Below are positions 1-64,000 of a stretch of 64,000 bases of DNA, one piece after another. The DNA is taken from IMG/VR virus record IMGVR_UViG_3300030104_006589, positions 1 through 64,000 of that record. One strand, given 5' to 3'. Origin of the DNA: an uncultured virus (IMG/VR IMGVR_UViG_3300030104_006589) (Duplodnaviria; Heunggongvirae; Uroviricota; Caudoviricetes). Numbering within the stretch: the stretch's first letter is position 1; each line of letters starts with the position of its first letter. The translations under genes were made by a program, and so were the position numbers. The notes under the pieces are model-generated. The model was given only the letters and a program-made list of their open reading frames with translations, searched no databases and had not been told where the DNA came from.

Positions 1-119
1 TCTGGGAGTGTGTTGCTCGCGATCTTGATGTGAAATCTGCCTGTCTTGCTTTTGCGGCAATCAAAGGTTTTCAAATGGGCAAGCTGTATAGCTCTATCAA
101 AATCAACAAAAAGTTTTAA
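1..119 (+). CDS. hypothetical protein, 3' end only
   Basis: Open frame from window edge (WECVARDLDVK...INKKF) ending TAA at 117-119, directly before the next ATG. Confidence 0.35.
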   Translation, partial: WECVARDLDVKSACLAFAAIKGFQMGKLYSSIKINKKF

Positions 120-120
120 T

Positions 121-276
121 ATGATAACAGAACTACAAAAAGAACTAGGCGACCTTGAGAGAAACATTAGGTTTCTTCAACCAGATAAACTAAGGTGGAC
201 AGAGAACCGAAAAGCACTAATTGATCAGTTAGACTATATCAAAGAGCTTGCCCGAAAAGCAGAAAGCAAGTCGTAA
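121..276 (+). CDS. hypothetical protein (51 aa)
   Basis: ATG at 121 (MITELQKELG...); stop TAA 274-276 lies inside repeat copy 1. Confidence 0.55.
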   Translation: MITELQKELGDLERNIRFLQPDKLRWTENRKALIDQLDYIKELARKAESKS

Positions 277-351
277 GTCCTTAAGGCTTAACGACTTACG
301 CGGCTCGGGAAGGCCCGCGCTCCGTAACTCATTGATGCTCAACGAGTTACA
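272..351. repeat. 80-bp double-palindrome repeat, copy 1
   Basis: cgtaagtcctt-aaggctt-aacgacttacg / 22-bp GC-rich spacer / cgtaactcatt-gatgctc-aacgagttaca. Confidence 0.95.
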
Positions 352-397
352 CAACATAATACGCAGAAAAAAAATACATTTTAATACAAAAAAAAGC

Positions 398-425
398 TTG
401 CAATCTCTATTTAGTGTGGTATACT
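398..425 (+). promoter_or_regulatory. sigma70-type promoter (extended -10)
   Basis: TTGCAA-16-TATACT with TGn, upstream A-tracts, ATG 6 nt downstream (432). Confidence 0.65.
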
Positions 426-483
426 ACCTCCATGAAATTGAAATTCCCTACTCTCTGGAGCAAAAAAAAGAATAAATTACCCC

Positions 484-512
484 TTGACATCACCCCTCTT
501 TTGCCTTATAGT
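484..512 (+). promoter_or_regulatory. sigma70-type promoter, leaderless
   Basis: TTGACA-17-TATAGT, ATG at 519 six nt downstream. Confidence 0.8.
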
Positions 513-518
513 TCCCTT

Positions 519-809
519 ATGAAAGAAAACCAACCTAACCTCGTAATTCCTGAGCGTCCGCTCTTCCCTAATAACCCTATCCACCTTGCGTCTACCCTAA
601 CGGGCAAGACTGTTGTTTACCACAACGCCAAGGCATCGACTGTCACTCCTGACAAGGTGCGCGTGTTTAAGGTTCGTGGGGTCGAAGATGTTTTCACCTC
701 CGAAGCAAGTGGCGCAAAGTGTGTCACTGTCAGCGTCAACGACATTGATGATGGTGGTAGCGTGAAATACCGCACCCTCCACATTGATGGTATCCAATCC
801 GCCAATTAA
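519..809 (+). CDS. hypothetical protein (possible longer in-frame form from 432)
   Basis: ORF track 414..809; start re-assigned to the ATG after the consensus promoter. Confidence 0.7.
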   Translation: MKENQPNLVIPERPLFPNNPIHLASTLTGKTVVYHNAKASTVTPDKVRVFKVRGVEDVFTSEASGAKCVTVSVNDIDDGGSVKYRTLHIDGIQSAN

Positions 810-823
810 CTTTTAGTTACTAG

Positions 824-891
824 GTAGGAGTATAGGGAACGGGGGGTTATCAGGTTAACCCGTAAGGGTCGCCCCCCGTTCCTGATCCTGC
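824..891 (+). other. intergenic RNA stem-loop with nested GNRA hairpin
   Basis: ggaacgggggg pairs with ccccccgttcc; inner accc-GTAA-gggt; outer gtagga/tcctgc. Confidence 0.55.
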
Positions 892-901
892 AAAATTTTC
901 C

Positions 902-930
902 TTTACAAATAACAAACCATACATTACATT
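902..930 (+). promoter_or_regulatory. sigma70-type promoter, leaderless
   Basis: TTTACA-17-TACATT, ATG at 937 six nt downstream. Confidence 0.6.
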
Positions 931-936
931 AACATC

Positions 937-1152
937 ATGCCTAAACCAACCGAATCCGTCCGTATCGAAGTTAAAAACAAAGACCAAGCTGCATTGCTTA
1001 ACTATGCCTTGGGTCTTGTTCATCGTGATCTCTCAAATAGACTTGAAGAGGTTTCAGATGACAAACTGGATGACTTCATGGATAACGTCAAGTGGACACG
1101 TAAACACGCAACCACATTAAACGAAAAGTTTTCTTTGACTACAGAAGTATAA
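937..1152 (+). CDS. hypothetical protein
   Basis: 71-aa ORF directly after promoter. Confidence 0.7.
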   Translation: MPKPTESVRIEVKNKDQAALLNYALGLVHRDLSNRLEEVSDDKLDDFMDNVKWTRKHATTLNEKFSLTTEV

Positions 1153-1165
1153 ACTTTCTAGAAAA

Positions 1166-1443
1166 GGTCTGATTGGCGGGGGCAGAACCGCAAAGCGATA
1201 CAGGATAACCTGAAGCCCCTAGCTCCTCCAACAAACAAAATTGTTGGTTAAAAAGCTAATCACTAACTAAACAATCCCGCGAAGGTCTCTGTGACTAGCG
1301 GGAGGGTAAAACACACAGAGGCTCCCAGTGGTGGGCAATACCGCTAGGTGGTAACAGTGACCAGATCCTTAATTGACTGGCACTCGTCAACAAACCGACC
1401 CTCTCCCGCCACGCTTTACTAGTCAGCCTCTGACGGGAGGGGG
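1166..1443 (+). ncRNA. candidate structured ncRNA with two pseudoknots
   Basis: No ORF of 60 aa or more, GC-richer than flanks; long-range pairing 1174-1182/1403-1411; H-type pseudoknot 1275-1280/1298-1303 with 1287-1293/1314-1320; second pseudoknot 1356-1390. Confidence 0.6.
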
Positions 1444-1474
1444 ATATAACTTTCTGTGGTCTGGTTGTCATGCT

Positions 1475-1514
1475 ACCCCGTCCCCTTCTTTGCTGGGGGG
1501 CGGGGTTTTGCTTT
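1475..1514 (+). terminator. rho-independent terminator
   Basis: accccgtcccc...ggggcggggt followed by tttgcttt. Confidence 0.75.
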
Positions 1515-1593
1515 ATAAGTAACTGATAGTGAACGACTTACGGAGCGCGGGCCAGCCCGCACTGCGTAACTCCTTGACATGCAACGAGTTATA
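1514..1593. repeat. 80-bp double-palindrome repeat, copy 2
   Basis: tataagtaact-gatagtg-aacgacttacg / gagcgcgggccagcccgcactg / cgtaactcctt-gacatgc-aacgagttata. Confidence 0.95.
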
Positions 1594-1628
1594 AATAAAA
1601 AAAAAGAATAAAAAAGAATAAAAAAGAC

Positions 1629-1656
1629 TTGCACACTTCTCTATTTGTGTTATACT
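1629..1656 (+). promoter_or_regulatory. sigma70-type promoter with A-tract UP element
   Basis: TTGCAC-16-TATACT with TGn, long A-tracts at 1594-1626. Confidence 0.7.
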
Positions 1657-1665
1657 ATGGGCGTT

Positions 1666-2040
1666 ATGGGACTAGATCAATACGCAAAAAAAGTAAAGAG
1701 AGAATACAATCATGAGACTCTCACAGAGACAATCGTCAAAACTGAAATAGGTTATTGGCGCAAACACAATGCTTTAGAGGGTTACATGGCTGACCTCTAC
1801 CGCACTAAGACGGGTGACGAAGGAGAGTTTAACTGCAAGACTCTTCCTCTTGATTCTGACGACTTGGACACCTTGGAGGCAGTAATCGAAAGGGGCAACT
1901 TGCCTGAAACCGTAGGTTTCTTTTTTGGTAATTGCACCAAAGATAATGAGGAGTTTAAGGAACTAGACCTTGAGTTTATAGCCAAGGCTAGGAAATGTCT
2001 TGCAAATGGTTTCGAGGTAGAGTATACTTCTTGGTGGTAA
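1666..2040 (+). CDS. conserved phage hypothetical protein
   Basis: MGLDQY...EIGYWRKHNAL...YTSWW pattern recalled from a common phage protein family. Confidence 0.75.
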   Translation: MGLDQYAKKVKREYNHETLTETIVKTEIGYWRKHNALEGYMADLYRTKTGDEGEFNCKTLPLDSDDLDTLEAVIERGNLPETVGFFFGNCTKDNEEFKELDLEFIAKARKCLANGFEVEYTSWW

Positions 2041-2041
2041 G

Positions 2042-2218
2042 ATGGAAGAACGACCCTACAAAGTATACCTGAGAGAGATCCACTGGCAGGAAGCTGTCGT
2101 GGATGCCGTGAGCCGAGCAGATGCCATTCAAAAAGTATTGGACGGTGACGGTCAATACGGGAACGGCACTAGATATGAAGAAACCTGCGAGGACGGGCAT
2201 AGAGTTGAAGAGATATGA
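2042..2218 (+). CDS. small acidic hypothetical protein (58 aa)
   Basis: MEERPYKVYLREIHWQEAVVDAVSRADAIQKV...; fills the gap between neighbours with ATGA overlap. Confidence 0.6.
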   Translation: MEERPYKVYLREIHWQEAVVDAVSRADAIQKVLDGDGQYGNGTRYEETCEDGHRVEEI

Positions 2219-2427
2219 ATATCTTTCGCACTCTATCAGAAGATAAAAGAATGTTGTTTAATGTTACTTACAAAGACGGCAACTATAAGCTGGTTGATAA
2301 GCTGGGTATTCACTTGGCTGAAGATGATGGCACATGGAGTGCCGCCCTTCCCCTCTGCCACTTCCCTCAAAAGGAGATCGAGCATATGATTGAACACATT
2401 GAGGTAACTCTAAACAAAGCAATTTAA
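2215..2427 (+). CDS. hypothetical protein
   Basis: 70-aa ORF, operon-like packing. Confidence 0.6.
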   Translation: MNIFRTLSEDKRMLFNVTYKDGNYKLVDKLGIHLAEDDGTWSAALPLCHFPQKEIEHMIEHIEVTLNKAI

Positions 2428-2429
2428 TT

Positions 2430-2624
2430 ATGCAATACGACATCGACTACTATGACAAGGAGGGAAACCATTGCGGAACCTCTGCGCTTCTTGCTTTCAC
2501 GGGCAAGGTTTACTCTCACCAGTATCTCACCGACATGGCCAAGCAGGAGATGAAGGATGACTTCTTTCCTGGAGCTAAATACTTTGAGATATCAATCAAG
2601 GAAGCAATAGATGAAAGACAATAA
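2430..2624 (+). CDS. hypothetical protein
   Basis: 64-aa ORF, operon-like packing. Confidence 0.6.
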   Translation: MQYDIDYYDKEGNHCGTSALLAFTGKVYSHQYLTDMAKQEMKDDFFPGAKYFEISIKEAIDERQ

Positions 2625-2787
2625 ACAAGTAACCACTAGCGACAGCCACACCGATTACATGAGAGGCTTGTCTACTGCGGTAGGTAAAGCGTGTGATGCG
2701 TGGCTAGATAAAAAAGGATTAAAAAGCAAAAGCTGGAAAGAGCAGAACAACGAAACCTTTAAGAAACAAAAAAATGGAAATCGCTAA
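2611..2787 (+). CDS. hypothetical protein (58 aa)
   Basis: MKDNKQVTTSDSHTDYMRGLSTAVGKACDAW...; overlaps neighbours. Confidence 0.5.
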   Translation: MKDNKQVTTSDSHTDYMRGLSTAVGKACDAWLDKKGLKSKSWKEQNNETFKKQKNGNR

Positions 2788-2878
2788 ACTATTCTTCTAT
2801 GCCTTGGCAGGGTTTCTTGCTGTGGTATTCCTTGCCGCCATCGTAATAGGTATGGTGCTGTTGGGAACGCCCGCATAA
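2774..2878 (+). CDS. small single-pass membrane peptide (34 aa)
   Basis: MEIAKLFFYALAGFLAVVFLAAIVIGMVLLGTPA; stop codon lies inside repeat copy 3. Confidence 0.5.
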   Translation: MEIAKLFFYALAGFLAVVFLAAIVIGMVLLGTPA

Positions 2879-2953
2879 CTCACTTAGTATCAATCACTTA
2901 CGGAGCGGGGGCTGGCCCGCGCTGCGTAACTCGTTGATACTCAACGAGTTACA
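2874..2953. repeat. 80-bp double-palindrome repeat, copy 3
   Basis: cataactcact-tagtatc-aatcacttacg / gagcgggggctggcccgcgctg / cgtaactcgtt-gatactc-aacgagttaca. Confidence 0.95.
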
Positions 2954-3033
2954 TAGCAAGACGAGGCACACCTTTTCTATTTGTCAAGCAAAAACTTACC
3001 CAGAAAAAAATAAAAAAAAAGAATAAAAAGGAC

Positions 3034-3062
3034 TTGCAATAAATCAAATCGTGCTGTATACT
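3034..3062 (+). promoter_or_regulatory. sigma70-type promoter with A-tract UP element
   Basis: TTGCAA-17-TATACT; A-tracts 3004-3029 similar to those after copy 2. Confidence 0.75.
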
Positions 3063-3071
3063 TACTGCATC

Positions 3072-3848
3072 ATGAGCTTAATCCTAGCAAAAAACAAAGT
3101 CGATATCGCCCAGCTTGCTGAAGTCAAAACTCCTTCCGCAACTGACACTCACACTCCAATCTCTCACGCACTCCTCGTTGATCAGGCGCACAAGGCACTT
3201 GATCGCGCAGGGTTGACCATCGAGCAGGAGGAACACGCGCTTGGCCGTGGTGGTCTTCGTTACTTCGGAGGCTTCGCCATCAAGGGTGAAGACATGGAAG
3301 CTAAAGATCGCCGTCTGGTGGTCGGGCTTCGTAACGCACACGATAAGTCCTTCGCGGCTTCCGTGTGCATCGGCAACCAGATGATGGTTTGCGAAAACCT
3401 TTGCTTCTCTTCTGATGTGAAGCTCGCTCGTCGCCACACGACGAACATCTTGCGCGACCTTCCAATGGTCTTGTCTAACGCGATCTCTCGCGTTGTCTCC
3501 CACTGGGCAGACATGGGCAAGCGCATCGAGTCCTACAAGAACACCGAGGTTCAGCGTGACCGTTGCGCCGACATGGTGGTTGACCTTGTGGATGCGAAAG
3601 CGTTTCCCGCTCGCGATGTCTACAAGGCAGTGCAGGAGTTCCGCAACCCTCGTCACGACGAGTTCAAGGGCGGTTCCCTCTGGACACTTTACAACGGGAT
3701 CACCGAGCATCTCAAGGGTGGCGACCTTACCAAGTTGCCCCAACGCACCATGACGGTGCAGTCGGTCTTCGACAAGATCGCAGGTCACGCTCCCGTGATC
3801 GAGGCGGTCGAAGTCGAGGAGTCTGATGCAATCGTGCTTCCCGCATAG
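3072..3848 (+). CDS. DUF932-like protein
   Basis: Motifs THTPISH, GLRNAHDKSFAASV, VCENLCF, RRHT, SLWTLYNGITE. Confidence 0.7.
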   Translation: MSLILAKNKVDIAQLAEVKTPSATDTHTPISHALLVDQAHKALDRAGLTIEQEEHALGRGGLRYFGGFAIKGEDMEAKDRRLVVGLRNAHDKSFAASVCIGNQMMVCENLCFSSDVKLARRHTTNILRDLPMVLSNAISRVVSHWADMGKRIESYKNTEVQRDRCADMVVDLVDAKAFPARDVYKAVQEFRNPRHDEFKGGSLWTLYNGITEHLKGGDLTKLPQRTMTVQSVFDKIAGHAPVIEAVEVEESDAIVLPA

Positions 3849-3868
3849 CCCTGACGTTACCAACACCC

Positions 3869-3918
3869 AACCCGCTCCCGAGGCTACGGCTTACTATCGG
3901 GGGCGGGTTCTTTTTTTG
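3869..3918 (+). terminator. rho-independent terminator
   Basis: aacccgctcccga...tcgggggcgggtt then ctttttttg. Confidence 0.8.
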
Positions 3919-3934
3919 TGTGCGTAATAAGAAT

Positions 3935-4014
3935 CGTAAGTCGTTGAGTATCAACGACTTACGCGGCGCGGGCCAGCCCGCCCTGCGTAACTCCTTAAGG
4001 CTCAACGAGTTATG
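3935..4014. repeat. 80-bp double-palindrome repeat, copy 4
   Basis: cgtaagtcgtt-gagtatc-aacgacttacg (perfect 11-bp arms) / cggcgcgggccagcccgccctg / cgtaactcctt-aaggctc-aacgagttatg. Confidence 0.95.
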
Positions 4015-4029
4015 AATTAAAAATACCTC

Positions 4030-4057
4030 TTGACAAATCCCTGTCTTGCGCTATACT
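4030..4057 (+). promoter_or_regulatory. sigma70-type promoter, leaderless
   Basis: TTGACA-16-TATACT, ATG at 4064. Confidence 0.75.
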
Positions 4058-4063
4058 CTCACT

Positions 4064-4360
4064 ATGGCAAATTCATATAGCATCCAAAGAACTGATACAG
4101 ATAGAATCCCCGCCCCGTTTGATTTCACCTTTGAGTGGGACAATGGAACAGAAAAAACATTTATAGTTGTTTCATTGCATGGCGCGAAGGCACTAGCCGA
4201 AACATTTAGAAACTTCGGTTACGAAGAGGAAGAAGGTAGTATTAGGTTTGCTTCAGATGCGCGAACTTTGGAAAGGCTTTCACCGATTGCGAAGTTGGCG
4301 AAGGGCGATTGCCCTTTACCGACCGACTCATGCAATCCTTCTGATTTTAAATCAATTTAA
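4064..4360 (+). CDS. hypothetical protein
   Basis: MANSYSIQ...; start after promoter. Confidence 0.65.
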   Translation: MANSYSIQRTDTDRIPAPFDFTFEWDNGTEKTFIVVSLHGAKALAETFRNFGYEEEEGSIRFASDARTLERLSPIAKLAKGDCPLPTDSCNPSDFKSI

Positions 4361-4361
4361 A

Positions 4362-4390
4362 TTGACACCCGCAGAAGTCTATAGTATAGT
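4362..4390 (+). promoter_or_regulatory. sigma70-type promoter, leaderless
   Basis: TTGACA-17-TATAGT, ATG at 4396. Confidence 0.8.
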
Positions 4391-4395
4391 TGGCC

Positions 4396-5082
4396 ATGTC
4401 GAAACTTCTAAACGCTGGAAACTATAAAACCAGCAAGGGCGAAAAGTATGGTTGGAAAACCTACGGCTTGCACCTTGCACCATATAACCTATCAGGAAAA
4501 AATGTTTGTTCTTCTGCTACTGCTGGTTGTTCTACTGCTTGCCTCAATACTGCTGGTCGTGGAATCATGCATTCCGTTCAAGATGCCCGAGTTAAAAAGA
4601 CACGAAGGTTTTTCGAAGATCGGGATGGATTCTTATCGCAGTTATACAAAGAAATCACAAGCTCGATTAAAAGCGCGAAAAGAAAACAAATAAACTCTTG
4701 TTTTAGATTGAATCTTACAAGTGACCTGCCATGGGAAAACCTAGTTGTAAAATACTTCCCCTTTGCTCAGTTCTACGACTATACCAAACACTTAAAAAGA
4801 TTCGTTAGGTTCTTAGAGGGTAAACTTCCCACTAACTATCACCTAACATACTCCCGCAGTGAAGAGACACCTGACGCGCTAGTGAAGAGCTTATGTGCAA
4901 GTGGAGGTAATGTCGCCGTGGTTTTTCGCGATCACCTGCCAGAGACATGGCTAGGAATAGAAGTGATAGACGGAGACGACTCAGACCTACGCTTCCAGGA
5001 TGGCAAAGGTAAGATTGTAGGATTACTTGAAAAAGGACTTGCGAAGAAGGACGAAACGGGGTTTGTTGTAGAGCCATGCTAG
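4396..5082 (+). CDS. GP88-family phage protein (Cys-rich, probable Fe-S)
   Basis: LHLAP...NVCSSATAGCSTACLNTAGRG, RLNLTSDLPW, QFYDYTK, NYHLTYS, DGDDSDLRF. Confidence 0.75.
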   Translation: MSKLLNAGNYKTSKGEKYGWKTYGLHLAPYNLSGKNVCSSATAGCSTACLNTAGRGIMHSVQDARVKKTRRFFEDRDGFLSQLYKEITSSIKSAKRKQINSCFRLNLTSDLPWENLVVKYFPFAQFYDYTKHLKRFVRFLEGKLPTNYHLTYSRSEETPDALVKSLCASGGNVAVVFRDHLPETWLGIEVIDGDDSDLRFQDGKGKIVGLLEKGLAKKDETGFVVEPC

Positions 5083-5139
5083 AGTTTGTCCTATTCCTAT
5101 TGTTGTTATACTTAGCCTGTTACCGATCAAGATAAAGAT

Positions 5140-5304
5140 ATGAAAATAAAAGAAGAACTCCAAGAAATACTAGACGACCACAGGTCGCAGATAATTGATA
5201 TGCTCAAGGAAGATGCAGAAGATGCTCTCGTTGTAGATGTTGAATCTAACCTTGACCGCATGATAACAGAAGTAAACGAATTGTTAGGCTCTAGCTATGA
5301 CTAA
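5140..5304 (+). CDS. small acidic hypothetical protein (54 aa)
   Basis: MKIKEELQEILDDHRSQIIDML... Confidence 0.5.
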   Translation: MKIKEELQEILDDHRSQIIDMLKEDAEDALVVDVESNLDRMITEVNELLGSSYD

Positions 5305-5389
5305 ATAGGATAAAGCTCTAGGGGTTGTGGGCATGGTGTGCGGGGAGATCCCGTAACGAGGTAATGATCTTATTCCTCCATGAAACACC

Positions 5390-5469
5390 CGTAACTCCTT
5401 AACACTTAAGGACTTACGGAGCGCGGGCTGGCCCGCCCCGCGTAACTCGTTGAGTATCAATGACTTATG
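5390..5469. repeat. 80-bp double-palindrome repeat, copy 5
   Basis: cgtaactcctt-aacactt-aaggacttacg / gagcgcgggctggcccgccccg / cgtaactcgtt-gagtatc-aatgacttatg; at the convergent strand switch. Confidence 0.95.
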
Positions 5470-5490
5470 ACGCAAAATTGGCTAATAGAC

Positions 5491-5516
5491 AAAAAGAAAA
5501 CCCGCATTTCTGCGGG
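5491..5516 (-). terminator. rho-independent terminator
   Basis: minus strand cccgca-gaaa-tgcggg then ttttcttttt. Confidence 0.75.
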
Positions 5517-5521
5517 CCTAC

Positions 5522-5579
5522 TTATTTAGTTGATTCTATTTGATCCTGCCGATTATTTAGTTAACATTGCACGACCTGC
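5522..5579 (+). repeat. TTATTT-N14-GA(T/C)C motif, 2 copies
   Basis: TTATTT at 5522 and 5553, each with GATC/GACC starting 20 nt later. Confidence 0.6.
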
Positions 5580-6049
5580 AACTTTCCCAGTGTCTCTGCC
5601 TTCTTGCCTTGGAGCCAGACTCCATCCCAATTCTTATGCCTTGGTCTGCGGTAATAATATCTGTATACTTTACCCGTGTCCTTATTAATTAATTTATACT
5701 TTCCTTTTGTGGTTTTAACTGTGCCACCCCTGTCTTCAGACTTGTAGCATCTCTCTGGTCTGGCCCCGACCTTCCGACACATACGTTTCCATACGAAGTC
5801 ATGCCCGTGTCCCGCGCCTGTTAATGCGTGGGCGATCTCATGCAAAACAACATCTTTGGTTTCTTCTATTGTGTTTAAGTTCGCCAACACTTTGGTAATC
5901 CCGATCTCCCTCTTTCTGTATCGGCACTGACCGTATCGACGCACTGCTCTGGTGTCCCAAACGAACGACCAACCTTCTTCGATTAGCCCCCACTCTTCCA
6001 TCTTCTGGAGAGCAAACTCTTTTACTTTGTGTAGCTTAATCAGATCCAT
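5561..6049 (-). CDS. SprT-like zinc metalloprotease
   Basis: RRYGQC, VVLHEIAHAL, HGHDFVWK, GARPERC. Confidence 0.85.
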   Translation of the reverse strand: MDLIKLHKVKEFALQKMEEWGLIEEGWSFVWDTRAVRRYGQCRYRKREIGITKVLANLNTIEETKDVVLHEIAHALTGAGHGHDFVWKRMCRKVGARPERCYKSEDRGGTVKTTKGKYKLINKDTGKVYRYYYRRPRHKNWDGVWLQGKKAETLGKLQVVQC

Positions 6050-6097
6050 TTTTCTTTAGTGCTAATATTAATAAACAAACAAACAAAATAAATTCAA

Positions 6098-6397
6098 TCA
6101 CTGCTCGATGAGGTGTTCAACGTGGTTCATGAAATATCTCTCCATCTCAGCCAGTGCTTGCAGGTGCTTCTGCCTCTCATTGTATGCCCTAGAGAATGCG
6201 TTGTCATCATTAAAAGCATCCATGGCGGGATCGTTATCCTGCACATAGTAATCTCTGCCGTGAAATTCGCAAGATTGAATTGCCTCCTTCACCTCATTGA
6301 TTGCTCCAAGGATTCTGGTGTTGCCCTCTAATAGCATCTTTTTTCCTGTGCCGTTAAGATGGACTGTGGGTAGTGGATAGTTTACTGTCTCAGTCAT
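6098..6397 (-). CDS. hypothetical protein
   Basis: MTETVNYPLPTVHLNGTG...; start 6 nt after a -10 box. Confidence 0.7.
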   Translation of the reverse strand: MTETVNYPLPTVHLNGTGKKMLLEGNTRILGAINEVKEAIQSCEFHGRDYYVQDNDPAMDAFNDDNAFSRAYNERQKHLQALAEMERYFMNHVEHLIEQ

Positions 6398-6403
6398 GCG
6401 TAA

Positions 6404-6432
6404 ACTATACACCCCACCTACGGTGGGGTCAA
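6404..6432 (-). promoter_or_regulatory. sigma70-type promoter with palindromic spacer
   Basis: TTGACC-17-TATAGT; spacer holds accccacc-tac-ggtggggt. Confidence 0.75.
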
Positions 6433-6569
6433 GAATAAAAATGAATTAAAAATCCCTGAAGTTTATGCAGACCATAATGATAACAGCAATTACGTATAGG
6501 GGGATACAACACAAAACAAAACTGATGGTTAGCATTATGCCTATGGTGCGGAATGTCATGGCTAATCAC

Positions 6570-6707
6570 TTATTTAGAATCGTGCGTTTGATCTGGCTAA
6601 TTGTTTATTTAAAAGCTTTCGTTTGATCTGGGTGTTTATTTAGGCGATTCCATTCGATCCGCACTTTTTGTTTATTTAGATTATTTGGGTTGATCTGGAC
6701 GATCTGG
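6570..6707 (+). repeat. array of five TTATTT-N14-GATC motifs
   Basis: TTATTT at 6570, 6605, 6636, 6672, 6681; GATC at 6590, 6625, 6656, 6692, 6701. Confidence 0.85.
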
Positions 6708-6777
6708 GTGTGGCGGGATTCGAACCCGCACTTTACAGATTTTAAGTCTGTTGCCTCTGCCGTTGGGCTACACACCC
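6705..6777 (-). tRNA. tRNA-Leu(TAA), short variable loop, no encoded CCA
   Basis: GGGTGTG/CACACCC acceptor stem, ACAGA-CTTAAAA-TCTGT anticodon arm, GCGGG-TTCGAAT-CCCGC T arm, A discriminator. Confidence 0.9.
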
Positions 6778-7099
6778 TTGGTCTTATCCTAGCCGTCTGA
6801 CCAATAATCGTTTATCTCTTCGTCCTCTGCTGACGTTTTCTCCCCGTGGAAATAACATTTATATAGGAAGTAAAAGAACCAAAGAAAGAACCAAAAGGGG
6901 TCAAATCCATACATAACTACTTTAAATTGTTTTAAATGTGATTTAAATAATTAAAATGTAGAGGGAGTAACGAGATCACAGCATAAACTACTTTCCCTAT
7001 GTTTGCAGTATATTCTTTTATATTCTGCCCTCTATGTATATACTCTATCATATTATCCTAAACACACTGATTAAAAAGTTATTTTATAATTGCAAACGG

Positions 7100-7315
7100 T
7101 TACTCTGGTGATTTCAAATCATAGATTCTATCCAATACTCTATTTCTTTTTCTGTAACTATGTGCTAATTCTTTTACTCTCTCTATCTCTTTGAGTGTTT
7201 CTGTTACTCTGTCTGAGCTTGTGCCTTTGGCTAATCCTCTGAGGTCTACTTCTGCATAGGTAACAACCGATAACAGTTCTTCTATTAGCTTATCCTCGTT
7301 GGTGTATTGGCTCAT
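7100..7315 (-). CDS. hypothetical protein
   Basis: 71-aa ORF. Confidence 0.6.
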   Translation of the reverse strand: MSQYTNEDKLIEELLSVVTYAEVDLRGLAKGTSSDRVTETLKEIERVKELAHSYRKRNRVLDRIYDLKSPE

Positions 7316-7473
7316 TTGTTTTCAGAGAGGGGAGACAAGATGCATACAATAGAAACAACAAACAATAAGATAGCAATCCAGCCCCAACTATACCAGCACA
7401 GTGCGATTGGTATCCATATGGATATATGAGCTAAACTCATAGAACAAAGAATGCTTCTCTCTTTCCAACTCAT
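7312..7473 (-). CDS. small membrane protein
   Basis: MSWKERSILCSMSLAHISIWIPIALCWYSWGWIAILLFVVSIVCIL...; overlaps neighbours at start/stop. Confidence 0.45.
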   Translation of the reverse strand: MSWKERSILCSMSLAHISIWIPIALCWYSWGWIAILLFVVSIVCILSPLSENK

Positions 7474-7595
7474 CACTCATCTTCTTTTATTATGTTACCG
7501 TATCTATCGTAGTGGAGATCATCTGCCTCACTGGTAGGTTGACCACTCTCACCCCAATCTATTGTCCATGATACAGTTATAGTCTCGTCTTCCAT
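7473..7595 (-). CDS. small acidic protein (40 aa)
   Basis: MEDETITVSWTIDWGES...; ATG 7 nt after TATAGT. Confidence 0.45.
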   Translation of the reverse strand: MEDETITVSWTIDWGESGQPTSEADDLHYDRYGNIIKEDE

Positions 7596-7602
7596 CTGCT
7601 CA

Positions 7603-7631
7603 ACTATACCCTCTCCCGAAGGAGAGGGCAA
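7603..7631 (-). promoter_or_regulatory. sigma70-type promoter with hairpin in spacer
   Basis: TTGCCC-17-TATAGT; ccctctcc-ttcg-ggagaggg on the minus strand. Confidence 0.6.
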
Positions 7632-7644
7632 GTCTTTTTCCCCT

Positions 7645-7947
7645 TTACTCATTGATCAGAATCTTGATGCTGTCCTTAGAACGCTTGAGGGTAATGGTAT
7701 CACCTGCTTCTGCTTGATGTTTTAGCTTAGTGATTGAGATTCTCTTGTCTCCTCTGGTCTTAGCCTTATAGAATGTTACCTTTGCTTCGGTTCCGTCAGG
7801 ATACTTACCCGATACAAAGTGCTTCTGACCACATTCTGCTTCTGAATAATCAAAAGAGAATTGTTTGGCTAGGTCACAAACTGATTTGTTTGCGTCGATT
7901 ATGCTCTTCTTGAGCATGGTGTCTGTTATATTAATGGTTGCTTTCAT
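7645..7947 (-). CDS. putative DNA-binding protein resembling an N-terminal accessory domain of MvaI/BcnI-family restriction endonucleases
   Basis: TDTMLKKSIIDA...KVTFYKAKTRGDKRISITKLKHQAEAGDTI; similarity recalled, not computed. Confidence 0.5.
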   Translation of the reverse strand: MKATINITDTMLKKSIIDANKSVCDLAKQFSFDYSEAECGQKHFVSGKYPDGTEAKVTFYKAKTRGDKRISITKLKHQAEAGDTITLKRSKDSIKILINE

Positions 7948-7950
7948 AAA

Positions 7951-8115
7951 TTAATTACCGTTGATCTCTAGTAGGATATCAATCTCGTTTTGTCTTGAAT
8001 CTGGTTGGTTAAAGTGTAAGGTGTTGCACTTAACACAATACTTCTTTTTTGCTTTTTCGTGGATGTAATCTTCCTCACACTCACAGTCCCAATAATCTTC
8101 GTTTAACTCTATCAT
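7951..8115 (-). CDS. small Cys-rich (zinc-ribbon-like) protein
   Basis: YWDCECEEDYIH...CVKC...QPDSR. Confidence 0.55.
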   Translation of the reverse strand: MIELNEDYWDCECEEDYIHEKAKKKYCVKCNTLHFNQPDSRQNEIDILLEINGN

Positions 8116-8117
8116 AA

Positions 8118-8588
8118 TCACTTACTCATTTCTTCTTTAACTTGATTCCATGTGAAAATCTCAGTGTCTGGCGTATCGTATTGCTCTATAAACTCAAGGT
8201 ATTGCTTTTTTGCCTTGGCGTAATCGTCATAAATAAAACCTTCGATATACTCCTCCGTCACAGGATCATTATCTAAAGTAACAATATCTTCTCTTACGTC
8301 TACAGTGAACTCTCCCTCCTCATCTCCATACCTCAAAGAGACTTCGTATTGTGTTTTTGTTTCTATGTGTTTACCTATAGCCTTTTGGTGCAAGGTTTCT
8401 CTTTGTTCTTCTGTTGCTTGTGGCACTACAGGGACACACGTTTTATGTTCTTCTTTTACCTCTTCAAAATTAAATGCTGTCACATCTTCATTGTTGTGAA
8501 CATCAAAACAATATTTTATCATCTCATCGTAAGCTCGCTCTTCAGTCTCAGCTTCGATTACGTCTTCAAAAGTAACTTTAAACTTCAT
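8118..8588 (-). CDS. acidic hypothetical protein
   Basis: 156-aa ORF, N-terminal IEAETEERA motif. Confidence 0.65.
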   Translation of the reverse strand: MKFKVTFEDVIEAETEERAYDEMIKYCFDVHNNEDVTAFNFEEVKEEHKTCVPVVPQATEEQRETLHQKAIGKHIETKTQYEVSLRYGDEEGEFTVDVREDIVTLDNDPVTEEYIEGFIYDDYAKAKKQYLEFIEQYDTPDTEIFTWNQVKEEMSK

Positions 8589-8763
8589 CTTTTATCTCGT
8601 CAATATAGTTAACATTAAAATCAGAATCTTTAAGCAGTTCTTCGTCAGAGTAATTCCTGACCATATCTTCTGCCTCTTCTTGGTTCTTTGCTTCTACTTC
8701 GTAGCAGTTCAATATGCTAACTCCAATACAGTATTTCTTCATGTCAGTAACTTTAAGCTTCAT
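8578..8763 (-). CDS. small acidic protein (DpnD/PcfM-like)
   Basis: YEVEAKNQEEAEDMV motif. Confidence 0.55.
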   Translation of the reverse strand: MKLKVTDMKKYCIGVSILNCYEVEAKNQEEAEDMVRNYSDEELLKDSDFNVNYIDEIKDEV

Positions 8764-8938
8764 TTACTTCTACTCCCATCTCTGAATATGTTTTCCATGT
8801 TGACCCGATAGACTGACCCTCCTTGAAAACATCAAGTGCCACTCCATCGTCATCTAGCTTGACCTGTATATACCCGATCTCACGACCATCTATATTTAGA
8901 TCCAACATTAAGTATCTATCTTCTATCTCTCTGTTCAT
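8753..8938 (-). CDS. hypothetical protein
   Basis: 61-aa ORF; TTGACT-17-TAAATT with ATG 6 nt downstream. Confidence 0.6.
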   Translation of the reverse strand: MNREIEDRYLMLDLNIDGREIGYIQVKLDDDGVALDVFKEGQSIGSTWKTYSEMGVEVNEA

Positions 8939-8979
8939 GTTTGTAATTTAAATTAATTTAAATTCGAAGTCAAGGGTTT

Positions 8980-9300
8980 TTATTTTCCTTGAATGAATCT
9001 TTTATATTCTTGTTTTACAATAGGCATGACCAGATAGTCTACTATCCTGACCAGTGCCTCTTCAGTATTCTCATCATCCATAATGTTAGATAAGCCACTG
9101 ATACCTAGAGCCGCATGGTGGACTTCGTGAATCAAGGTATCCAACTCCTCTTCCTGAGTCAGTCCCTTGCGGATATTAATAATCTTCTTATCAAAATCCA
9201 TTTCCCCAAAGTCCTCCATGTCTTTTAAAACAATTTTAAATTGCATACCCCCCACTGTTATGGTAGAGGGAAGAGAGTATGATGTTTTCTTTCTTGGCAT
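8980..9300 (-). CDS. HEXXH metallopeptidase-like protein
   Basis: DTLIHEVHHAAL...EEALV. Confidence 0.7.
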   Translation of the reverse strand: MPRKKTSYSLPSTITVGGMQFKIVLKDMEDFGEMDFDKKIINIRKGLTQEEELDTLIHEVHHAALGISGLSNIMDDENTEEALVRIVDYLVMPIVKQEYKRFIQGK

Positions 9301-10220
9301 TAGCTTATCCTTTCCAGTGCTTTAGCTCCCTTGCCAGTGATCTCCCGCTTACCGTCGATTCGCATGAAACCGTTCTTCAGCAGGAAAATCTCTGCATCCT
9401 TCTGGAGTGCTGTTCTCGACATCCCTGTCACAGCAGAGAGCATCTGCAAGGTGCAAGCTCCACGTTCCTTGAGGATACGCATGACCTGCAACTCAATGGC
9501 ATTGATACCGTATGGCATGATACCCAAGAGATCACATAAACTCTTCCATTCTTTCTTACCGAAAGTGGCAGTGTTATTGACTTCTGAATATGCACTGACT
9601 TCCAATGCACGTTTGATTGCGGAGCGAGCATTACCCCTCACCGTCTCACATATTTCATCAAGGATGTTATCCCTGAAGTCAATCCAATCCATCTTCTTCT
9701 GAATGATTTTACCCAACTCTTTTCCACTGTATGGTTCGAAGTCCAGTTGTGTAAGACGATCCTTAAAAGGAGGAAACAGTTTGTCCAGTTCGGTAGTAGC
9801 AAACAAGAAAGTCTGCCTTTCGAACTCAAACAAGAGACTGGATTCACCAAATTCAAATCGTTTGGTCTTAGCACCCTCGATATTGAAGATGGTCAGAAAA
9901 GCCATTTCCAAATCTTTCGGTAAGGCATGAGCCTCATCCAACAAGATGGTAACATCCTTGTCCAGAATCGCAGGAATAAAAACCTGTTCAAAGAACTGCT
10001 CTGCATTACGAATGGTAGAACAATTAATTTCGATCATGGGTTTACCCAGAGACTTAGCAAATGCTTTTGCAAACTCTGTCTTACCTAATCCCTTCGCTCC
10101 ATTGAAAAGAAGAAAAGGAAGTGTGCCTGTAGCTTTCTTAGCATCGCTATAAAAGTTAAGGCGACTTTTAAGAGTGTCTTGTCCGACAAGACCCTCAAAC
10201 ATATCAGTGGTTTCGCTCAT
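9300..10220 (-). CDS. ruvB: RuvB-like Holliday junction branch-migration ATPase
   Basis: LVGQ, Walker A GAKGLGKT, Walker B LLDEAH, ATTE, RGNAR, C-terminal winged helix ending REIT. Confidence 0.8.
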   Translation of the reverse strand: MSETTDMFEGLVGQDTLKSRLNFYSDAKKATGTLPFLLFNGAKGLGKTEFAKAFAKSLGKPMIEINCSTIRNAEQFFEQVFIPAILDKDVTILLDEAHALPKDLEMAFLTIFNIEGAKTKRFEFGESSLLFEFERQTFLFATTELDKLFPPFKDRLTQLDFEPYSGKELGKIIQKKMDWIDFRDNILDEICETVRGNARSAIKRALEVSAYSEVNNTATFGKKEWKSLCDLLGIMPYGINAIELQVMRILKERGACTLQMLSAVTGMSRTALQKDAEIFLLKNGFMRIDGKREITGKGAKALERIS

Positions 10221-10222
10221 AA

Positions 10223-10459
10223 TTAATCAAACGTATTGATAGAGAATTGAATCTTCTCTTCTGGTTCTGCTACCTCTCGGATTGCTTCTGTTGTTTTAGT
10301 GGGGGTTGGATCAATTGTCAAGCCAATATCTTCTAGCCATCTTTTTGATACTACTACAGTCGCTTCAGAACCTACTTGCTTCGCTAGGTCACTCAGCTTG
10401 ACTCTAGTGAAGGAAGTTGAACCTCTGGGGCGACCTCTTTTCTTAGGTGTTTCGTTCAT
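10223..10459 (-). CDS. small AT-hook-like DNA-binding protein
   Basis: KKRGRPRGS; preceded by TTGCAC-16-TATAAT. Confidence 0.6.
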   Translation of the reverse strand: MNETPKKRGRPRGSTSFTRVKLSDLAKQVGSEATVVVSKRWLEDIGLTIDPTPTKTTEAIREVAEPEEKIQFSINTFD

Positions 10460-10546
10460 ATGTTGGGTATTATACTCATTAAAAGTGGGGGTGCAAGACT
10501 TTTTTTTCATTTTAATGATTTTTTTTTCTTTTGTGTAATTAAATGT

Positions 10547-10876
10547 ATGACCCTCATAGTGGTTTCTGCTCTCACTACAAACGAAGGATTATATTTTAGG
10601 TATCTCACTAACGTGATGAGGTTTGATCACAGCATGGATGTGATTGTGGAGGCACAGAAAGAACAAATAGATTACTATTATTCTATATTAAAACAAAAAG
10701 GTTTATACGATTATGTGTCAGAGATTATCTACCCAGAGATAAAAGAAGAAGGAATAAGATTAGATACGGAGATGAATTATCCACTCACCGTAACGACACA
10801 AAAGATTTCTGTGATTAACGTGTCAGAACTAATAAATAAAATTAAGTTATTAGCGAAAATAAAAGAATCAATTTAA
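10547..10876 (+). CDS. hypothetical protein
   Basis: Lone + strand ORF; ATG 14 nt after the start of a GTGTAA motif. Confidence 0.6.
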   Translation: MTLIVVSALTTNEGLYFRYLTNVMRFDHSMDVIVEAQKEQIDYYYSILKQKGLYDYVSEIIYPEIKEEGIRLDTEMNYPLTVTTQKISVINVSELINKIKLLAKIKESI

Positions 10877-10890
10877 ATATTCGGCTATCT

Positions 10891-10968
10891 ACGCGCACTT
10901 ATTTGGAAAAAAATCATTCGATCTGGGGTTTTTACGCGCTTATTTGGAAAAATCGCAGTCGATCTGGG
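10891..10968 (+). repeat. two direct repeats acgcgc(ac)ttatttggaaaaa...tcgatctggg
   Basis: TTATTT at 10899 and 10940, GATC 21 nt later in both. Confidence 0.75.
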
Positions 10969-11392
10969 CCATTTTAGTGCAATTGTAGTAATCTTTTTTA
11001 TTCTTTTCGAAAAACTTTTCGGCTTGTTCGTAGGTATGGAAGGCGTGACCCTCTAAGAATTTAGATTCTGTTATTTCGCCATCGTCTCCAAGTGTATCTT
11101 CATATAAATCTACAATAAAAACTCCAACAGGAAGATCATCTACAAGACCGTAAACATTACTACCTAAATAATTAGTATCGTTATTACTATTAATGCTAAG
11201 AGACCTGTCTATTTGGGTAGGTTTTTCTTGTGAAGCTGAGTCTGCATATGGTGGAGTGTCTACATCGGAAGGTAATGAGCATTCAGAAAGAGGGAGATTG
11301 GCTAGAGGACCATCGGGGTGGAAGAACCTCTCAAGATGATCGCCTTTGTATTTATTGCACCGCAACTCCCACTCATAACTTACTTTTTTCAT
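10940..11392 (-). CDS. hypothetical protein
   Basis: 150-aa ORF. Confidence 0.6.
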   Translation of the reverse strand: MKKVSYEWELRCNKYKGDHLERFFHPDGPLANLPLSECSLPSDVDTPPYADSASQEKPTQIDRSLSINSNNDTNYLGSNVYGLVDDLPVGVFIVDLYEDTLGDDGEITESKFLEGHAFHTYEQAEKFFEKNKKDYYNCTKMAQIDCDFSK

Positions 11393-12072
11393 TACTCTTG
11401 CTTATTAAACTTTAAAATTGGCTTAAGCATATGCTCAGGTTTAATAGGATATGAGGAGGGACACCCTTTATACACCAGTGCTTTCCTTAATATCGCTTGA
11501 CTTTCTAAATTAATAAAGTCGTATTGGTCCTCTGAGAAAGTGGCGATGTGGTTGCCGTGTATAGAGGTATCTGGGTCTGTTGAGTTGAAGTCTGTAAGAG
11601 TTGATTGTGTTTTTAAGTTACTATTCCTATCTGTTTTTTTAATAATTTTTTTTCTATCGGCTTCATCAATAGAAATATTTAAAAATTTTTCAAACTGAGA
11701 GAATAAATAATCATAATTATTATTAAAGTCATCGTAATGTAAAAGCAAAGTTCTTCCTTTGTATTTTTCTTTTACATATTCAACGGCTGATAACTTTGCC
11801 TTATAAATATTAACCAAATCTGTAAGGGGGGTCGCAGCAATGCACTCTAAGAATCTCTGAGTATTACCATCAAAGACCTCACATCTAACATAGGAAAGAA
11901 ATGATGTCACAGGATCTCTCTCAACGATGATACAATCAAGGGAGTCAGAAAGGTAATCCATCATTTCTACTATATGTATTTTTTCAGCCTTGGGAGCTAT
12001 TTCTCTAAGGCTCTGCCATACAACCGTGGAACCTGTTCTCCCTGCGGAGAATACTAATATTTTTTTATTCAT
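11392..12072 (-). CDS. sulfotransferase-family protein
   Basis: 5'-PSB loop SAGRTGST, 3'-PB RDPVTSFLS, HYDDF. Confidence 0.7.
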   Translation of the reverse strand: MNKKILVFSAGRTGSTVVWQSLREIAPKAEKIHIVEMMDYLSDSLDCIIVERDPVTSFLSYVRCEVFDGNTQRFLECIAATPLTDLVNIYKAKLSAVEYVKEKYKGRTLLLHYDDFNNNYDYLFSQFEKFLNISIDEADRKKIIKKTDRNSNLKTQSTLTDFNSTDPDTSIHGNHIATFSEDQYDFINLESQAILRKALVYKGCPSSYPIKPEHMLKPILKFNKQE

Positions 12073-12286
12073 TAAAATACTCATACATCATAATAAATCC
12101 TTCTCCATTGCACTGCACACCCATAACATTGTAATCAATCCACTCTACCGCTTCTTCAACTGTCATTCCCTGTTTTTCAAAGACCTTAACCATTTTGTTA
12201 TGATCATATATTAATATACCACTATCTGACATACCCGCTATTGCGTCATCTAGCCCATCTAATATTAAAGCTCCGTCCTTAAGCAT
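12065..12286 (-). CDS. conserved phage hypothetical protein
   Basis: DGLDDAIAG...GMTVEEAVEWIDYN. Confidence 0.65.
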   Translation of the reverse strand: MLKDGALILDGLDDAIAGMSDSGILIYDHNKMVKVFEKQGMTVEEAVEWIDYNVMGVQCNGEGFIMMYEYFNE

Positions 12287-12743
12287 TGAACCAAGAAGGT
12301 GTTTCTCTCTTACTCCACTTTGCAAAGTAAGCTTTCTCTCCATTATAATATGACCTGTAAGCAGTAACTCCACAACTATTTTTGTATTGTTCTGGCATCG
12401 CTTGAGCAAACTTAGTCAATCCTTTGCGTGGCATATTTAGTTTGTGATAGTTAGATCCGCACCAACTGATAGCATCGAGAGATTTATGAACCTTTCCATA
12501 GCGTCTCGTATACTCTTGACACATGGCGTAAGCATGATCTAGCAACCACTCGTAGTTCTCTGCTGACTCTCTAGCCCACTTAGTGCAAGGGTGATTGTAG
12601 AATGCTCTCCTGTATGGTGCGTCACCATTAGGGAACACAGAGCAGAGCATCTGCGCTGACTCTAGAATCATTTTTACAACGTGCTTATCGCACAATTGTT
12701 GTGCGGCGATCTTGGGGTCGGTGTCTACTGCAAATATATTCAT
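12279..12743 (-). CDS. pyrimidine-dimer DNA glycosylase / endonuclease V-like protein
   Basis: MNIF...DKHVVKMILESAQML, NHPCTKW, EYTRRYGKVH, AYRSYY. Confidence 0.8.
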   Translation of the reverse strand: MNIFAVDTDPKIAAQQLCDKHVVKMILESAQMLCSVFPNGDAPYRRAFYNHPCTKWARESAENYEWLLDHAYAMCQEYTRRYGKVHKSLDAISWCGSNYHKLNMPRKGLTKFAQAMPEQYKNSCGVTAYRSYYNGEKAYFAKWSKRETPSWFNA

Positions 12744-12934
12744 GATTTTAAATTTTCTGGCGACCATTCTACACACCACTTCATGGAAGGAACTCTTTTT
12801 ATCTCCTTGGCTTGATCTTCATCTAAATAACTCAAAACTGATCTTAGATTAGTTTGAAGAGTGTCTATAAGAACATGAAGTTCTTGGATTTCTTGATCTT
12901 TATTTAATAGTTCTCTTTTTAGTTCTCTATCCAT
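12740..12934 (-). CDS. coiled-coil hypothetical protein
   Basis: MDRELKRELL...; start uncertain. Confidence 0.5.
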   Translation of the reverse strand: MDRELKRELLNKDQEIQELHVLIDTLQTNLRSVLSYLDEDQAKEIKRVPSMKWCVEWSPENLKS

Positions 12935-12947
12935 GGGAAATTCATGC

Positions 12948-13382
12948 TTATTTGGCGTTTTCTTCTTCGATCTGGGAGTAGTGTAGCCCATCATTGCCGT
13001 TACGTCCAATGATATCAATGCGTTTTTCTCCTTGAAGCTCTTGCTCTTCCGTCAACCGTTTTGTTGAACCTCTCTCCTCTAAAAGCATGGCTTTAGCTAG
13101 GATAGCATAGTTCACTATGTCATCACAAGCATCTTCTACAGTTTCATTTGGGACAGATAGTTCACTGTCATTAGTGAACGAGTAGATTCTTTTTATTTTG
13201 TCGATTACACGGAGAAGCAAACCCTGCACAGGGTGGATGTCCAGTATCGTGGATGCATTAAAATTAGCGAAGGGGTCGGTAGCACTCTTGCCACCAGTGT
13301 AATCGCTGTTTTTCTTTTGCATGATTACCCTGCAAGCTTTGCAGGTATCATCGTGAAGTTTAAGCAGTTCTTTAGTATTCAT
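12948..13382 (-). CDS. Nmad1/DUF1599-like all-alpha nucleotide-modification-associated protein
   Basis: KKNSDY, DPFANF, RVIDKIKRI, EDACDDIVNYAIL. Confidence 0.7.
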   Translation of the reverse strand: MNTKELLKLHDDTCKACRVIMQKKNSDYTGGKSATDPFANFNASTILDIHPVQGLLLRVIDKIKRIYSFTNDSELSVPNETVEDACDDIVNYAILAKAMLLEERGSTKRLTEEQELQGEKRIDIIGRNGNDGLHYSQIEEENAK

Positions 13383-13921
13383 TTTAATTCTTTTATTAAA
13401 CTTTTCATGTCTCTCATTTGGGAGTCTTCCTTTAACCAAATGTTATCGCAAATTGTTTTACGATAGACCCCGTTATCATCTACGTCTTTAGCATAGTTCC
13501 ACCCCTGTAATGTTACTTTAAAATCCTTTGTGTCTCCCGCTGTCGTTGTCCAAACAACAATAGCGTCATCTCTGACGTAAGACTTCAATTGTTTTGGGGG
13601 AATGCATCTCTTGAAGTCATCCCACTGGTGAGGCCGTAGACCTTTTATTTCTATGCACCTACCTACTATATCTAAATCGCCCTTTAATTTTTTATTTTTA
13701 AAATCAACGAAGTTGGGGACGATTTCCCTATTATCAATGTGTCTTTTGAGCCACACTGTAGTTGCAACCTCAGACTTAACGCCAACTAAATTACTACTTA
13801 TTTTATTGTGGTTGTAGGAACCAGACCCTAGCGTGTTATTACCCCCGTAATAATCCACTATTTTTTGGGCATGGTCCCTACACCATTTTAGCTGTTTGTC
13901 TGAGAGCGAAACCTCAATCAT
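13379..13921 (-). CDS. putative PD-(D/E)XK nuclease-fold protein
   Basis: GVKSEVA...DLD...IEIKG. Confidence 0.45.
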   Translation of the reverse strand: MIEVSLSDKQLKWCRDHAQKIVDYYGGNNTLGSGSYNHNKISSNLVGVKSEVATTVWLKRHIDNREIVPNFVDFKNKKLKGDLDIVGRCIEIKGLRPHQWDDFKRCIPPKQLKSYVRDDAIVVWTTTAGDTKDFKVTLQGWNYAKDVDDNGVYRKTICDNIWLKEDSQMRDMKSLIKELK

Positions 13922-14249
13922 CTGATAGTGGTTTTTTAGCTAAATGAGTCGAGGAGATGTTGTATTGTTCGGAGTGTTGATTGCCTTTAGCAATTGAGGT
14001 GTAAGTAAAGCTATCTTGTGGGTCAGCAGGACGACCATAACCTCTCTCTTCCTCAAGTGTTTCTAACATTTTGCACAGTTGATATTTAGTGAGAGTGACC
14101 GTCACTGGTATTTGTTTTTGTTTTTTATTCTCGTAGGTGACTGTTATTTTATCAACCTTAGTCTCCGTGTTATTTGCCAGTATTAGGCTAACACAGAAGA
14201 GGGTTGAAATAAAACAACAAGATAGAATGATTAGTGTTTTTTTCTTCAT
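13914..14249 (-). CDS. exported or membrane-anchored protein
   Basis: N-terminal KKK plus hydrophobic segment. Confidence 0.6.
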   Translation of the reverse strand: MKKKTLIILSCCFISTLFCVSLILANNTETKVDKITVTYENKKQKQIPVTVTLTKYQLCKMLETLEEERGYGRPADPQDSFTYTSIAKGNQHSEQYNISSTHLAKKPLSDD

Positions 14250-14758
14250 TAGTCTACTAGTAAGTTAAAAATTTCAACATCAGAAAATGTTTTTGGGTAT
14301 TGGGCCGCTTCAATTAACAGTTGTTCTTTTGTTTGTAGAGATCTCATTGTCTCATTAACAGTCGCAGAGTCAATCATTAATTCTTTTGTTTCTAAATCAT
14401 ATACATATAGGTCATCATGAAATCTAGAATACTCTAAAATATATTCTATTGCTTGATCAAGAGTCTCAGTCTTCTCCAACATCTGATCGTCATGGCTATT
14501 TTGTATCCTGATCTCATATTTGAAGGTTATCATGGCGAGATCAAACCCCTCCTGTTGAATGGGTAAAGGCATCGGCTCAACTGGTGCGTTCCCCTCTTGT
14601 GGTAGAACTTTATAATCTAAATCATTAAAATTAGGCATCAACATTTCAGTCTCCGACTCCATGTCAATGAAGTAGATGGCAACCATCATAAAGCAATATA
14701 CTATTAGTCCGAAGACAACTCCTGCCCCCAAAGCTTCAATTAAATCTTTTTTATTCAT
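14249..14758 (-). CDS. membrane-anchored acidic protein
   Basis: N-terminal transmembrane helix. Confidence 0.6.
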   Translation of the reverse strand: MNKKDLIEALGAGVVFGLIVYCFMMVAIYFIDMESETEMLMPNFNDLDYKVLPQEGNAPVEPMPLPIQQEGFDLAMITFKYEIRIQNSHDDQMLEKTETLDQAIEYILEYSRFHDDLYVYDLETKELMIDSATVNETMRSLQTKEQLLIEAAQYPKTFSDVEIFNLLVD

Positions 14759-15041
14759 GGTTACTATTGTGTTTTTTCTTCTCTTCCATTCTACGGATAT
14801 GCTTATCCCAAATTGTATCTTCTTCGGGTTCGGATTCAGGTTGATTATAGGCGGGGGTAAAAACTTGCGAAAGCCTACGCAATTTTTCCTGTTGCCGCAA
14901 GTTTCTATAAACCTGTATTGGGAAACTAAAAAATGTATCTAGCAAGCTAGCAAACCCAATAAAAATAGAAAGCAGCACCCCAACTGTAAGTGCGGCTACT
15001 ATACTAATTAAAACGTGAAGTATTTTTATATAAGTTCCCAT
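14751..15041 (-). CDS. membrane protein
   Basis: N-terminal hydrophobic stretch. Confidence 0.55.
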   Translation of the reverse strand: MGTYIKILHVLISIVAALTVGVLLSIFIGFASLLDTFFSFPIQVYRNLRQQEKLRRLSQVFTPAYNQPESEPEEDTIWDKHIRRMEEKKKHNSNHE

Positions 15042-15151
15042 CAGTTAAAAAGAAAAATCATTAACATTACAAAAGCAAAAAGAAAAAACAACAGATATAT
15101 AAAGGATTCTAATCTGGACATGTCGATTTATTTCGATTTTTTCGACACGTT

Positions 15152-15391
15152 CTAGAAGAATGTCGTTTGATTCGACAAGTCCTCTGATGGAAAGTATTTC
15201 GCCAATGCAGCCAGTCTATCTTCAGCAGAAGCTAGCAATTCAAGAGCCTCATTTGCATTGTTCCAGAAATCAGTGGTCGAATGGTCTCCAATGCCAGCGG
15301 CATTTTCGGACATGATCTCTAGGGTGAGTAGGGCTTTGCTTTTATCTGCTTCGACGGCAGACTTCAGCATTCTAAATAGTTCTGGTTTCAT
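15152..15391 (-). CDS. conserved phage hypothetical protein
   Basis: AAGIGDHST motif, helical. Confidence 0.65.
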   Translation of the reverse strand: MKPELFRMLKSAVEADKSKALLTLEIMSENAAGIGDHSTTDFWNNANEALELLASAEDRLAALAKYFPSEDLSNQTTFF

Positions 15392-15509
15392 TATTTTTCT
15401 TTTTTTTCTGCGTGAGTTTGCGTTCGTGGTAGGAATTCATACCTAAAAAACGGCATAGGAAAAACATGAACGCTATCCAGGCGGTTATAATTAATATCCA
15501 TGTTAACAC
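15372..15509 (-). CDS. small membrane peptide
   Basis: GTG start 6 nt after TTGACA-16-TATAAT; LTWILIITAWIAFMFFLCRF. Confidence 0.4.
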   Translation of the reverse strand: MLTWILIITAWIAFMFFLCRFLGMNSYHERKLTQKKKKNNETRTI

Positions 15510-15556
15510 GCACCCATTATAAACCAGATGAAATGTCTGTCAAGATATTTTTTACC

Positions 15557-16090
15557 CTAAACTTTCTCCAAGGGAATATTATATTTAGAATAGGGAAGAA
15601 ACCAATGCTCACACCCCTCTAAGACATCTTTAAGCAAGACCATTGACATCATATCTTTTCTTCCTTTGCGTCTATATCCTTTATAGAGACACTCATTCAC
15701 TCTATTGACAGTCTCTCTTAAATTACATTTTTCTTTTGCTAGGTTATATAAGTCCACGTTCTTTGCGTGAAGAAAGAATGCCCCAAAATCAAAAGCTATC
15801 CATAAGGGAGTGCCATTCTCGTTGCACCAACCTGTTTTCCCATTGACATTAAGAAACTCTAATAGAATTTTACCCTCCCGTGTGGAGTTTTTTAATCCTT
15901 TTAAATCAACAGTTTCTCCGTTTACTACAAAATCAACATGCCCTATATCTTGAACCTTACCTGTTTTTTTAATAGTTAACCCCGCAGATAAACAAGAATG
16001 TTGATATCTCTCAGTAGATTCATCTATTAGTTTTTGAGTGTGAGCTACATGCGTGGAACCCGAGAGACCCCGCGCTTTGTCTGACATCAT
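15557..16090 (-). CDS. putative PD-(D/E)XK endonuclease
   Basis: HVDF...TVDLKG, LEFLNVNGKTGW. Confidence 0.55.
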   Translation of the reverse strand: MMSDKARGLSGSTHVAHTQKLIDESTERYQHSCLSAGLTIKKTGKVQDIGHVDFVVNGETVDLKGLKNSTREGKILLEFLNVNGKTGWCNENGTPLWIAFDFGAFFLHAKNVDLYNLAKEKCNLRETVNRVNECLYKGYRRKGRKDMMSMVLLKDVLEGCEHWFLPYSKYNIPLEKV

Positions 16091-16108
16091 AAGTTTACTA
16101 TGTGGGAA

Positions 16109-16783
16109 TTAACTATTTCTTAACTCAACCAATTGCAGGTCGTCTATATGCCCCTCTTTTACATACCACCAATCAAGGGGAAAACCGCATTTTTTATACT
16201 CGTCAGGAAATCCAGGATGATCGCTTGGACACGCATCATATCCGTGTTGGGGTTTCTTGTTTTGCAATCTCCATATGTTCAACCAAAAAGCATTAACTAC
16301 TCTATTAACATCCCTTAAATTAAAGTCGTGTCCACAAAGCACTCCCCCCTCCTTTACTTTTGGATAGTAATCGTAAATATCAGATACAATGTTAGGTAGA
16401 TCGTGACCAGCATCAATATAACAAAAATCTAAGGAATTGTCAGGAATGTCCTCGCTACCTTGATGGGAGCTTTTATTTATGAATTTAATTTTATCATCAT
16501 GTTTTTTAACATCGGGATGAATGGCAGGGTGGTCTCTGTGAAATTCCCAATCCACACAATACAATTTTTTAATATTAAGACCATTTAAAATACAGACAGT
16601 ATTATGGGCAGAACCAATGCCTATTTCCGCTCCCACTAAACCTACTTTGTTTTCATCCAGCTTAGAAATCACTTCCATGCTGGGGCGTAATTGAGTGGGT
16701 GGATCAAATTCCGATTGAGGCTTAGATGCAAATCTAGCGTCATAGGATTCCTCGTCAAACCAAAACGTTTTAGGGTCATACAT
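16109..16783 (-). CDS. class I SAM-dependent methyltransferase (Methyltransf_24-like)
   Basis: GAEIGI, YCVD, DFCYIDAGH, KEGGVLCGHDF; start after TTGACT-16-TATAAT. Confidence 0.8.
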   Translation of the reverse strand: MYDPKTFWFDEESYDARFASKPQSEFDPPTQLRPSMEVISKLDENKVGLVGAEIGIGSAHNTVCILNGLNIKKLYCVDWEFHRDHPAIHPDVKKHDDKIKFINKSSHQGSEDIPDNSLDFCYIDAGHDLPNIVSDIYDYYPKVKEGGVLCGHDFNLRDVNRVVNAFWLNIWRLQNKKPQHGYDACPSDHPGFPDEYKKCGFPLDWWYVKEGHIDDLQLVELRNS

Positions 16784-16831
16784 ATAGTTTATTATATGCT
16801 TGCTCCTCCAGAAGTCAAATGGAATATACAG

Positions 16832-16859
16832 CAAAAACCCCCATCCAAGGATGGAGGTG
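16832..16859 (-). terminator. rho-independent terminator
   Basis: acctccatcc-tt-ggatgggggt followed by ttttg on the minus strand. Confidence 0.6.
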
Positions 16860-16893
16860 TCCAGAGTCTTAATCCTAAGATTAATCTGTAGAC

Positions 16894-17076
16894 TTACTTC
16901 TGCTTGGCTTTCCCAATATTTAAAGCTGCCCAATCAATTAATTTATAAAATTTGGACAGAAAGCTCCCCTCTTTGGGGGTAGGGGTTGCGGCGGCGATAG
17001 CAGAAGCAAAAGCAATTGCGGCTGTCACAACTCCAAACCAAGGGTTATCCTGAACTAGTTGTAGAATAGTATCCAT
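16894..17076 (-). CDS. small membrane protein (holin-like)
   Basis: TM segment then TPTPK...LNIGKAK; GTGTAA motif upstream. Confidence 0.6.
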   Translation of the reverse strand: MDTILQLVQDNPWFGVVTAAIAFASAIAAATPTPKEGSFLSKFYKLIDWAALNIGKAKQK

Positions 17077-17090
17077 GTCATTATTTACAC

Positions 17091-17693
17091 CTAATCAGGA
17101 TGAATTATGTAACTTTTATCTCTAATTCTTCCCCAAAACTGCCTGTCAGCCCATTCATTGTGAAATCTTTCTGCATTGGCTTTTTTCCATCTTTCATGAG
17201 AATCTTTTGTAATTTTCATAGCGACACCCTTAGATTTCCAATCTCCCACTTTAGTGTCAGAATCTCTGTCAATTTTATATATTTTAAAAAACTGCCGATA
17301 TATCTTTAGGTGAGAAGACTCGATATCATGAACTGTTTTATATTTTTCTACAGGAGACCAATGAGGAACTGCAATCACTTTATTATCAATTTCTCCTCCA
17401 TCCACAAACCCCAAAACCCCAAGGACGCGACAAGAGACTAGACTACCTCTGTCGATTGGGTCATGGTTGAAAACCAAAACATCAAGCGGATCATTATCTA
17501 ATGCAATCGTTTGTGGAATAAACCCGTAATTTATTGGATATTGAAGGGAAGAAACAAGACATCTATCTAATTTAAATATATTTAAATTCTCATCATATTC
17601 ATATTTAGTATTAGTCCCTTTCGGGATCTCCACTATACAATTAAGATGTTCGTAATTGTCTGATGTTATAGGAATATCATTTACTAAATTCAT
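17091..17693 (-). CDS. ppa: inorganic pyrophosphatase (family I)
   Basis: EIPKG, KYEYD, YPINYGFIPQT, DNDPLDVL, DNKVIAV. Confidence 0.92.
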   Translation of the reverse strand: MNLVNDIPITSDNYEHLNCIVEIPKGTNTKYEYDENLNIFKLDRCLVSSLQYPINYGFIPQTIALDNDPLDVLVFNHDPIDRGSLVSCRVLGVLGFVDGGEIDNKVIAVPHWSPVEKYKTVHDIESSHLKIYRQFFKIYKIDRDSDTKVGDWKSKGVAMKITKDSHERWKKANAERFHNEWADRQFWGRIRDKSYIIHPD

Positions 17694-17699
17694 TTAAAT

Positions 17700-18511
17700 C
17701 TATTTGGTATGAGGTGTAATCTCCAATTGTTCAATTTCAGGCCAATCGCATCTACCATCGACTAATTCTTCTTTTGTTTTCCTTATATAAGGTTTTCTGT
17801 AGCTTAAGTCATCGCTCATTATACTATTAATGAGAGCTTTTCTGTTCTTGTTTTCTCCATCAGAGTTAAGGTTCACATTATAAAAGTAATGTGATTTCTT
17901 TAGAAAAGAAGCATGTTCCTTTCCGCTCATTTCAACCATTGGAATAAATAAAATTACATCTTCGGGATATCGAAATAATGTCCCGATTCGATTGCATAAA
18001 TCCTCGTATTTTACATTTTTTAACAGGAAGAACTTATGAGATCTTAAATGGGATAAACAAAATCCTTGATTTCTGAGGGACTTACTCCAATCAACTTCGT
18101 CATAAAAATCCTTGTTGAATAATGAGTTGGATTCAAAACCCCCATACGTTATCCAAGTATCTTCCTTATACACCTGAGCTAAATCACTTAAGACGCTCTC
18201 ATGGCTTAAGTAGTCATCCCCATCAAGAGTGATTATTACATCTTCGTCCTTGGGGTCTGCGTGTTTGACAAAATTAATTGTTTTATTGAATANNNNNNNN
18301 NNAATACCGCTCCTAGATTATATTTATTTTCTATAACGCGAATCCTTTTGTCTTGAGCTTCAAACCTCTTTGCTATTTTAACGGAATCATCTTGACTTGC
18401 ATCGTCAATAATATACATGCTCCACTCTTTATAATTTTGAGAAAGAACACTCTTAATACATCTTTCTATGAACTTCTCACAGTTAAAGCATGTAGTGACA
18501 AATACAAACAT
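17700..18511 (-). CDS. glycosyltransferase family 2 (one gene broken by assembly gap 18293-18302)
   Basis: FNCEKFIERCIKSV, IDDASQD; after the gap IITLDGDDYL runs in frame into ORF 17700..18173. Confidence 0.75.
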
Positions 18512-18514
18512 TGT

Positions 18515-18655
18515 TCACCTTTTTTTACCTTGCCCTCTATATTTTTTCTTATAGAGCTTACTTTGTTTGTGATTAGAGGTTTTGCTTTTGGCGTGAACTC
18601 CCTTATTCCTCTTCTGTTTTTTAAGGGAATACGCTGATGTTGTTTTCTTAGCCAT
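18515..18655 (-). CDS. small highly basic protein
   Basis: MAKK...HAKSKTS...YKKKYRGQG. Confidence 0.6.
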   Translation of the reverse strand: MAKKTTSAYSLKKQKRNKGVHAKSKTSNHKQSKLYKKKYRGQGKKR

Positions 18656-18656
18656 A

Positions 18657-18947
18657 TTAAAGTAAAACGTAGGTTGGAGCGATCTCCTCGATTTCTTCGC
18701 AAACACTTTCAATTTCGCGCATGTTCATTTTTTCAGTAAACTGCTTCAGTTTGCTTACTTCCCAACAAAACCTTTGATATTCGTGACTTTGGGTTATCTT
18801 TTGCTTGGTTTTACAATCGTAAATAAAACCATCTAAGACTTCATATCTTGTAGGGTCAATACATTTTTCGATTGGGTCAAAGACAGAATGACCTACAACG
18901 TAATTAAAGATGTCGTGACGACTAACCTCAATGTTAAATTTCTCCAT
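18657..18947 (-). CDS. hypothetical protein
   Basis: 96-aa ORF; TATAAT 6 nt before ATG. Confidence 0.6.
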   Translation of the reverse strand: MEKFNIEVSRHDIFNYVVGHSVFDPIEKCIDPTRYEVLDGFIYDCKTKQKITQSHEYQRFCWEVSKLKQFTEKMNMREIESVCEEIEEIAPTYVLL

Positions 18948-18978
18948 CTCCCTATTATAATAGGAAGGTAAAGTTAAT

Positions 18979-19599
18979 CTACAGAATTCTTATTCTACTA
19001 CGAATTTTTGAAACGTGCCGTTTCTTTTCAAGCACTGATCCACCCTCCCTGCTCCCAGCACCATTAGTATTACCTTCAATGGTGACTACATAACCGCTTG
19101 AATCTACGTCTTTTACCGCGATTCCAATATGAGAAAAAGTAAACACAACAATATCGCCAGCTTTAATATCTTCGTTTGTGGGTTTACGCAAGTCTATTCC
19201 TCTATTTGATTCTTGTTTAGCCCAGTTTTCAAAGTCCCACGCTCCTGCGGTTCTGGGACGTTTAAAGGAGACATCCTCTCCCTCTATAGCTTCCCTGACT
19301 AACCAACAAATAAAAGCAGCACACCACGGCCATCCCTTATCAGCATCTAACCATGTAGCCGCCTTGTATTCATCTACCCTTGGCCCACAATTACTACCAT
19401 CCACTTCAGATACCCCTATTTCTTCCCTTGCTAATGAAATCATTTTTTCAGGAACGGTTCCTTTGGGCGCAGTAGTTTCCTTTGTGGAGAGTTTGGCTAA
19501 GATAGCATTCCATGTAACGGGACCATCTGCACCATCCGCAGAAACTCCCAAAATCTTTTGGACTGCCCTAACTACTTCTTTTTTTCCTTTAAAATTCAT
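18979..19599 (-). CDS. endolysin: peptidoglycan-binding domain plus CHAP domain
   Basis: VQKILGVSADGADGPVT; PWCAAF, SHIGI, TIEGNT. Confidence 0.88.
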   Translation of the reverse strand: MNFKGKKEVVRAVQKILGVSADGADGPVTWNAILAKLSTKETTAPKGTVPEKMISLAREEIGVSEVDGSNCGPRVDEYKAATWLDADKGWPWCAAFICWLVREAIEGEDVSFKRPRTAGAWDFENWAKQESNRGIDLRKPTNEDIKAGDIVVFTFSHIGIAVKDVDSSGYVVTIEGNTNGAGSREGGSVLEKKRHVSKIRSRIRIL

Positions 19600-20201
19600 C
19601 TACACCTCCTACTAAATGACGCACATATTGACATTACAACCGATAAAACAATAGCCAGAATCATAAAGTCTCTAAAATTATGTATTCTTTCATGTAATTC
19701 CTCAGACTTTCTTTCATTATAATACATCTTAGTATCCATAATGTTATTGATAGCCTCGATAGTTGGATCGGTCATCGTATACATTTGAGGAATAGAAGCT
19801 TTAATACTATCAAGGTCTTCTTTATTTCCCCACTCAACCAATTGACTAACATAAGAGCTTATTTTCTTCTCTTGCTCAAAAACAAAATCTGCATACTCGG
19901 TCTCATCGGGAGTGATATCTTTCTTGTAGCCCTCTAGATATTCATCTTTATTTGCGCTTTCCTCCTCTAGAACCTCAACCATTTCACTAGGAGATATAAT
20001 GCCGTGGGATGTTTGAATAACGGAATTGACGATAATCACCCCATACCAATCAAAGCACATCCCGATCTCCATGATGGACGACTCGGATTGACGAGCGTTT
20101 TCTGCTAGGGTCTTATTTATATCCTCCGTGAGAGTAGCTCCTCTCCAGCCAAACGTTAAACAAATTGCCGCTAGGCAATAAACAATAAACTTAGGTCTCA
20201 T
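19596..20201 (-). CDS. two-TM protein with periplasmic four-helix-bundle (4HB_MCP-like) domain and no signalling domain
   Basis: TM-~150 aa helical region-TM; DWYGVIIVNS, YKKDITPDE, MYTMTDPTIEAINNIMD. Confidence 0.6.
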   Translation of the reverse strand: MRPKFIVYCLAAICLTFGWRGATLTEDINKTLAENARQSESSIMEIGMCFDWYGVIIVNSVIQTSHGIISPSEMVEVLEEESANKDEYLEGYKKDITPDETEYADFVFEQEKKISSYVSQLVEWGNKEDLDSIKASIPQMYTMTDPTIEAINNIMDTKMYYNERKSEELHERIHNFRDFMILAIVLSVVMSICASFSRRCR

Positions 20202-20521
20202 TTTTTAATAAATTTTTCTGGGTTCTTGGCGAATTTTTCCCCTAATCGCACAATACCGCTAATTACTTCTGGGCTAATTACACCAATGATACCATAAGTG
20301 ATCGCTTTTGTAAGTGAGGATACGTCTGTTTGCTCTAATACAAACCAAGCAATTCCAGCGGCTATAGCCGCAGTAAGCACTCTTTTAAATTGTTGTTTTA
20401 ATGAAAGGCCACTATTCCCCGATAATAACCTTGCAAACATGGCTGCNNNNNNNNNNCCCACCAAAGGCACAAGCCAGCCCCCGTTTAAAAACTCTTTTAA
20501 AATAGATTTTTCAGGTTCCAT
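20198..20521 (-). CDS. putative holin
   Basis: Three hydrophobic segments, basic C-terminus, upstream of endolysin; contains N gap. Confidence 0.7.
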   Translation of the reverse strand: MEPEKSILKEFLNGGWLVPLVXXXXAAMFARLLSGNSGLSLKQQFKRVLTAAIAAGIAWFVLEQTDVSSLTKAITYGIIGVISPEVISGIVRLGEKFAKNPEKFIKK

Positions 20522-20544
20522 GTTTATTTATTTACACGGGATAC

Positions 20545-20578
20545 AAAAAAAGCCCCCCTTGCGGGAGGCTTTTCTTTT
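20545..20578. terminator. bidirectional rho-independent terminator
   Basis: A7-gcccccc-ttgc-gggaggc-ttttctttt. Confidence 0.8.
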
Positions 20579-20601
20579 ACTTTTTTAAAAACGTAGAGTT
20601 A

Positions 20602-21294
20602 TTAGAATTTGTATGAAACTCCTGCTCCAATCGACCACTCATTATCTAAGCTGTATGCGCTAGAAGAATCAAGATCGTTATCGTTATAACCTCCTTTTAC
20701 AAAAACAGAAGCCGCTTCAGTGATTTTGTAAGAGGCCGCTAAGCCAGCTTCAAAAGCTGTATATTCATCAGCAAGATTAAGTCCAGCAAAAGGTGTCAAT
20801 ACTAAACCGTCTACTGGAGTGTCAATATCGCGAGAAAGAATAAACTCTACTCCATATGCACCGCCAGAACCACCGCCTACTTCATGCCATAGAGTAGCTG
20901 TAAGATCTGCAAGGGCGTGACTGTAAGTAAGGCTTGCTCCGACTTCATCCCAACCACCAAAGGAAGAATCAATCCTTTGGAAGTAGAAGTCAGCTTCAAG
21001 GTCTTGACCTAAAAGACTAATACCTCTGGAATAAGACAAGGAAATGTCTTGTTCATAGCCTCCGTCAACATCGAAAATGTCAATGCCAACTGAAGCAGTC
21101 CCTCCCGCTTTTACTGGAGCAGAGAGTGTGAGAGAATAGCTAAATGCGTCATCTCTGATTCCGACTCCTCCACTAGTGGAAAGAGTGCTGTATGAAACAC
21201 CACCTTCTACAGAGACATCTGCGAGAGTGGTGGCTTTAACTGCGCCAACCATAGCAGCGCCCATAAGTAGTGTTGTAAGAATTAATTTCTTCAT
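20602..21294 (-). CDS. outer-membrane beta-barrel protein
   Basis: Signal peptide, alternating amphipathic strands, C-terminal GVSYKF beta-signal. Confidence 0.8.
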   Translation of the reverse strand: MKKLILTTLLMGAAMVGAVKATTLADVSVEGGVSYSTLSTSGGVGIRDDAFSYSLTLSAPVKAGGTASVGIDIFDVDGGYEQDISLSYSRGISLLGQDLEADFYFQRIDSSFGGWDEVGASLTYSHALADLTATLWHEVGGGSGGAYGVEFILSRDIDTPVDGLVLTPFAGLNLADEYTAFEAGLAASYKITEAASVFVKGGYNDNDLDSSSAYSLDNEWSIGAGVSYKF

Positions 21295-21326
21295 ATTTGT
21301 CTATTATTACAGTTTTTTCATCTTTG

Positions 21327-21767
21327 TCAACTCAATTTTACACATTCTATGTTATAAAAGTCAAAAATCTCTAAAGCCTTCATGTCTCGTTCATATTCTT
21401 GCCCATAAACAACCTTAGGGATATTATAGGATGCTATTAAAGTAGCACATGAAGCACATGGTAAAAGAGTAACAGCCAGCAGACCCACTTCCCCTCTCTT
21501 TGCTAGGCTTAAGCAATTAGCTTCTGCATGAATCATGTAAGGTCTCCTCTCTCTTCTGACTGCCCAGAAATATTTATCCACCTTTTTCCCTGTTGCTAGC
21601 CCATTGTAACCTACGGCGACAACCATGTTTTCTTTATTTAAAGCACAAGCCCCAACCTTAACGAAGGGGTCTTCACTGCGTTGAGAGGCAGTTTTGGCCA
21701 AGTCCAAAGCATACTCATCCCACGAAATCCTCTCATTGGGAGGTTTATGGTAAACATTTATTGCCAT
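21327..21767 (-). CDS. dCMP deaminase
   Basis: KVGAC, GYNG, HAEAN, PCASC. Confidence 0.9.
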   Translation of the reverse strand: MAINVYHKPPNERISWDEYALDLAKTASQRSEDPFVKVGACALNKENMVVAVGYNGLATGKKVDKYFWAVRRERRPYMIHAEANCLSLAKRGEVGLLAVTLLPCASCATLIASYNIPKVVYGQEYERDMKALEIFDFYNIECVKLS

Positions 21768-21809
21768 CTTCCAGGTCTACGCGAGGAACTTGCCGATTAA
21801 ATTTTTTTG

Positions 21810-22061
21810 TTATTTGGAATAAATTTCTCTTTCGAGTCGCCTATAGCGAGCATCAGAGTGCCACACCTCATCAGTTTGTGGTGTGTAAATGCCATCTTTT
21901 GTTTCAATCGCCTTCTTCTTCGTTAGTCTTAGCGTAGAAGGCTGATATATGTTCAAATTGTTTACGCTCAAAGTTGAGTCGCTTACGCAAGATGTCAGCG
22001 TAATCAGCAGCACCGCTATCCCCGCTCTGCCTAAGTTCTTCAATCGCATGGATGGTTTCAT
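21810..22061 (-). CDS. lipoprotein, possible o-spanin
   Basis: Lipobox LTSC after a hydrophobic stretch; 5' part embedded in 21904..22167. Confidence 0.55.
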   Translation of the reverse strand: MKPSMRLKNLGRAGIAVLLITLTSCVSDSTLSVNNLNIYQPSTLRLTKKKAIETKDGIYTPQTDEVWHSDARYRRLEREIYSK

Positions 22062-22167
22062 CTTGTCTCTCATGGTGTTCAGTGTAAAGGTCATAATAGA
22101 ATTTTTTATTTTTTAAGCTTAGCCAGAGTTCTATTGATTTTAAAACAGATTTTATTAAAGAGAACAT
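21904..22167 (-). CDS. helical protein, possible i-spanin
   Basis: Overlaps the lipoprotein gene in another frame. Confidence 0.45.
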   Translation of the reverse strand: MFSLIKSVLKSIELWLSLKNKKFYYDLYTEHHERQDETIHAIEELRQSGDSGAADYADILRKRLNFERKQFEHISAFYAKTNEEEGD

Positions 22168-22355
22168 TTTTTACTTTTTTTACAGTTAAAGATTTCAGTT
22201 TCGATTCCGCTCTCAGAAACCTCGTTGACAGAACCGCTAATAGTTTTAGCGCAATCAATGGCCCACTCCACTGCACCTTTAAGGGTCGCACTGTATGAGT
22301 GGTGGTATTCTCCTTTTTTATTGTAGACTCTGTAAAGAGTAGCTTTACTTTTCAT
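22155..22355 (-). CDS. hypothetical protein
   Basis: 66-aa ORF. Confidence 0.5.
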   Translation of the reverse strand: MKSKATLYRVYNKKGEYHHSYSATLKGAVEWAIDCAKTISGSVNEVSESGIETEIFNCKKSKKCSL

Positions 22356-23058
22356 TTTGAGGTATGAATTCAAGTGCAATCCTGCCCACGTTTTGCTGAT
22401 TATCAGACAGGAACCCGTGAATTAAAACACGATCTGATAAAAAGTCAACACTTTTTTCATCAAAAAGATATTTTTTACCATCAAAGGACAACTCTTTAAC
22501 TGAATTCGCATAAGATTCCGTTAAGGAAGCCTTCTGCCCCATTAGATATTCTGTTGTTTTATTTGTCCCTACTACTTTAAACTTAGCATTCATTCTATTA
22601 GATTTACACCAAACCACTGTATTTGGTGGGTCATTAAATATAATTGCTCTCTTATCGTATCTTTCAATCCATTTTTTATACGATTTGACTTTATGTTTGC
22701 GTCGAATTTCGCTTTTTAAATAATTTTTATTGTGATCTTTAAGGGCTTTATCGAATATACGGTGCGCTGAATTGATTAAATCCGTGCTTGTAAAGTGTTT
22801 TCTAACCCCGAAAATAAAAGTTACATCAAAAAAAGATTCTTGTTCCTTGAGGAAAGCAGCACATTTTATATTCTGGTCTTCCTGTGCCACGTAAACATGG
22901 CAATCTTTACAATAAAAAGAAAACAGATCTTCTATTTTTTTTCTTTTTAAACGAGGAGAACGAATATTACCAAGGTCATAGGGTTGAGAGGTTATAAAAA
23001 AATTCCAGAAAGCCTCCCATAACCGCGAGTCTTGCTCTTTTGCCTGTGTAATTTTCAC
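22345..23058 (-). CDS. hypothetical protein
   Basis: 237-aa ORF, GTG start 6 nt after TATAAT. Confidence 0.65.
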   Translation of the reverse strand: MKITQAKEQDSRLWEAFWNFFITSQPYDLGNIRSPRLKRKKIEDLFSFYCKDCHVYVAQEDQNIKCAAFLKEQESFFDVTFIFGVRKHFTSTDLINSAHRIFDKALKDHNKNYLKSEIRRKHKVKSYKKWIERYDKRAIIFNDPPNTVVWCKSNRMNAKFKVVGTNKTTEYLMGQKASLTESYANSVKELSFDGKKYLFDEKSVDFLSDRVLIHGFLSDNQQNVGRIALEFIPQNEK

Positions 23059-23100
23059 ATCTTTATTATATTATATTAATAATAAAGTGTAAATCTAAAC

Positions 23101-25251
23101 ATGGCGGCAGAAGGAAAAAATAAAGTAGCAAAGAGCTTGTTGGACATGCAACCAACAGCGATCTTGGAATTATTTAGAGTTTTTCCTGATAGGATCAACA
23201 AGCCTACTTTGTTTCTTGGTTTTCACGGAGGCGCAAATTTTAATAAATCAATTGTTTGGCAGGGAGTTAAGTATTTACCCATAGCCATGGAGGGGGAAGG
23301 TTTTGATGTATTAGGGGATGGTAAATTGCCTCGACCCAAAATAAGAATAGCTAATAAAAATAATCTTATTACTAACTTCCTTCAAAATTACAAAGATTTA
23401 ATTCATGCCAAGATAGTTAGGAAAAAAGTTCAGGTTAAATTCTTAGATGATGTAAACTTTGATGGAGGGAATCCTTTTGGTGTAGCCGATCCAAAAGCAG
23501 AATTAGCCAATGAAACTTGGTTAATGGGCCGCAAAACTCAAGAGTCTAAAATATTTGTTGAGTTTGAGTTAAACTCTCCACTAGACCTAGAAAACTTTAG
23601 TGTGAATTCTAGAGGTGTCGTGGCTAAATATTGCCCTTGGCAATACCGTGGAGAGGGTTGCAGATATCAAGGAATGCCGATTGAAAAAGATGATGGGTCT
23701 CCCTTTTTGGACTCTGAAGGTAAATTAATTGTGCCTGATTATCAGTCTAACCCAGAAAACTCTCCTGTTGATTTCTTTTTTGATGAATCTGCGGCGTGGA
23801 ACAGTCAAACCCCTGTATGGGTTGCTAGTCCCAGTATCACGATTAGACCATTGGGATCTACAGATATAAATGAAAGCGGAGTGCCTCTGAAGACCGTTTA
23901 TATTTCCACGGTAGATAATAATTCAGGCAATGCCCCTCAAGATAACCCTAGTTTTTGGTTAAAAGATGGTTGCAGTAAGAAGTTTAACGCTTGTCAAAAG
24001 AGATTTACTAATAACTCGGATCTCATAATGATAGCTGGAGACCCAGAAGAGAGAACAGTTAATGCAGTTAAAATTTCAGGCGCAGCTAGCCCTGAAAGTT
24101 CAAATGTCCCTAATTTTACAGGATTATTTCATACTACAGTTGAAGAAATAACAGGGGCATTAGACCCAAGAAAGGAATGGACTGTGATGGGTTGGGTCAA
24201 CGTTCAATCAACTTCAGCAAAGGGAGCGGGTATTTTTAGCACCTCTCAAAAAGACGATGGGTCATGGCCAAATAGTAGATTTGTAAACATTGGGGTAGAT
24301 ACCACAAATAGAGGAGGTAGTTCGGTAGGCCACAAGACTACTAAAGTTACCGCTGATCATCTTGGCTACTTGTTAAATAAAACAAGTTCAGATTCTAGCG
24401 TCAATGCTTACAGGTCAACATACCTTAACGAAACACAGCCTACAGTGCAGGGTAGTAACTTATCTTGGTATCAGTATATTATCACCCACCAAACAGGAAC
24501 CGCCACTTTTGCTAATCCAGATGTTCCTGCTCACGAACAGGACACCTTAATAAATTTTTATGTAAACGGAAATAATCTTTTCGATGGTAAAGGAAATGAT
24601 GATGCTCGTTTTGCTAACAATCTAGGAAATTTCGCTAGTTATGCTGAAAGAACGGGAATGACTTGGGATGGTGGCAAAAAAGCCCTACCAGAAACTTTTA
24701 TGTTGGGCGCTGTAGAATACTACACCACTTCCTTGGGTTATGAAAACGCTGGAACCCCTCATACCAGTTCAATGAATGGAAAGTTATTAACATGGGCAGT
24801 ATGGAATAGGAGCTTAAATGAGTTAGAAAGAACTTATCTGCGAAAACCTATCATGACACCCGCCGCAATGATTAACGATAACTGGGCGCAGCCACAAGAA
24901 GTTCCCAGACTTTATGAAGATTGCACTGGGCAATTCTCCACATTAACAGGGGGAACAGGAGATGGATTAGGAAGTGAACATCAACCTTTATCTTATGCTC
25001 ATAACTCGTTAGTTGCATGGTGGGATGCGACAACGGGTCTTATTGGTGATCCCGCTGATGATGTGACGGGAATGTTGGATATTCATACAGGAGGCTTCCA
25101 CCTGACAGGAAGCGGTAATTTTACGGGAGAATCCTTAACATATGTAGAAGGAACTATGATGAGAGTGCCTAACCCCACACCTAGAAACCCAAGATATGGA
25201 GGATTCCCAGGAACTGATGGATTTGGATATGGAAGAAGCGTTCAATACTAA
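23101..25251 (+). CDS. lambda gpL-like tail tip protein with LamG-like insertion
   Basis: IVWQG..Y, GKLPRPKI, FLDDVNF, VEFEL, CPWQYRGEGC, CSKKFNACQKRF, YGGFPG. Confidence 0.85.
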   Translation: MAAEGKNKVAKSLLDMQPTAILELFRVFPDRINKPTLFLGFHGGANFNKSIVWQGVKYLPIAMEGEGFDVLGDGKLPRPKIRIANKNNLITNFLQNYKDLIHAKIVRKKVQVKFLDDVNFDGGNPFGVADPKAELANETWLMGRKTQESKIFVEFELNSPLDLENFSVNSRGVVAKYCPWQYRGEGCRYQGMPIEKDDGSPFLDSEGKLIVPDYQSNPENSPVDFFFDESAAWNSQTPVWVASPSITIRPLGSTDINESGVPLKTVYISTVDNNSGNAPQDNPSFWLKDGCSKKFNACQKRFTNNSDLIMIAGDPEERTVNAVKISGAASPESSNVPNFTGLFHTTVEEITGALDPRKEWTVMGWVNVQSTSAKGAGIFSTSQKDDGSWPNSRFVNIGVDTTNRGGSSVGHKTTKVTADHLGYLLNKTSSDSSVNAYRSTYLNETQPTVQGSNLSWYQYIITHQTGTATFANPDVPAHEQDTLINFYVNGNNLFDGKGNDDARFANNLGNFASYAERTGMTWDGGKKALPETFMLGAVEYYTTSLGYENAGTPHTSSMNGKLLTWAVWNRSLNELERTYLRKPIMTPAAMINDNWAQPQEVPRLYEDCTGQFSTLTGGTGDGLGSEHQPLSYAHNSLVAWWDATTGLIGDPADDVTGMLDIHTGGFHLTGSGNFTGESLTYVEGTMMRVPNPTPRNPRYGGFPGTDGFGYGRSVQY

Positions 25252-25642
25252 AGTTAAAAAACCTGAGCAAGCCCTCAAGTTGATTAAGGAGATTTCTCAC
25301 GCAAATTTTAAAAGGGAAATTTGTGGTTTTATAGGATCTGACCGAGAAACAGGTGAATATATTGTGCAGCAGGAGGAGAATATCGCTCCCGACCCGTCAT
25401 CTCACTTCCTCATAAACCCCCTTAACTATTTATTGTTTAAGGATACTTATGATATGGTTGCCATATTTCATAGTCACATTTTAGGAGATGAGAGTGAATC
25501 TGAATTTGATGTGAAGATGGCTAATAATTGTTGCCAAGCATTTTTAATATATGGCATAAACACAAAAAAAATAAATATTTATTGCCCCAAAAACATAGAA
25601 GGGAATGTAAAAGTATTAGAGAGGATTAAGGAACTAGTATGA
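25229..25642 (+). CDS. gpK-like JAB/MPN tail assembly protein
   Basis: EICG, HSH-x7-S-x2-D; no NlpC/P60 domain. Confidence 0.8.
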   Translation: MEEAFNTKVKKPEQALKLIKEISHANFKREICGFIGSDRETGEYIVQQEENIAPDPSSHFLINPLNYLLFKDTYDMVAIFHSHILGDESESEFDVKMANNCCQAFLIYGINTKKINIYCPKNIEGNVKVLERIKELV

Positions 25643-26271
25643 CATTAATAAGATTACATGGAATTTTGGCCCAAGAGTATGGGAATACTTTCTGTTTTGC
25701 AGTTGGCAATCCAAGAAATGTGCTTGAAGCAATTGACTGTAATCGTTCTGGATTTAAATCGAGACTCATAGAACTTCATCAGGAAGGATTCAGCTATGAT
25801 ATAATTATTGATAAAAAAAGAATCAGTGAAAAGAACGAGATGGACAACATGTGCGACCCTGAAACCATTGATTTGGTTCCAGCCATTTCGGGAAGCGGGC
25901 CTATCGTTGGAGCCATATTTTCACTTTTAGGGGGGACTGGTTTCTGGGCAACTGTTGCTAAAGCTGTATTATTCGCAGCTATTAGTTATGCCTTAACCCC
26001 CAAGCCTGATCAACAACAGGTAGAAATAACTGCTAAAGCGGGGAAAGAATCTTTAATTTTTAGTAATAGGGCTAACGTTGCCAGTCAGGGCGCACCTGTT
26101 CCGCTAGGCTATGGAAGATTGAAAGTTGGCTCGCAAGTAGTTCAAGCAACAATTAAATCTTTCCCACAAAGCCAGAAAACTAGAGATGCTCTTAATCCTC
26201 ACTTTGAGAATCTTGAAGGGGAGGCAATTAACACTAATAAAGTATCTGATAGGTTTAATCTTAACGTGTAA
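25639..26271 (+). CDS. gpI-like tail assembly protein
   Basis: IRLHGIL, IDLVPAISGSG, QGAPVPLGYGRLKVGSQV. Confidence 0.85.
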   Translation: MTLIRLHGILAQEYGNTFCFAVGNPRNVLEAIDCNRSGFKSRLIELHQEGFSYDIIIDKKRISEKNEMDNMCDPETIDLVPAISGSGPIVGAIFSLLGGTGFWATVAKAVLFAAISYALTPKPDQQQVEITAKAGKESLIFSNRANVASQGAPVPLGYGRLKVGSQVVQATIKSFPQSQKTRDALNPHFENLEGEAINTNKVSDRFNLNV

Positions 26272-29200
26272 TGAATCATATTTTAAAGAGAATCAGTATT
26301 GCAGGAGCTAAAAAGGCAGATAAGCCTAAGCCTCCAATTTACAAACCTCCCGTGATGGGAGAGTTGCAATACGGTGCTTCTTTTAGTTATTCTGAAGTTT
26401 TAGACTTGGTAAGTGACGGACCCATTGAGGGGGTCTGTAATAATTTTGGGGTTGTTCAACGTGGTAGAGGGATTCTTCAAGGAATCTATTTGGATGATAC
26501 ACCTGTTGCTGTTTCAGTTGATAACACTCCTCGCGTAGCAGAAGATTTACCTGAAGGGCAAGTTCAAACATTAGAAATAAGTCCATCTACTCTTACAGTT
26601 GGAAATGACTCTGGCGCTAAATGTATGCGTAAATACTTTCAAGCGATTAACCAGCAGAGGTATCGTAGTAGAGATGGTCTTATTACCGACTTAAAAAAGG
26701 GCGGCACTAGGGGACCAATCCAACAAGGAGAATACCCTTGGCTTCCACATGTTGGTATGTTTATGCTTAGGTGGAGAAAAAGTAACAACTCATGTAGAGA
26801 TAAAGGCCCAAGAGACAAACAGCATTACGCTATTTATATAAGAGCTTATATTAAATATTATGGCTCATCGGATAAAAGATTTTATTGGTATTTAAATGGA
26901 AACCAAAGAACAGATCAAGGAAGCAGCCAAAATAATGCGGTCTACAGGAACTCTAATAAAAGTCGAGATAGACTCACTCACCTTTACTGGACAAACGAGA
27001 GAGGCTTGAGTAATTCATCTTTTTTCTTTGGTTTTGGCCATCGCTCAGGAGGAGGATATTTTGACAAGCAATTATTTAAAAAGAGTTCTGATGCTTCTGA
27101 ATTATTGGTGCGGCCACAGATTCAAAAGATAATGCAGTTGTGGAATGATAATGGCCCAAGTAATCCTGAAGGTAATAGATTCCAAAGAGAATTGGCAGCG
27201 CAAGCCTTGAGTGATTTAAATTGGAATGGGAGTCAAATGAACCCAGGAACGGGTGCTGCTGGTAATGGACTTCTCCATAACTGGTTAGAGAAAAGCAACA
27301 GAAGAAAGGCTCACGCCGTTATTCTTCTTGACGAGGTTAATCCTGATTTAGTTGGTAAAACTGTTCTAGAAGATGGAGAGGTTGCCCCCATGAGAACTTA
27401 TCCCTATGGAGGCAATCATGGTTGGAGTTTAGAGAACAAAATGAGAGCCGCAGGACTCAGAACTGCATCTGTAACCTGCCCAGAAGTAGATTCCAATGGG
27501 ATAATGACAGGAAAAATGTTTGGTTTTCTTGTTTTCCAACTTACTACTTCATGGAAGAAAATCAACAACTTGAGATGTTCGGGTCTGAATCGCGGTGAAG
27601 TTTTTCGCTCTTATACTGTATGTATAATGAAAAAAGAAAAGGACGTTCTTAAGGATATAAGTTCATTAAAATATTCTAAAGTTATTCCTGATGATGTTCC
27701 CCAAGAAGTTAATGAGTTTGAAATTGTTGATCAAAAATATAATTTTAGTAACGTCTTAGCTGAAGTTAGAACGGGGGAAGAAGATCAACAGCCATTTAAA
27801 TTTTTTAAACAGGTTTTTATAGATCATGTTTATAACCAAGAATTATTTGGACCCTTTTCTTCCAAAGGCAAGATCTATCCACAAAGGATCAATGATAACC
27901 GAGATATGCTTACTAGAAGCAGGGTTCTCAATAAAGGAGCTTCCAACTATAATATTGATGTAGATTCCAAAGGTCTTCCCATTAATGAGGGTAGTGATGA
28001 TGAAAGGTTAGACTCTAGGGATAATATCAGAGATTATTCATCGTGGGGAAAGAACTCCTTGATTAGATGGGATGAAAGAGCACTACCCGTAACCCACACT
28101 GTTTACAATCCTAATGTGACTAAGTGTTTTCTTACTCTACAAATTAATCAACTTGGTGACACCCTAGTTAGAGATGTAGATAACGTTCGTGCCGAAGGTG
28201 ATGAAGATTTAAAAATAGGAACTAAGTTTCCCACTGTCGTTAACATACAAGTAGAAGTAGGAAGATTTTTAAAAGATTTTAATGGAGGAGGCACTAGAGG
28301 GGGGCAAGTTGTTACCAATACTTATACTTATAGAATAGTAGCCTTAGTCGAATCAACAACTCTTATAGATATAGGAAATCCCGATTATAAATCAGAAGGT
28401 AGTGGTTCCGAATATGTTCTAAGCTTACATAGCACTGATCCACGGGCTGGTAAATTAAATGTGCCTTTTACATTACCCAAGTCAAGAATCTTTAACAACG
28501 ATGTCCTAACAGAAGATGGGGAAAGAGGAATTGAGGCAGGAACTATTGATGAAGATAGCGTAGAAGAAAGGTTCGTAAGAATAACTAAGTTATCATATGA
28601 GACTAATTCTGTTTTATTAGCAAAAGAAGTTTTAGTTAATAAGGTTACAGAAATTATTGAATGTGATTTACCCTATCCCTTCTCAGCTATTATAGGAACT
28701 AAGTTAGACTCTAGAGCATTTTCAGCTATTCCCTCTAGAAGTTTTGATTGCAAACTAAAAAAAGTAAGAGTTCCTAGCAACTATAACCCCACCGTAAACG
28801 GCATCGACAAAAGATATTGGGATAGGGTAGGAAAAAAATCAGAAGGGACAAATAACGCTCAAAAAGGTTCTTTTTATTGGACAAAAGCAGCCATCGAACA
28901 GGGCCGTAATGACGTAGACCCAGAAGCCCTTTTGGTTTATGAGGGAGATTGGGACGGTTCCTTTAAAGAAGAGCTAGAGTGGACAGACAACCCAGCGTGG
29001 ATTCTCTACGACCTACTAGTAAGTCAGCGATATGGAATGGGAACCCATATTGATGTAGATAGCATTAATAAGTGGCAACTATATAAGATAGGCAGGTTTT
29101 GCGATGCTGTAGATGAAGATGGATATTTTGAGGGAGTAACAGATGGAAGGGGTGGTAGAGAGCCAAGATTTTCTTGTAACATTGTTTTTGATCAAGGTCA

Positions 29201-30983
29201 GAAAATTTATGACGCTATTAACACTATTGCTGGTATTTTTAGAGGTAGAGCATTCTTTGGTAATTCAGAAATAAATTTTGTAGACGATAGACCTAGAAGA
29301 CCTGTTAATCTTTTCACTAATGAGTCAGTTAAGGATGGTTTATTCTTTTATTCTAATAATAGAAGAGATGAACAATTTAATACAATTGAGGTTGGCTATA
29401 GGGATCGCTTCGATAATTTCTCACCTAAGGTAGAAGTTATAGAAGACGAGGAGAACATTAGGGAAAGGGGCGTATTTAAAAAGAAGATAGAGGGAGTGGG
29501 GATAACTTCACGGGCAATGGCCCGAAGAGTGGGTCAGCACCAAATTTTTTCTTCTATTAAAGAAAATCAAACGGTTGCATTTACAGCAGGACTTGAGAGT
29601 CTTTTATGTCAACCTGGAGATTTAATTGTAGTAGAGGATGAATTAAAAACAAATAAATCTAATTTTGGAAAAATCCTAGACGTAAATATTGATAAGCAAG
29701 AAATAAGAATGAGTAACACTTTTGTCGCTGATGACATGACTGCGAAGGTTACTCTTTACCATCCTACAGGAGTTGACACTATTGAAGATGTAGATCTTTT
29801 AGCTAGTGCAAAAAGACAACGCTATCAATCATTCACTATAACAGGTAATCCTGATACTGCTCCTTGGGCTGGCTTTACAGGATACTATAGTTTTTCTGGT
29901 TATCTTAAGGGATACGCTGATATTGTTGACGAAGATGATAATAGATATGAGCAATATGCAGCCTATACAGGACTGACAACGGGAATTAATAGTGTTGAGA
30001 GAATAGCCACTCTTTATTATGAAACTGGAGTTTCTGGCTGGATGTTTGGCTCGGGAGAAGCTGTTAAATTAAAATCGGGAAGCTTTATTTCAGAACTGAC
30101 AGGAGATCAAAGTCTAAACGCAATGGGAACTGGGTTTTTGCTTCCTGTTGATATGACAGAAGCAGACAAAAGAGATTCTTCTGCATCTCTGTCTCCCTTC
30201 TCTGGCTTCGCTGTTGCAGGAGATGATGACAGGAATAGCGATAGTTTCATCGGCCCATATAGGGGAGCAATGGATAGCGAGATTTCAGGAGCAGCGCCCG
30301 AACAAATAACTGTATTAAATGTCACGGGAAGTGTGGTAAACAAAGCTTATGGCTGTTTAGTTTCGGGAGTAGATAAACCTGAGATATTGCAATTCGCTAA
30401 ACTTGGTAGTCCTGCTAAGTTTGAAATTACTGATGCGAGTCCATTTATTTACAAAGTCATAGGATTAAAAGAAGAAAATCCCAACGAATATTTAGTTACT
30501 GCCACTAAATACACCACTGGGAAATTTAATTTAATTGAAAAAAATATAAGCATTGAGGACAAGAAAAATACTTTCAGTTACCAAGTGGCTCAAGAAGTTA
30601 ATGGCATCACATATCAGACTCTTGACGCACCAGTTATAGACTCACTTACTACAGGTGTCCCTAATCCAGTAACTGATACCTTCACGATCACGGGTGTGTG
30701 GACCGCAATAGACAATGCTACGGGCTACAACGTCAGACTTACATTACCAAATGGTGATATAGAGGAAGCAACAAACCCAAATACTCTAACTGGCCACGCC
30801 TTTACAGGTATGAATCAAGTTGGTGTATTTAATTGGTGTGTTAACTCTCTTGGAAACAAGGGTGGTGAGGCTAATGTAAATGCTTATTTCGATTCTGATT
30901 ATGTATGCTCAGGTATATTTATTGTATACGAGGAGCTTTTCACATTTAGCCGAGCGTTTCTTAACCAAATAACTATATTATGA
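26271..30983 (+). CDS. gpJ-like tip attachment / host-specificity protein
   Basis: DLVSDGPIEG, YPFSA, WDGSFK, WTDNPAWILYDLL, EPRFSCN, GITSRAMARR. Confidence 0.88.
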   Translation: MNHILKRISIAGAKKADKPKPPIYKPPVMGELQYGASFSYSEVLDLVSDGPIEGVCNNFGVVQRGRGILQGIYLDDTPVAVSVDNTPRVAEDLPEGQVQTLEISPSTLTVGNDSGAKCMRKYFQAINQQRYRSRDGLITDLKKGGTRGPIQQGEYPWLPHVGMFMLRWRKSNNSCRDKGPRDKQHYAIYIRAYIKYYGSSDKRFYWYLNGNQRTDQGSSQNNAVYRNSNKSRDRLTHLYWTNERGLSNSSFFFGFGHRSGGGYFDKQLFKKSSDASELLVRPQIQKIMQLWNDNGPSNPEGNRFQRELAAQALSDLNWNGSQMNPGTGAAGNGLLHNWLEKSNRRKAHAVILLDEVNPDLVGKTVLEDGEVAPMRTYPYGGNHGWSLENKMRAAGLRTASVTCPEVDSNGIMTGKMFGFLVFQLTTSWKKINNLRCSGLNRGEVFRSYTVCIMKKEKDVLKDISSLKYSKVIPDDVPQEVNEFEIVDQKYNFSNVLAEVRTGEEDQQPFKFFKQVFIDHVYNQELFGPFSSKGKIYPQRINDNRDMLTRSRVLNKGASNYNIDVDSKGLPINEGSDDERLDSRDNIRDYSSWGKNSLIRWDERALPVTHTVYNPNVTKCFLTLQINQLGDTLVRDVDNVRAEGDEDLKIGTKFPTVVNIQVEVGRFLKDFNGGGTRGGQVVTNTYTYRIVALVESTTLIDIGNPDYKSEGSGSEYVLSLHSTDPRAGKLNVPFTLPKSRIFNNDVLTEDGERGIEAGTIDEDSVEERFVRITKLSYETNSVLLAKEVLVNKVTEIIECDLPYPFSAIIGTKLDSRAFSAIPSRSFDCKLKKVRVPSNYNPTVNGIDKRYWDRVGKKSEGTNNAQKGSFYWTKAAIEQGRNDVDPEALLVYEGDWDGSFKEELEWTDNPAWILYDLLVSQRYGMGTHIDVDSINKWQLYKIGRFCDAVDEDGYFEGVTDGRGGREPRFSCNIVFDQGQKIYDAINTIAGIFRGRAFFGNSEINFVDDRPRRPVNLFTNESVKDGLFFYSNNRRDEQFNTIEVGYRDRFDNFSPKVEVIEDEENIRERGVFKKKIEGVGITSRAMARRVGQHQIFSSIKENQTVAFTAGLESLLCQPGDLIVVEDELKTNKSNFGKILDVNIDKQEIRMSNTFVADDMTAKVTLYHPTGVDTIEDVDLLASAKRQRYQSFTITGNPDTAPWAGFTGYYSFSGYLKGYADIVDEDDNRYEQYAAYTGLTTGINSVERIATLYYETGVSGWMFGSGEAVKLKSGSFISELTGDQSLNAMGTGFLLPVDMTEADKRDSSASLSPFSGFAVAGDDDRNSDSFIGPYRGAMDSEISGAAPEQITVLNVTGSVVNKAYGCLVSGVDKPEILQFAKLGSPAKFEITDASPFIYKVIGLKEENPNEYLVTATKYTTGKFNLIEKNISIEDKKNTFSYQVAQEVNGITYQTLDAPVIDSLTTGVPNPVTDTFTITGVWTAIDNATGYNVRLTLPNGDIEEATNPNTLTGHAFTGMNQVGVFNWCVNSLGNKGGEANVNAYFDSDYVCSGIFIVYEELFTFSRAFLNQITIL

Positions 30984-33900
30984 TCCCAACAGGCTATACA
31001 GTTTTACAAGTTTCCAAGGACCAAGGAGCAGCCGTATTGCTATCTGAAGGGTATTATCATCCAACTGGAGCTACGGGGGCAGGTGGTTATTTAGCTGCTT
31101 CAGGAGCCGCCAATGGTTGGAATAGTGTTAGCTTTCTTAACCTTGTCTGGGCTGATCCAAATGCCCCTAGAGTCGGAGGGGGTCCATTCCCAGAAAGTAT
31201 TACTCTCACTGGACAAGTTAACGGAGCGGTTTCTGGTCTTTCGGTTGTAATCGGAGGAACCACTCCTAATGGTGACTTAAGGTTAGAGCCTACAGGATGG
31301 GCCGATTTTGGTAATATAGCCGAAGAAACTTCGGCTACGGGAATTAGTGGCTACGAGTTTTTAAAGGGAGTTACTTATAGCGGTGCTTGCTATGCTGTTT
31401 ATGAGGGTGCGGGTCAATCATGGACGGGTAAAGTCGGAATTGGAACAAGTGCCGCAGATATCGCTACTTCTGGTTACTATGAGGGTTCTTTCACAACGCA
31501 CGAAATTTTTGAATTTGACCCAGAATATCAAGTTGATACTGGAGACCTACTTGCAATAGAAACTGGTAGCGGAGTTTATTTAGAGGAAAACCTAGATATA
31601 ACATTTGGAATTACGGACCCTTTTGGACAAGAGCTTGAAAATGCTGCTGAAATTGCCGCTAATCCTTTTGTAAGTGGGCAAAGAATTAGTCTTTTAGATG
31701 CAAACGGTAATATGGTTTTTCCAAATTGGAGAAATTATGGAGACTCACAGCTTAGTATTGGTAAAAGAGATAGAGATGACGCTGGTTTAGGACAGAACTT
31801 TGGAGCATTATTTGAAACTGTTAGTTATGATGGAAAGATAAACAGAAACGAATATAACTGGAAAGCTAACAAGCTACAAGCACCCCATACCGTATATGTT
31901 ACAAGTAGTGGGGGAGTTAAAAAGAACCAAGCGGTAGAATCTCCCAACGCCGTTTATCCAACTGGAAAAACTGGAGACATTGCCAATCTAGCTGATCGAA
32001 AAGAAGCCCTTAGATATACAAACAACCAACCTGTTCTTGACTCATTGGGAAAAGAATTAACTGGTTCATCGGGTTACATAGAATTTGGATTAGCATTTGA
32101 CAATGACCCCACTTACACCCGCTATGGAAATATTACTCTAGCGGCAGGTCCAGAAGAAGATTTTAAAATTGATGAGGGGAGTATTGTCTTGGAGATACCT
32201 CTTGAGCAATCAAGAGAGCAAATTATTAGACTGGGTGCGGGAGATGGTATTCCTGCTGATACTGGACAATACTATAAAATGCTGGTGGATAATCCGTTTG
32301 GACCAGCACCAGTGTTTATTAATTGTGGTTTCGCTGTTTTAGAGGAGCTTCCTAGACCTCAAGAATTATTTCTTCCTGCTTGGGGCAATGCCGACCTAGA
32401 TGGAAACATTGTGGTTAAAGGTGAGAATGCGGGTTATATAACAGGCAACTGTCTAACAATTGGACCTCCCTCCTACGATCACCCTTATACTATCAATACA
32501 AAAGATGGTCATGTGGGAATAGGAACCTCTACATCACTTCAGGCGGGAGCAAAATTAAGTGTTTATGGAAGAGCGATTGGAACAGGGGATGGAGGAAGAT
32601 TGACTGGACCTAGTGATTTACCTTACTTACTCTCTGGAGATGCAGCGGGAACAGAATCTGATACTCTCCAAACAGTTGCTGATAGGGGAAATACAACCAC
32701 AACTGATATTGGTATAGGAATTAGCACTACCCCAACCAATAAATTAGATGTGGCGGGTGCAGTAGCAATAGGGAACACTTATGCGGGATCTGCCTCGGCC
32801 CCATCTAACGGTTTACTGGTAGAGGGAACTGTAGGAATAGGAAGCTCAGTTGGTATAGGATTCTCAACTTCTCCTAATGCTCAACTTCATGTTAGTGCCT
32901 CTGCGGGTGCTCCTACTTTTAGGTTATCAAGAGCGGCAACAGCCCAAATCTGGGAGCAAACAGTAGACTCCTCTAACCGCTGGCATTTACGAGAAGCCGC
33001 TTCAGAAGGTGGCACTCAGTATACTAGACTCCAAATAGATGACGATGGAGAAACTTTAATTGCCCCCAATGGGGGTAATGTAGGTATAGGATTTAGCACT
33101 AGCCCACCAAGCAATCAATTAGATGTGGCGGGTAGAGTAGGAATAGGGAGCAGTTACGCGGGGGCTACCTCGGCCCCATCTAACGGTTTATTGGTAGAGG
33201 GAAACGTAGGGATAGGAATCACAGAAGTTACTGCTCAAAAACTTTATGTTAAAGGAGCTTCTGCGGAAGTAGAGTTAGCTACCGATGATGGATATTCAAT
33301 TAAATCTTCCCAAAAAGCTGTAATAGCGGGAGTAGGAATCGGAAGCACAAGTATTAATTCCACAGGATCAATGATCGCTGGGGGATCAGGTCACCACATC
33401 AGTGGAGATTATGATACTATTGCTGGAGGAACACTTAATAACATATCAGGAGGTGACTTTAACTTTATCGGAGGCGGTTCACAGATCGACCTCACGGGTT
33501 CAGCTTATTCCTCAAGCATCGGAGGAAAGAATAATGATATTTTTTATTCTGACTACGCCATAATTGGAGGTGGTCGAAATAACAAAATAGAAAGTGCTAC
33601 AGTTGCTTTTATCGGAGGTGGCAGTAGCAACGAAATACACGATGGAGTTTCAGCTATAGCTGGTGGTGTATCCAACCTGATTTCAGGAGGTAATGGTTAC
33701 TCTTTTGTCGGAGGTGGAGAAGAGAACATGGTTTATGGAACGTTTAGTTCTATATTGGGGGGAGAGGGAAATAAAGTTTACGGAAATGATGCCGTTACTC
33801 TTGGTGGATGGTTCAGTGAATCAACGGGAAAATTTGCGCTTGTTGGCCCAGGAAGAGCTTCAAAGGTAAGCGGAGACTATGCTGTTGGTTTAGGAAATAA

Positions 33901-36900
33901 AGTAGAGATACCAATAGCTCACACTGGAGCGACAGTTTTAGCAGACGGACAAGATAGAATACATGCCTCTAGCGGAATGCACACTGCTACTTTAGATTTC
34001 GCTAGTGGTGTTTATGTTCCTACGATTGGATATTTCGGACAGGGATTGCATGTAAGTGGCGTTCCAGTTTTAACTGGTGAGAATAACCCAGCAGAAGCTG
34101 ATACTTTACAGACTGTTACTACTCGCGGGAATGAAACAACCACATCAATCATCTCTACAGGACCATACATTTCTGGCGTTACAGGATATTATAAAGATAC
34201 CTTAAGAGTTGGTGACGGAGGGTTTGTCGATTTTCCATCAGAGTATGATACTTTACAAGTCGGAACATCAAGCAGTGCTACAAATGGTCACATTTTAGTT
34301 AGAGGTAAAGAATCTTCTATAACTTTCAGAGGAGTCGAAGGGTCAGATAAAGCACACACAATTAAAGAGGATGCTGGAACTTTAACTTTTTATGGGGATA
34401 GCACTCTCTCTGGAACGGCTGGTAATGCACGATTTGCAATTCAAACAGGACAGAGTTATTTTACAGACTTGGCGGGAGTTCAAGCAAATGGTAAAAAACC
34501 TCAATTCTATTTAGCGAGTATTGGGGGGGGAGCATCTAATAAAGCTACACATTTTTATCAACCAGCAAATAGTGCTGATTTTAGAATAGCTCTAAACGGT
34601 AGTCAACATAATGGAACAATAGGAACAGATGCCTTTGCTATAAAATCAACTTATGAAGTAGGCGTTGGAACAGTAGACCCTCGCGCAGCATTGCATGTCG
34701 ATAATGGTGCTGGAGCGACTACGGGATTCTTAGTAGAGAATAGCTCAAACAAAAATATCTTATGGGCCGAAGATAATGAATCAATTAATGCAAGATCCAC
34801 ATTCAACGTATATCATACCACTGTAGCATCACGCTACTTACAATTAGGTTGGGGTTCTATCTTTGCTAATGATAACGGTAATGAACTAACATTAGGTTCT
34901 AACTATTCTAGTAATAGTGCCACACGAATTTTTGTAGGAGCAGAAGGAGCTACTAATGTTCCCGCGAATACCATCCAAATGCAAGCCAATCATGGCTTGG
35001 CTGTATTTTCGGGTGTCTCTACAGATACCTTCGACCCGACAGCATTGCTTGATGTAAGAGGAGACGCTTATATCTCTGGAGATGTCTTAGGAACTGGAGT
35101 TGGTAATAGAATCACCAATAACGGCACACCTTATCTCCTCTCTGGTGACTCTCCTGCGGAGACACAAACGCTGCAAGATGTTTGCGATAATGGTAGCACG
35201 ACAACAACATCTGTTACGATTGGTGACGATTTAGCGGTTGATACAGACACTCTATTCGTAGATGCCTCTACAGATCGTGTTGGAATAAATAGAAATAGTC
35301 TCACTACTTATGATCTTGAGGTCCGAAACGGCGCTGGTGGTAGCTCAAGTCTTGGAATAATAGGGGGTTCTGCTAGCTCTCTTGTTTTAAACACTACTGA
35401 TACATCCATAGTCACTGTTCCTGCTGCCCAAATGTTTTTGAGGGCTACTGGTGGTTTTTATTTCCAATCAGGAACTACTACAAAAGCCGTTCTTACTAAA
35501 GAGGGCGATTTCGGTATAGGAACAGCTAGTCCACAAGCCCAACTTCAAGTAAATACTCCCAATCATAACACTTTTGCTTTAGGGATTGGAAACGACTCAT
35601 ATGTAGGAGGAAATCCTCGTCATGAGTTATTAATGTTAAATGATGGATCTCTCTCATGGTATCTTCCAGACAACGGATCGACCCCTGCGAAGTTTCAATT
35701 CTACTCTAGAGATAATAGTGATTTCTTTTTCACAGCAGATTCAGATACTTCAAGAGTGGGTATAGGAACAGTTAGTCCAGCTAGAAAACTTGATGTCTCT
35801 ACTAATAGTTCTGATACTTATGGCATAAGAAACTCTTATAATGCTTCTTACTACATGGAAATGGCTCACAACCGTTTTAATGCCGTAGGAAATAATTATA
35901 TTAGATTTAATATAGACGATGCCACTAAAATGACCATTGTCGATTCCGACTTTGGTGGAGGGGTAAATGGGGTAGGTATTGGTATAACTAATCCAACCAC
36001 AGAGTTGCAAGTTATTGGCGACATCTCTGGTTCAGGTAGTTTCTTAGGCACTGGTGTTGGAAACCGTATAACGAACAACCACATTCCTTATCTCCTTTCA
36101 GGAGACGAAGCAGGAGCGACAAACACGCTACAAGATGTTTGCGATAATGGTAATACAACCACAACTACTATTGAGTCAACAAAAGAAGCTGGAACAGCAT
36201 TCTCAGCCACAAGTGGAACGGACCGTTATTTCGTGGTGGATGCAAGTGGTAGAATAGGTCTTAATGCAGGTTTCTCTCCAACTCATTCTATTGAAATAGA
36301 TAACTGGGGAAATAAAAGACCCGCAAACATATGGCTTAACTCTTCAACCCTTCATGATGCCAGCATCGAATTTTCTCATAACGGAGCTTATGGTTTTATT
36401 ATGGGAAGTGATGAGACCGACAGAAAATTCAAGATATCTTCTGGTAACGCTCTTGGAACTAATGATCGCTTGGTAATAGATACTGCGGGAAATGTAGGTA
36501 TTGGCACAGATGCTCCCGCCAGCACCGCTGGCTCCGATAGATTCCTTGAAGTTTATGGCCCTGTAGATGCTGGGTTAGTTATCTCTAGTAATAATGGTGA
36601 GTGGGATATTAAAAACACAAACCCAACTGCTAATTTAAGTTTCCTTGCGGGTGGATCTCATAAAGTCACTTTTACAACTGCTGGTCTTGTCGGCATAGGA
36701 ACACAAACTCCAGCCAATAAATTAGATGTAGCAGGAAGTGTAGCTATCGGTTCCAGTTACGTGGGAACTGCTGCTCCAAGCAATGGTGCAATTATTCAAG
36801 GTAACGTAGGTATCGGAACTACTTCTGCATCTAATGCTCTTGATGTTAATGGGCATCTTTCTGCAACCAGTAAGTCATTCCTTATTGATCACCCAATCGA

Positions 36901-37192
36901 AGAAAACAAAAAGCTCCAGTATGCTTGTTTGGAGGGTCCAGAGAATGGGGTATACGTCAGGGGAACTACAAACAGCACCTCTATAGAACTGCCTGATTAC
37001 TGGTCCGAATTGATTCATGAAGACTCTATAACTGTCATTGTCACTCCAATCGGCAAAAAACAAGATTTATATATAAAATCCAAAAGCCCCCAACTTATAA
37101 TGATCGGTGGGGTCAAGGGATCTTATGATTATGTAGTATATGGAGAACGTAAAGACATAGACAGATTGGAGATTGAGCCATTAAAAGTGTAA
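30980..37192 (+). CDS. large tail fibre / receptor-binding protein (2070 aa)
   Basis: Many GNVGIG repeats, a GG-xx-N repeat block, C-terminal KSFLIDHP...LEGPENGVYVRG domain. Confidence 0.8.
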   Translation: MIPTGYTVLQVSKDQGAAVLLSEGYYHPTGATGAGGYLAASGAANGWNSVSFLNLVWADPNAPRVGGGPFPESITLTGQVNGAVSGLSVVIGGTTPNGDLRLEPTGWADFGNIAEETSATGISGYEFLKGVTYSGACYAVYEGAGQSWTGKVGIGTSAADIATSGYYEGSFTTHEIFEFDPEYQVDTGDLLAIETGSGVYLEENLDITFGITDPFGQELENAAEIAANPFVSGQRISLLDANGNMVFPNWRNYGDSQLSIGKRDRDDAGLGQNFGALFETVSYDGKINRNEYNWKANKLQAPHTVYVTSSGGVKKNQAVESPNAVYPTGKTGDIANLADRKEALRYTNNQPVLDSLGKELTGSSGYIEFGLAFDNDPTYTRYGNITLAAGPEEDFKIDEGSIVLEIPLEQSREQIIRLGAGDGIPADTGQYYKMLVDNPFGPAPVFINCGFAVLEELPRPQELFLPAWGNADLDGNIVVKGENAGYITGNCLTIGPPSYDHPYTINTKDGHVGIGTSTSLQAGAKLSVYGRAIGTGDGGRLTGPSDLPYLLSGDAAGTESDTLQTVADRGNTTTTDIGIGISTTPTNKLDVAGAVAIGNTYAGSASAPSNGLLVEGTVGIGSSVGIGFSTSPNAQLHVSASAGAPTFRLSRAATAQIWEQTVDSSNRWHLREAASEGGTQYTRLQIDDDGETLIAPNGGNVGIGFSTSPPSNQLDVAGRVGIGSSYAGATSAPSNGLLVEGNVGIGITEVTAQKLYVKGASAEVELATDDGYSIKSSQKAVIAGVGIGSTSINSTGSMIAGGSGHHISGDYDTIAGGTLNNISGGDFNFIGGGSQIDLTGSAYSSSIGGKNNDIFYSDYAIIGGGRNNKIESATVAFIGGGSSNEIHDGVSAIAGGVSNLISGGNGYSFVGGGEENMVYGTFSSILGGEGNKVYGNDAVTLGGWFSESTGKFALVGPGRASKVSGDYAVGLGNKVEIPIAHTGATVLADGQDRIHASSGMHTATLDFASGVYVPTIGYFGQGLHVSGVPVLTGENNPAEADTLQTVTTRGNETTTSIISTGPYISGVTGYYKDTLRVGDGGFVDFPSEYDTLQVGTSSSATNGHILVRGKESSITFRGVEGSDKAHTIKEDAGTLTFYGDSTLSGTAGNARFAIQTGQSYFTDLAGVQANGKKPQFYLASIGGGASNKATHFYQPANSADFRIALNGSQHNGTIGTDAFAIKSTYEVGVGTVDPRAALHVDNGAGATTGFLVENSSNKNILWAEDNESINARSTFNVYHTTVASRYLQLGWGSIFANDNGNELTLGSNYSSNSATRIFVGAEGATNVPANTIQMQANHGLAVFSGVSTDTFDPTALLDVRGDAYISGDVLGTGVGNRITNNGTPYLLSGDSPAETQTLQDVCDNGSTTTTSVTIGDDLAVDTDTLFVDASTDRVGINRNSLTTYDLEVRNGAGGSSSLGIIGGSASSLVLNTTDTSIVTVPAAQMFLRATGGFYFQSGTTTKAVLTKEGDFGIGTASPQAQLQVNTPNHNTFALGIGNDSYVGGNPRHELLMLNDGSLSWYLPDNGSTPAKFQFYSRDNSDFFFTADSDTSRVGIGTVSPARKLDVSTNSSDTYGIRNSYNASYYMEMAHNRFNAVGNNYIRFNIDDATKMTIVDSDFGGGVNGVGIGITNPTTELQVIGDISGSGSFLGTGVGNRITNNHIPYLLSGDEAGATNTLQDVCDNGNTTTTTIESTKEAGTAFSATSGTDRYFVVDASGRIGLNAGFSPTHSIEIDNWGNKRPANIWLNSSTLHDASIEFSHNGAYGFIMGSDETDRKFKISSGNALGTNDRLVIDTAGNVGIGTDAPASTAGSDRFLEVYGPVDAGLVISSNNGEWDIKNTNPTANLSFLAGGSHKVTFTTAGLVGIGTQTPANKLDVAGSVAIGSSYVGTAAPSNGAIIQGNVGIGTTSASNALDVNGHLSATSKSFLIDHPIEENKKLQYACLEGPENGVYVRGTTNSTSIELPDYWSELIHEDSITVIVTPIGKKQDLYIKSKSPQLIMIGGVKGSYDYVVYGERKDIDRLEIEPLKV

Positions 37193-37203
37193 TTTAAATC
37201 AGA

Positions 37204-40200
37204 ATGTCGAACATTGTTATCAGCCCACAGTCAGGCGTAATAGAATTTAATACTGGGAATGCAGGTAGTAGTTCTTTTATGACTTCTACAGCCCCTATAA
37301 GGCTAGATGCCACAGGGGGAAATGTGTGGTTTACTGGTAGTAATGTAGGTATAGGAATAACTAATCCAAGTATAAAACTTGAAGTAAATTCAGCAGGAAC
37401 AGATGAGGTAGCTAGATTCCAATCAACAGATAATGATTCTTATATATCTATATCAGACAACACTGATGCTGTCTATATAGGTCATGATGCTGCATTAGAT
37501 GTTATGTCCCTTGGTTTTAATAATAGCATGGGGGTTAGCTCTAATCTCAATATAGATACTAATGGAAGCGTAGGTATAGGAACAAATAATCCTGCCCATC
37601 AATTACATTTAAATAAAGAAGATGCTATAGCAGAAATGCAGATTAGCAGGGGAGGTTCTAATCCAAGCACTGATACAGATATAGGTAGGATACAATTTAA
37701 AACAGATTACTCCGCTTCACCAAATGAAGTAGGTAGTATTTGGGTAAGAACAAACTCAAGTGCATATAGAACTGATATGCGGTTTGGCGTTAAAGCTACC
37801 GCAGGTTCAGAAGAGGTAGGACTTACCATACATGGAACTAATGACGGCCCACTAGTAGGTATAGGAACAACCAATCCAGAGGATTTATTAACGGTCTCAG
37901 CAGGAGCAGGAGGATCAACTACCGACTTAATTAATGTCGGAGGAACTGGAAATGGTCGTATTTTAGTTAGGCATATAGACGGAAAAGATTCCGTCTCCGC
38001 AGCTATAGGGCCGCTGTTTTTAAATTATGGTATTTCTCAAAATGTTTCGCTGGCTTACGGAGGAGGCAATGTAGGTATAGGATCAACAAGTAATCCTCAG
38101 GCTTTATTACATGTCCACAAGTCAAACACTGCTGGACCCACTATAGAATTATCTAACTCAGAATATAGAGCATATATTAATTCTTGGGGATCGACTGCTT
38201 CAGCAGGTAGAAGAGACCGCTTTGAAATAAATGCAAGCGCAACAGATTTTGCTGTAGCAGGAGATTCTATAAGATTTCAAATAGGAACCGCAGGAGATTC
38301 TTATGAGAAGATGCGGATTGCATCTGATGGTAATGTTGGTATAGGAACAACTGCTCCCACAACAACCTTGCAAGTAGTAGGAACGATATCGGGAGCTACT
38401 ATATCGGGAGTTAGCGGACAATTTAGCGAAGGTTTGTTTATTAGTGGTGCGCCAGTTCTTACTGGAGAAAACAATCCAGCAGAAGCAGATACTTTAGCTA
38501 CTGTTACTGCTAGGGGAAATACAACAACAACCTCTATTGTTTCTACGGGACCACATATCTCTGGGACTACTGGACTGTTTGGTCAAGGAACATTCACTAG
38601 AGCCGATATCGGTAGCGTAGATATCTTTGGTGACGCAATATATGTAGGAGAAGTAAGAACTAATAGTCTTTCTGATAAAGCTAGCAATGGTAATGCTCAA
38701 ATTAATTTCGGCGGTTCTAGTAAAACAATAGAGTTTGAAACTGATGCTACTGCAAGAATGTTTATTGCCGCAAATGGCAATGTCGGAGTAGGAATAGGAT
38801 CAAACGCCGCAAATCAAAAGTTCACTGTCGGAGCTAGATCAAACTTCGACTCACAAAACAATTACTATGGTTCTTGGGTAGATGGAAACACTGCTGGCGA
38901 TAGCTTCTTTGCTGTTGGTCAGTGGCACAATGTTGGAGGTCGTATGCAAGCGGGTTCCAATAACATGTATATCCATACTCATAATACCTCGCATGATTTA
39001 GTTCTGCAAAGTGGGGGAGGATATGTAGGAATAGAAACCAATACGCCAGCTAAACAATTACAACTTGGTGGCTCCAACCCTTGGATAAGACTACAAGAAG
39101 ATGATTCGGGGGGAGAGAAAAGATTAGATTTATTTGTTTCAACTTCTACAGGTGTCATTGGTGCAAACCAATCTGCACAAACAATGATGTTCCAAACTGT
39201 TGGGGAAAGTCGTATGACCATAGAACCTGGGGGTAATGTTGGTGTAGGGACAACTAATCCTGCTAACCTCCTCCATGTAGACGGCAAAAGTAAACTAGGA
39301 ACAAATGGATTTTCAGAGGGTGGATTGCTTATAAATTATGCCTCATTAAGTGAGACAAAAGGTGGAGCAGCGACACTTCTAGGTAATGCTGTATATGCAG
39401 GGACCACAAACAATACATTCAGAAGGACAAAAGGTGATGCTGGTAACTACATCTTAATGACCTACAACAGAGGTATTGCTTTCCATACTAATGTCACAGG
39501 GAATACCAGTGATGATTATTCAATTGATAATCATGAACAGATGCGTATTACCACAGGAGGTTTTGTTGGTATTGGAACAAGCGATCCTCTTGGGACTACT
39601 CATATTTACACAGCAGATGCAGGTGGAGCTATAGTCACAAATGCAAGTCATGATGATTTAATAATAGAAAATAATGGTAATTGCGGCATTCAATTATCAA
39701 GCCCTGCAAGTAGTTATCAGTATTTAGCTTTTGGAGATACAGCTTCAGCAAATGCGGGGTATGTAAGATATTATCATAGTGATGATAGTATGGTTTTACG
39801 AGCAGGAGCGGATGATACCGTGACCATAAAGGGTGGTGATGTAAGAATAGGAACAAACACTAATTTCCCAGCAGGGACCGTAGCGGGAGGCAAGTTAGAT
39901 GTTAGAGGAGATTCGGATGGTCAGTTACTCTTCGATACTGATGGAGGTTCGTCAGACATCAAATCTTCATACAATTTAGAATTGTGGGCAGATTACGACA
40001 ATAATAACTCTGCTGGATATAGTAATATTTATTTTAAGACTGACGGCGATAACACCAGAATGACCATTGATAACAATGGTAAAGTGGGGATAGGAAACAG
40101 CCAACCCTCCGACACTCTTCAAGTAGCAGGACAAGTAAGAATTGATGGTTCTACTACAGATGGACTTACAGTCACATCTAATTCAGGAGCAAGCAGAGGA

Positions 40201-42165
40201 TTTGAAATTTACAATAATTCAAGCACCGACACCGCAAGTCTTATAAACTACTATGATGGCCCAGTGCTTTTCGGGCAAAATAATGCTGAAAAGTTTAGAA
40301 TAAACACTGACGGTGATCTTGTAATTGCAGGTAATGGAACAAGTAATGATTCTTTTTATCTATATTTTAATAATGCAGCTTGTGGAGTTAGAAGAAAAAC
40401 AAATGATTTAATATTAGGTGGTTATGAAGCTATAAGGTTTAGAGTCTCTAACACTATTGTAGGGAATCAAACCGAAAGAATGTGCATTCTGGACGATGGT
40501 AATGTTGGTATAGGAACAACAACGCCTTATGGACAAGTTGATATATTTAGTAGTAATAATACTGAAACAGATCCTGACGATGCAGCTAATTATCACCTTC
40601 ATTTACATAATCCTCTTGATGACACTAGCGAAAGTATCGGCATTGGCTTTGGTCTCACAAGTGCTCATGATGCAGTTGGTGCAGCTATAGCTCACGAAAG
40701 AAAAGGTAGTAATAGTTACGGAGATTTATATTTCTCTACTAGACCAAATGGAGGATCTGTTACAGAAAGAATGCGGATTAATTCTGCTGGTAATGTAGGA
40801 ATAGGATCAACTAGTCCCGCGAAAACACTAACCGTTGATGGCACTATAGGGGGAACAGCATTTGGAATAGCTGATGGGAAAGCTCTATTGGTTGATGGTA
40901 GTCCAAGTGACGACCAGTATGCTCGTTTTACTGCGAATGGTCTTGAAGGAAGATCGGTAGCGAATCTTCTCAGTGACCTCTCTCTAGNNNNNNNNNNCTC
41001 TGCTGAGATAGACTACTTGGAAGCTATATATGCGACTAACGTTACGAGCGCGGAGTTCGATTACCTCGATGGCGTGACTTCAAATATCCAAACGCAGTTA
41101 AATGATCGCTACACAGAGAGTGAGATCCAGACGTTCATGGATAACTCTTACATTTCTAAAGACACTGCGAGTGATATTGCTGTTGGTTGGTATACCATTG
41201 CTACTAATACAGGTAATAGGGCTGTAGCTAGGTTTGGTATTTGGGATACAGATAGCGGCAGACACCAGAGTATAATTTTTTATGCGGCACATAAATTTGG
41301 CAATGCATCAGCCGACACGATGACTGTTATTGATGCTGGACGCTATAGCACTAGTCCTTTCCGTTACATAAGAATCAAAGCAGGTGGAACTTATGATGGT
41401 GCTGCTCTTCAAGTATATGTTGATAACGCTAGTAACGCTCTAAATGCAGCTATTCTTGGAGATAACTTTCAAAGTGACGGTTGGGTTCTTTGCGATTTTG
41501 TTCCAGATGCTGACACCCCACCACTCGTAAGTAACTACGGCTCTTTTACTGAAAGTTCTAGGATTGATTTAGATGAGATTGCACAAGGTGGTTTTGCAAC
41601 CACTGGACCTATCTATGCTGACGGAAACACAACCCAATACAAAGTTATTACTACTAATGACTTCGGCATAGCCAACACAGACCCTGTTAAAATAGACAGT
41701 TCTTCAGTAGCAGATAACGAGTATGCACGATTTACAGCTAACGGACTTGAAAGCCGCTCAACATCAGAAGTCAGGAGTGATATCGGCGCTCAAGCAACTC
41801 TTACATTCGGTATCGCAAACACAAATGCTGTTAAGATTGATGACGCTGACGCTGCTGACAACGATTATGCAAAATTCACTTCTAACGGTTTAGAAGGTAG
41901 ATCAGCATCAGAAGTCAGATCCGATATAAGTGCGATGCCTTCAGCGGGAAATTCATATACCGAAGTTGAATTTGCCACTGTAACCACACCTGTTATCGCT
42001 TTCGGATCACTGGCTTATTACACTCCCACCGCAGGTAAAAGAGCTTTTACGCAACTAGGCATCAGTTACGACTACTATAGTATCGGGTCAACAGTAAATA
42101 GTTTTAGTGCTGGATCAACCTGCGTCCCAATTTATGGAGACGGATCGTATTGGAGAGTAGGTTAA
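37204..42165 (+). CDS. large tail fibre protein (~1650 aa, contains N gap)
   Basis: ERMRI...GNVGIGT repeats; three YA(R/K)FT(A/S)NGLE(G/S)RS repeats near the C-terminus. Confidence 0.8.
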   Translation: MSNIVISPQSGVIEFNTGNAGSSSFMTSTAPIRLDATGGNVWFTGSNVGIGITNPSIKLEVNSAGTDEVARFQSTDNDSYISISDNTDAVYIGHDAALDVMSLGFNNSMGVSSNLNIDTNGSVGIGTNNPAHQLHLNKEDAIAEMQISRGGSNPSTDTDIGRIQFKTDYSASPNEVGSIWVRTNSSAYRTDMRFGVKATAGSEEVGLTIHGTNDGPLVGIGTTNPEDLLTVSAGAGGSTTDLINVGGTGNGRILVRHIDGKDSVSAAIGPLFLNYGISQNVSLAYGGGNVGIGSTSNPQALLHVHKSNTAGPTIELSNSEYRAYINSWGSTASAGRRDRFEINASATDFAVAGDSIRFQIGTAGDSYEKMRIASDGNVGIGTTAPTTTLQVVGTISGATISGVSGQFSEGLFISGAPVLTGENNPAEADTLATVTARGNTTTTSIVSTGPHISGTTGLFGQGTFTRADIGSVDIFGDAIYVGEVRTNSLSDKASNGNAQINFGGSSKTIEFETDATARMFIAANGNVGVGIGSNAANQKFTVGARSNFDSQNNYYGSWVDGNTAGDSFFAVGQWHNVGGRMQAGSNNMYIHTHNTSHDLVLQSGGGYVGIETNTPAKQLQLGGSNPWIRLQEDDSGGEKRLDLFVSTSTGVIGANQSAQTMMFQTVGESRMTIEPGGNVGVGTTNPANLLHVDGKSKLGTNGFSEGGLLINYASLSETKGGAATLLGNAVYAGTTNNTFRRTKGDAGNYILMTYNRGIAFHTNVTGNTSDDYSIDNHEQMRITTGGFVGIGTSDPLGTTHIYTADAGGAIVTNASHDDLIIENNGNCGIQLSSPASSYQYLAFGDTASANAGYVRYYHSDDSMVLRAGADDTVTIKGGDVRIGTNTNFPAGTVAGGKLDVRGDSDGQLLFDTDGGSSDIKSSYNLELWADYDNNNSAGYSNIYFKTDGDNTRMTIDNNGKVGIGNSQPSDTLQVAGQVRIDGSTTDGLTVTSNSGASRGFEIYNNSSTDTASLINYYDGPVLFGQNNAEKFRINTDGDLVIAGNGTSNDSFYLYFNNAACGVRRKTNDLILGGYEAIRFRVSNTIVGNQTERMCILDDGNVGIGTTTPYGQVDIFSSNNTETDPDDAANYHLHLHNPLDDTSESIGIGFGLTSAHDAVGAAIAHERKGSNSYGDLYFSTRPNGGSVTERMRINSAGNVGIGSTSPAKTLTVDGTIGGTAFGIADGKALLVDGSPSDDQYARFTANGLEGRSVANLLSDLSLXXXXSAEIDYLEAIYATNVTSAEFDYLDGVTSNIQTQLNDRYTESEIQTFMDNSYISKDTASDIAVGWYTIATNTGNRAVARFGIWDTDSGRHQSIIFYAAHKFGNASADTMTVIDAGRYSTSPFRYIRIKAGGTYDGAALQVYVDNASNALNAAILGDNFQSDGWVLCDFVPDADTPPLVSNYGSFTESSRIDLDEIAQGGFATTGPIYADGNTTQYKVITTNDFGIANTDPVKIDSSSVADNEYARFTANGLESRSTSEVRSDIGAQATLTFGIANTNAVKIDDADAADNDYAKFTSNGLEGRSASEVRSDISAMPSAGNSYTEVEFATVTTPVIAFGSLAYYTPTAGKRAFTQLGISYDYYSIGSTVNSFSAGSTCVPIYGDGSYWRVG

Positions 42166-42171
42166 TAACCA

Positions 42172-42399
42172 CTATTCCTCTTCTTTAGCAACACTCTCTA
42201 AATCGGCTGGCTTTGCAAAAAGTGGTGAATCTTCCACTTGTGATGATTCTTCTACTTCTTGAGTAAAAGCTAAGCTAGCGGTCAACTTTTTAGCTAAAAC
42301 AGAACTAGCTTCTGCTACGTTCAAACCTCCCGACTTAACAGCTATGTCAATAAGTTGCAGTAATACTTTAATTTCTCCTTCTGTAAATTCTATTTTCAT
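42172..42399 (-). CDS. hypothetical protein
   Basis: LIDIAVKSGGL motif; 75 aa. Confidence 0.6.
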   Translation of the reverse strand: MKIEFTEGEIKVLLQLIDIAVKSGGLNVAEASSVLAKKLTASLAFTQEVEESSQVEDSPLFAKPADLESVAKEEE

Positions 42400-42433
42400 A
42401 ATTTAAATTTTCTGTCTTATGTTATAATAATAT

Positions 42434-43115
42434 ATGTTAAACTGCGTTTTTCTAGTTCCAATTGACCATAGAGGCATTCAAGGTAAATTATTAAGCAGAT
42501 ATCTAGATCTGCAATCTTGGTGCNNNNNNNNNNGCAATTTTAACCGTAAATGGTTTATTCCTTAATTTTGCGCGAAATTATTTAGCAACAGGGGGGAAGG
42601 GATTCATGAATACAAGTCCTCCAAAAGCCGAATGGCTTTTTTGGATTGATTCTGATGTAGATTTTACTATAGAACAGGTAGAATACATGATGTCACTCCC
42701 AAAAGATAAAAAGTTTTTATGCGGGTGGTATAAATCAGATTACTCTGACAAGGCTATGGTTGGCAACTGGGACGAAGATTATTTCAGGAAAAACTTACAC
42801 ATGCCTTTTACCTCAGGCGATTGGTTGGAAAAAATAGCTAAAGAGAAGCCAAATCAGTTAGTTGAGGTGGATTGGTGTGGTTTTGGCTTTGTCAGAATGC
42901 ATAGATCTATTATAGAGGAAATGGAATATCCTTATTTTCCTTTAAATCAAGTCGGCGTAGACGGATGTGATGACAAGAAAGGAGGGACTTTTGACTTAAG
43001 GGATTTAAGCTTTGAGGATGTTAGCTTCTGTAGAAACTGCTATGAAAAGACAAAAATAAAACCTTTGGTTGTGCCTCAATTAAGAGTTCCTCATTTAAAA
43101 TCATTTTTTGTATAA
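42434..43115 (+). CDS. GT-A fold glycosyltransferase (spans N gap)
   Basis: FARNYL, WLFWIDSDV, GFGFV, EDVSFC, VPHLK. Confidence 0.75.
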
Positions 43116-43149
43116 TTTAGTGTAATAAAAGATATAATACTATAAAGCC

Positions 43150-43557
43150 ATGCCAGAAGAAAATTTAGGAGACCCGATTCCAAGAACCGAGCCATATATC
43201 GTCCCAGCAACATCAGAACAGGAGTTTGATTCTGTCTGGTTAAGGTCTATCAATATTTTTGCCCCTCAAATTAATGAGTCAGGTAATACTCTGGGGAGTA
43301 TTAACATCGAATGTTTGCCTTATAATGGAACTTCAGGAGAAGAGAAGATTTGGGAAACCCCAGATAATGAAGGGGTTGAATACATCAATGTTCCCAATCG
43401 CGTTAATGGAAGAAAAACTTTGTGGGATTGTGTAAACGAAGTTCCTGAGGTAGCGGTCGCAATGAACGCTATCACTGCGGCTATTCCCGCTTTAAGAACT
43501 TGGACTAACACTCCTCCTCCAGAGCCTACTCCTCCGAATGACGATCCTCCAGCGTAG
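43150..43557 (+). CDS. hypothetical protein
   Basis: 135-aa acidic ORF with Pro-rich tail. Confidence 0.65.
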   Translation: MPEENLGDPIPRTEPYIVPATSEQEFDSVWLRSINIFAPQINESGNTLGSINIECLPYNGTSGEEKIWETPDNEGVEYINVPNRVNGRKTLWDCVNEVPEVAVAMNAITAAIPALRTWTNTPPPEPTPPNDDPPA

Positions 43558-43768
43558 GAACTTCATAGGCGTGGAAATGAGGGGTATTTCCCTCTTGGAA
43601 ATCATTTTTAAAGATTAAAAAAGGAATCTCTTCACCCTTTATTGTTATCTTTCCCGACAGGTAAGTCTTCCCGTCTCCCTTTTTCTTGATCCAAAAGGCT
43701 CCCGCCTTGTTCTGACCCCAAGTTGAAAGTTGTTTCTTTGAGGAGGTTGAGGAAGTCTCGTTTTGCAT
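43526..43768 (-). CDS. DUF736-like small protein
   Basis: GAFWIK...YLSGKI...IFKN...P. Confidence 0.55.
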   Translation of the reverse strand: MQNETSSTSSKKQLSTWGQNKAGAFWIKKKGDGKTYLSGKITIKGEEIPFLIFKNDFQEGNTPHFHAYEVPTLEDRHSEE

Positions 43769-43877
43769 AGTGCGGTAATTTAGTGTATTGTTTTTTTAGT
43801 CTTCGATAAACCCTTTTCGAAACAGGATCGCAAGGATTACAAATTTTTCTTAATTCTCTAGCGGCTCTTTTATTCAT
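43632..43877 (-). CDS. basic hypothetical protein
   Basis: MNKRAARELRK...VYRRLKKQY; overlaps the next gene by 137 nt. Confidence 0.45.
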   Translation of the reverse strand: MNKRAARELRKICNPCDPVSKRVYRRLKKQYTKLPHYAKRDFLNLLKETTFNLGSEQGGSLLDQEKGRREDLPVGKDNNKG

Positions 43878-44329
43878 AATGCAGTAATATAGGTTTCACA
43901 GTCTTTGACAAAGCCCATTTTTTTATAAAAGCGAGCTACTTTGTCAGCATCTGGGTGTGCCGAAGCGCAATTCATTGTAGCATATTTAAATTCTTTCTCT
44001 TTGGCAAACTTTAATGCTACCCCCAAAAGTCTTTGTCCTACACGCGGATTTTTAGATAGCCAAATGTATTCTGAAAAAATCTCCTCCCCAAATTTTTCAT
44101 TTTTTTGATTAACAAAAGCAATCATAGCATCGCATTTGCCTCCTTCTGTTAAGTTAGCCCAAACAAAAAAGTCCCAAGCCAGTATATGTTTATGAGCAAA
44201 AGCATTAATAATGTATTTTTTATTATGCTTTAAGAAGTGGCCTTGACTTTCATTTTCAAAATCGAAAAGAAAGAATATATCTTCTACCGCCTCCTTGAAC
44301 TCAACTGGATTGGTGATTCTTTTTATCAT
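43874..44329 (-). CDS. GNAT-fold acetyltransferase-like protein
   Basis: RVGQRLL...VARFYKKMGF. Confidence 0.6.
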   Translation of the reverse strand: MIKRITNPVEFKEAVEDIFFLFDFENESQGHFLKHNKKYIINAFAHKHILAWDFFVWANLTEGGKCDAMIAFVNQKNEKFGEEIFSEYIWLSKNPRVGQRLLGVALKFAKEKEFKYATMNCASAHPDADKVARFYKKMGFVKDCETYITAL

Positions 44330-45111
44330 TGATTGAGGGCAACAATAAGCTTTCTTGCTTCTTTGGCTGGAATATCCGCAAAAGAATCCCACTCTGCCGC
44401 TGATTCATTACGGTATTTGTCGTCCTTCCATAAGTCTCTCAGAACCTTCTTACAGGACTCGAAAGAGTCAACCCCATGCTTTTCCCTGAGGGTCTTTTCA
44501 AGGAGGTCTACGGGGGTGATAGGAGTCGCAATGGCATCAGCCTCTACAGCTTGACCAGAGCCTTGAGACTTGTCAATCTCATCTGCTCCGACAATGTGGA
44601 TATTGAGATAATTACGCACACAACGGACAAAAGCACGATTACAAGCGATTGTTTCTAGGAATTTAGCACAGAAGTTGTCTGTATTAGCAAGCGTAGCGTT
44701 AGCTACATCTGTGTATCGAGGATATACCCCAATATTCGCGCTCTCATAATTCTCTATCCAATCTATTTGACATTTAGCAGTAACGTAACCGTCTGAAATA
44801 TTGTCCACCTTGAAGTCAACAGTGTGGTATCCTCTCATTTTAGCAAGATCTTTGATACCCCCAAGCATAATTAAAAGCTGCTTATCATCTAAGCCTTCGG
44901 TGGAGGCTGGAACAGGTTTATTGCGAGCATCAAACCAACCCTTATTAGCATAGAGAAACTCTGACTTGATCATAGCCCTCCAGTTTACCGTGCCGTCCTC
45001 ATTAAATTCGTAGTCCACATTTTCTAGAAGTCCATGCTCATTACGCTTGTAAGCGTCTGGTCCGTAGAATTTCTTTGCGGCTTTCTTTTTGGCTGTTTTA
45101 CTCTGACTCAT
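44326..45111 (-). CDS. conserved protein, possibly Rad52/Sak-like annealing protein
   Basis: ETIACNRAFVRCVRNYLNI...DEI resembles the core helix of single-strand annealing proteins. Confidence 0.45.
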   Translation of the reverse strand: MSQSKTAKKKAAKKFYGPDAYKRNEHGLLENVDYEFNEDGTVNWRAMIKSEFLYANKGWFDARNKPVPASTEGLDDKQLLIMLGGIKDLAKMRGYHTVDFKVDNISDGYVTAKCQIDWIENYESANIGVYPRYTDVANATLANTDNFCAKFLETIACNRAFVRCVRNYLNIHIVGADEIDKSQGSGQAVEADAIATPITPVDLLEKTLREKHGVDSFESCKKVLRDLWKDDKYRNESAAEWDSFADIPAKEARKLIVALNQ

Positions 45112-46243
45112 AAATATAAAAGTGGTCTAATTCTCTCCAATACTCAGGAGTATCCAACACTTGATTATTGTTGTCAAGTCCTTTTTTCCAGTGAGCATAA
45201 CTTAAATACTCTTTAGTCCCCTCTAGTAAGCGCAAACCAGATAAAAATTTAGTTGTTTTGCCTACCTTGCAGGGGGCATCCTTATCAAGATTGTAGGGTC
45301 TTACGGGTATATCGAAATATCTATTCCTTGCTTCAAATATCTTACTTTCATCTTTTAGCAAAAAGACTAGTTCTATATTAAGATTTTTTATTAATTGAAA
45401 ATAGCTTGGAGGAATATCTTGATCCCAATTTGAATCTAAAAACACAAATAAAGTTGATACATTAGCGCCAATCTTTTCAAGAACCTTGGGTTGAATTAAT
45501 TGCGAAGAAGAAATTGCAACCTTGTATTTAGAACAGTATTCCATGAAAGCATTAGATTCGATGCCGTAATCCGCTCTAACCAATAACAGTTGATTTGTAG
45601 GTAATCTAATTGGATGAAATGAAGTGGGAATTAACTCCACAGCACTTTGCAAGAAAGCATTTCCTATGTGTTTTGTTTTGAATCTAATTTCTTCCTTCTC
45701 TATCTTAAGAAAATCTAAAACGCTTTGAGCAATAACCTCGGCTCGGATATTGTTTATTTGCTTATTGGGATCAGTATCTGCAAAACAAGGTTTCTTATCC
45801 CATTCGGGACACAAATTAACGTTGAGAGAGCTTCTTGAGAAAATCGGTCGATTGGCTGAAGGAAAGGTGTTCCCAAATAAATTAACCGTTGGAATATTCT
45901 TTGAGCTAGCAACGTGACTTAATATTCCATCTGATCCTAGATGAACTAAAGAGTTAGAAATAATATAACTTTGTTGTTTAAAAGTTAGATTGAGAGCAAT
46001 ATCTACCCCTCGTATCTGAGATTTACCTCCTAGTTGAACAACTTTTATATTGGCTCTGTCTAAAAACGGCTTCAACAAATTAATAACTAACTCGTAATGA
46101 GGATAAGTTTTAGATTCCTGCGAATCTATCTGAGAGATAGTTATATATTTTGTGACTGTTAATGGAAAAAAATGATCCTTAGAAATTGGAGTCGATATTT
46201 TAACTCCTAAATTTTTAGCGTATTCTTCAAGTAAGTGACCCAT
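45098..46243 (-). CDS. GT9 (heptosyltransferase)-like protein
   Basis: VVQLGG, HLGSDGILSHVAS, PTVNLFG. Confidence 0.65.
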   Translation of the reverse strand: MGHLLEEYAKNLGVKISTPISKDHFFPLTVTKYITISQIDSQESKTYPHYELVINLLKPFLDRANIKVVQLGGKSQIRGVDIALNLTFKQQSYIISNSLVHLGSDGILSHVASSKNIPTVNLFGNTFPSANRPIFSRSSLNVNLCPEWDKKPCFADTDPNKQINNIRAEVIAQSVLDFLKIEKEEIRFKTKHIGNAFLQSAVELIPTSFHPIRLPTNQLLLVRADYGIESNAFMEYCSKYKVAISSSQLIQPKVLEKIGANVSTLFVFLDSNWDQDIPPSYFQLIKNLNIELVFLLKDESKIFEARNRYFDIPVRPYNLDKDAPCKVGKTTKFLSGLRLLEGTKEYLSYAHWKKGLDNNNQVLDTPEYWRELDHFYIYESE

Positions 46244-46244
46244 T

Positions 46245-48131
46245 TTAACGTAAGGAAAATTGGTTTTTATCTAGACCGTTATGTATATAACAAGCTGCTT
46301 TTTGAGTAGTGGTATGAGGGTAAAACACGATATCGAAAAGACCCTCATGGCCTCCAGCCCCTTCCATTGCCAGCGCATTTTCAACTAGAGGCGAATATGG
46401 TAGAATCTTATGAACGTATGGATTATCGTCTATGTAGGAAAAATAACGCGGCTGGGTAAAAATGTAGATATTATGTTCTTTATATTGTTTTTTTAAGTTC
46501 TTCATTAACGAGTTAATTAAGAAAACATCTGTCTCACTTTCGGGAATTACTACAGCTATCCTATTTCCTTTGTCTTTATCCCCCAACACTTCTTCTAGAT
46601 TGGGAGTTTTATTATCTTTATCACCATCTAAGGCTACCTGTTTAAAGTAGTTTACTACGTCTTGGGGGGTTTTCCCAGCTTGCATCTGACCAAGCCAATG
46701 TTTTACTCCTTGAGAATTACTATCAACATCATCATTTAGAATATTTTTATAAATATCTATAATAAATTCTTGTGGACTAGGATAATTTTCGCGAGGATTA
46801 TAATCAGGATTAAAAGCACTCGCCTTTGGATCAAAGTCATAATCAACTGAAGGCATCGAATCAATAATTTTTTCCAATTGTTTTCCCACAGCTTCTACAG
46901 AAAAGTTATCAATAACCCATTGACGAGCTTTCTTTCCTGTCTCTGATCTTTCTTTCTCAGATAAATTACATACATGAGATAACTGAGAGGCGATGTGTTG
47001 CGGGCATGTTGAAGCTTTAATAAATTGAGTTCCAGGTTCTCTGTATTCACTCCAGTTAAGAGGTAATCCCCCAGATTCCTCTGTGCAACTATCCTCGCCA
47101 CAAGAGTAATTTGTAACCAGAGTTACTAGTTCTGTAAGTTTGGCTTCCTGAATTGGTATCTCTTGTCCTCCGCTAGTAAAAGGATGACAGTAGACATCCA
47201 TTAAATTGTAAACTTCGTTTAACTGGCTTTCACTTACGCCTTTAGAGGTATTAGTTGTGCTTATGGATTTTTCTGAACCACATCTTTTACAATTAAGCTC
47301 CTGCCCTTTGAATGGAGAGACTATATAATGTGAACATTTAGAGCAAATGTAAGTAGTTAAAACGTCATCTGGTGAAATATTTTTTTCTTGAAGCATTCTG
47401 GGAATATCCCAACCTTCCGACCAATGTGTATGTAGAAGTAATTTAGCATTGGGTTTCTCTTTTTTAAACAATTTAAAACCGTCCAACAAATTAGGAACAC
47501 TTTTCCTTAACTGGTTCCTAAAAACAAATCCCACAATGAATTCATCGCTTAATCCGTGATACTTTCTGAGATTATCGCGCTCCTTGTCTGAAAATCTGAA
47601 AAAATTTGCTGTATCGAGTGAACCTCTTAATGTTTTTACATGATTATATCCCATTTCATTCATGGCTCTCTCCGCAAAGGATGACCAAACAAAATAGTTT
47701 TTAATTTTAGGGGCATACTCTATAGCTTGAGGAAGTATTGGTAAACTATCCAAGGTGGTCCAAATCATTGTATTGACCTTATTCCACCAAGGCTTGTTCG
47801 CGAAATTATTAAACGCCCAAATATCTTCAATTCCTAAATATACATCAGGCTTAAATGAGTTTACCGCTCGATCCACATGAGAAAGGCCGTAGCTTTCTGC
47901 TCTTTGTTGTTCTGCGTTAAGTCCTGTTAATTCTTCTGGTGGGGGGAGAGATCCTCTACACTTCCACGGAACTGTTTCGGTAGCCCCATCGCCCCACTGT
48001 AGGCCATTTGCAAGCTCCATAAGTTCATATTTTCCAGTATCGAATAGATACCGCATAATATTTTTTTTATTTTTACCGAATCCTGTAAAGGCTCGACAAA
48101 AGTTAGAGTGAATCAGGATCTTTTTCTTCAT
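46245..48131 (-). CDS. GT4-family glycosyltransferase with zinc-ribbon insertion
   Basis: TGFG, RNQLRK, CSKC/CKRC, YNLMDVYCHP..GGQEIPIQEA. Confidence 0.8.
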   Translation of the reverse strand: MKKKILIHSNFCRAFTGFGKNKKNIMRYLFDTGKYELMELANGLQWGDGATETVPWKCRGSLPPPEELTGLNAEQQRAESYGLSHVDRAVNSFKPDVYLGIEDIWAFNNFANKPWWNKVNTMIWTTLDSLPILPQAIEYAPKIKNYFVWSSFAERAMNEMGYNHVKTLRGSLDTANFFRFSDKERDNLRKYHGLSDEFIVGFVFRNQLRKSVPNLLDGFKLFKKEKPNAKLLLHTHWSEGWDIPRMLQEKNISPDDVLTTYICSKCSHYIVSPFKGQELNCKRCGSEKSISTTNTSKGVSESQLNEVYNLMDVYCHPFTSGGQEIPIQEAKLTELVTLVTNYSCGEDSCTEESGGLPLNWSEYREPGTQFIKASTCPQHIASQLSHVCNLSEKERSETGKKARQWVIDNFSVEAVGKQLEKIIDSMPSVDYDFDPKASAFNPDYNPRENYPSPQEFIIDIYKNILNDDVDSNSQGVKHWLGQMQAGKTPQDVVNYFKQVALDGDKDNKTPNLEEVLGDKDKGNRIAVVIPESETDVFLINSLMKNLKKQYKEHNIYIFTQPRYFSYIDDNPYVHKILPYSPLVENALAMEGAGGHEGLFDIVFYPHTTTQKAACYIHNGLDKNQFSLR

Positions 48132-48610
48132 TGATCTCTATATTCTTTATTCTTTTGAAGCCTATGAATATAAAGCTCCTGCAAATAAAACTTAAGAAAC
48201 TCTCTTAATCCATAAGCCTCCGAGGTTTCCACTCCAATGCCAAATTTATTAGCAGAGTTCCTCGTTACTCCAAAAGAAAAAGCCTCAGTCCCATCTTTTT
48301 TCTTATAGGGTTTGAATGAGATGGATGTCTTGTTGTCTTCATAAGAATGAAAGGCCGAAAAGTCTTTGTATTTTTCTATAGCAAAAATAAGTCCACCGAC
48401 TTCGATCTCGTTTAATTTAATTGAGATAGACTTATCGGGGTCTTTTGCATTTTCTGAAAAAGAACCCGTGCGAGTCTTATCGTTCCAAGAATGTTGTTTG
48501 ATAGCCCTTACATAAACGCAAGGCTCTTGGTTTTTGTTATTAGCTCCGATATCGAAGCTGAAAGCGCATCCTGTATTTTTAGAATTAGGCTTATAATACT
48601 GAACAATCAT
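48128..48610 (-). CDS. putative ssDNA-binding protein (Whirly/PC4-like)
   Basis: Two beta-beta-beta-helix repeats; SIKLNEIEVG. Confidence 0.45.
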   Translation of the reverse strand: MIVQYYKPNSKNTGCAFSFDIGANNKNQEPCVYVRAIKQHSWNDKTRTGSFSENAKDPDKSISIKLNEIEVGGLIFAIEKYKDFSAFHSYEDNKTSISFKPYKKKDGTEAFSFGVTRNSANKFGIGVETSEAYGLREFLKFYLQELYIHRLQKNKEYRDQ

Positions 48611-48638
48611 ACTGATTGTATCAATTAAACCCTTAAAT

Positions 48639-49895
48639 TCAACCGCCGCCGCTCTTTTCTTTTACAATTTGCTTATGTTTTTTCATGAATGCTTCATGAT
48701 TTGGGCCAGCCATGTATAAAGTCTCGCCATCCTCTGTTTTGTGAGAGTGAAAACCTTTTAACCCAAGTTTTTTTGCATCCTTTAGAGCCTCTTCTTTTGT
48801 TTTGAAATAATGCTCCATTACATCTGGAGAACCCTGCGCTCTTTTCAAGGCTTCCTGAGTCGGCCTATCCTTATCTCCAGGTTTAGCTGGTTTGTAATTT
48901 TTACCCATCCTTTGTTTCTTTTTTCGGATGTTTTCCCACAGTGACGCCATTGCATCTCTACAATATGAGGAGGCCGACGCAATATCTTGATCTGCTTTTC
49001 TATAAGAGTCTTTCACTTTACCACCCTTAACCATCTTTAGGAACATATTAACTCTTGCCATAGCCCAACCGTGGCGAGACATATTGGGGCGATGAGAGGT
49101 GCTGAACGCTCCAGCGCCACGCCTGTATACCTTTTTAAGTTGACCCAGAGTTACTTTTTTGGAATGCTTAGAATTGTGCTCTTTGACCTTTTCTTTTAGA
49201 GAATTAGTTGTTTTTTCACTAAAGGTAATTTTACCACCCTTTTCCCCCGCGCTACCCTTCGGGTTTTTCTTAGAACCCTTCTTTCTTTCACTGGGTTCAG
49301 CAGGAGTTTGAGCGCCGCTTTTGCGAGCCGCCTCAGAGACTTCCGCCTCTGGAGCATTAGCTAAATCAGGGTTTATAGCTAACAGTTCGTCATGATCAAA
49401 AACTGTTTCACCATCCCATTCGTATTCTGCATCAGAGGAACCTTCTACTTTTTTTCCAGCCCTCCATTGCTTACAAGACCAATAGCGAGCCTTCCACTTT
49501 GGACCTGGGTTATCACAGTTATGCCTAGCTCTAAAACTTTTTCTGCGAGCGGGATCATCCCTTTTAATTTCCATGTTGGGATCTCCAAAATTCACCTTTA
49601 CTACATTACCCTTCTCGTTTTTAACATAAACAGAGAACTTCTTCGGACCTTTGGGAGTGCGAAAAGGTTTATTAAGTGGCTTATTTTTGTCCTCTGCTGC
49701 TGAAAAATAGCATCGAGTCTCCCCATCTTCCCCTATAGTGACAGAAGCTTTACTTTCTGCTTTTGAAAATTGAGATGAACAGACCGCAGCCCTCTGTTTA
49801 TTATCTTTGAATTCTCCTCTTGTTGTGGGGTCACTCATGCAGCGGTCCATAAACTTAGAACGCTTCTCTCCATTGTTGGGTGTAGGTAGTGGCAT
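48639..49895 (-). CDS. basic multi-module phage protein
   Basis: Modules MPLPTP..FMDRCM, LNKPFR..FGDPNM..SFRARHNC, KVYRRGAGAF..WAMARV, LWENIRKK. Confidence 0.75.
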   Translation of the reverse strand: MPLPTPNNGEKRSKFMDRCMSDPTTRGEFKDNKQRAAVCSSQFSKAESKASVTIGEDGETRCYFSAAEDKNKPLNKPFRTPKGPKKFSVYVKNEKGNVVKVNFGDPNMEIKRDDPARRKSFRARHNCDNPGPKWKARYWSCKQWRAGKKVEGSSDAEYEWDGETVFDHDELLAINPDLANAPEAEVSEAARKSGAQTPAEPSERKKGSKKNPKGSAGEKGGKITFSEKTTNSLKEKVKEHNSKHSKKVTLGQLKKVYRRGAGAFSTSHRPNMSRHGWAMARVNMFLKMVKGGKVKDSYRKADQDIASASSYCRDAMASLWENIRKKKQRMGKNYKPAKPGDKDRPTQEALKRAQGSPDVMEHYFKTKEEALKDAKKLGLKGFHSHKTEDGETLYMAGPNHEAFMKKHKQIVKEKSGGG

Positions 49896-49897
49896 AC

Positions 49898-50965
49898 TTA
49901 AGCTTTTACACCAAAAATTGGCTCGCAGATCGTTTTCATGATAAAATCTCTATTGTTTTTAAAGAGTTCAATCTTACAGAAACGCTCATAAAGATGAGAA
50001 AAATTGTCTGCAATATACAAAATTTGCTCATACCGATAAGAATCATAAAGATAGACCTCTCTTATATAGGAAATTAATAAATCCGCCAGTTTCTTCCTTA
50101 ATTGCATTAAATAAACTTGAAAATACAAATCTCTATTCACAGCTATTTCACCCGAATCACAAAACTTCTTTAATAGTTTTATATCGTTATCTTCATTAAC
50201 CCCCGTTTCTAAAATTAAGTCTACAAAATCTACATAAGGGTGACCCATTGAAACATTGTGCAACTCATCAAAATAAAAACTTGGATTTGTATAGAAAATA
50301 GAATCAATAGATAAGTTGCCATGGCATTTTTTGTTTAGTTCTCCCTCAATATTGTTGTGAATGGTTAAGGTTTCGCTTCTTAGCTCTAAAAGAAACTGCT
50401 CACACACATCATAATTTGTATAACTTTTAACAGACTCAAGGGCTGTTTCAGGAAGGCATTCTGATGGTATTAGCTGTTCCAAAAAATCACTTAGAATTGC
50501 GGAGTATTTAGCTCTAACGGGGCGACTACGGGGAAGTGTCCAGTAGGATTCTAGAAATTCGTCAATTTTATGCATCAAAACAGACCTGCCATAATCCCTC
50601 ACACTTTCTCCTACCTTAACCTTACTGAGAAGATAGGTAATATCCTCTCCGAGATGTTCCACGCCCTGTTTTACTAGAGACGGGAATGATTCATTTTTGG
50701 CTATACTCCTGAGTGCGGTAGCTTCTCTTTTTAATATATTATCATCTCCCAAAAGCGATATTTTGAACTTATAAAACTGTTCTTTTTCATCTCTCAGCGA
50801 GTATATGTCATAGTTATCAGTAATACGAGCAAGGGAAATACCCGCCAGTTCCAGATTAGGTTTAATTTTCTTAAGTGCTGCTGTAGCAAACTTACAGTCA
50901 TCTTCTCCATCTCCCGCTTGAGAAAATGCATATGCTTTATGTTTAAATAGGGAAGAAAGTTTCAC
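49898..50965 (-). CDS. APH/choline kinase-like phosphotransferase fold protein
   Basis: KFKIS, LKREA, CHGNLSIDSI, GHPYVD; catalytic motif degenerate. Confidence 0.55.
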   Translation of the reverse strand: MKLSSLFKHKAYAFSQAGDGEDDCKFATAALKKIKPNLELAGISLARITDNYDIYSLRDEKEQFYKFKISLLGDDNILKREATALRSIAKNESFPSLVKQGVEHLGEDITYLLSKVKVGESVRDYGRSVLMHKIDEFLESYWTLPRSRPVRAKYSAILSDFLEQLIPSECLPETALESVKSYTNYDVCEQFLLELRSETLTIHNNIEGELNKKCHGNLSIDSIFYTNPSFYFDELHNVSMGHPYVDFVDLILETGVNEDNDIKLLKKFCDSGEIAVNRDLYFQVYLMQLRKKLADLLISYIREVYLYDSYRYEQILYIADNFSHLYERFCKIELFKNNRDFIMKTICEPIFGVKA

Positions 50966-50975
50966 TATATATAAT

Positions 50976-51007
50976 AAAAAACTAACCCCCTTTTTCAAGG
51001 GGGTTAG
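50976..51007 (-). terminator. rho-independent terminator overlapping next promoter
   Basis: ctaaccccctt-gaaa-aagggggttag then tttttt. Confidence 0.75.
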
Positions 51008-51066
51008 CTGGGGGTTAAAGAAAGCTATGAATAAGCTTTCCGTTTTGACTAAAGCTCCAGTCCGAC

Positions 51067-51291
51067 CTAGAAAACTTTACCAAAACTTTGTTCTGCAAGG
51101 CGCACCCCACAAATACTCGTCTTAGCCAACTTGCGGTTAACTCCAGCATTGCGGTCATAAACCTTAACATAATTATCTGTCTCTCCCATCAATTGAGCGT
51201 TAACAGACTCTCCTTGAGAGGTGTATAGGCCAAAAAACCTACCCCTGCTATTACGGATCGCTTTCATGACCCTTGTATTGATTCGCTTCAT
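51067..51291 (-). CDS. small basic hypothetical protein
   Basis: ATG 7 nt after TTGACA-17-TAATAT. Confidence 0.6.
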   Translation of the reverse strand: MKRINTRVMKAIRNSRGRFFGLYTSQGESVNAQLMGETDNYVKVYDRNAGVNRKLAKTSICGVRLAEQSFGKVF

Positions 51292-51301
51292 ATGCAGTAT
51301 A

Positions 51302-53734
51302 TTAAGCAAAAGAAAGGCTTTTGTCAACTACTTTCAGTGAGATTTTTTCTACTTTCCTGTTTTTTACAATAAACTGAGAAAGGGGTATCTGAACAGTAGT
51401 TTTTACTAGATTTTTAATTTCTCTAGCATGACTCTTTTTCTCTTTTATTTTATTAAAAATGAATTTTTTAACACTGTGTGTGCAGGTTAATTCTATCCCT
51501 CTTTCTTTCAGCCTACTTCCAATCTGCTTTAACTCTTGATTGATAATCTTAAGTAAGTGTTCATCTCCCAACTCATTGAAGAACAAGACCTCATCGACGC
51601 GAGCTAGCAATTCGGGCCTAAGATACTTTTTGAGAGATGTTTTGTATATATCTGCATCATTTTCTTCATGTGGGAGAAAGCCCATTCCTCTCTTGGCTTT
51701 TTCCTTATGACCAATATTTGAGGTCATAACTACTATTGTTTTAGAGAAATCAATAGTCCTATTTAAATTATCTGTTGCATAGCCCTCATCTAATATGTGG
51801 AGCAATACATCCAAAATTTTAGGATCGCATTTTTCTATCTCATCAAACAATACCACGCAATTAGGATTATTCCTTACAAACTCTGTTAAAAGACCTCCTT
51901 CTTCGTATCCTACATATCCAGCATTTGCGCCCATCAGCTTAGAAACACCCGTTTTGTCTTGGTATTCACTCATGTTGAGTTGAATAAAAGACTTTTCATT
52001 ACCAAAGAAATATTTGGCTATTTTTTTAGCTGTAAATGTTTTTCCTACACTTGTTGAGCCAAGAAACAAAAAGTTAGAAAGGGGTTTTGAGGGGTCATTT
52101 AAACCCGCTTTTACACAGCTTAATGTCTGATGAATCGTCTGGATGTTTTTCTCTTGTCCAAAAACTTCACTATTCATTTGACTCAAGAAAGAGGAAAAGG
52201 AGGATGTATTTTTGGCAATTGTTTTGGGAGATAGTCCAGTTTTTTCTGTCAGGATTGATATGATATCTCTTTGGCGAATAGTTTGTTTTCGACCCTTCTT
52301 TTCGGCATGTTTTGCCATAACCTTTAAATAATTTTTAAGCAATTCAGTAAAGTGGTCTTCATCTAATTTTTCATCCTCCTGTGTTGCCATTAAAAATTCA
52401 CAGAAACTAGTTCTTACTTCGCATACTTTATCAGGAATCGCAGCGTATTTAATTTTTGTTCTTGAACCTAATTGATCAATTAAATCAAAAGCTTTGTCTG
52501 GGAATCTTTTGTTGCTTAAAAACTTTTCGCATAAGTCTAGAATTGTATCTATATCTTCCTCTTTGTATTTAACATGATGAAAATCCTCATAAAATGGCAA
52601 TGCATTCATGATAATTTTTTTAGTTTGCTGTTTTGAGGGTTCCTCTACAGTAATTTTATCAAACCGCCTTTTCATGGCAGTGTCTTTTTCAAAGAATTTT
52701 TTGTATTCTTGAGAAGTGGTAGCCCCAATGCATTTAATATCTCCTCTCGCTAGTGCTGGCTTCAGCATATTAGAAGCATCTACGGCTCCTTCCGAGTTTC
52801 CAGCCCCTATTATGGTATGTATTTCATCAAAAAATAAAATTATATTAGGTTCCTTTTCTGCTTCAGCGATTAAAGATTTAAACCTTTCCTCAAATTCTCC
52901 TCTATACTTAGTTCCAGCTATCATCGCACTTATGTCCACTGAGCAAATTTGCATTAAGGACATGTGAGTGGGTGAGTCTTGATTTACTATTTTCTGCACC
53001 AAGCCTTCAACAACAGCGGTTTTACCTACCCCTGCCTCCCCTACGAGAATAGCATTACTTTTGTTTTTCTTTGAGAGTATTTCTATAAGCTCATTGATTT
53101 CTGCATCTCGCCCTGAAATATGTGAAGACCTATTGTTTATGAACTTTTGATTTAAATTGACACAATATTTAGTCAGATGAGGTAAAGAATTGCCAGCTTT
53201 CTCTTCTCGTAGCGTAGCATTTTTCTTAGATTCTACATATAAAATGTTTTTTATTTGATCTGTAGGCGGGATACTTGTCTCTAACACATGTGTTTCTATA
53301 ATATCCTTAGCATAAAGGGTATCAAGTCCATTTTGTCGAAGATGTTCAATGAATTTACCCTCCATATCAAAAATAACATAAAGTATATGTTCTACTCCAA
53401 TGAAATAACTGTCAAAATTATCAGAAAACTCTTTAGCAAAGAAAACAACTTCGTTGACATCATCGTGCCAGCCTCCCTGCCCTTTTTTCGACTTAAATTC
53501 TTCAGGGTTTTCTTTAGAGTATTCCTTAAAAAGTTTTATAAAAGCTTTGCCATCAACCTTAATTCCATAGTTTTTTAGCTTTAAAGCACAACTATCCGAT
53601 ATGTTTACTAGACACCCGTAAACCAAATGAGCGGTTGTTACTAAGGAATGACCGTTGGCTTCCGCAAATTTTTGAGCATCTTTTAAGCCCTTTTTGGCTT
53701 TGGGTGTTAAATTAAAATCAGTTAGACCCATCAT
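51302..53734 (-). CDS. clpC: ClpA/ClpC-family AAA+ ATPase
   Basis: Clp N repeats, GEAGVGKT, AGTKYRGEFEER, DEIH, GSTSVGKT, GYVGYEEGG, MGF loop. Confidence 0.88.
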   Translation of the reverse strand: MMGLTDFNLTPKAKKGLKDAQKFAEANGHSLVTTAHLVYGCLVNISDSCALKLKNYGIKVDGKAFIKLFKEYSKENPEEFKSKKGQGGWHDDVNEVVFFAKEFSDNFDSYFIGVEHILYVIFDMEGKFIEHLRQNGLDTLYAKDIIETHVLETSIPPTDQIKNILYVESKKNATLREEKAGNSLPHLTKYCVNLNQKFINNRSSHISGRDAEINELIEILSKKNKSNAILVGEAGVGKTAVVEGLVQKIVNQDSPTHMSLMQICSVDISAMIAGTKYRGEFEERFKSLIAEAEKEPNIILFFDEIHTIIGAGNSEGAVDASNMLKPALARGDIKCIGATTSQEYKKFFEKDTAMKRRFDKITVEEPSKQQTKKIIMNALPFYEDFHHVKYKEEDIDTILDLCEKFLSNKRFPDKAFDLIDQLGSRTKIKYAAIPDKVCEVRTSFCEFLMATQEDEKLDEDHFTELLKNYLKVMAKHAEKKGRKQTIRQRDIISILTEKTGLSPKTIAKNTSSFSSFLSQMNSEVFGQEKNIQTIHQTLSCVKAGLNDPSKPLSNFLFLGSTSVGKTFTAKKIAKYFFGNEKSFIQLNMSEYQDKTGVSKLMGANAGYVGYEEGGLLTEFVRNNPNCVVLFDEIEKCDPKILDVLLHILDEGYATDNLNRTIDFSKTIVVMTSNIGHKEKAKRGMGFLPHEENDADIYKTSLKKYLRPELLARVDEVLFFNELGDEHLLKIINQELKQIGSRLKERGIELTCTHSVKKFIFNKIKEKKSHAREIKNLVKTTVQIPLSQFIVKNRKVEKISLKVVDKSLSFA

Positions 53735-53745
53735 AATTCTTTACA

Positions 53746-56301
53746 CTATTTAAGTTCAGATAACTTCATGTAGATTTTATCCTTTAATGGAAATACCTTA
53801 TCTACAAAAATAACATCGTCTCCTTTAGACCCGTATATGATCACAACATCCCCTTTTTTGGGGAGTTTTTTACCAGAATCTAAATAATCAGTAAGGCGAG
53901 CGGCACGTTGACTGTCTAAGAATAACCCGTCAATATTCCCACCCTCATCTTGAAAATTCATTCGTGCATACTTGTTACCATTCCTGCTTGTTCTGCGGAT
54001 TATATCAGTCAAAACTCCCACAAATTTAACATTAGACCTTTCGGGTAAATCTTTTACAACCTCTGAAGAGTTAAAATCCCCCTCATAACTAAAAACTTCT
54101 CTAATATTGTGTGAATAACTATATCCAAGAAGCTTCTCCTCAAAATACCAGTTTGCATATTTGGTGTGCTCCTTGTTCATTTCGTAGATTTCCTTATAAG
54201 GGGAGAATTTTTTTCGAAATGTTTCGAATCTTTTTGGGGCAAAAATTTTCCTATTGTCATCTCCCACCATTTCCTCTTGGCGAATATCATGAATTGCTGA
54301 GATGATATCATAGTTGTAATTCTGCCCTAACGCAATCAGATTTCTCTTTTCTCTATCTGTTAGAATATTAAATGTTTGAGCTTCCAAGACTAATCGTGGA
54401 CGATTAGAAGAAACAAAAGAATCTAAAAGACCAGCTTGAATTAGGGCTGAAAGAGTTCCTATATTTAGTCCTGCCTGTTTTGCTGAAAGGAAGACTTCAT
54501 ATTTATTATCAAAGGAATCTTCTCTAAATTCCAGTAATGACTCTAGAACTTTAGTGGATACTCCCTTGATAGAATTTAACCCATACCTGATATTCTTGCC
54601 TTCGATTTTAAAATCAATATCTGACTTGTTTAGGTCTGGGGGGAGTAACTTTATATCAAAGTGAGATAGCTCTTGTGATATTTTAGCAATCTCCTCATGA
54701 GAATTAGGCTCATACTTTGCATATTTTAAAAGACTTAAAAAGAATTCTTTTGGATGTTGGAACTTAAGATAAACAGTAATTGCCGCTAAGTAAGCATAGC
54801 TTATAGAGTGAGACTTGTTAAATGAATAGTTTGCGGAGTCTTCAGCCACACTCCAAAGTATTTCCCCAATGGCTGGGTCTAATTTATTTTCTTCTATCTT
54901 CTCTTCGATCTTAGCCTTCCACGCTGGCATTTGATCCACCTTTTTCTTGCCTACAATACGTCGAAGTTGTTCCGCTTCATCAAGACTAAATCCAACCTTA
55001 ACCGCCATTTTCATCAACTGCTCCTGATACAAAGGAATGCCTCCTGTGTAGCTCAAAATGTCATCAAAAAACTCATGAACGGACTGGAACTCGCCCGTCC
55101 TTACATACTCCGCATATCTGTCCTTAAAATCTAAAGCTCCAGGTCTTGCAATAGCCACCACCGCAGATAATTGCTCAAGATTCTGGGGGGCTATCAAACG
55201 GCAGACTTTAAAGTTAGTGTCTGCTTCAATTTGGAATAAGCCTTGAGGAGAGCGCAGGGAGGATAGAGCCGTGTAAATTATAGAATCGTGAGGATCTATA
55301 TCTTCAGCTTTGATTCCCAACTGCTTGCAAACATCATGGACAACAGAAAGAGTTCTTAATCCAAGAATATCAAACTTTACACTTAGGCTGGCTACGTCAT
55401 TCATGTCATAACCAGAAACTAATGCGCCATCATTGGTTGTTTGAAGGGGCATTATGTCATCAAGCTCATAATAAGAGATTGATACGCCCGATGGGTGAAC
55501 TCCAGTATTTTTATTCAAGCCCTCTAGTTTTTTGGCTATCTTAAATACTTTTGGATATTTATCTGCATATTCTCTGAAAGTTTCACTTTCATCATATGCG
55601 ACATCTAATTTAGCTACTATGCCAAAATGTTTTGGAATCGTATCACTGATTTGGTTTACATCTACTTCGGATAGCTCTTCAACAATCTTTCCGCACTCCT
55701 TCATACAGAGCTTTCCGCTTAATGTATTCAGCGTCAAAATCTTAGAAGTTTTACCCTCATATTTCTTTTCAATGTATTCTATGACTTCTGCACGACGATC
55801 ATAAGAAATATCATTATCAACATCAGCTAATAAGCTGCCATCCAAATAAACTTCCCCTTCATGCTCAATCTTTCTTGCCCTACTCTTTGATACAAACCTC
55901 TCAAAGAACAAGTCATACTCTATGGGGTCGATGTTCGTTACACCTATGACATACAATACTAATGAACCAGCGGCACTTCCCCTACCTGCCCCTGTTGGAA
56001 TATCGTTTTCCTTGCAGAAGTTCATGATATCCCAATTAAGTAGAATATAATCCACGAACCCCAACTCATCGAAGATAGTTAACTCTTCTTTTAGTCGGTC
56101 ATAGTAAAGTTGAGGATTGTCTACCTTATCTATACCTTTTTCTTTTACCTTTTTAAAGCATAGCTTCCTGAGAAATTGATAGTTATCTTCCAGGTCACTG
56201 CAAGAAACTTCGTCGTAATATTTTTTTTCTATTTTAATTTCTGGGAGCTTAACTCCCACGGGAAAGGGTGTATTGTAGCCTGTAAAGGTTGTAGAACTCA
56301 T
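53746..56301 (-). CDS. dnaE: DNA polymerase III alpha catalytic part (lacks PHP)
   Basis: GRGSAAGS, FFERF, DVDND, KFDILGL, YQEQ, YSFNKSH, C-terminal OB fold. Confidence 0.92.
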   Translation of the reverse strand: MSSTTFTGYNTPFPVGVKLPEIKIEKKYYDEVSCSDLEDNYQFLRKLCFKKVKEKGIDKVDNPQLYYDRLKEELTIFDELGFVDYILLNWDIMNFCKENDIPTGAGRGSAAGSLVLYVIGVTNIDPIEYDLFFERFVSKSRARKIEHEGEVYLDGSLLADVDNDISYDRRAEVIEYIEKKYEGKTSKILTLNTLSGKLCMKECGKIVEELSEVDVNQISDTIPKHFGIVAKLDVAYDESETFREYADKYPKVFKIAKKLEGLNKNTGVHPSGVSISYYELDDIMPLQTTNDGALVSGYDMNDVASLSVKFDILGLRTLSVVHDVCKQLGIKAEDIDPHDSIIYTALSSLRSPQGLFQIEADTNFKVCRLIAPQNLEQLSAVVAIARPGALDFKDRYAEYVRTGEFQSVHEFFDDILSYTGGIPLYQEQLMKMAVKVGFSLDEAEQLRRIVGKKKVDQMPAWKAKIEEKIEENKLDPAIGEILWSVAEDSANYSFNKSHSISYAYLAAITVYLKFQHPKEFFLSLLKYAKYEPNSHEEIAKISQELSHFDIKLLPPDLNKSDIDFKIEGKNIRYGLNSIKGVSTKVLESLLEFREDSFDNKYEVFLSAKQAGLNIGTLSALIQAGLLDSFVSSNRPRLVLEAQTFNILTDREKRNLIALGQNYNYDIISAIHDIRQEEMVGDDNRKIFAPKRFETFRKKFSPYKEIYEMNKEHTKYANWYFEEKLLGYSYSHNIREVFSYEGDFNSSEVVKDLPERSNVKFVGVLTDIIRRTSRNGNKYARMNFQDEGGNIDGLFLDSQRAARLTDYLDSGKKLPKKGDVVIIYGSKGDDVIFVDKVFPLKDKIYMKLSELK

Positions 56302-56930
56302 ATCTCTAAATCAAAAAGTTGTTTGCGGAAAATCTTAAAATTCATTTCGATATCATACAGAGCATCATGGAGTCTTTTTGGGTCATGATCAATGTTATAT
56401 TTCTTAAGAAGAGTGGCTTGAGATGTTTTTAAGCCTCTTTCTCTGTAGTTTAAGAGTCTATATTGCCAACCTATGAAATCGTCCTTATCTACAGGGATTT
56501 GCTTGGCTATGGCGGTCGCTAAAGACTTTGTATCAATTATACGAGAAACAAAGGAGTAGTCTGGATCTTTACCCATTAACTTGCGCCAAATATTCACCAT
56601 GTAAACATCAAAACCCAAAAGATTTTGGCCCACAATCAAATTGTTTTCGTCATATAAATCCTCTGAAAACTTTTCCCAGACTATATTCGGAGGCATAGAT
56701 TTTTTATTGTATTCTTTCATGGAGAAGCCTGTGACTTTAGCCGCACCCTCTGAAACATTGAGATTTGGCCAATGCAGAAACATGTCGTTTCTCGCAATGA
56801 TTTTATCGCCCTCTACAACCAACCAAGCAACTTGCCAAGGTCGAGAAGTGACTAAATTCAAACCTTCGGTTTCAGTATCAAAAACAATATATCTTTGTTT
56901 CTTGTTAAATCTAAGCAGTGACTCGTTCAT
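56298..56930 (-). CDS. DEDDh 3'-5' exonuclease (DnaQ-like)
   Basis: FDTETEG, NLLGFD, HDALYD. Confidence 0.88.
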   Translation of the reverse strand: MNESLLRFNKKQRYIVFDTETEGLNLVTSRPWQVAWLVVEGDKIIARNDMFLHWPNLNVSEGAAKVTGFSMKEYNKKSMPPNIVWEKFSEDLYDENNLIVGQNLLGFDVYMVNIWRKLMGKDPDYSFVSRIIDTKSLATAIAKQIPVDKDDFIGWQYRLLNYRERGLKTSQATLLKKYNIDHDPKRLHDALYDIEMNFKIFRKQLFDLEI

Positions 56931-57657
56931 TTTCTAAATAAGATTCAATACAAAATTCATTACTCCCAAAGTGATCTAAGTTTGGGCAGCTTAACGAAGC
57001 CGCTCTACCAAAATTTCTATTGCACAAAATCTTGTATGTTTGTAAAGCTTCTACGTCTGACTTGTTTTTATATAAAATTGTTTTTACTTTTTTAACTGGT
57101 CGCACCATTCCCCGCGCAAACTTCTCAACTTTTTTCTTTAGGAGATCATCAAAAGGCAAACCGTTTTGCTCTACCCAAAAAGTTGGTAGCATTTTGTAAA
57201 AATCAGGGACACACTTTCTTAAATAAAAATTATTGTTAAATATAAAGGAGTCATAAAAAGGAATGACTAATTCCAAGTCGTCACTCCACACTGAATTCAA
57301 AAAATTAAAATCTACCTTTCCGCTATCTGTATGAGCATAGGAATATATTCTGTAGAGTAAGCGGCAACCGTCATCGTTATTTGCAAAAATAACAATCTTA
57401 TGATCTGAGTTATCATCATCAAGAGTGTTATTACAACAGGTGAGTCTTAAACCAAAAATAAGATCAATGCCTTTTTCTTTGCAACGATTATGAGCCGTAA
57501 CAAAGCCTGTCATTGAGTCTTCTACAAGAACTAGTGACTTAATTTTATTTTCCTCACAAATAGTAAAAATACTATCGGGACCACCCTCTTTATCATTGTC
57601 ATTGAGGGTCAGAATGCTTTTGCCTATCGAATAGGTAGACTTAAATACTGGAGTCAT
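56911..57657 (-). CDS. stand-alone PHP domain of DnaE
   Basis: FKSTYSIGKS, LVEDSMTGF, LIFGLRL, IFANNDDG. Confidence 0.75.
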   Translation of the reverse strand: MTPVFKSTYSIGKSILTLNDNDKEGGPDSIFTICEENKIKSLVLVEDSMTGFVTAHNRCKEKGIDLIFGLRLTCCNNTLDDDNSDHKIVIFANNDDGCRLLYRIYSYAHTDSGKVDFNFLNSVWSDDLELVIPFYDSFIFNNNFYLRKCVPDFYKMLPTFWVEQNGLPFDDLLKKKVEKFARGMVRPVKKVKTILYKNKSDVEALQTYKILCNRNFGRAASLSCPNLDHFGSNEFCIESYLENERVTA

Positions 57658-57688
57658 CACGAATACTCTAACACCAGCCAATGAGGTG

Positions 57689-58717
57689 TCAAGAAGAATG
57701 TGCGGGACATCCTTGATAATACTTCATTTCGTAACCTCCTCCCTCGGGGACTAACTCCTCGGTAAATTCATCTTCGAAATAAGAGCCTATTTTTTCCTTA
57801 TTAGAGTTCCAGACCTCATAGAAGAAAAAATTAAACTTCATTGGGCAGTGCCACTTGGGAGAACCATCTAGTTTTAACTCTCCCTTTTCTTTTGCAAAAC
57901 CACAAAGCAATTTTCCACTAAACGAGCTATCCTTAGGAAAGCCTTGGTGAGCAGCAAAGTTTTTCTTTGCGTCTTTTTCTGAAAAGTTATCTAGGTATTT
58001 TTGAATCTCAGAAAGCTGCAACTCAAAACCTTTGAGTTCATCCTCTTCCAAGGGTTTCATTTGAACTATCCCCGACTTAGAGGCGTTAAGGTCTAAATCG
58101 AATTTAAGAAACAGAAACTCACTCACCCTTTCTGAATATTCAGGGAATAAATTTTTTACAGCTAAACTATACATTAAGTCTTGCAGATTATCTGTAGCGT
58201 CCTTTCCCTTAAATACGTCCTTGCTAGTCTTGAAGTCTCTTATCAACGCAAACTTTTGCTTCTTGTATAAAAAGAGTTTATCAATAAAACCTCTTATTTT
58301 ATATTTTATATCTCCATCTACTTTGATTATATCAAAATCTTTTTCAGAAAACTCTTGTGTGGGTTTGTCTAAATCTTTACCAAAAAAATCATATGAAAGA
58401 CCATTAAAAATCATGTCCTTCATTAGTTCTATGTTTTCGGTATCGTCTATCCCTTCGCGAATAGCATGTTTTAAAATCAGTCGTTTAATCGACTCAACTG
58501 CAAAAACATCCTCCTTTTTAATTATTTTATTATAATATTTTTTCCTCTTAGGAACCCCCAAAACTTCAAAAACTAAATGACAAATGGAGCCTCGTCTTGC
58601 TCCATCGTTGCTTTTGTCTGGCAAGTGGAGCTTATACTTGCACCAGTAAAGCCAAGAACACGACTGAGCAGTCTTTATTCTGCTCGCGGAGAGAGGTGTT
58701 TGAGGTTCAGGCATCAC
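57689..58717 (-). CDS. PD-(D/E)XK exonuclease (RecB/AddB/Cas4-like)
   Basis: LSASRI, GSICH, RGFIDKL, IRDFKTSK, C-terminal Cys residues. Confidence 0.8.
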   Translation of the reverse strand: MMPEPQTPLSASRIKTAQSCSWLYWCKYKLHLPDKSNDGARRGSICHLVFEVLGVPKRKKYYNKIIKKEDVFAVESIKRLILKHAIREGIDDTENIELMKDMIFNGLSYDFFGKDLDKPTQEFSEKDFDIIKVDGDIKYKIRGFIDKLFLYKKQKFALIRDFKTSKDVFKGKDATDNLQDLMYSLAVKNLFPEYSERVSEFLFLKFDLDLNASKSGIVQMKPLEEDELKGFELQLSEIQKYLDNFSEKDAKKNFAAHQGFPKDSSFSGKLLCGFAKEKGELKLDGSPKWHCPMKFNFFFYEVWNSNKEKIGSYFEDEFTEELVPEGGGYEMKYYQGCPAHSS

Positions 58718-59774
58718 TAAGTATTAAGGCCGTCTGTATTTCTTTCTTAGTGAAGCAGGATGGATTATTCTTAACGAACTCTAGAATATAATCGAATTGT
58801 GCGGCCTTGTCGATATCTCTAGCTAGCCAGTCATTAAGGTTATGCCCATCCAAGTGAGCATCACCAAAATCATTATATGGCGTTGGGGGGAATTTTACAG
58901 TTAAACTATCTAGATCAAAATATTTTGAGAGCTTAATAAAACTCTTTATTCCTGCAATAAATCCTCTATTTTCCCCACTGCCCTTATCGTTATTTGTTGA
59001 AATATATATATGCCGAATAGAGTGAGCACTAAGATAATTAATAATGTTGTTGTTAACAGATAAGCCAAAAATGACCAAAACATTTTTGATACCTTGTTCA
59101 TAAAGAGCCAGCGCATCACCTATACTTTCTACTAAAATAACTTCTTTTTTTAATTTTATTTCTTCATCTACCTCGGTCTTTTTATTTAAAGCGGGGTAAA
59201 CCCAATTGTTTCTTTTCCCTATATGCTTCCATTTAGGATAATTGTTATCCTCATCCACCTTTCTTCCAGAAAAGCCAATAAGTTGGGTGTGTTCATTATA
59301 AATAGGAAACACTATTCTTCTATACATTTTACCTACACCCGCTAAGCCTACTTGAAACTTTTGTTGTGTTAGCTCTGATATCTCCCTTTTCTTATAAAAG
59401 TTATAATTAGGGAAGAGTTTTTCCAAAGATTCTTCTGGATAAATTTTTTCCATTTCTATTTTTTCTGTTGGGGAATAAGTTATTACGTTTTCTGTAGAAG
59501 ACTTCCCTAAAATTTCTGTAACCTGAGAAGGGTCTTTAATAGTTAGTTGGACGAGGGCTTCAAACGGTTTAGATCCTTTGTTTTCCACAAAATCCATCCA
59601 AACACCTGTATTTTTGTATATTTTTACAGCGGTTTTATTGTCTCCGTCTCGATATAAAGCCTGTGTTCTCCAGTGGTCTCCACAATCAATTAGGTGATAG
59701 CCTATTGACTCTAGGATTCCCTGAAAGTCTTCAGAATTGATCGAAGTCTGGGATTGTCTCTTGGGTTCCTTCAC
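58707..59774 (-). CDS. dnaG: DNA primase (TOPRIM)
   Basis: RIVFPI, GFSGR, ILVESIGD, NND, NDFGD. Confidence 0.8.
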   Translation of the reverse strand: MKEPKRQSQTSINSEDFQGILESIGYHLIDCGDHWRTQALYRDGDNKTAVKIYKNTGVWMDFVENKGSKPFEALVQLTIKDPSQVTEILGKSSTENVITYSPTEKIEMEKIYPEESLEKLFPNYNFYKKREISELTQQKFQVGLAGVGKMYRRIVFPIYNEHTQLIGFSGRKVDEDNNYPKWKHIGKRNNWVYPALNKKTEVDEEIKLKKEVILVESIGDALALYEQGIKNVLVIFGLSVNNNIINYLSAHSIRHIYISTNNDKGSGENRGFIAGIKSFIKLSKYFDLDSLTVKFPPTPYNDFGDAHLDGHNLNDWLARDIDKAAQFDYILEFVKNNPSCFTKKEIQTALILSDA

Positions 59775-61248
59775 TATCTAAATCCTCCTCCCCATCTAAC
59801 ATTCTTGCTATATCTCTTAAATCTCCCTGCTCTGTGATATTAAAATTATTAAAATCTAAATTTATTGCATTTTTACGGAGAGCATCTCCAATTCTTACTG
59901 GCTCCACTGCTCCCGCTATGTCACTACCCAAGTGCCTCGATTTGACATTGATTAGTTTATGAGTTCCGAATCTGCCGCCCTCTGTCTCGATCTCATCGTT
60001 AGTTTTGTTTCTCAAGATAAACATGTGTGAACAAAATTGAGTGATGCGGTCTGATAATGAAACAATAGATTCGTCATCTACAATATTCTGGGACGTTCTA
60101 TTATTGGTGATTCCGTATCTGTTAGATTGAACAGAAGTGATCATTGGAATAATAGGATTCCCATCGTGTAAAATTTCTTTTTGGACGCACTTCTTAAACT
60201 TATCCACCATTTCACCAACCACTTGCCATTCTGATTTGTTTGAGATGTTTTCTGAAGTCGTTTTAATGTAATCAAAAGAAAAGACCATGGGATTACCACG
60301 ACCTACTTTAGCGTAATAAAACCTTTTAAGAGTGTTAACCATAGAGTCTACATCTAACCCTCCCACATTGTAATAATAGAATTTTAATTTTTTTACCTTG
60401 GGCCAAACAGAACGAACTTTTTCTACAACTTTTTCTCCTGCCTGTCTCCATTTACCGCTTTCTAAAAGATGCATGGAAACGCCTGACAGAGCCGCACATT
60501 GACGCATAATAAGCTCCTCCTTACTCATTTCACCATTATCAAAGTGAAGAACGGGGACATCATATTGTAGGCTCACTTTTGTAGAATAATCCATACAAAA
60601 CTGAGTCTTACCCACACCAGATCTAGCAACTACCACTGTTATATTTCCAGGTCTCAGTAGAGAACCATAAATTTCGTTTACTTTGGGGTGTGGCCCCATC
60701 ATTCCAAACTCACTAACTGGATTGTTTCCTCTCTCCTCAATCAGATCCTCCATTTCCTCGTATATGTTTTCTGGAGAATCGTTACCCATCTCGTAGAGAT
60801 TAATGCGAGAGTTGTAAATATTATCTGATGTCTCGATAATGGAGCGATAAGATGCCTCAGGAGGCATATTTTTCATCTTCTTGGCGATGTCTTGAGAGGA
60901 TTCTAAAATCTCGCGCCTTATAGAATATTTTTTTAACTCTTTAGCTGTCTTTAAGGCATTGCCCTTAGGAACTTTTCTCAATGCTAACGACTTAATGTAG
61001 TCGGCGGGATTTAAGTTGTCCTCAAAAGAAAGACCTACCTCATTAACTCTTTGAGCTATGATTACTTCATCTACTTCATCTCCAGAGTCTATAGCTTGTT
61101 GAATTATACGAAAGATAGTAGAGTGCAGAGAACTTTGCTTTGAATAAAAATCAGAAGTCCCAATAAAATTTGAGATTTCTGAAAGGCTATCAGGCTCCTT
61201 AATGAGACCCGCTAATAGTTGTTTTTCTAATTCGAAATTATATATCAT
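59731..61248 (-). CDS. dnaB: replicative DNA helicase
   Basis: ARSGVGKT, EMSKEE, FDYI, VQSNR, KSRH. Confidence 0.88.
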   Translation of the reverse strand: MIYNFELEKQLLAGLIKEPDSLSEISNFIGTSDFYSKQSSLHSTIFRIIQQAIDSGDEVDEVIIAQRVNEVGLSFEDNLNPADYIKSLALRKVPKGNALKTAKELKKYSIRREILESSQDIAKKMKNMPPEASYRSIIETSDNIYNSRINLYEMGNDSPENIYEEMEDLIEERGNNPVSEFGMMGPHPKVNEIYGSLLRPGNITVVVARSGVGKTQFCMDYSTKVSLQYDVPVLHFDNGEMSKEELIMRQCAALSGVSMHLLESGKWRQAGEKVVEKVRSVWPKVKKLKFYYYNVGGLDVDSMVNTLKRFYYAKVGRGNPMVFSFDYIKTTSENISNKSEWQVVGEMVDKFKKCVQKEILHDGNPIIPMITSVQSNRYGITNNRTSQNIVDDESIVSLSDRITQFCSHMFILRNKTNDEIETEGGRFGTHKLINVKSRHLGSDIAGAVEPVRIGDALRKNAINLDFNNFNITEQGDLRDIARMLDGEEDLDSEGTQETIPDFDQF

Positions 61249-61484
61249 TTGTCCTCCTCTATACGCTCAGATGGACCCGAAAGATGATTCTCTAAGGCTT
61301 TTGTTAAGGCAAACTCTGTCATGCCGCAATCAAACTTGCAATAAATTAATGGCTTTCCGTTTTCTGAAGACGCTGCCAAAATAACTCCTTTATATTTATC
61401 AGCCCCTCCCGACAACTCGTAAAGTTTATCAACCATTTCGGTAGGAATGGAAAATTCTGAGTTATCCTCATCTTCTAAATTCAT
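61245..61484 (-). CDS. hypothetical protein
   Basis: 79-aa ORF in operon. Confidence 0.6.
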   Translation of the reverse strand: MNLEDEDNSEFSIPTEMVDKLYELSGGADKYKGVILAASSENGKPLIYCKFDCGMTEFALTKALENHLSGPSERIEEDK

Positions 61485-61888
61485 AGGTAAATATCTTGTT
61501 TTTTAAATAATGATGCCGCGATTTCATCTTGAGGATAAACCTCTGCTAACTTTATATCATTAGCCTTGCAGAAATCAAGTTTCTTCTCGTCTCTTTTTAG
61601 TTGATCGGAATACTTAAAACGATTTTTATGAAAAAACTTCACATACTTCGTATGTTGCGCCCCTTGCACTTCAACTGCAATTTTTTTGTTGGCGTTATAA
61701 AAATCTAAAGTTAATCTGCTTCCCACCACTCTAAACTCCTCAAAAACAATATCATTTTTCCAATAGGGGTAAAGAAATTTTTTTACAGCCGTTTGAAATT
61801 TGCTACGACTAGGCTTATCCCAATCTATTAAATATTTTTTTGCGTTTTTAAGGTTTCTTTCTTTGCCGTATCCATCAATAAACTTCAT
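61481..61888 (-). CDS. Vsr/DUF559-like endonuclease
   Basis: EEF, LDFY, AVEVQGAQH, RDEKK. Confidence 0.75.
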   Translation of the reverse strand: MKFIDGYGKERNLKNAKKYLIDWDKPSRSKFQTAVKKFLYPYWKNDIVFEEFRVVGSRLTLDFYNANKKIAVEVQGAQHTKYVKFFHKNRFKYSDQLKRDEKKLDFCKANDIKLAEVYPQDEIAASLFKKQDIYL

Positions 61889-62994
61889 GCTCCAATTTGT
61901 TCCCTAAAATATTTAATTAAGAATTTACACAATTCCTCATCTTGGTCCAGAGTTTTAAATAAATTATTATCACCTTGAATTTGCTCAGGAAAGTTTAATT
62001 TATTTTCTGTTAGTAACTCGCAAAAATCCTCTGTTGGCTTAATCCATGCGCCTTTCTTTTCTACAAACTCCCACGCATAAAGCAAGTCTACAATTTCTTT
62101 TTCAATCCAGATGGAGTTGCCTCCTGACCGATTATATCTAACGGGATAAGTTAAGCTGACATTAGATTTTTCATTAGGAGATTTGCATATCAAGACTTTT
62201 GCAAAATGCCCAATGATTGGATTCTTTTTTTCGTCAATAGTTTTTAAGCTAGGATTTTGCAGAATAAGATCGGATTTGTATCTAGGCTGAAATTGAATGA
62301 CGCTATTAGCGTAGTGCTGTAAAGCATATCCCCCTGTTGCTACAGACTGTCTAGGGGGTTCTTTGGAGTATTGATCTCTCATCTCTGACCTTACCTGACT
62401 AATAAAAATAGCCATATGCCCCCTCTTGCCTAAAGCAATGCTGGTTTGTTTGCACCAAGTAGATGCAATGCTAGCTCCTGCGGCTATTTTGGCAAACTCA
62501 TCAAAACCTTTAGATGCATCATTTTTAGCAACTAAGCCATCTACAGAATCTAATATAAAACAATATTTATGTTTATTCTTTTCATTGTCAATGAGTTGCT
62601 TGATGCAAGTCATTGCTGTTTCGTAGATATTTGTTTCCAAAACAAAACAAGTGCCATCTACCCACTCATCTGCTGACCACACAAATTTGACCCCAGACCT
62701 TTCCCTTACTTCTTTACCTAATCTGCCTTCAGCTTTGATATATAAGCCTCTAGGTTTCTCTATTGTATTTAGAAAGTTCTTCATAACCTCTAAAGCCTCA
62801 GAGGTTTTTCCACCTTCTGTCAAACCAGTAAAACGATGTAACCCAGGTCCAAACCCTCCATTCATGCATAGATCAAATTGAAGAGAGCCGCTAGAAACTT
62901 TGTAATCGCACTCGTCTTCAAAGTTGTAATGATCGCTTTTGTTCGATTTCAAGAAATTACCTAGAATATCGTTTGGGTCTGGTCCTTCACTCAT
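61885..62994 (-). CDS. recA: RecA/UvsX-like recombinase
   Basis: SSGSL.FD, GLTEGGKT, ILDSV, ISQVR, TGGYALQHY, KKGAW. Confidence 0.88.
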   Translation of the reverse strand: MSEGPDPNDILGNFLKSNKSDHYNFEDECDYKVSSGSLQFDLCMNGGFGPGLHRFTGLTEGGKTSEALEVMKNFLNTIEKPRGLYIKAEGRLGKEVRERSGVKFVWSADEWVDGTCFVLETNIYETAMTCIKQLIDNEKNKHKYCFILDSVDGLVAKNDASKGFDEFAKIAAGASIASTWCKQTSIALGKRGHMAIFISQVRSEMRDQYSKEPPRQSVATGGYALQHYANSVIQFQPRYKSDLILQNPSLKTIDEKKNPIIGHFAKVLICKSPNEKSNVSLTYPVRYNRSGGNSIWIEKEIVDLLYAWEFVEKKGAWIKPTEDFCELLTENKLNFPEQIQGDNNLFKTLDQDEELCKFLIKYFREQIGA

Positions 62995-63334
62995 TTAAAA
63001 AATCTTTTATTGTTTTATTTTTAGGAGGGACAACCGCATCCTCTCCGAACTTTTCTCCAATATGATAAACCTCATATTTAGATAAATCAACCCTAAAGTT
63101 GAAAGCTCTGAATTTTTCATCTAGGGTGGACTTTAGTTTATCGCTCACTAGATAAGCCAGTGAATCAAACTTCTTCCCAAAGCTGACAATATTCATAAAC
63201 TCTAAAGAGTAACGCTCACATAAATCATTGAGCATTTTCATTTCCCTAGCAAAAAAGGGTCTTCTTCCTTTATCGGGAACTTCCAATAAACGAAAAATAA
63301 TCTCTCTTTTGTTTGGACCTTTAGACTTTGCCAC
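62987..63334 (-). CDS. hypothetical protein
   Basis: 115-aa ORF in operon. Confidence 0.6.
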   Translation of the reverse strand: MAKSKGPNKREIIFRLLEVPDKGRRPFFAREMKMLNDLCERYSLEFMNIVSFGKKFDSLAYLVSDKLKSTLDEKFRAFNFRVDLSKYEVYHIGEKFGEDAVVPPKNKTIKDFLNE

Positions 63335-64000
63335 TAGGGATACATAACAGGTCCAGCATCCCTGTCAACCATTTTTTTCACAAGCTGTATAAAGTCACAA
63401 GTAGGTTCCCACCCTAATTCTTCGCGAGCTTTTGTTGAATCTCCCCACAATAAATCTACTTCCGCTGGTCTATAAAAATCTTTATTAATTTCCACAAGAC
63501 AATCCTTTCCGTGAAAATATTTTTCATCAATTCCCTCCCCTCTCCACTCAGACACAGATCGGTGAAAACCAACCAAATTAAATGCTTCTACTACAAACTC
63601 TCTAATTGTATGTGTTTCATTAGAGGATAGCACATAATCTTTCTCTTTTCCTCTCTCTTGGTTTAGCATAAGCCAAACCCCCTTTATGAAATCTTCTGCA
63701 TCGCTCCAATCTCTTTTTGCATCTAGATTTCCCAATTGCAGAGGCTTAATGACTCTGCCTGTTTCAAACTCTTGGAGAATTCTGGCTACATTTTTTGTTA
63801 TCTTTCTAGTAACAAACTCTTCACCTCTACGGACTCCTTCATGATTAAAAAGCCAACCCTGCACTGCATAGAGGTCGTATGAGTCTCTGTATACCTTAAT
63901 TAAGTGACGAGCGGAGCATTTAGAAGCTCCATATGGGCTTCTGGGGCGCAGTGGGTGCTCTTCGTTCTGTGGGGCAAAGACTACATCTCCAAACTCTTCA
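63334..64000 (-). CDS. gmd: GDP-mannose 4,6-dehydratase, 5' part outside window
   Basis: PRSPYGASK, LFNHE..RRGEEFVTRKI, LGNLDAKRDW, YRPAEVDLL.GD. Confidence 0.92.
   Translation of the reverse strand, partial: EEFGDVVFAPQNEEHPLRPRSPYGASKCSARHLIKVYRDSYDLYAVQGWLFNHEGVRRGEEFVTRKITKNVARILQEFETGRVIKPLQLGNLDAKRDWSDAEDFIKGVWLMLNQERGKEKDYVLSSNETHTIREFVVEAFNLVGFHRSVSEWRGEGIDEKYFHGKDCLVEINKDFYRPAEVDLLWGDSTKAREELGWEPTCDFIQLVKKMVDRDAGPVMYP

What the first reader, a model, noticed from the sequence alone, without database searches (positions are those of the whole stretch)
272..5469. Array of self-contained early-gene cassettes bounded by five 80-bp double-palindrome elements
Seen: five copies (272, 1514, 2874, 3935, 5390) with identical geometry, a 29-bp palindrome (11-bp arm, variable 7-bp centre, 11-bp arm), a 22-bp GC-rich hairpin spacer and a second 29-bp palindrome. 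Starts are 1242, 1360, 1061 and 1455 bp apart. Copies 1-4 are each followed by A-tracts and a sigma70-type promoter. The preceding module ends at the repeat with a stop codon inside its first arm (274-276, 2876-2878) or a terminator just before it (1475-1514, 3869-3918). I found no copy elsewhere in the window. Established: inverted arms around a 6-8 bp centre is the layout of tyrosine-recombinase core sites, and T4-type phages shuffle small early genes through repeated promoter/stem-loop (PeSL) cassettes. Inference: these are boundaries of exchangeable host-takeover or anti-defence cassettes, an integron-like system with no recombinase inside this window.
Basis: partly seen in the sequence, partly recalled or inferred. 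Interest (0 to 1): 0.85.

Follow-up and report, generated by a model that had tools for sequence, protein, structure and literature searches.

The report
Palindrome-plus-promoter boundaries of phage gene cassettes
Five 80-base palindromic repeats, each followed by a strong bacterial-type promoter, separate small early-gene units in an uncultured marine phage, and its relatives have swapped units at these repeats, much as T4-type phages are known to do.

Summary
Five ~80-bp elements (272, 1514, 2874, 3935, 5390) share one geometry: palindrome, GC-rich dyad core, palindrome. No other copy lies in the 64-kb window. Copies 1-4 are followed by an A-tract, a sigma70-type promoter and a start codon 5-9 nt after the -10 box, which implies leaderless mRNAs.

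The element defines a family in uncultured marine phages:
- 122 copies in 54 metagenome contigs.
- At least 179 IMG/VR stretches.
- Two complete 148-170-kb genomes whose DnaE-like polymerase is only 46-51% identical to the window's, each with copies confined to one or two arrays.

Relatives insert, delete and replace cassettes at the elements, and also at promoters and gene borders, but never invert them.

No tyrosine or serine recombinase was found in the window or in the three relatives that could be searched, two of them complete genomes. No copy was seen inserted on its own. The integron reading is therefore not supported.

Best reading: a composite boundary and linker module that works like the PeSL cassettes of T4-type phages. 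It is a new variant, being much larger, deeply conserved, leaderless and not from a T4-type phage. What reads the palindromes, a protein or hairpin folding, remains open.

The parts
272..351 (+). Element 1: palindrome 272-300, GC dyad core 301-322, palindrome 323-351. The stop codon of gene A (274-276) lies in the first arm.
1514..1593 (+). Element 2: palindrome 1514-1542, core 1543-1564, palindrome 1565-1593. It is preceded by the terminator at 1475-1514.
2874..2953 (+). Element 3: palindrome 2874-2902, core 2903-2924, palindrome 2925-2953. The stop codon of a 34-aa hydrophobic ORF (2876-2878) lies in the first arm.
3935..4014 (+). Element 4: palindrome 3935-3963, core 3964-3985, palindrome 3986-4014. 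It is preceded by a hairpin plus T-run at 3869-3918.
5390..5469 (+). Element 5, the last of the array: palindrome 5390-5418, core 5419-5440, palindrome 5441-5469. No promoter follows it. A two-way terminator at 5498-5519 and converging minus-strand genes come next.
353..521 (+). A-tracts and two tandem promoters (398-425, 484-512). In-frame ATGs at 432 and 519 lie 6 nt after each -10 box.
1594..1668 (+). A-tract and promoter 1629-1656 (extended -10), with ATGs at 1657 and 1666. A metatranscriptome contig starts at 1664.
2954..3074 (+). A-tract and promoter 3034-3062, with the ATG at 3072.
4015..4066 (+). Promoter 4030-4057, with the ATG at 4064.
4362..4398 (+). Promoter with no element before it (4362-4390), ATG at 4396. 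Identity to relatives L006 and L054 drops from 96% to about 85% between 4243 and 4342, just before this promoter.
121..276 (+). End of cassette A: a 51-aa ORF. The cassette begins left of the window.
432..1513 (+). Cassette B: ORFs 432/519-809 and 937-1152, about 320 nt without an ORF (1153-1474), then the terminator 1475-1514.
1657..2878 (+). Cassette C: six small ORFs with no family match. It is replaced by an unrelated cassette in L069 and L071.
3072..3918 (+). Cassette D: a DUF932 protein (3072-3848) plus a terminator-like hairpin.
4064..5304 (+). Cassette E: a 98-aa ORF, a GP88-family protein (4396-5082) and a 54-aa ORF.

Best explanation
The five elements are the conserved boundary modules of a co-directional array of early-gene cassettes near one end of a large uncultured marine tailed phage genome.

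The repeated unit is composite. It consists of the 80-bp element (imperfect palindrome, GC-rich dyad core with invariant GGG...CCC, second palindrome), then an A-tract, then a sigma70-type promoter that often has an extended -10. The start codon lies 5-9 nt after the -10, so the first gene of each cassette should be read from a leaderless mRNA.

Shown here: the unit is conserved across a phage clade. Cassettes between units are gained, lost and replaced among relatives and among co-occurring variants. The first palindrome travels with the upstream cassette, the second with the downstream promoter and gene, and the core with neither. Cores are homogenised within a genome.

Inferred: the unit works like the PeSL cassettes of T4-type phages. 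The structured block separates neighbouring transcription units, as an attenuator or a 3'-end hairpin set, and shields the next strong promoter. The repeated unit as a whole supplies short patches of homology at which the phage's own general recombination system (UvsX-like recombinase, RuvB-like ATPase, PD-(D/E)XK nuclease) exchanges cassettes in register and without breaking genes. No dedicated site-specific recombinase is involved.
For: Family and distribution.
- 122 elements in 54 metagenome contigs, in arrays of up to 6.
- In the complete genomes G003 and G004 the copies are confined to two clusters (7 elements) and one ~16-kb array (14 elements).
- Those genomes share the window's DnaE-like polymerase at 51% and 46% identity; G002 shares it at 85%.

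Composite unit.
- 56 of 108 distinct contexts have a strong sigma70-type promoter within 131 nt downstream. In 43 of those 56 the ATG lies 5-7 nt after the -10.
- The same layout appears in G004.
- In the wider IMG/VR set, 86 of 232 elements have a strong promoter pointing away from the element, and 59 have the leaderless geometry. Controls are 10.1% and 4.4% per 200-nt window.

Exchange.
- Cassette C is replaced in L069 and L071 between conserved elements.
- Synteny-break ends: 57 within +-10 nt of an element against a null of 37.7 +- 5.9, and 36 at +11..60 nt against 18.3 +- 4.2.
- The neighbour across an element differs in 60 of 169 and 80 of 208 comparisons.
- Contigs of three DNA runs diverge from the window at 322, 1666, 2951, 3934 and 5414, and three share a 374->3072 joint.
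- The loop of the first palindrome is 0.70 identical when only the upstream cassette is shared and 0.52 when only the downstream one is. The core is at background in both cases.
- Core loops are the same class in 46 of 107 within-contig pairs, against 22.2 in shuffles (0 of 2000 shuffles reach it).

General rather than site-specific recombination.
- No PF00589 or PF00239 in G002-G004.
- The window encodes a UvsX-like recombinase, a RuvB-like ATPase and a PD-(D/E)XK nuclease.
- 0 of 322 contig pairs show inverted cassettes.
- 0 empty sites against 312 occupied ones.

Boundary role.
- 48 of 106 upstream ORFs end at a stop codon inside the first 16 nt of the element. Only 7 of 106 elements have a canonical terminator just upstream.
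- One RNA-run contig runs past the canonical terminator and ends at 1586, the 3' edge of element 2. The next contig starts at 1664. This is a weak hint, since only contigs were available.

PeSL properties are taken from PMC2839356 (abstract, section 14 and passages read) and PMC4122927 (abstract only).
Against: - Breakpoints are only modestly enriched at the elements: 118 of 408 synteny-break ends lie within 60 nt, against about 74 expected. Most lie elsewhere, including gene-level indels inside cassette C (2049/2214) and a promoter with no element (4243-4342).
- A first, cruder count of alignment ends showed no enrichment (8.3% against 7.3%).
- No element has a T-run, so none is a canonical intrinsic terminator (0 of 122). 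An RNA-run contig (182-742) bridges element 1, so termination there is at best partial, or the contig derives from DNA.
- Two of the five window copies follow a terminator and may hardly be transcribed at all.
- The arm sequence (GTAA....TTGA) is kept across genomes whose polymerase is only 46% identical. The variable arm positions are unpaired in 34-67% of copies. This looks more like recognition of sequence than folding or homology alone.
- No circles or clean deletion junctions were seen. The data were contigs, not reads.
Confidence: 0.58

Rival explanations
1. The palindromes are double-stranded recognition sites (four half-sites, GTAA-N4-TTGA) for a conserved phage-encoded or host protein. 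Candidates are a repressor or roadblock that shuts off or insulates the early promoters, or a nucleoid or gyrase-type protein that handles supercoiling between very strong promoters. Cassette exchange at the sites would be a side effect.
For: - The arm sequence is nearly the same in genomes whose DnaE-like polymerase is 46-85% identical.
- Invariant letters sit at fixed arm positions, while positions 5 and 8 vary freely and are unpaired in 34-67% of copies.
- G004 and the L062/L075 group repeatedly combine non-complementary arm types, such as GTAAACCC... with ...CGACTTAC.
- The element is dyad-symmetric as a whole.
- Two window copies lie between a terminator and the next promoter, where little RNA is expected.
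Against: - The distance from the element to the -35 box varies from 12 to 131 nt, so there is no fixed operator-promoter geometry.
- No HTH or other DNA-binding family was recognised among the window ORFs scanned.
- Only DUF932 and GP88 genes are shared between distant arrays, and neither has a known DNA-binding role.
- Local arm pairing at three of four variable positions exceeds independence (odds ratios 3.4-5.5), which favours some selection for hairpins.
Confidence: 0.2
2. The element acts as RNA, as a processing and stability signal between early messages, like the RNase III sites between T7 early genes. Read-through transcripts would be cut in the long imperfect helix, or trimmed back to the hairpins, which would then protect the upstream mRNA.
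For: - Strong predicted folds, either three hairpins or one ~38-bp imperfect helix.
- 81% of cells paired in the three-hairpin model, above every one of 500 shuffles.
- An RNA-run contig ends at the 3' edge of element 2, and another bridges element 1.
- 99 of 106 elements have no canonical terminator just upstream, so read-through into the element is expected.
Against: - The long helix is no better paired than shuffles (498 of 500 shuffles reach it), and its variable positions are anti-correlated (odds ratios 0.10-0.59).
- The excess pairing in the three-hairpin model is small (81.0% against 79.1%).
- No Rfam family matches.
- The RNA evidence is from contigs of one run and may include DNA.
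Confidence: 0.12
3. The elements are sites of a site-specific, integron-like cassette exchange system whose recombinase lies outside the window.
For: - Cassettes are exchanged at the elements.
- The core belongs to neither flank.
- Cores are homogenised within a genome, as spacer compatibility would demand.
- Upstream ORFs end in the first arm, as integron cassettes do at attC.
Against: - No tyrosine or serine recombinase in two complete element-bearing genomes or in a 78-kb relative, and none in the window.
- The palindrome centres are 3 nt and the core is 22 nt, neither of which fits a 6-8-bp crossover region.
- Every cassette has its own promoter.
- Many breaks lie away from the elements.
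- The core sequence is not conserved between genomes.
Confidence: 0.05
4. The element is a selfish miniature palindromic mobile element (MITE-like or REP-like) that spreads on its own and has no role for the phage.
For: It has terminal inverted arms, is small and occurs in many copies.
Against: - 0 cases in which a relative lacks the element between conserved flanks, against 312 (redundant) cases in which both have it.
- Copies are confined to one or two arrays in 148-170-kb genomes.
- The placement before promoters is constant.
- 0 of 18 hits in bacterial and archaeal genomes are family members.
Confidence: 0.03

Closest known systems
PeSL (promoter-early stem-loop) regulatory cassettes of T4-type phages (Arbiol et al. 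2010, PMC2839356; Comeau et al. 2014, PMC4122927)
   Same: A repeated intergenic unit made of a stem-loop with G-run/C-run, an AT-rich tract and a strong sigma70-type early promoter. It flanks small genes of unknown function in a variable region. Relatives differ by insertion, deletion and replacement at the units. Crossovers also fall between the -10 and the ATG. The phage has its own UvsX-type recombination system.
   Different: - The structured part is a fixed 80-bp block with two 27-29-bp palindromes around the GC stem. It always lies upstream of the A-tract, whereas PeSL stem-loops are short and sit at various places in or near the promoter.
- Its sequence is kept across genomes with 46% polymerase identity.
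- There is no Shine-Dalgarno sequence; the start codon abuts the promoter.
- The phage has lambda-type tail-tip genes and a DnaE-type polymerase, so it is not a T4-type myovirus.
- Copies are confined to one or two arrays.
- Terminator activity and mini-circles, shown for PeSLs, are not shown here.
Integron attC sites with the IntI integrase
   Same: Imperfect palindromes of similar size sit at the 3' end of each cassette, often overlapping its stop codon, in a co-directional array whose cassettes vary between relatives.
   Different: No integrase was found. Cassettes carry their own promoters. The sequence is conserved rather than only the structure. Exchange points are not confined to the site.
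RNase III processing sites between the early genes of phage T7 (recalled; no paper read here)
   Same: Repeated structured elements of 50-80 nt between early genes at the left end of a lytic phage genome.
   Different: T7 early genes share upstream promoters and are cut out of one long transcript. Here each unit has its own promoter, and cleavage is untested.
REP/BIME palindromic units of enterobacterial chromosomes (recalled)
   Same: Clustered imperfect palindromes in alternating orientation, placed after genes. They are known to stabilise mRNA 3' ends and to bind gyrase and IHF.
   Different: Those are chromosomal and dispersed. This family was found only in phage-like contigs (0 of 18 genome hits are members).

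Membership tests
PeSL cassettes | Strong sigma70-type early promoter with an AT-rich tract upstream | tested here: met
   Window promoters. 56 of 108 family contexts score at least 9.5 of 12, with a mean of 57% A in the 40 nt upstream.
PeSL cassettes | Adjacent stem-loop, often with a G-run followed by a C-run | tested here: met
   The GGG/CCC pairs of the core are kept in 92-99 of 101 copies. The block is, however, 80 bp long with two extra palindromes.
PeSL cassettes | Intergenic, in a variable region of small genes without known function | tested here: met
   11 of 13 array ORFs have no Pfam family. Only DUF932 and GP88, plus two tiny ORFs, are shared with the distant arrays.
PeSL cassettes | Insertions, deletions and replacements between relatives fall at the units | tested here: met
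   Replacement of cassette C. Enrichment of breaks at and just after the elements. Neighbour changes. The enrichment is modest, and breaks also occur elsewhere.
PeSL cassettes | Shine-Dalgarno sequence and start codon at the 3' end of the unit | tested here: not met
   The ATG lies 5-7 nt after the -10 in 43 of 56 strong-promoter contexts, which leaves no room for a ribosome-binding site.
PeSL cassettes | The stem-loop terminates transcription (reporter assay) | not testable with these tools
   No T-run in 0 of 122 elements. The RNA-run contigs give mixed, weak hints.
PeSL cassettes | Mini-circles formed by recombination between flanking units | tested here: inconclusive
   Only contigs could be laid. 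A 'goes back 914' joint (3821->2908) rests on 44 nt of element similarity.
PeSL cassettes | Host genome is a T4-type myovirus | tested here: not met
   The phage has tail-tip genes of the lambda L/K/I/J type and a DnaE-like polymerase. T4 core genes were not searched for.
Integron (attC + IntI) | A tyrosine recombinase encoded with the array | tested here: not met
   0 of 3 relatives have a PF00589 match, two of them rated complete, and the control rings in 14 of 14 genomes. None among the 44 window ORFs scanned with PHROGs. The window's own genome beyond 64 kb could not be searched.
Integron (attC + IntI) | Promoterless cassettes read from one common promoter | tested here: not met
   Each cassette has its own promoter.
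Integron (attC + IntI) | attC architecture (R''-L''...L'-R' boxes with extrahelical bases) | not tested
   No attC model was available. Matches to the short R-box consensus, which is recalled, carry too little information to count.
Tyrosine-recombinase core site (lox/FRT/dif type) | Two 11-13-bp inverted arms around a 6-8-bp crossover region | tested here: not met
   Most palindromes are 12-bp arms around 3 nt. The space between the inner arms is 22 nt.
REP/BIME-type host repeats | Many copies dispersed in bacterial chromosomes | tested here: not met
   18 hits to the core pattern in one genome per species. In all 18 the profile matches the core only (at most 23.5 bits, no arms). Only the exact core pattern was scanned.

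The most novel reading that the evidence does not exclude
The two palindromes are recognition sites for a conserved but still unidentified protein of this phage clade, either a DNA-binding protein or a structure-specific nuclease or junction-processing enzyme. This protein would mark cassette boundaries and actively direct exchange into the GC core. The array would then be a protein-guided gene-shuffling system, distinct from both integrons and passive PeSL-type homology. The same protein could also time the shut-off of the early promoters.
Probability: 0.15. Interest if true: 0.8.

Novelty: new variant of a known kind. Interest (0 to 1): 0.5.

Why it matters
The variable early regions of phages hold most of the unknown genes that decide how an infection starts, including counter-defence genes. 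How those regions turn over is known in detail only for T4-type phages.

This finding shows a comparable promoter-plus-structure linker system in an unrelated, abundant and uncultured clade of large marine phages. The motif is unusually large and deeply conserved, and the early genes are expressed without leaders.

The 27-nt palindrome is a simple sequence tag. It can locate early-gene arrays and delimit their cassettes in marine viromes.

It also poses a clear question: what reads a non-coding motif that stays constant while the polymerase drifts to 46% identity?

Tried and rejected
- Own genome: not held. The nearest record, G001, has no element and covers the tail genes instead.
- Phage isolates: no DNA match to the region or to element 3 plus its promoter. 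Protein matches stay at or below 42% identity. No cultured relative was found.
- Rfam: only the tRNA matches.
- First breakpoint count from raw alignment ends: no enrichment (8.3% against 7.3%). A second count without masking the elements was inflated by the repeats themselves, so I did not use it.
- First clustering of cassettes over-merged because of shared promoter sequence (cluster C0). I redid it with the promoter zones trimmed.
- One long hairpin as the selected structure: rejected.
- A promoter firing into the element, seen in L133, L140, L158 and L165: the -10 lacks the final T. In general, 7 of 232 elements have such a site, against 3.0% per control window.
- Deletion joints 3962->5441 and 3964->5437, and the 'goes back' joint 3821->2908: each rests on only 27-44 nt of element similarity, at 90% likeness in metagenome contigs. 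They are not counted as evidence for deletions or circles.
- RNA run X7: no cover of 3043-5382. Its contig leaves the window at 3029, so it is probably a variant with other cassettes. Nothing is concluded about expression.
- Solved structures for the DUF932 and GP88 proteins: none.
- Literature: PeSL searches returned only the two known phage papers that define the motif. Two searches combining leaderless, early promoters, palindrome and marine phage terms returned nothing. I therefore found no description of this element in the library searched. Subscription journals are not covered.

Full report
**What is there.** The first 5.5 kb of the window is a plus-strand array of small genes, cut into units by five copies of an ~80-bp element at 272-351, 1514-1593, 2874-2953, 3935-4014 and 5390-5469.
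- A degenerate pattern of the core finds exactly these five on the plus strand, with 0.00 hits expected in shuffles.
- A profile built from 93 family members finds no sixth copy in the 64 kb.
- Each copy is a palindrome, a 22-nt GC-rich dyad core and a second palindrome. All four arms belong to one 11-12-nt family (GTAA-S-TC-S-TTGA), so the whole element is nearly its own reverse complement.
- All five fold much better than shuffles. Copies 1 and 5 fold as three hairpins; copies 2-4 fold as one long imperfect hairpin.

Copies 1-4 are followed by A-tracts and sigma70-type promoters (the one after copy 2 is read). In each case an ATG lies 5-9 nt after the -10 box, which implies leaderless messages. 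Copy 5 closes the array in front of a two-way terminator and converging genes.

**What the genome is.** The rest of the window encodes:
- lambda-type tail-tip proteins and three giant fibre proteins;
- a DnaE-like polymerase with separate PHP and exonuclease ORFs;
- primase and helicase;
- a UvsX-like recombinase, a RuvB-like ATPase and a PD-(D/E)XK nuclease;
- a Lon-like protease and nucleotide-metabolism enzymes.

No cultured phage is close. There is no DNA match, and protein matches reach at most 42% identity. The window's own assembly is not held.

**The element is a family.**
- The core pattern hits one 78-kb IMG/VR contig (G002), with four copies, all in its first 3.6 kb.
- It hits 95 metagenome stretches, most from marine samples by their record names. 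Fifty-nine of those loci carry full-length members and about twenty are chance hits.
- In total I count 122 elements in 54 contigs, in arrays of up to six, 0.4-1.5 kb apart.
Most are double palindromes with other GC cores.
- G003, a genome rated complete (147,748 bp), has 7 elements in two clusters.
- G004, also rated complete (170,518 bp, first 255 nt equal to the last 255), has 14 elements in one ~16-kb array that runs across the record's ends.
- These genomes share the window's polymerase at 85% (G002), 51% (G003) and 46% (G004) identity. The motif is therefore a clade character that has outlasted most protein similarity.
- None of 18 hits in bacterial and archaeal genomes is a member. Rfam has no match.

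**The unit is composite.**
- Of 108 distinct element contexts, 56 have a strong promoter 12-131 nt downstream, typically CTTGAC-N17-TGGTATAGT. In 43 of these 56 the ATG follows the -10 by 5-7 nt.
- G004 shows the same layout with a weaker -35. There, tRNA genes abut two elements in place of a protein cassette. L024 has a tRNA where the window has its terminator before element 2.
- In the wider IMG/VR set, 86 of 232 elements have a strong promoter pointing away from the element and 59 have the leaderless geometry. Controls are 10.1% and 4.4% per window.
- On the upstream side, 48 of 106 elements contain the stop codon of an open frame of at least 30 codons within their first 16 nt. Only 7 of 106 are preceded by a canonical terminator, and none of 122 has a T-run of its own.

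**Are cassettes exchanged at the elements?** Yes, but not only there.
- L024 is collinear with window 121-6454 through all five elements. It differs by a gene-sized deletion at 2049/2214, inside a cassette.
- L069 and L071 keep cassettes B and D and the elements, but hold an unrelated ~0.9-1.0-kb cassette in place of C. At element 3 the first palindrome and core differ, the second palindrome is identical, the promoter stretch differs again, and homology resumes at the ATG.
- L053 and L014 have two extra cassettes between A and B.
- With elements masked and alignments chained, 57 of 408 synteny-break ends lie within 10 nt of an element (null 37.7 +- 5.9), and 36 lie 11-60 nt downstream (null 18.3 +- 4.2). 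However, 290 lie further away. A cruder count showed nothing.
- The neighbour across an element is non-homologous in 60 of 169 and 80 of 208 pairwise comparisons. Some of these are false breaks caused by short end segments.
- Contigs of three DNA runs that hold the window also hold variants. These leave the window at 322, 1666, 2951, 3934 and 5414. All three share a joint from just after element 1 to the ATG of gene D.
- Cassettes are never inverted relative to each other (0 of 322 contig pairs).
- The element is never present in one relative and absent from another between conserved flanks (0 against 312).

**Fine structure of the exchange.**
- When only the upstream cassette is shared, the first palindrome's loop is 0.70 identical. 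When only the downstream cassette is shared it is 0.52, against a background of 0.51.
- The second palindrome's loop is raised in both cases (0.70 and 0.69).
- The core is at background in both (0.67 and 0.61, against 0.62).
- Between the window and L024, orthologous palindromes are more alike than paralogous ones (0.81 and 0.91, against 0.71-0.82). Cores are more alike within a genome (0.77-0.79) than between orthologues (0.71). L024 has the same CATG loop in 5 of 6 copies.
- Across contigs, 46 of 107 within-contig pairs share a loop class, against 22.2 expected.
- The core therefore behaves as the zone of exchange or conversion.

**Hairpin or sequence?**
- The three-hairpin model pairs 81.0% of cells, against 79.1% in shuffles (0 of 500 shuffles reach it). 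Arm positions 5 and 8 are nevertheless unpaired in 34-67% of copies.
- The single long hairpin is no better than shuffles.
- At the variable positions, local partners are positively associated at three of four sites (odds ratios 3.4-5.5). Long-range partners are negatively associated (0.10-0.59) (relatedness is not corrected for).
- So there is some selection for two separate local palindromes. The uncompensated variation, the recurring non-complementary arm types and the depth of conservation also fit recognition of the sequence by a protein. This remains open.

**Recombinases.** Neither PF00589 nor PF00239 matches in G002, G003 or G004, while the controls match. No integrase or resolvase family appears among the window ORFs scanned: 44 with PHROGs, and 19 and 46 with Pfam. 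The window does encode a general recombination set.

**Conclusion.** The anatomy and behaviour match what Arbiol et al. and Comeau et al. describe for PeSLs. Those are a stem-loop with G and C runs, an AT-rich tract and a strong sigma70 promoter between small unknown genes of hyperplastic regions, with recombination between units, partly between the -10 and the ATG, producing indels and replacements (PMC2839356: abstract, section 14 and passages; PMC4122927: abstract).

The present unit differs in several ways:
- its large, fixed and deeply conserved double-palindrome block;
- leaderless starts;
- its lineage;
- its confinement to one or two arrays.

It fails two PeSL features, the ribosome-binding site and the T4-type host genome. 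Two more, terminator activity and mini-circles, could not be tested. I therefore class it as working like a PeSL, a new variant of that kind and not a member in the narrow sense.

Three earlier notes of this scan describe similar palindrome-promoter-leaderless arrays in other marine phages. They agree with this reading but are not independent evidence.

Noticed in passing
window 398-432, 484-521, 1629-1668, 3034-3074, 4030-4066, 4362-4398: All six early promoters place an ATG 5-9 nt after the -10 box, so the first gene of each unit should be translated from a leaderless mRNA. The geometry is kept in relatives down to G004. A metatranscriptome contig begins at 1664.
   Followed up: partly
window 1153-1474: About 320 nt of cassette B has no ORF but has several GC-rich hairpins. 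Part of it (1269-1335) is 80-88% identical in L013, L069 and L071. L024 has a tRNA gene at the corresponding place, and in G004 tRNA genes abut two elements. It is possibly a small RNA cassette. No Rfam match.
   Followed up: partly
window 2774-2878; L071 and L069 upstream of their second element: A 34-aa hydrophobic ORF ends in the first arm of element 3. A similar small hydrophobic ORF ends in the first arm of a different element in L069 and L071.
   Followed up: no
window 6559-6698, 10894-10968, 12947-12975: A second, unrelated repeat (CTTATTTGGA-N12-13-GATCTGG) occurs in short intergenic stretches of the minus-strand gene block. The pattern gives 4 hits against 0.14 expected. It is possibly a promoter or operator of the next temporal class.
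   Followed up: partly
window 30980-42165: Two giant ORFs (2070 and 1653 aa), next to a 1570-aa J-like protein, are full of repeats of a ~13-residue motif (repeat families D1 and D3, 10-11 copies each). They are probably fibre proteins.
   Followed up: no
window 9300-10220, 57689-58717, 61885-62994: A RuvB-like ATPase (P-loop and C-terminal winged-helix domains), a PD-(D/E)XK nuclease and a UvsX-like recombinase. The phage carries its own general recombination set.
   Followed up: partly
window 53746-57660: The DnaE-type replicase is split into three ORFs: a PHP-domain protein, an exonuclease subunit and the polymerase core.
   Followed up: no
window 20602-21294: A MipA-like C-terminal match (outer-membrane protein family), together with lambda-type tail-tip genes, hints at a Gram-negative host. 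The host is otherwise unknown.
   Followed up: no
G003 21,500-23,281 and 145,871-147,652 (L295 1-1782, L296 7872-9653): A 1.8-kb stretch is present twice at 98.9% identity in this record, which is rated complete. One copy lies just before the first element cluster and the other 3 kb after the second. The two clusters may in fact be one array in a permuted or redundantly assembled genome.
   Followed up: no
contig ends: window position 33 (TARA scaffold L079-L083), G002 start, VTLG01016372.1 start, VTLG01014469.1 end: Assemblies of this clade tend to break inside the array, as expected from repeats and strain variation. The array probably continues left of the window: L024 and L070 carry one or two further elements there.
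   Followed up: partly

Follow-up and report, generated by a model that had tools for sequence, protein, structure and literature searches.

Results

A structured tract follows a 71-aa gene in an early phage cassette

The window, which is the whole 64-kb stretch of DNA analysed here, is part of a tailed-phage genome and encodes tail and fibre proteins, a DnaE-type polymerase, a helicase and a Lon-like protease. Its G+C content is 39%, and its single tRNA (Rfam 15, gathering threshold) lies at 6705-6777. The first 5.5 kb is a row of small plus-strand cassettes. Each has a sigma-70-like promoter with a start codon a few bases 3' of the -10 box, and a hairpin or terminator and a boundary repeat of ~70 nt were read behind several of them. 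A search of 50,697 isolated-phage records gave a DNA match neither to 1153-1640 nor to 1-8000, and the window DNA polymerase was at most 29% identical to those in the same records. The record closest to the window itself, G001 (14.6 kb), lacks the RNA region described below. The features of the cassette are as follows.

902-930, plus strand: sigma-70-like promoter, TTTACA-17-TACATT; relatives share the layout
937-1152, plus strand: 71-aa early gene; a homologue lies directly upstream of the RNA in 56/56 loci
1153-1514, plus strand: structured RNA tract without an ORF of 60 aa or more
1170-1262, plus strand: 5' domain (MFE fold; compensatory changes in relatives L077, L002 and L090)
1170-1177/1255-1262, plus strand: closing stem of the 5' domain, in 5/36 complete unique variants
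1178-1183/1215-1220, plus strand: stem of a three-way junction with hairpins 1189-1197 and 1201-1212, in 11/36 complete unique variants
1228-1247, plus strand: inner hairpin of the 5' domain
1275-1320, plus strand: H-type pseudoknot, helices S1 (1275-1280/1298-1303) and S2 (1287-1293/1314-1320)
1327-1345, plus strand: small hairpin, 1327-1331/1341-1345; 99.3% paired, one-sided G-C to G-U changes only
1347-1398, plus strand: invariant 52-nt core, an irregular hairpin by RNAalifold and by single-sequence folding
1399-1443, plus strand: pyrimidine/purine hairpin, outer stem 1399-1408/1434-1443, apical stem 1413-1415/1425-1427
1416-1424, plus strand: 9-nt loop with the palindrome ACTAGT at 1418-1423
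1444-1455, plus strand: conserved tail ATATAACTTTCT, which replaces the U-run of a terminator
1475-1514, plus strand: intrinsic terminator, 12-bp stem 1475-1506 and T-run, in 27/36 complete unique variants
1516-1656, plus strand: boundary repeat, A-rich tract and promoter of the next gene, outside the RNA
1629-1634 and 1651-1656, plus strand: promoter boxes of the next gene, TTGCAC and TATACT

The start codon of the 71-aa gene is only 6 nt behind the -10 box of the 902-930 promoter, and its mRNA is therefore probably leaderless; we infer the transcription start itself. The protein is predicted to form a two-helix hairpin (pLDDT 80). Homologues are 67-71 aa long and 58-100% identical. Searches of Pfam, PHROG and the ESM Atlas gave no informative match, comparison of the predicted fold with the PDB gave no match (best E 3.1), and the 50,697 isolated-phage records held no matching protein. 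The gene family comprises 176 protein clusters, of which none has an informative name. Of the RNA-anchored loci, 56 have 480 nt or more of upstream sequence, and in every one of them a homologue of the gene ends 21-245 nt before the core.

The tract behind the gene folds on the plus strand

A sequence-only reading had proposed a structured non-coding RNA of ~350 nt in this place, and all the motifs that it quoted are present at their positions. It had noted that no ORF of 60 aa or more is found here. A scan from the stop codon of the 71-aa gene (1152) to the next start codon (1666) agreed with this: the longest frames are 58 aa (1295..1471, minus strand), 53 aa (minus strand) and 49 aa (plus strand). 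The fold of the plus strand has an energy of -134.8 kcal/mol and a z-score of -4.41, which none of 100 shuffled sequences equalled. The minus strand has a z-score of -2.28 and was equalled by one of 100. G-U pairs in helices, which would be A-C mismatches on the other strand, fill 28 of 330 cells in the 1399-1443 hairpin and 51 of 535 cells in the pseudoknot and small hairpin. The cassette is flanked on the plus strand by the promoter at 902-930 and the terminator at 1475-1506; as proposed, the RNA is phage-borne and lies in an early cassette. The fold z-scores, the strand-specific G-U pairs and the orientation of promoter and terminator place the RNA on the plus strand. The tract 1153-1514 is a plus-strand folded RNA and neither a protein-coding stretch nor a chance fold. 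This part of the proposal stood. The single closed fold with two pseudoknots and a switch did not; the relatives show independent modules.

We searched the tract against Rfam 15, a check that had been suggested with the proposal. It matches no family there, including tmRNA, RNase P, 6S, introns, riboswitches, ribozymes, GOLLD and ROOL; at E up to 10, the best score for 1000-1750 was 20.6 bits against a threshold of 54. The loci of 30 relatives gave only tRNAs, manA-like matches and weak antisense-tRNA matches, all outside the RNA, and ARAGORN found no tmRNA. No published description of the RNA family was found in Rfam 15 or in the literature, of which the supplements of PMC10690425 were covered in part. 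That study (Fremin et al. 2023) lists 10,006 candidate viral RNAs, and the family may be among them.

Several other kinds of element were considered and set aside. A protein-coding reading was rejected: out of 40 unique segments, any one core-anchored frame is open in 11 at most, and two different frames are represented among the open segments. A ToxI-like array of a type III toxin-antitoxin system was rejected because 1153-1514 has no tandem repeat, the only one found being the A-rich tract at 1593-1627. The RNA lies 3' of its gene, and the downstream gene varies among relatives and has its own promoter, which does not fit a riboswitch. The purine-rich arm is not the ribosome-binding site of a small ORF, as the sequences that follow it differ among relatives and share no start codon. 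A tRNA-like minihelix with a CCA end was also dropped, the tail reading ..CCAC.. in some relatives and ..TAAC.. in the window and many others.

Relatives carry the RNA as a variable chain of modules

Relatives were gathered through the flanking proteins and through exact core patterns; both patterns would have missed more diverged cores. They were found only in uncultured marine phage contigs (15 IMG/VR loci and 47 marine metagenome loci), with 46 distinct variants of 175 nt among them. No match in IMG/VR was found for an exact pattern of 26 nt taken from the 5' domain. Two 18-mers of the core, searched in the genomes of 185,579 species, gave 0 and 11 scattered matches that did not extend, and neither a copy nor a complement of the core was found there.

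The search anchored on the 71-aa gene returned 26 loci, of which 15 have the core, 2 end early and 9 have another RNA behind the gene. Among these nine, L121-L123 have the small hairpin and the pyrimidine/purine hairpin only, with a U-run directly after, and L102 and L120 have the pyrimidine/purine hairpin (two of them in L102) and a second terminator. In L104, L106, L107 and L109 the gene is followed by quite different modules with another terminator, and both the core and the palindromic hairpin are absent.

In relatives with the core, the pseudoknot, the junction and the extra modules are optional. The pseudoknot is present in 29 of 36 complete unique variants (a 30th, in L101, was missed by the pattern) and an extra 3' module in 8 of 36. 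Among the same 36 variants, a GC-rich second terminator is present in 27, another type of terminator in 6 and a U-run straight after the hairpin in 3. Wherever modules occur, their order is constant. The length of the tract ranges from ~30 nt behind the gene (L121-L123, with the terminator hairpin alone) to some 300-450 nt, and the RNA of the window is among the longest forms in the family. In 18 of 60 RNA-anchored loci, a set that was not deduplicated, a tRNA-Met gene begins a few bases past the U-run of the second terminator, while the window and 26 of the 36 complete unique variants have no tRNA gene after the RNA. By sequence comparison, the RNA is a chain of modules in a 3' untranslated region that are added, dropped or swapped among relatives. 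These comparisons show that the modules fold on their own.

The 5' domain closes locally

The sequence-only reading had joined the two ends of the RNA by long-range closing helices, ggtctgattgg/ctagtcagcc and 1174-1182/1403-1411. The relatives support neither helix, and no more than 5 of 36 complete unique variants have the 5' partners. Their 5' bases pair locally instead, in 1170-1177/1255-1262 and 1178-1183/1215-1220, and both local stems show compensatory changes. The closing stem of the 5' domain is GAUUGGC/GCUAAUC in the window and GAUCGGC/GCCGAUU in L077, and the stem of the junction occurs as GGGGC/GCCCC, GGAGC/GCUCC and ACAGC/GCUGU. A G-to-A change in L077 is compensated in the 3' arm of the junction and not at 1403-1411. 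When forced, the helix 1174-1182/1403-1411 lies 4 kcal/mol above the optimum and is energetically possible. The other long-range partner, ctagtcagc, is the conserved apical loop of the 1399-1443 hairpin and is kept even in RNAs that have no 5' domain. The three small hairpins proposed for this domain fared better. Comparison with relatives supported cgc-aaa-gcg (1189-1191/1195-1197), cagg-ataa-cctg (1201-1204/1209-1212), where CAGG/CCUG becomes CUGG/CCAG, and ccaacaa/ttgttgg (1228-1234/1241-1247).

One of two proposed pseudoknots is maintained by compensatory change

The loops of an H-type pseudoknot must be long enough to span its helices. In the first of two pseudoknots proposed, at 1275-1320, the loops are of 6, 4 and 10 nt, which is workable, and the third loop (1304-1313) is A-rich. 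Both of its helices are kept by compensatory change. The arms of S1 fall into eight sequence classes, all of them complementary: UCCCGC/GCGGGA, CCCCG/CGGGG, CACC/GGUG, CAUCC/GGAUG, CUCCC/GGGAG, UUCUUUCC/GGAAAGAA, UUUUCCCC/GGGGAAAA and UCCCU/AGGGA. Over 25 unique combinations, the pairing of flank and loop in S1 averaged -10.5 kcal/mol for cognate and -7.3 kcal/mol for non-cognate partners, and only 11 of the 40320 permutations of the eight class representatives paired as well as the cognate arrangement. In one fixed register S1 is 77% paired, with two classes shifted by one column in the model-fitted alignment, and five of its six pairs are changed on both sides. S2 is 99% paired in that alignment, with three of seven pairs changed on both sides. 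This pseudoknot was therefore borne out.

The second pseudoknot (1356-1390) was not. Its third loop is 1 nt, set against a helix of 7-8 bp, and its bases are invariant and show no covariation. Its two helices are at best alternatives that never form at full length together.

A 52-nt core is invariant between freely varying modules

The predicted fold of the core pairs 1356-1364 with 1377-1384 around a bulged A and is closed by 1347-1349/1394-1396. The paired bases are invariant, so that covariation is silent on this fold. Differences between cores consist of two main versions of the loop, in its 5' half, and otherwise only of the last few bases, including 1394. The A-to-G change at 1364 gains the stem a pair, and G or A at 1394 keeps a U-G or U-A pair in the closing helix. 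In 41 unique combinations of gene and core, third codon positions of the gene are on average 54% identical and 4 of 67 are invariant. The part of the core that each search pattern left free is still invariant, in 15 of 15 loci and in the 47 loci as far as each reaches. Within the gene-anchored set, the core is either exact or absent, with no intermediates. The modules that adjoin it on both sides vary freely, which makes a recent transfer of the core alone unlikely. The core is more constrained than the phage's own tRNA.

We looked for pairing partners of the core. The rest of the 64-kb window has no complementarity to it of 11 nt or more, and its 10-mer and 9-mer matches do not exceed those of shuffled cores. 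Pairing with phage tRNAs was likewise no better than for shuffled cores. Any likeness of the core's 3' single strand to the antiterminator boxes of ribosomal operons is partial and at about chance level.

The 3' hairpin carries a self-complementary loop and is a terminator in some relatives

An alternative pairing of segment 1399-1411 upstream of a terminator had been proposed. The pairing 1399-1408/1434-1443 is real; it is not an alternative but the dominant hairpin, and covariation supports it. Pairing is kept in 99.4% of the hairpin's 330 cells, both sides have changed in 5 of its 12 stem pairs, and none of 500 shuffles reached its covariation score. RNAalifold recovered this hairpin and the small one at 1327-1345 without our input. 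The stem is 10-12 bp long, and longer variants insert helices while keeping the apical GCU-loop-AGC. The 9-nt loop consists of two bases, N-CUAG-N' and a C. Among 22 sequences, N/N' is U/A in 15, A/U in 6 and G/C in 1, with no mismatch. A further loop variant, TCTAGG, with a G-U pair, occurs in L054, and L083 has the same loop. Both main types of palindromic loop were found with both loop variants of the core. The covariation of this loop pair could equally reflect a base pair within the loop.

A hairpin of the 1399-1443 type followed directly by a U-run forms an intrinsic terminator in L062, L089, L099 and L121-L123, and not in the window. Judged from these relatives, the 1399-1443 hairpin is derived from the intrinsic terminator of the gene, which it still is in some of them. 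The terminator that had been read downstream is indeed present, as the 1475-1506 hairpin followed by a T-run, and 1475-1514 is likely to be the 3' end of the RNA.

Metatranscriptome assemblies contain the region

Fourteen marine RNA libraries, from 8 of the 12 studies listed, share words with 900-1700. One RNA run contains a contig over 846-1586 at 99% identity or more, together with other parts of the early region. The same sample yielded, in a second run, a fragment of the RNA that is likewise at least 99% identical. Fragments of the RNAs of relatives are present in two further runs, which come from two other studies. The contigs, from four runs and three studies, can hold DNA and show no strand, ends or level. 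Those of runs X2, X3 and X5 are short and cover the RNA partly, that of X1 ends at the cassette repeats, and gaps and depth are uninformative. Metatranscriptome coverage, which had been suggested as a check, thus places the region in assemblies of three studies, but as contigs only, which do not prove transcription.

Discussion

We favour, tentatively and at somewhat less than even confidence, a stable early RNA that acts in trans, serves through its invariant core as a decoy or platform for a conserved partner, and may dimerise. The host-type promoter at 902-930 would start a probably leaderless mRNA for the 71-aa protein, and the same transcript would run on through ~360 nt of modules to the intrinsic terminator at 1475-1514. 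The RNA would work in trans, either released from the message or left as its tail. Its core would bind a conserved partner of the host, or of the phage, the other modules would protect the RNA or add binding sites, and the palindromic loop would pair two copies loop to loop. The modularity fits independent trans-acting units, because modules come and go in a fixed order. The nine relatives that keep the gene without the core count against a trans-acting core. The strict linkage to the gene (56/56 loci) would also fit a cis-acting element or a protein partner. A further form of this idea, in which the core and the palindromic hairpin self-assemble as dimers or in larger bodies and trap a conserved host factor multivalently early in infection, is one we consider quite unlikely.

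The strict linkage raises the possibility that the RNA controls termination in cis, driving polymerase read-through of the 1399-1443 hairpin, the 1475-1514 terminator and terminators of later cassettes chiefly by its core, as processive antitermination with or without the 71-aa protein. We regard this as unlikely, though as the main rival. A small first gene, a structured RNA of ~300 nt and terminators on one transcript match the layout of conAn. The tRNA-Met gene in 18 of 60 loci leaves no room for a promoter, so that the second terminator must be read through there, and this tRNA is absent from all nine informative core-less relatives. In addition, some relatives have the 1399-1443 hairpin as a true terminator and in others its U-run is gone, and the invariance of the core would fit contact with the conserved transcription machinery of the host. 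However, the window and 26 of 36 complete unique variants have no tRNA gene after the RNA, and the next cassette downstream has its own promoter in the window and in the relatives read, so read-through is not needed. The tRNA-bearing loci belong to one protein clade and their association is thus not independent; most modules would also stay unexplained, and the conserved palindromic loop would have no role. The same linkage could instead reflect binding of the RNA by the 71-aa protein made ahead of it, for example at the palindromic loop or a loop-loop complex, in a ribonucleoprotein or in self-regulation. Gene and RNA are never separated in the 56 loci or the 26 gene-anchored loci, and the protein is predicted to be a two-helix hairpin of no known family. 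Small helical-hairpin dimers that bind loop-loop RNA complexes exist, such as Rop of ColE1 plasmids. Yet no RNA module is universal, L104, L106, L107 and L109 lacking both the core and the palindromic hairpin; the protein varies (58-100% identity) whereas the core does not, and nothing marks the protein as RNA-binding. We consider this reading more doubtful still.

The tract could also be a passive 3' tail, with hairpins and tandem terminators that shield the message from 3' exonucleases and insulate the cassette, and with modules that recombine between co-infecting phages. The minimal relatives L121-L123, with a terminator hairpin only, are of this form, modules are gained, lost and swapped among relatives, and the boundary repeats of the cassettes offer sites for recombination. 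An invariant stretch of 52 nt between varying modules, however, needs purifying selection on sequence and not just on stability, and compensatory changes maintain the pseudoknot and the loop palindrome. We hold such a tail to be as improbable as the protein-partner explanation. Finally, the tract might not act as RNA at all and might be a DNA site (an origin, an attachment site or a protein-binding site) or encode a small minus-strand protein (ORF 1295..1471). In 18 of 40 unique segments no stop interrupts the minus strand over 185 nt, and as DNA the loop hexamers are palindromic. Against this, the open frames lie in two registers relative to the core, the other 22 of the 40 segments contain stops, G-U pairs are strand-specific and paired positions covary, and cellular genomes hold no copy that would mark an attachment site. 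We consider this highly improbable.

Parts of this RNA recall known systems. Folded modules are strung along a 3' untranslated region, as in flaviviruses. A conserved element lies directly 5' of a terminator hairpin (L062, L089, L099), as in bacterial small RNAs derived from 3' UTRs. Unlike these small RNAs, the RNA has no target complementarity in the window and its invariant part is far longer than the usual seed. In kissing-loop dimerisation hairpins such as the dimerisation initiation site of HIV-1, two bases precede and one base follows a self-complementary sequence of 6 nt in an apical loop of 9 nt. The 1399-1443 hairpin has a loop of this layout, and paired changes keep its self-complementarity. 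In contrast to the HIV-1 site, its central CUAG is fixed and variation is confined to the outer pair, pyrimidines flank the sequence, and some relatives have the hairpin as a terminator.

In lambdoid phages, the nutR and putR sites lie behind cro. conAn2 is the RNA half of a bipartite system for processive antitermination in Gram-positive conjugative plasmids (PMC8191782). There, gene 28 and the 315-356-bp region behind it act only in cis, and conAn2 depends on a GC-rich stretch and on stem-loops. The RNA described here resembles conAn2 in being a structured RNA of ~300-350 nt directly behind a first small gene and before terminators. It differs in host range and type of element, and in that most downstream cassettes have their own promoters.

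ROOL and GOLLD are large 'ornate' RNAs of phages and prophages that assemble via kissing loops, they often lie beside tRNA genes, and GOLLD env-38 lies downstream of a Met-tRNA (bioRxiv 10.1101/2024.12.08.627333). Our RNA resembles them in being phage-borne, multi-domain and pseudoknotted. Its palindromic loop could act as their kissing loops do. A tRNA-Met comes directly after the RNA in 18 of 60 loci, and not in the window. Unlike ROOL and GOLLD, it is half their size or less and is the tail of a protein-coding message rather than a free-standing gene, and their covariance models matched neither the window stretch (E up to 10) nor 10 relatives (E up to 0.1). The manA RNA (RF01745) is marine and associated with cyanophages (PMC2864571), and was recently reported to self-assemble (bioRxiv 10.64898/2026.07.01.735769). 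Sub-threshold manA-like matches occur in a neighbouring early cassette of some relatives. manA is a separate RNA in a separate cassette, and the RNA at 1153-1514 has no manA match.

GOLLD, ROOL and manA build assemblies of RNA only, yet none of them has a known job. The family described here is short and abundant in ocean data, and it offers experimental handles in a pseudoknot proven by covariation, a 52-nt core and a terminator hairpin with a self-complementary loop. Should the core bind a host factor, this would identify a new target in the takeover of marine bacteria by phages. Should the RNA instead act on RNA polymerase, it would represent a new antiterminator made of RNA, and if it self-assembles, it would count as a small cousin, carried on a message, of the assemblies that ROOL, GOLLD and manA build.

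Layout of the early cassettes

In early genes of the window, ~3-10 nt separate the -10 box of a sigma-70-like promoter from the start codon downstream of it, a spacing that leaves no room for a ribosome-binding site. Judged from this sequence layout, these genes appear to be leaderless.

Early promoters with start codons in apparently leaderless layout (window)
398-436
484-522
902-939
1629-1668
3034-3074

A long GC-rich hairpin without a clear U-run (GGGAACGGGGGG...CCCCCCGTTCC; window 810-900) forms the end of the cassette upstream of the 71-aa gene (937-1152). In four of the 30 relatives' loci scanned (two sets of 10 and 20, with L063 in both), all from uncultured marine phage contigs, the cassette immediately upstream of this gene carries a manA-like RNA (RF01745); none was found in the window. 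The manA RNAs have been reported to form 8- to 60-mer cages (2026 preprint, bioRxiv 10.64898/2026.07.01.735769).

manA-like RNAs in relatives' loci
L072:50-225, + strand, 54.2 bits versus a gathering score of 55.2
L074:99-278, + strand, within 36.8-38.6 bits
L085:1149-1328, - strand, within 36.8-38.6 bits
L063:72-252, + strand, within 36.8-38.6 bits

Modules and tRNA behind the 71-aa gene

The heptamer ACTTTCT occurs twice in direct orientation, once directly after the stop codon of the 71-aa gene and once within the tail that follows the 3' hairpin; the two copies thereby enclose the whole module array. The repeat and the TCTAGA palindrome could be a remnant of a recombinational insertion or deletion.

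Repeats around the module array (window)
1153-1159 and 1449-1455, ACTTTCT direct repeat
1157-1162, TCTAGA palindrome after the first copy

Further conserved RNA modules stand behind the same gene in L104, L106, L107, L109 (about 1710-2100), L048 and L052. One is stem-closed, ~60-100 nt long and starts with GGAGGGTATAGTCACCGAG, and another, GGAGG.AAGCCCCAACGGAG, lies upstream of a different terminator; neither has an Rfam match.

Behind the second terminator's U-run lies a same-strand tRNA-Met (CAU) gene in L040, L043, L047, L049, L051, L053-L055, L064, L065, L074, L081, L083, L085, L088, L092, L095 and L097. The gap was a few bases in the loci inspected directly, with matching distances in the remainder. 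Since this leaves no room for a promoter, the second terminator must be leaky or overridden at these loci. Covariation across relatives was seen in the tRNA-Met anticodon stem and none in the RNA core.

Cassette-boundary element

A repeated element of ~70 nt precedes each early promoter in the window and is also found at the cassette borders of relatives. It consists of a GC-rich hairpin flanked by two direct copies of the motif GTAACTC..AACGA.TTA, and can be compared with the PeSL elements known from T4-type phages.

Cassette-boundary elements (window)
300-360
1520-1590
2885-2950
3940-4010
5390-5450

The element is likely a recombination site for the shuffling of cassettes.
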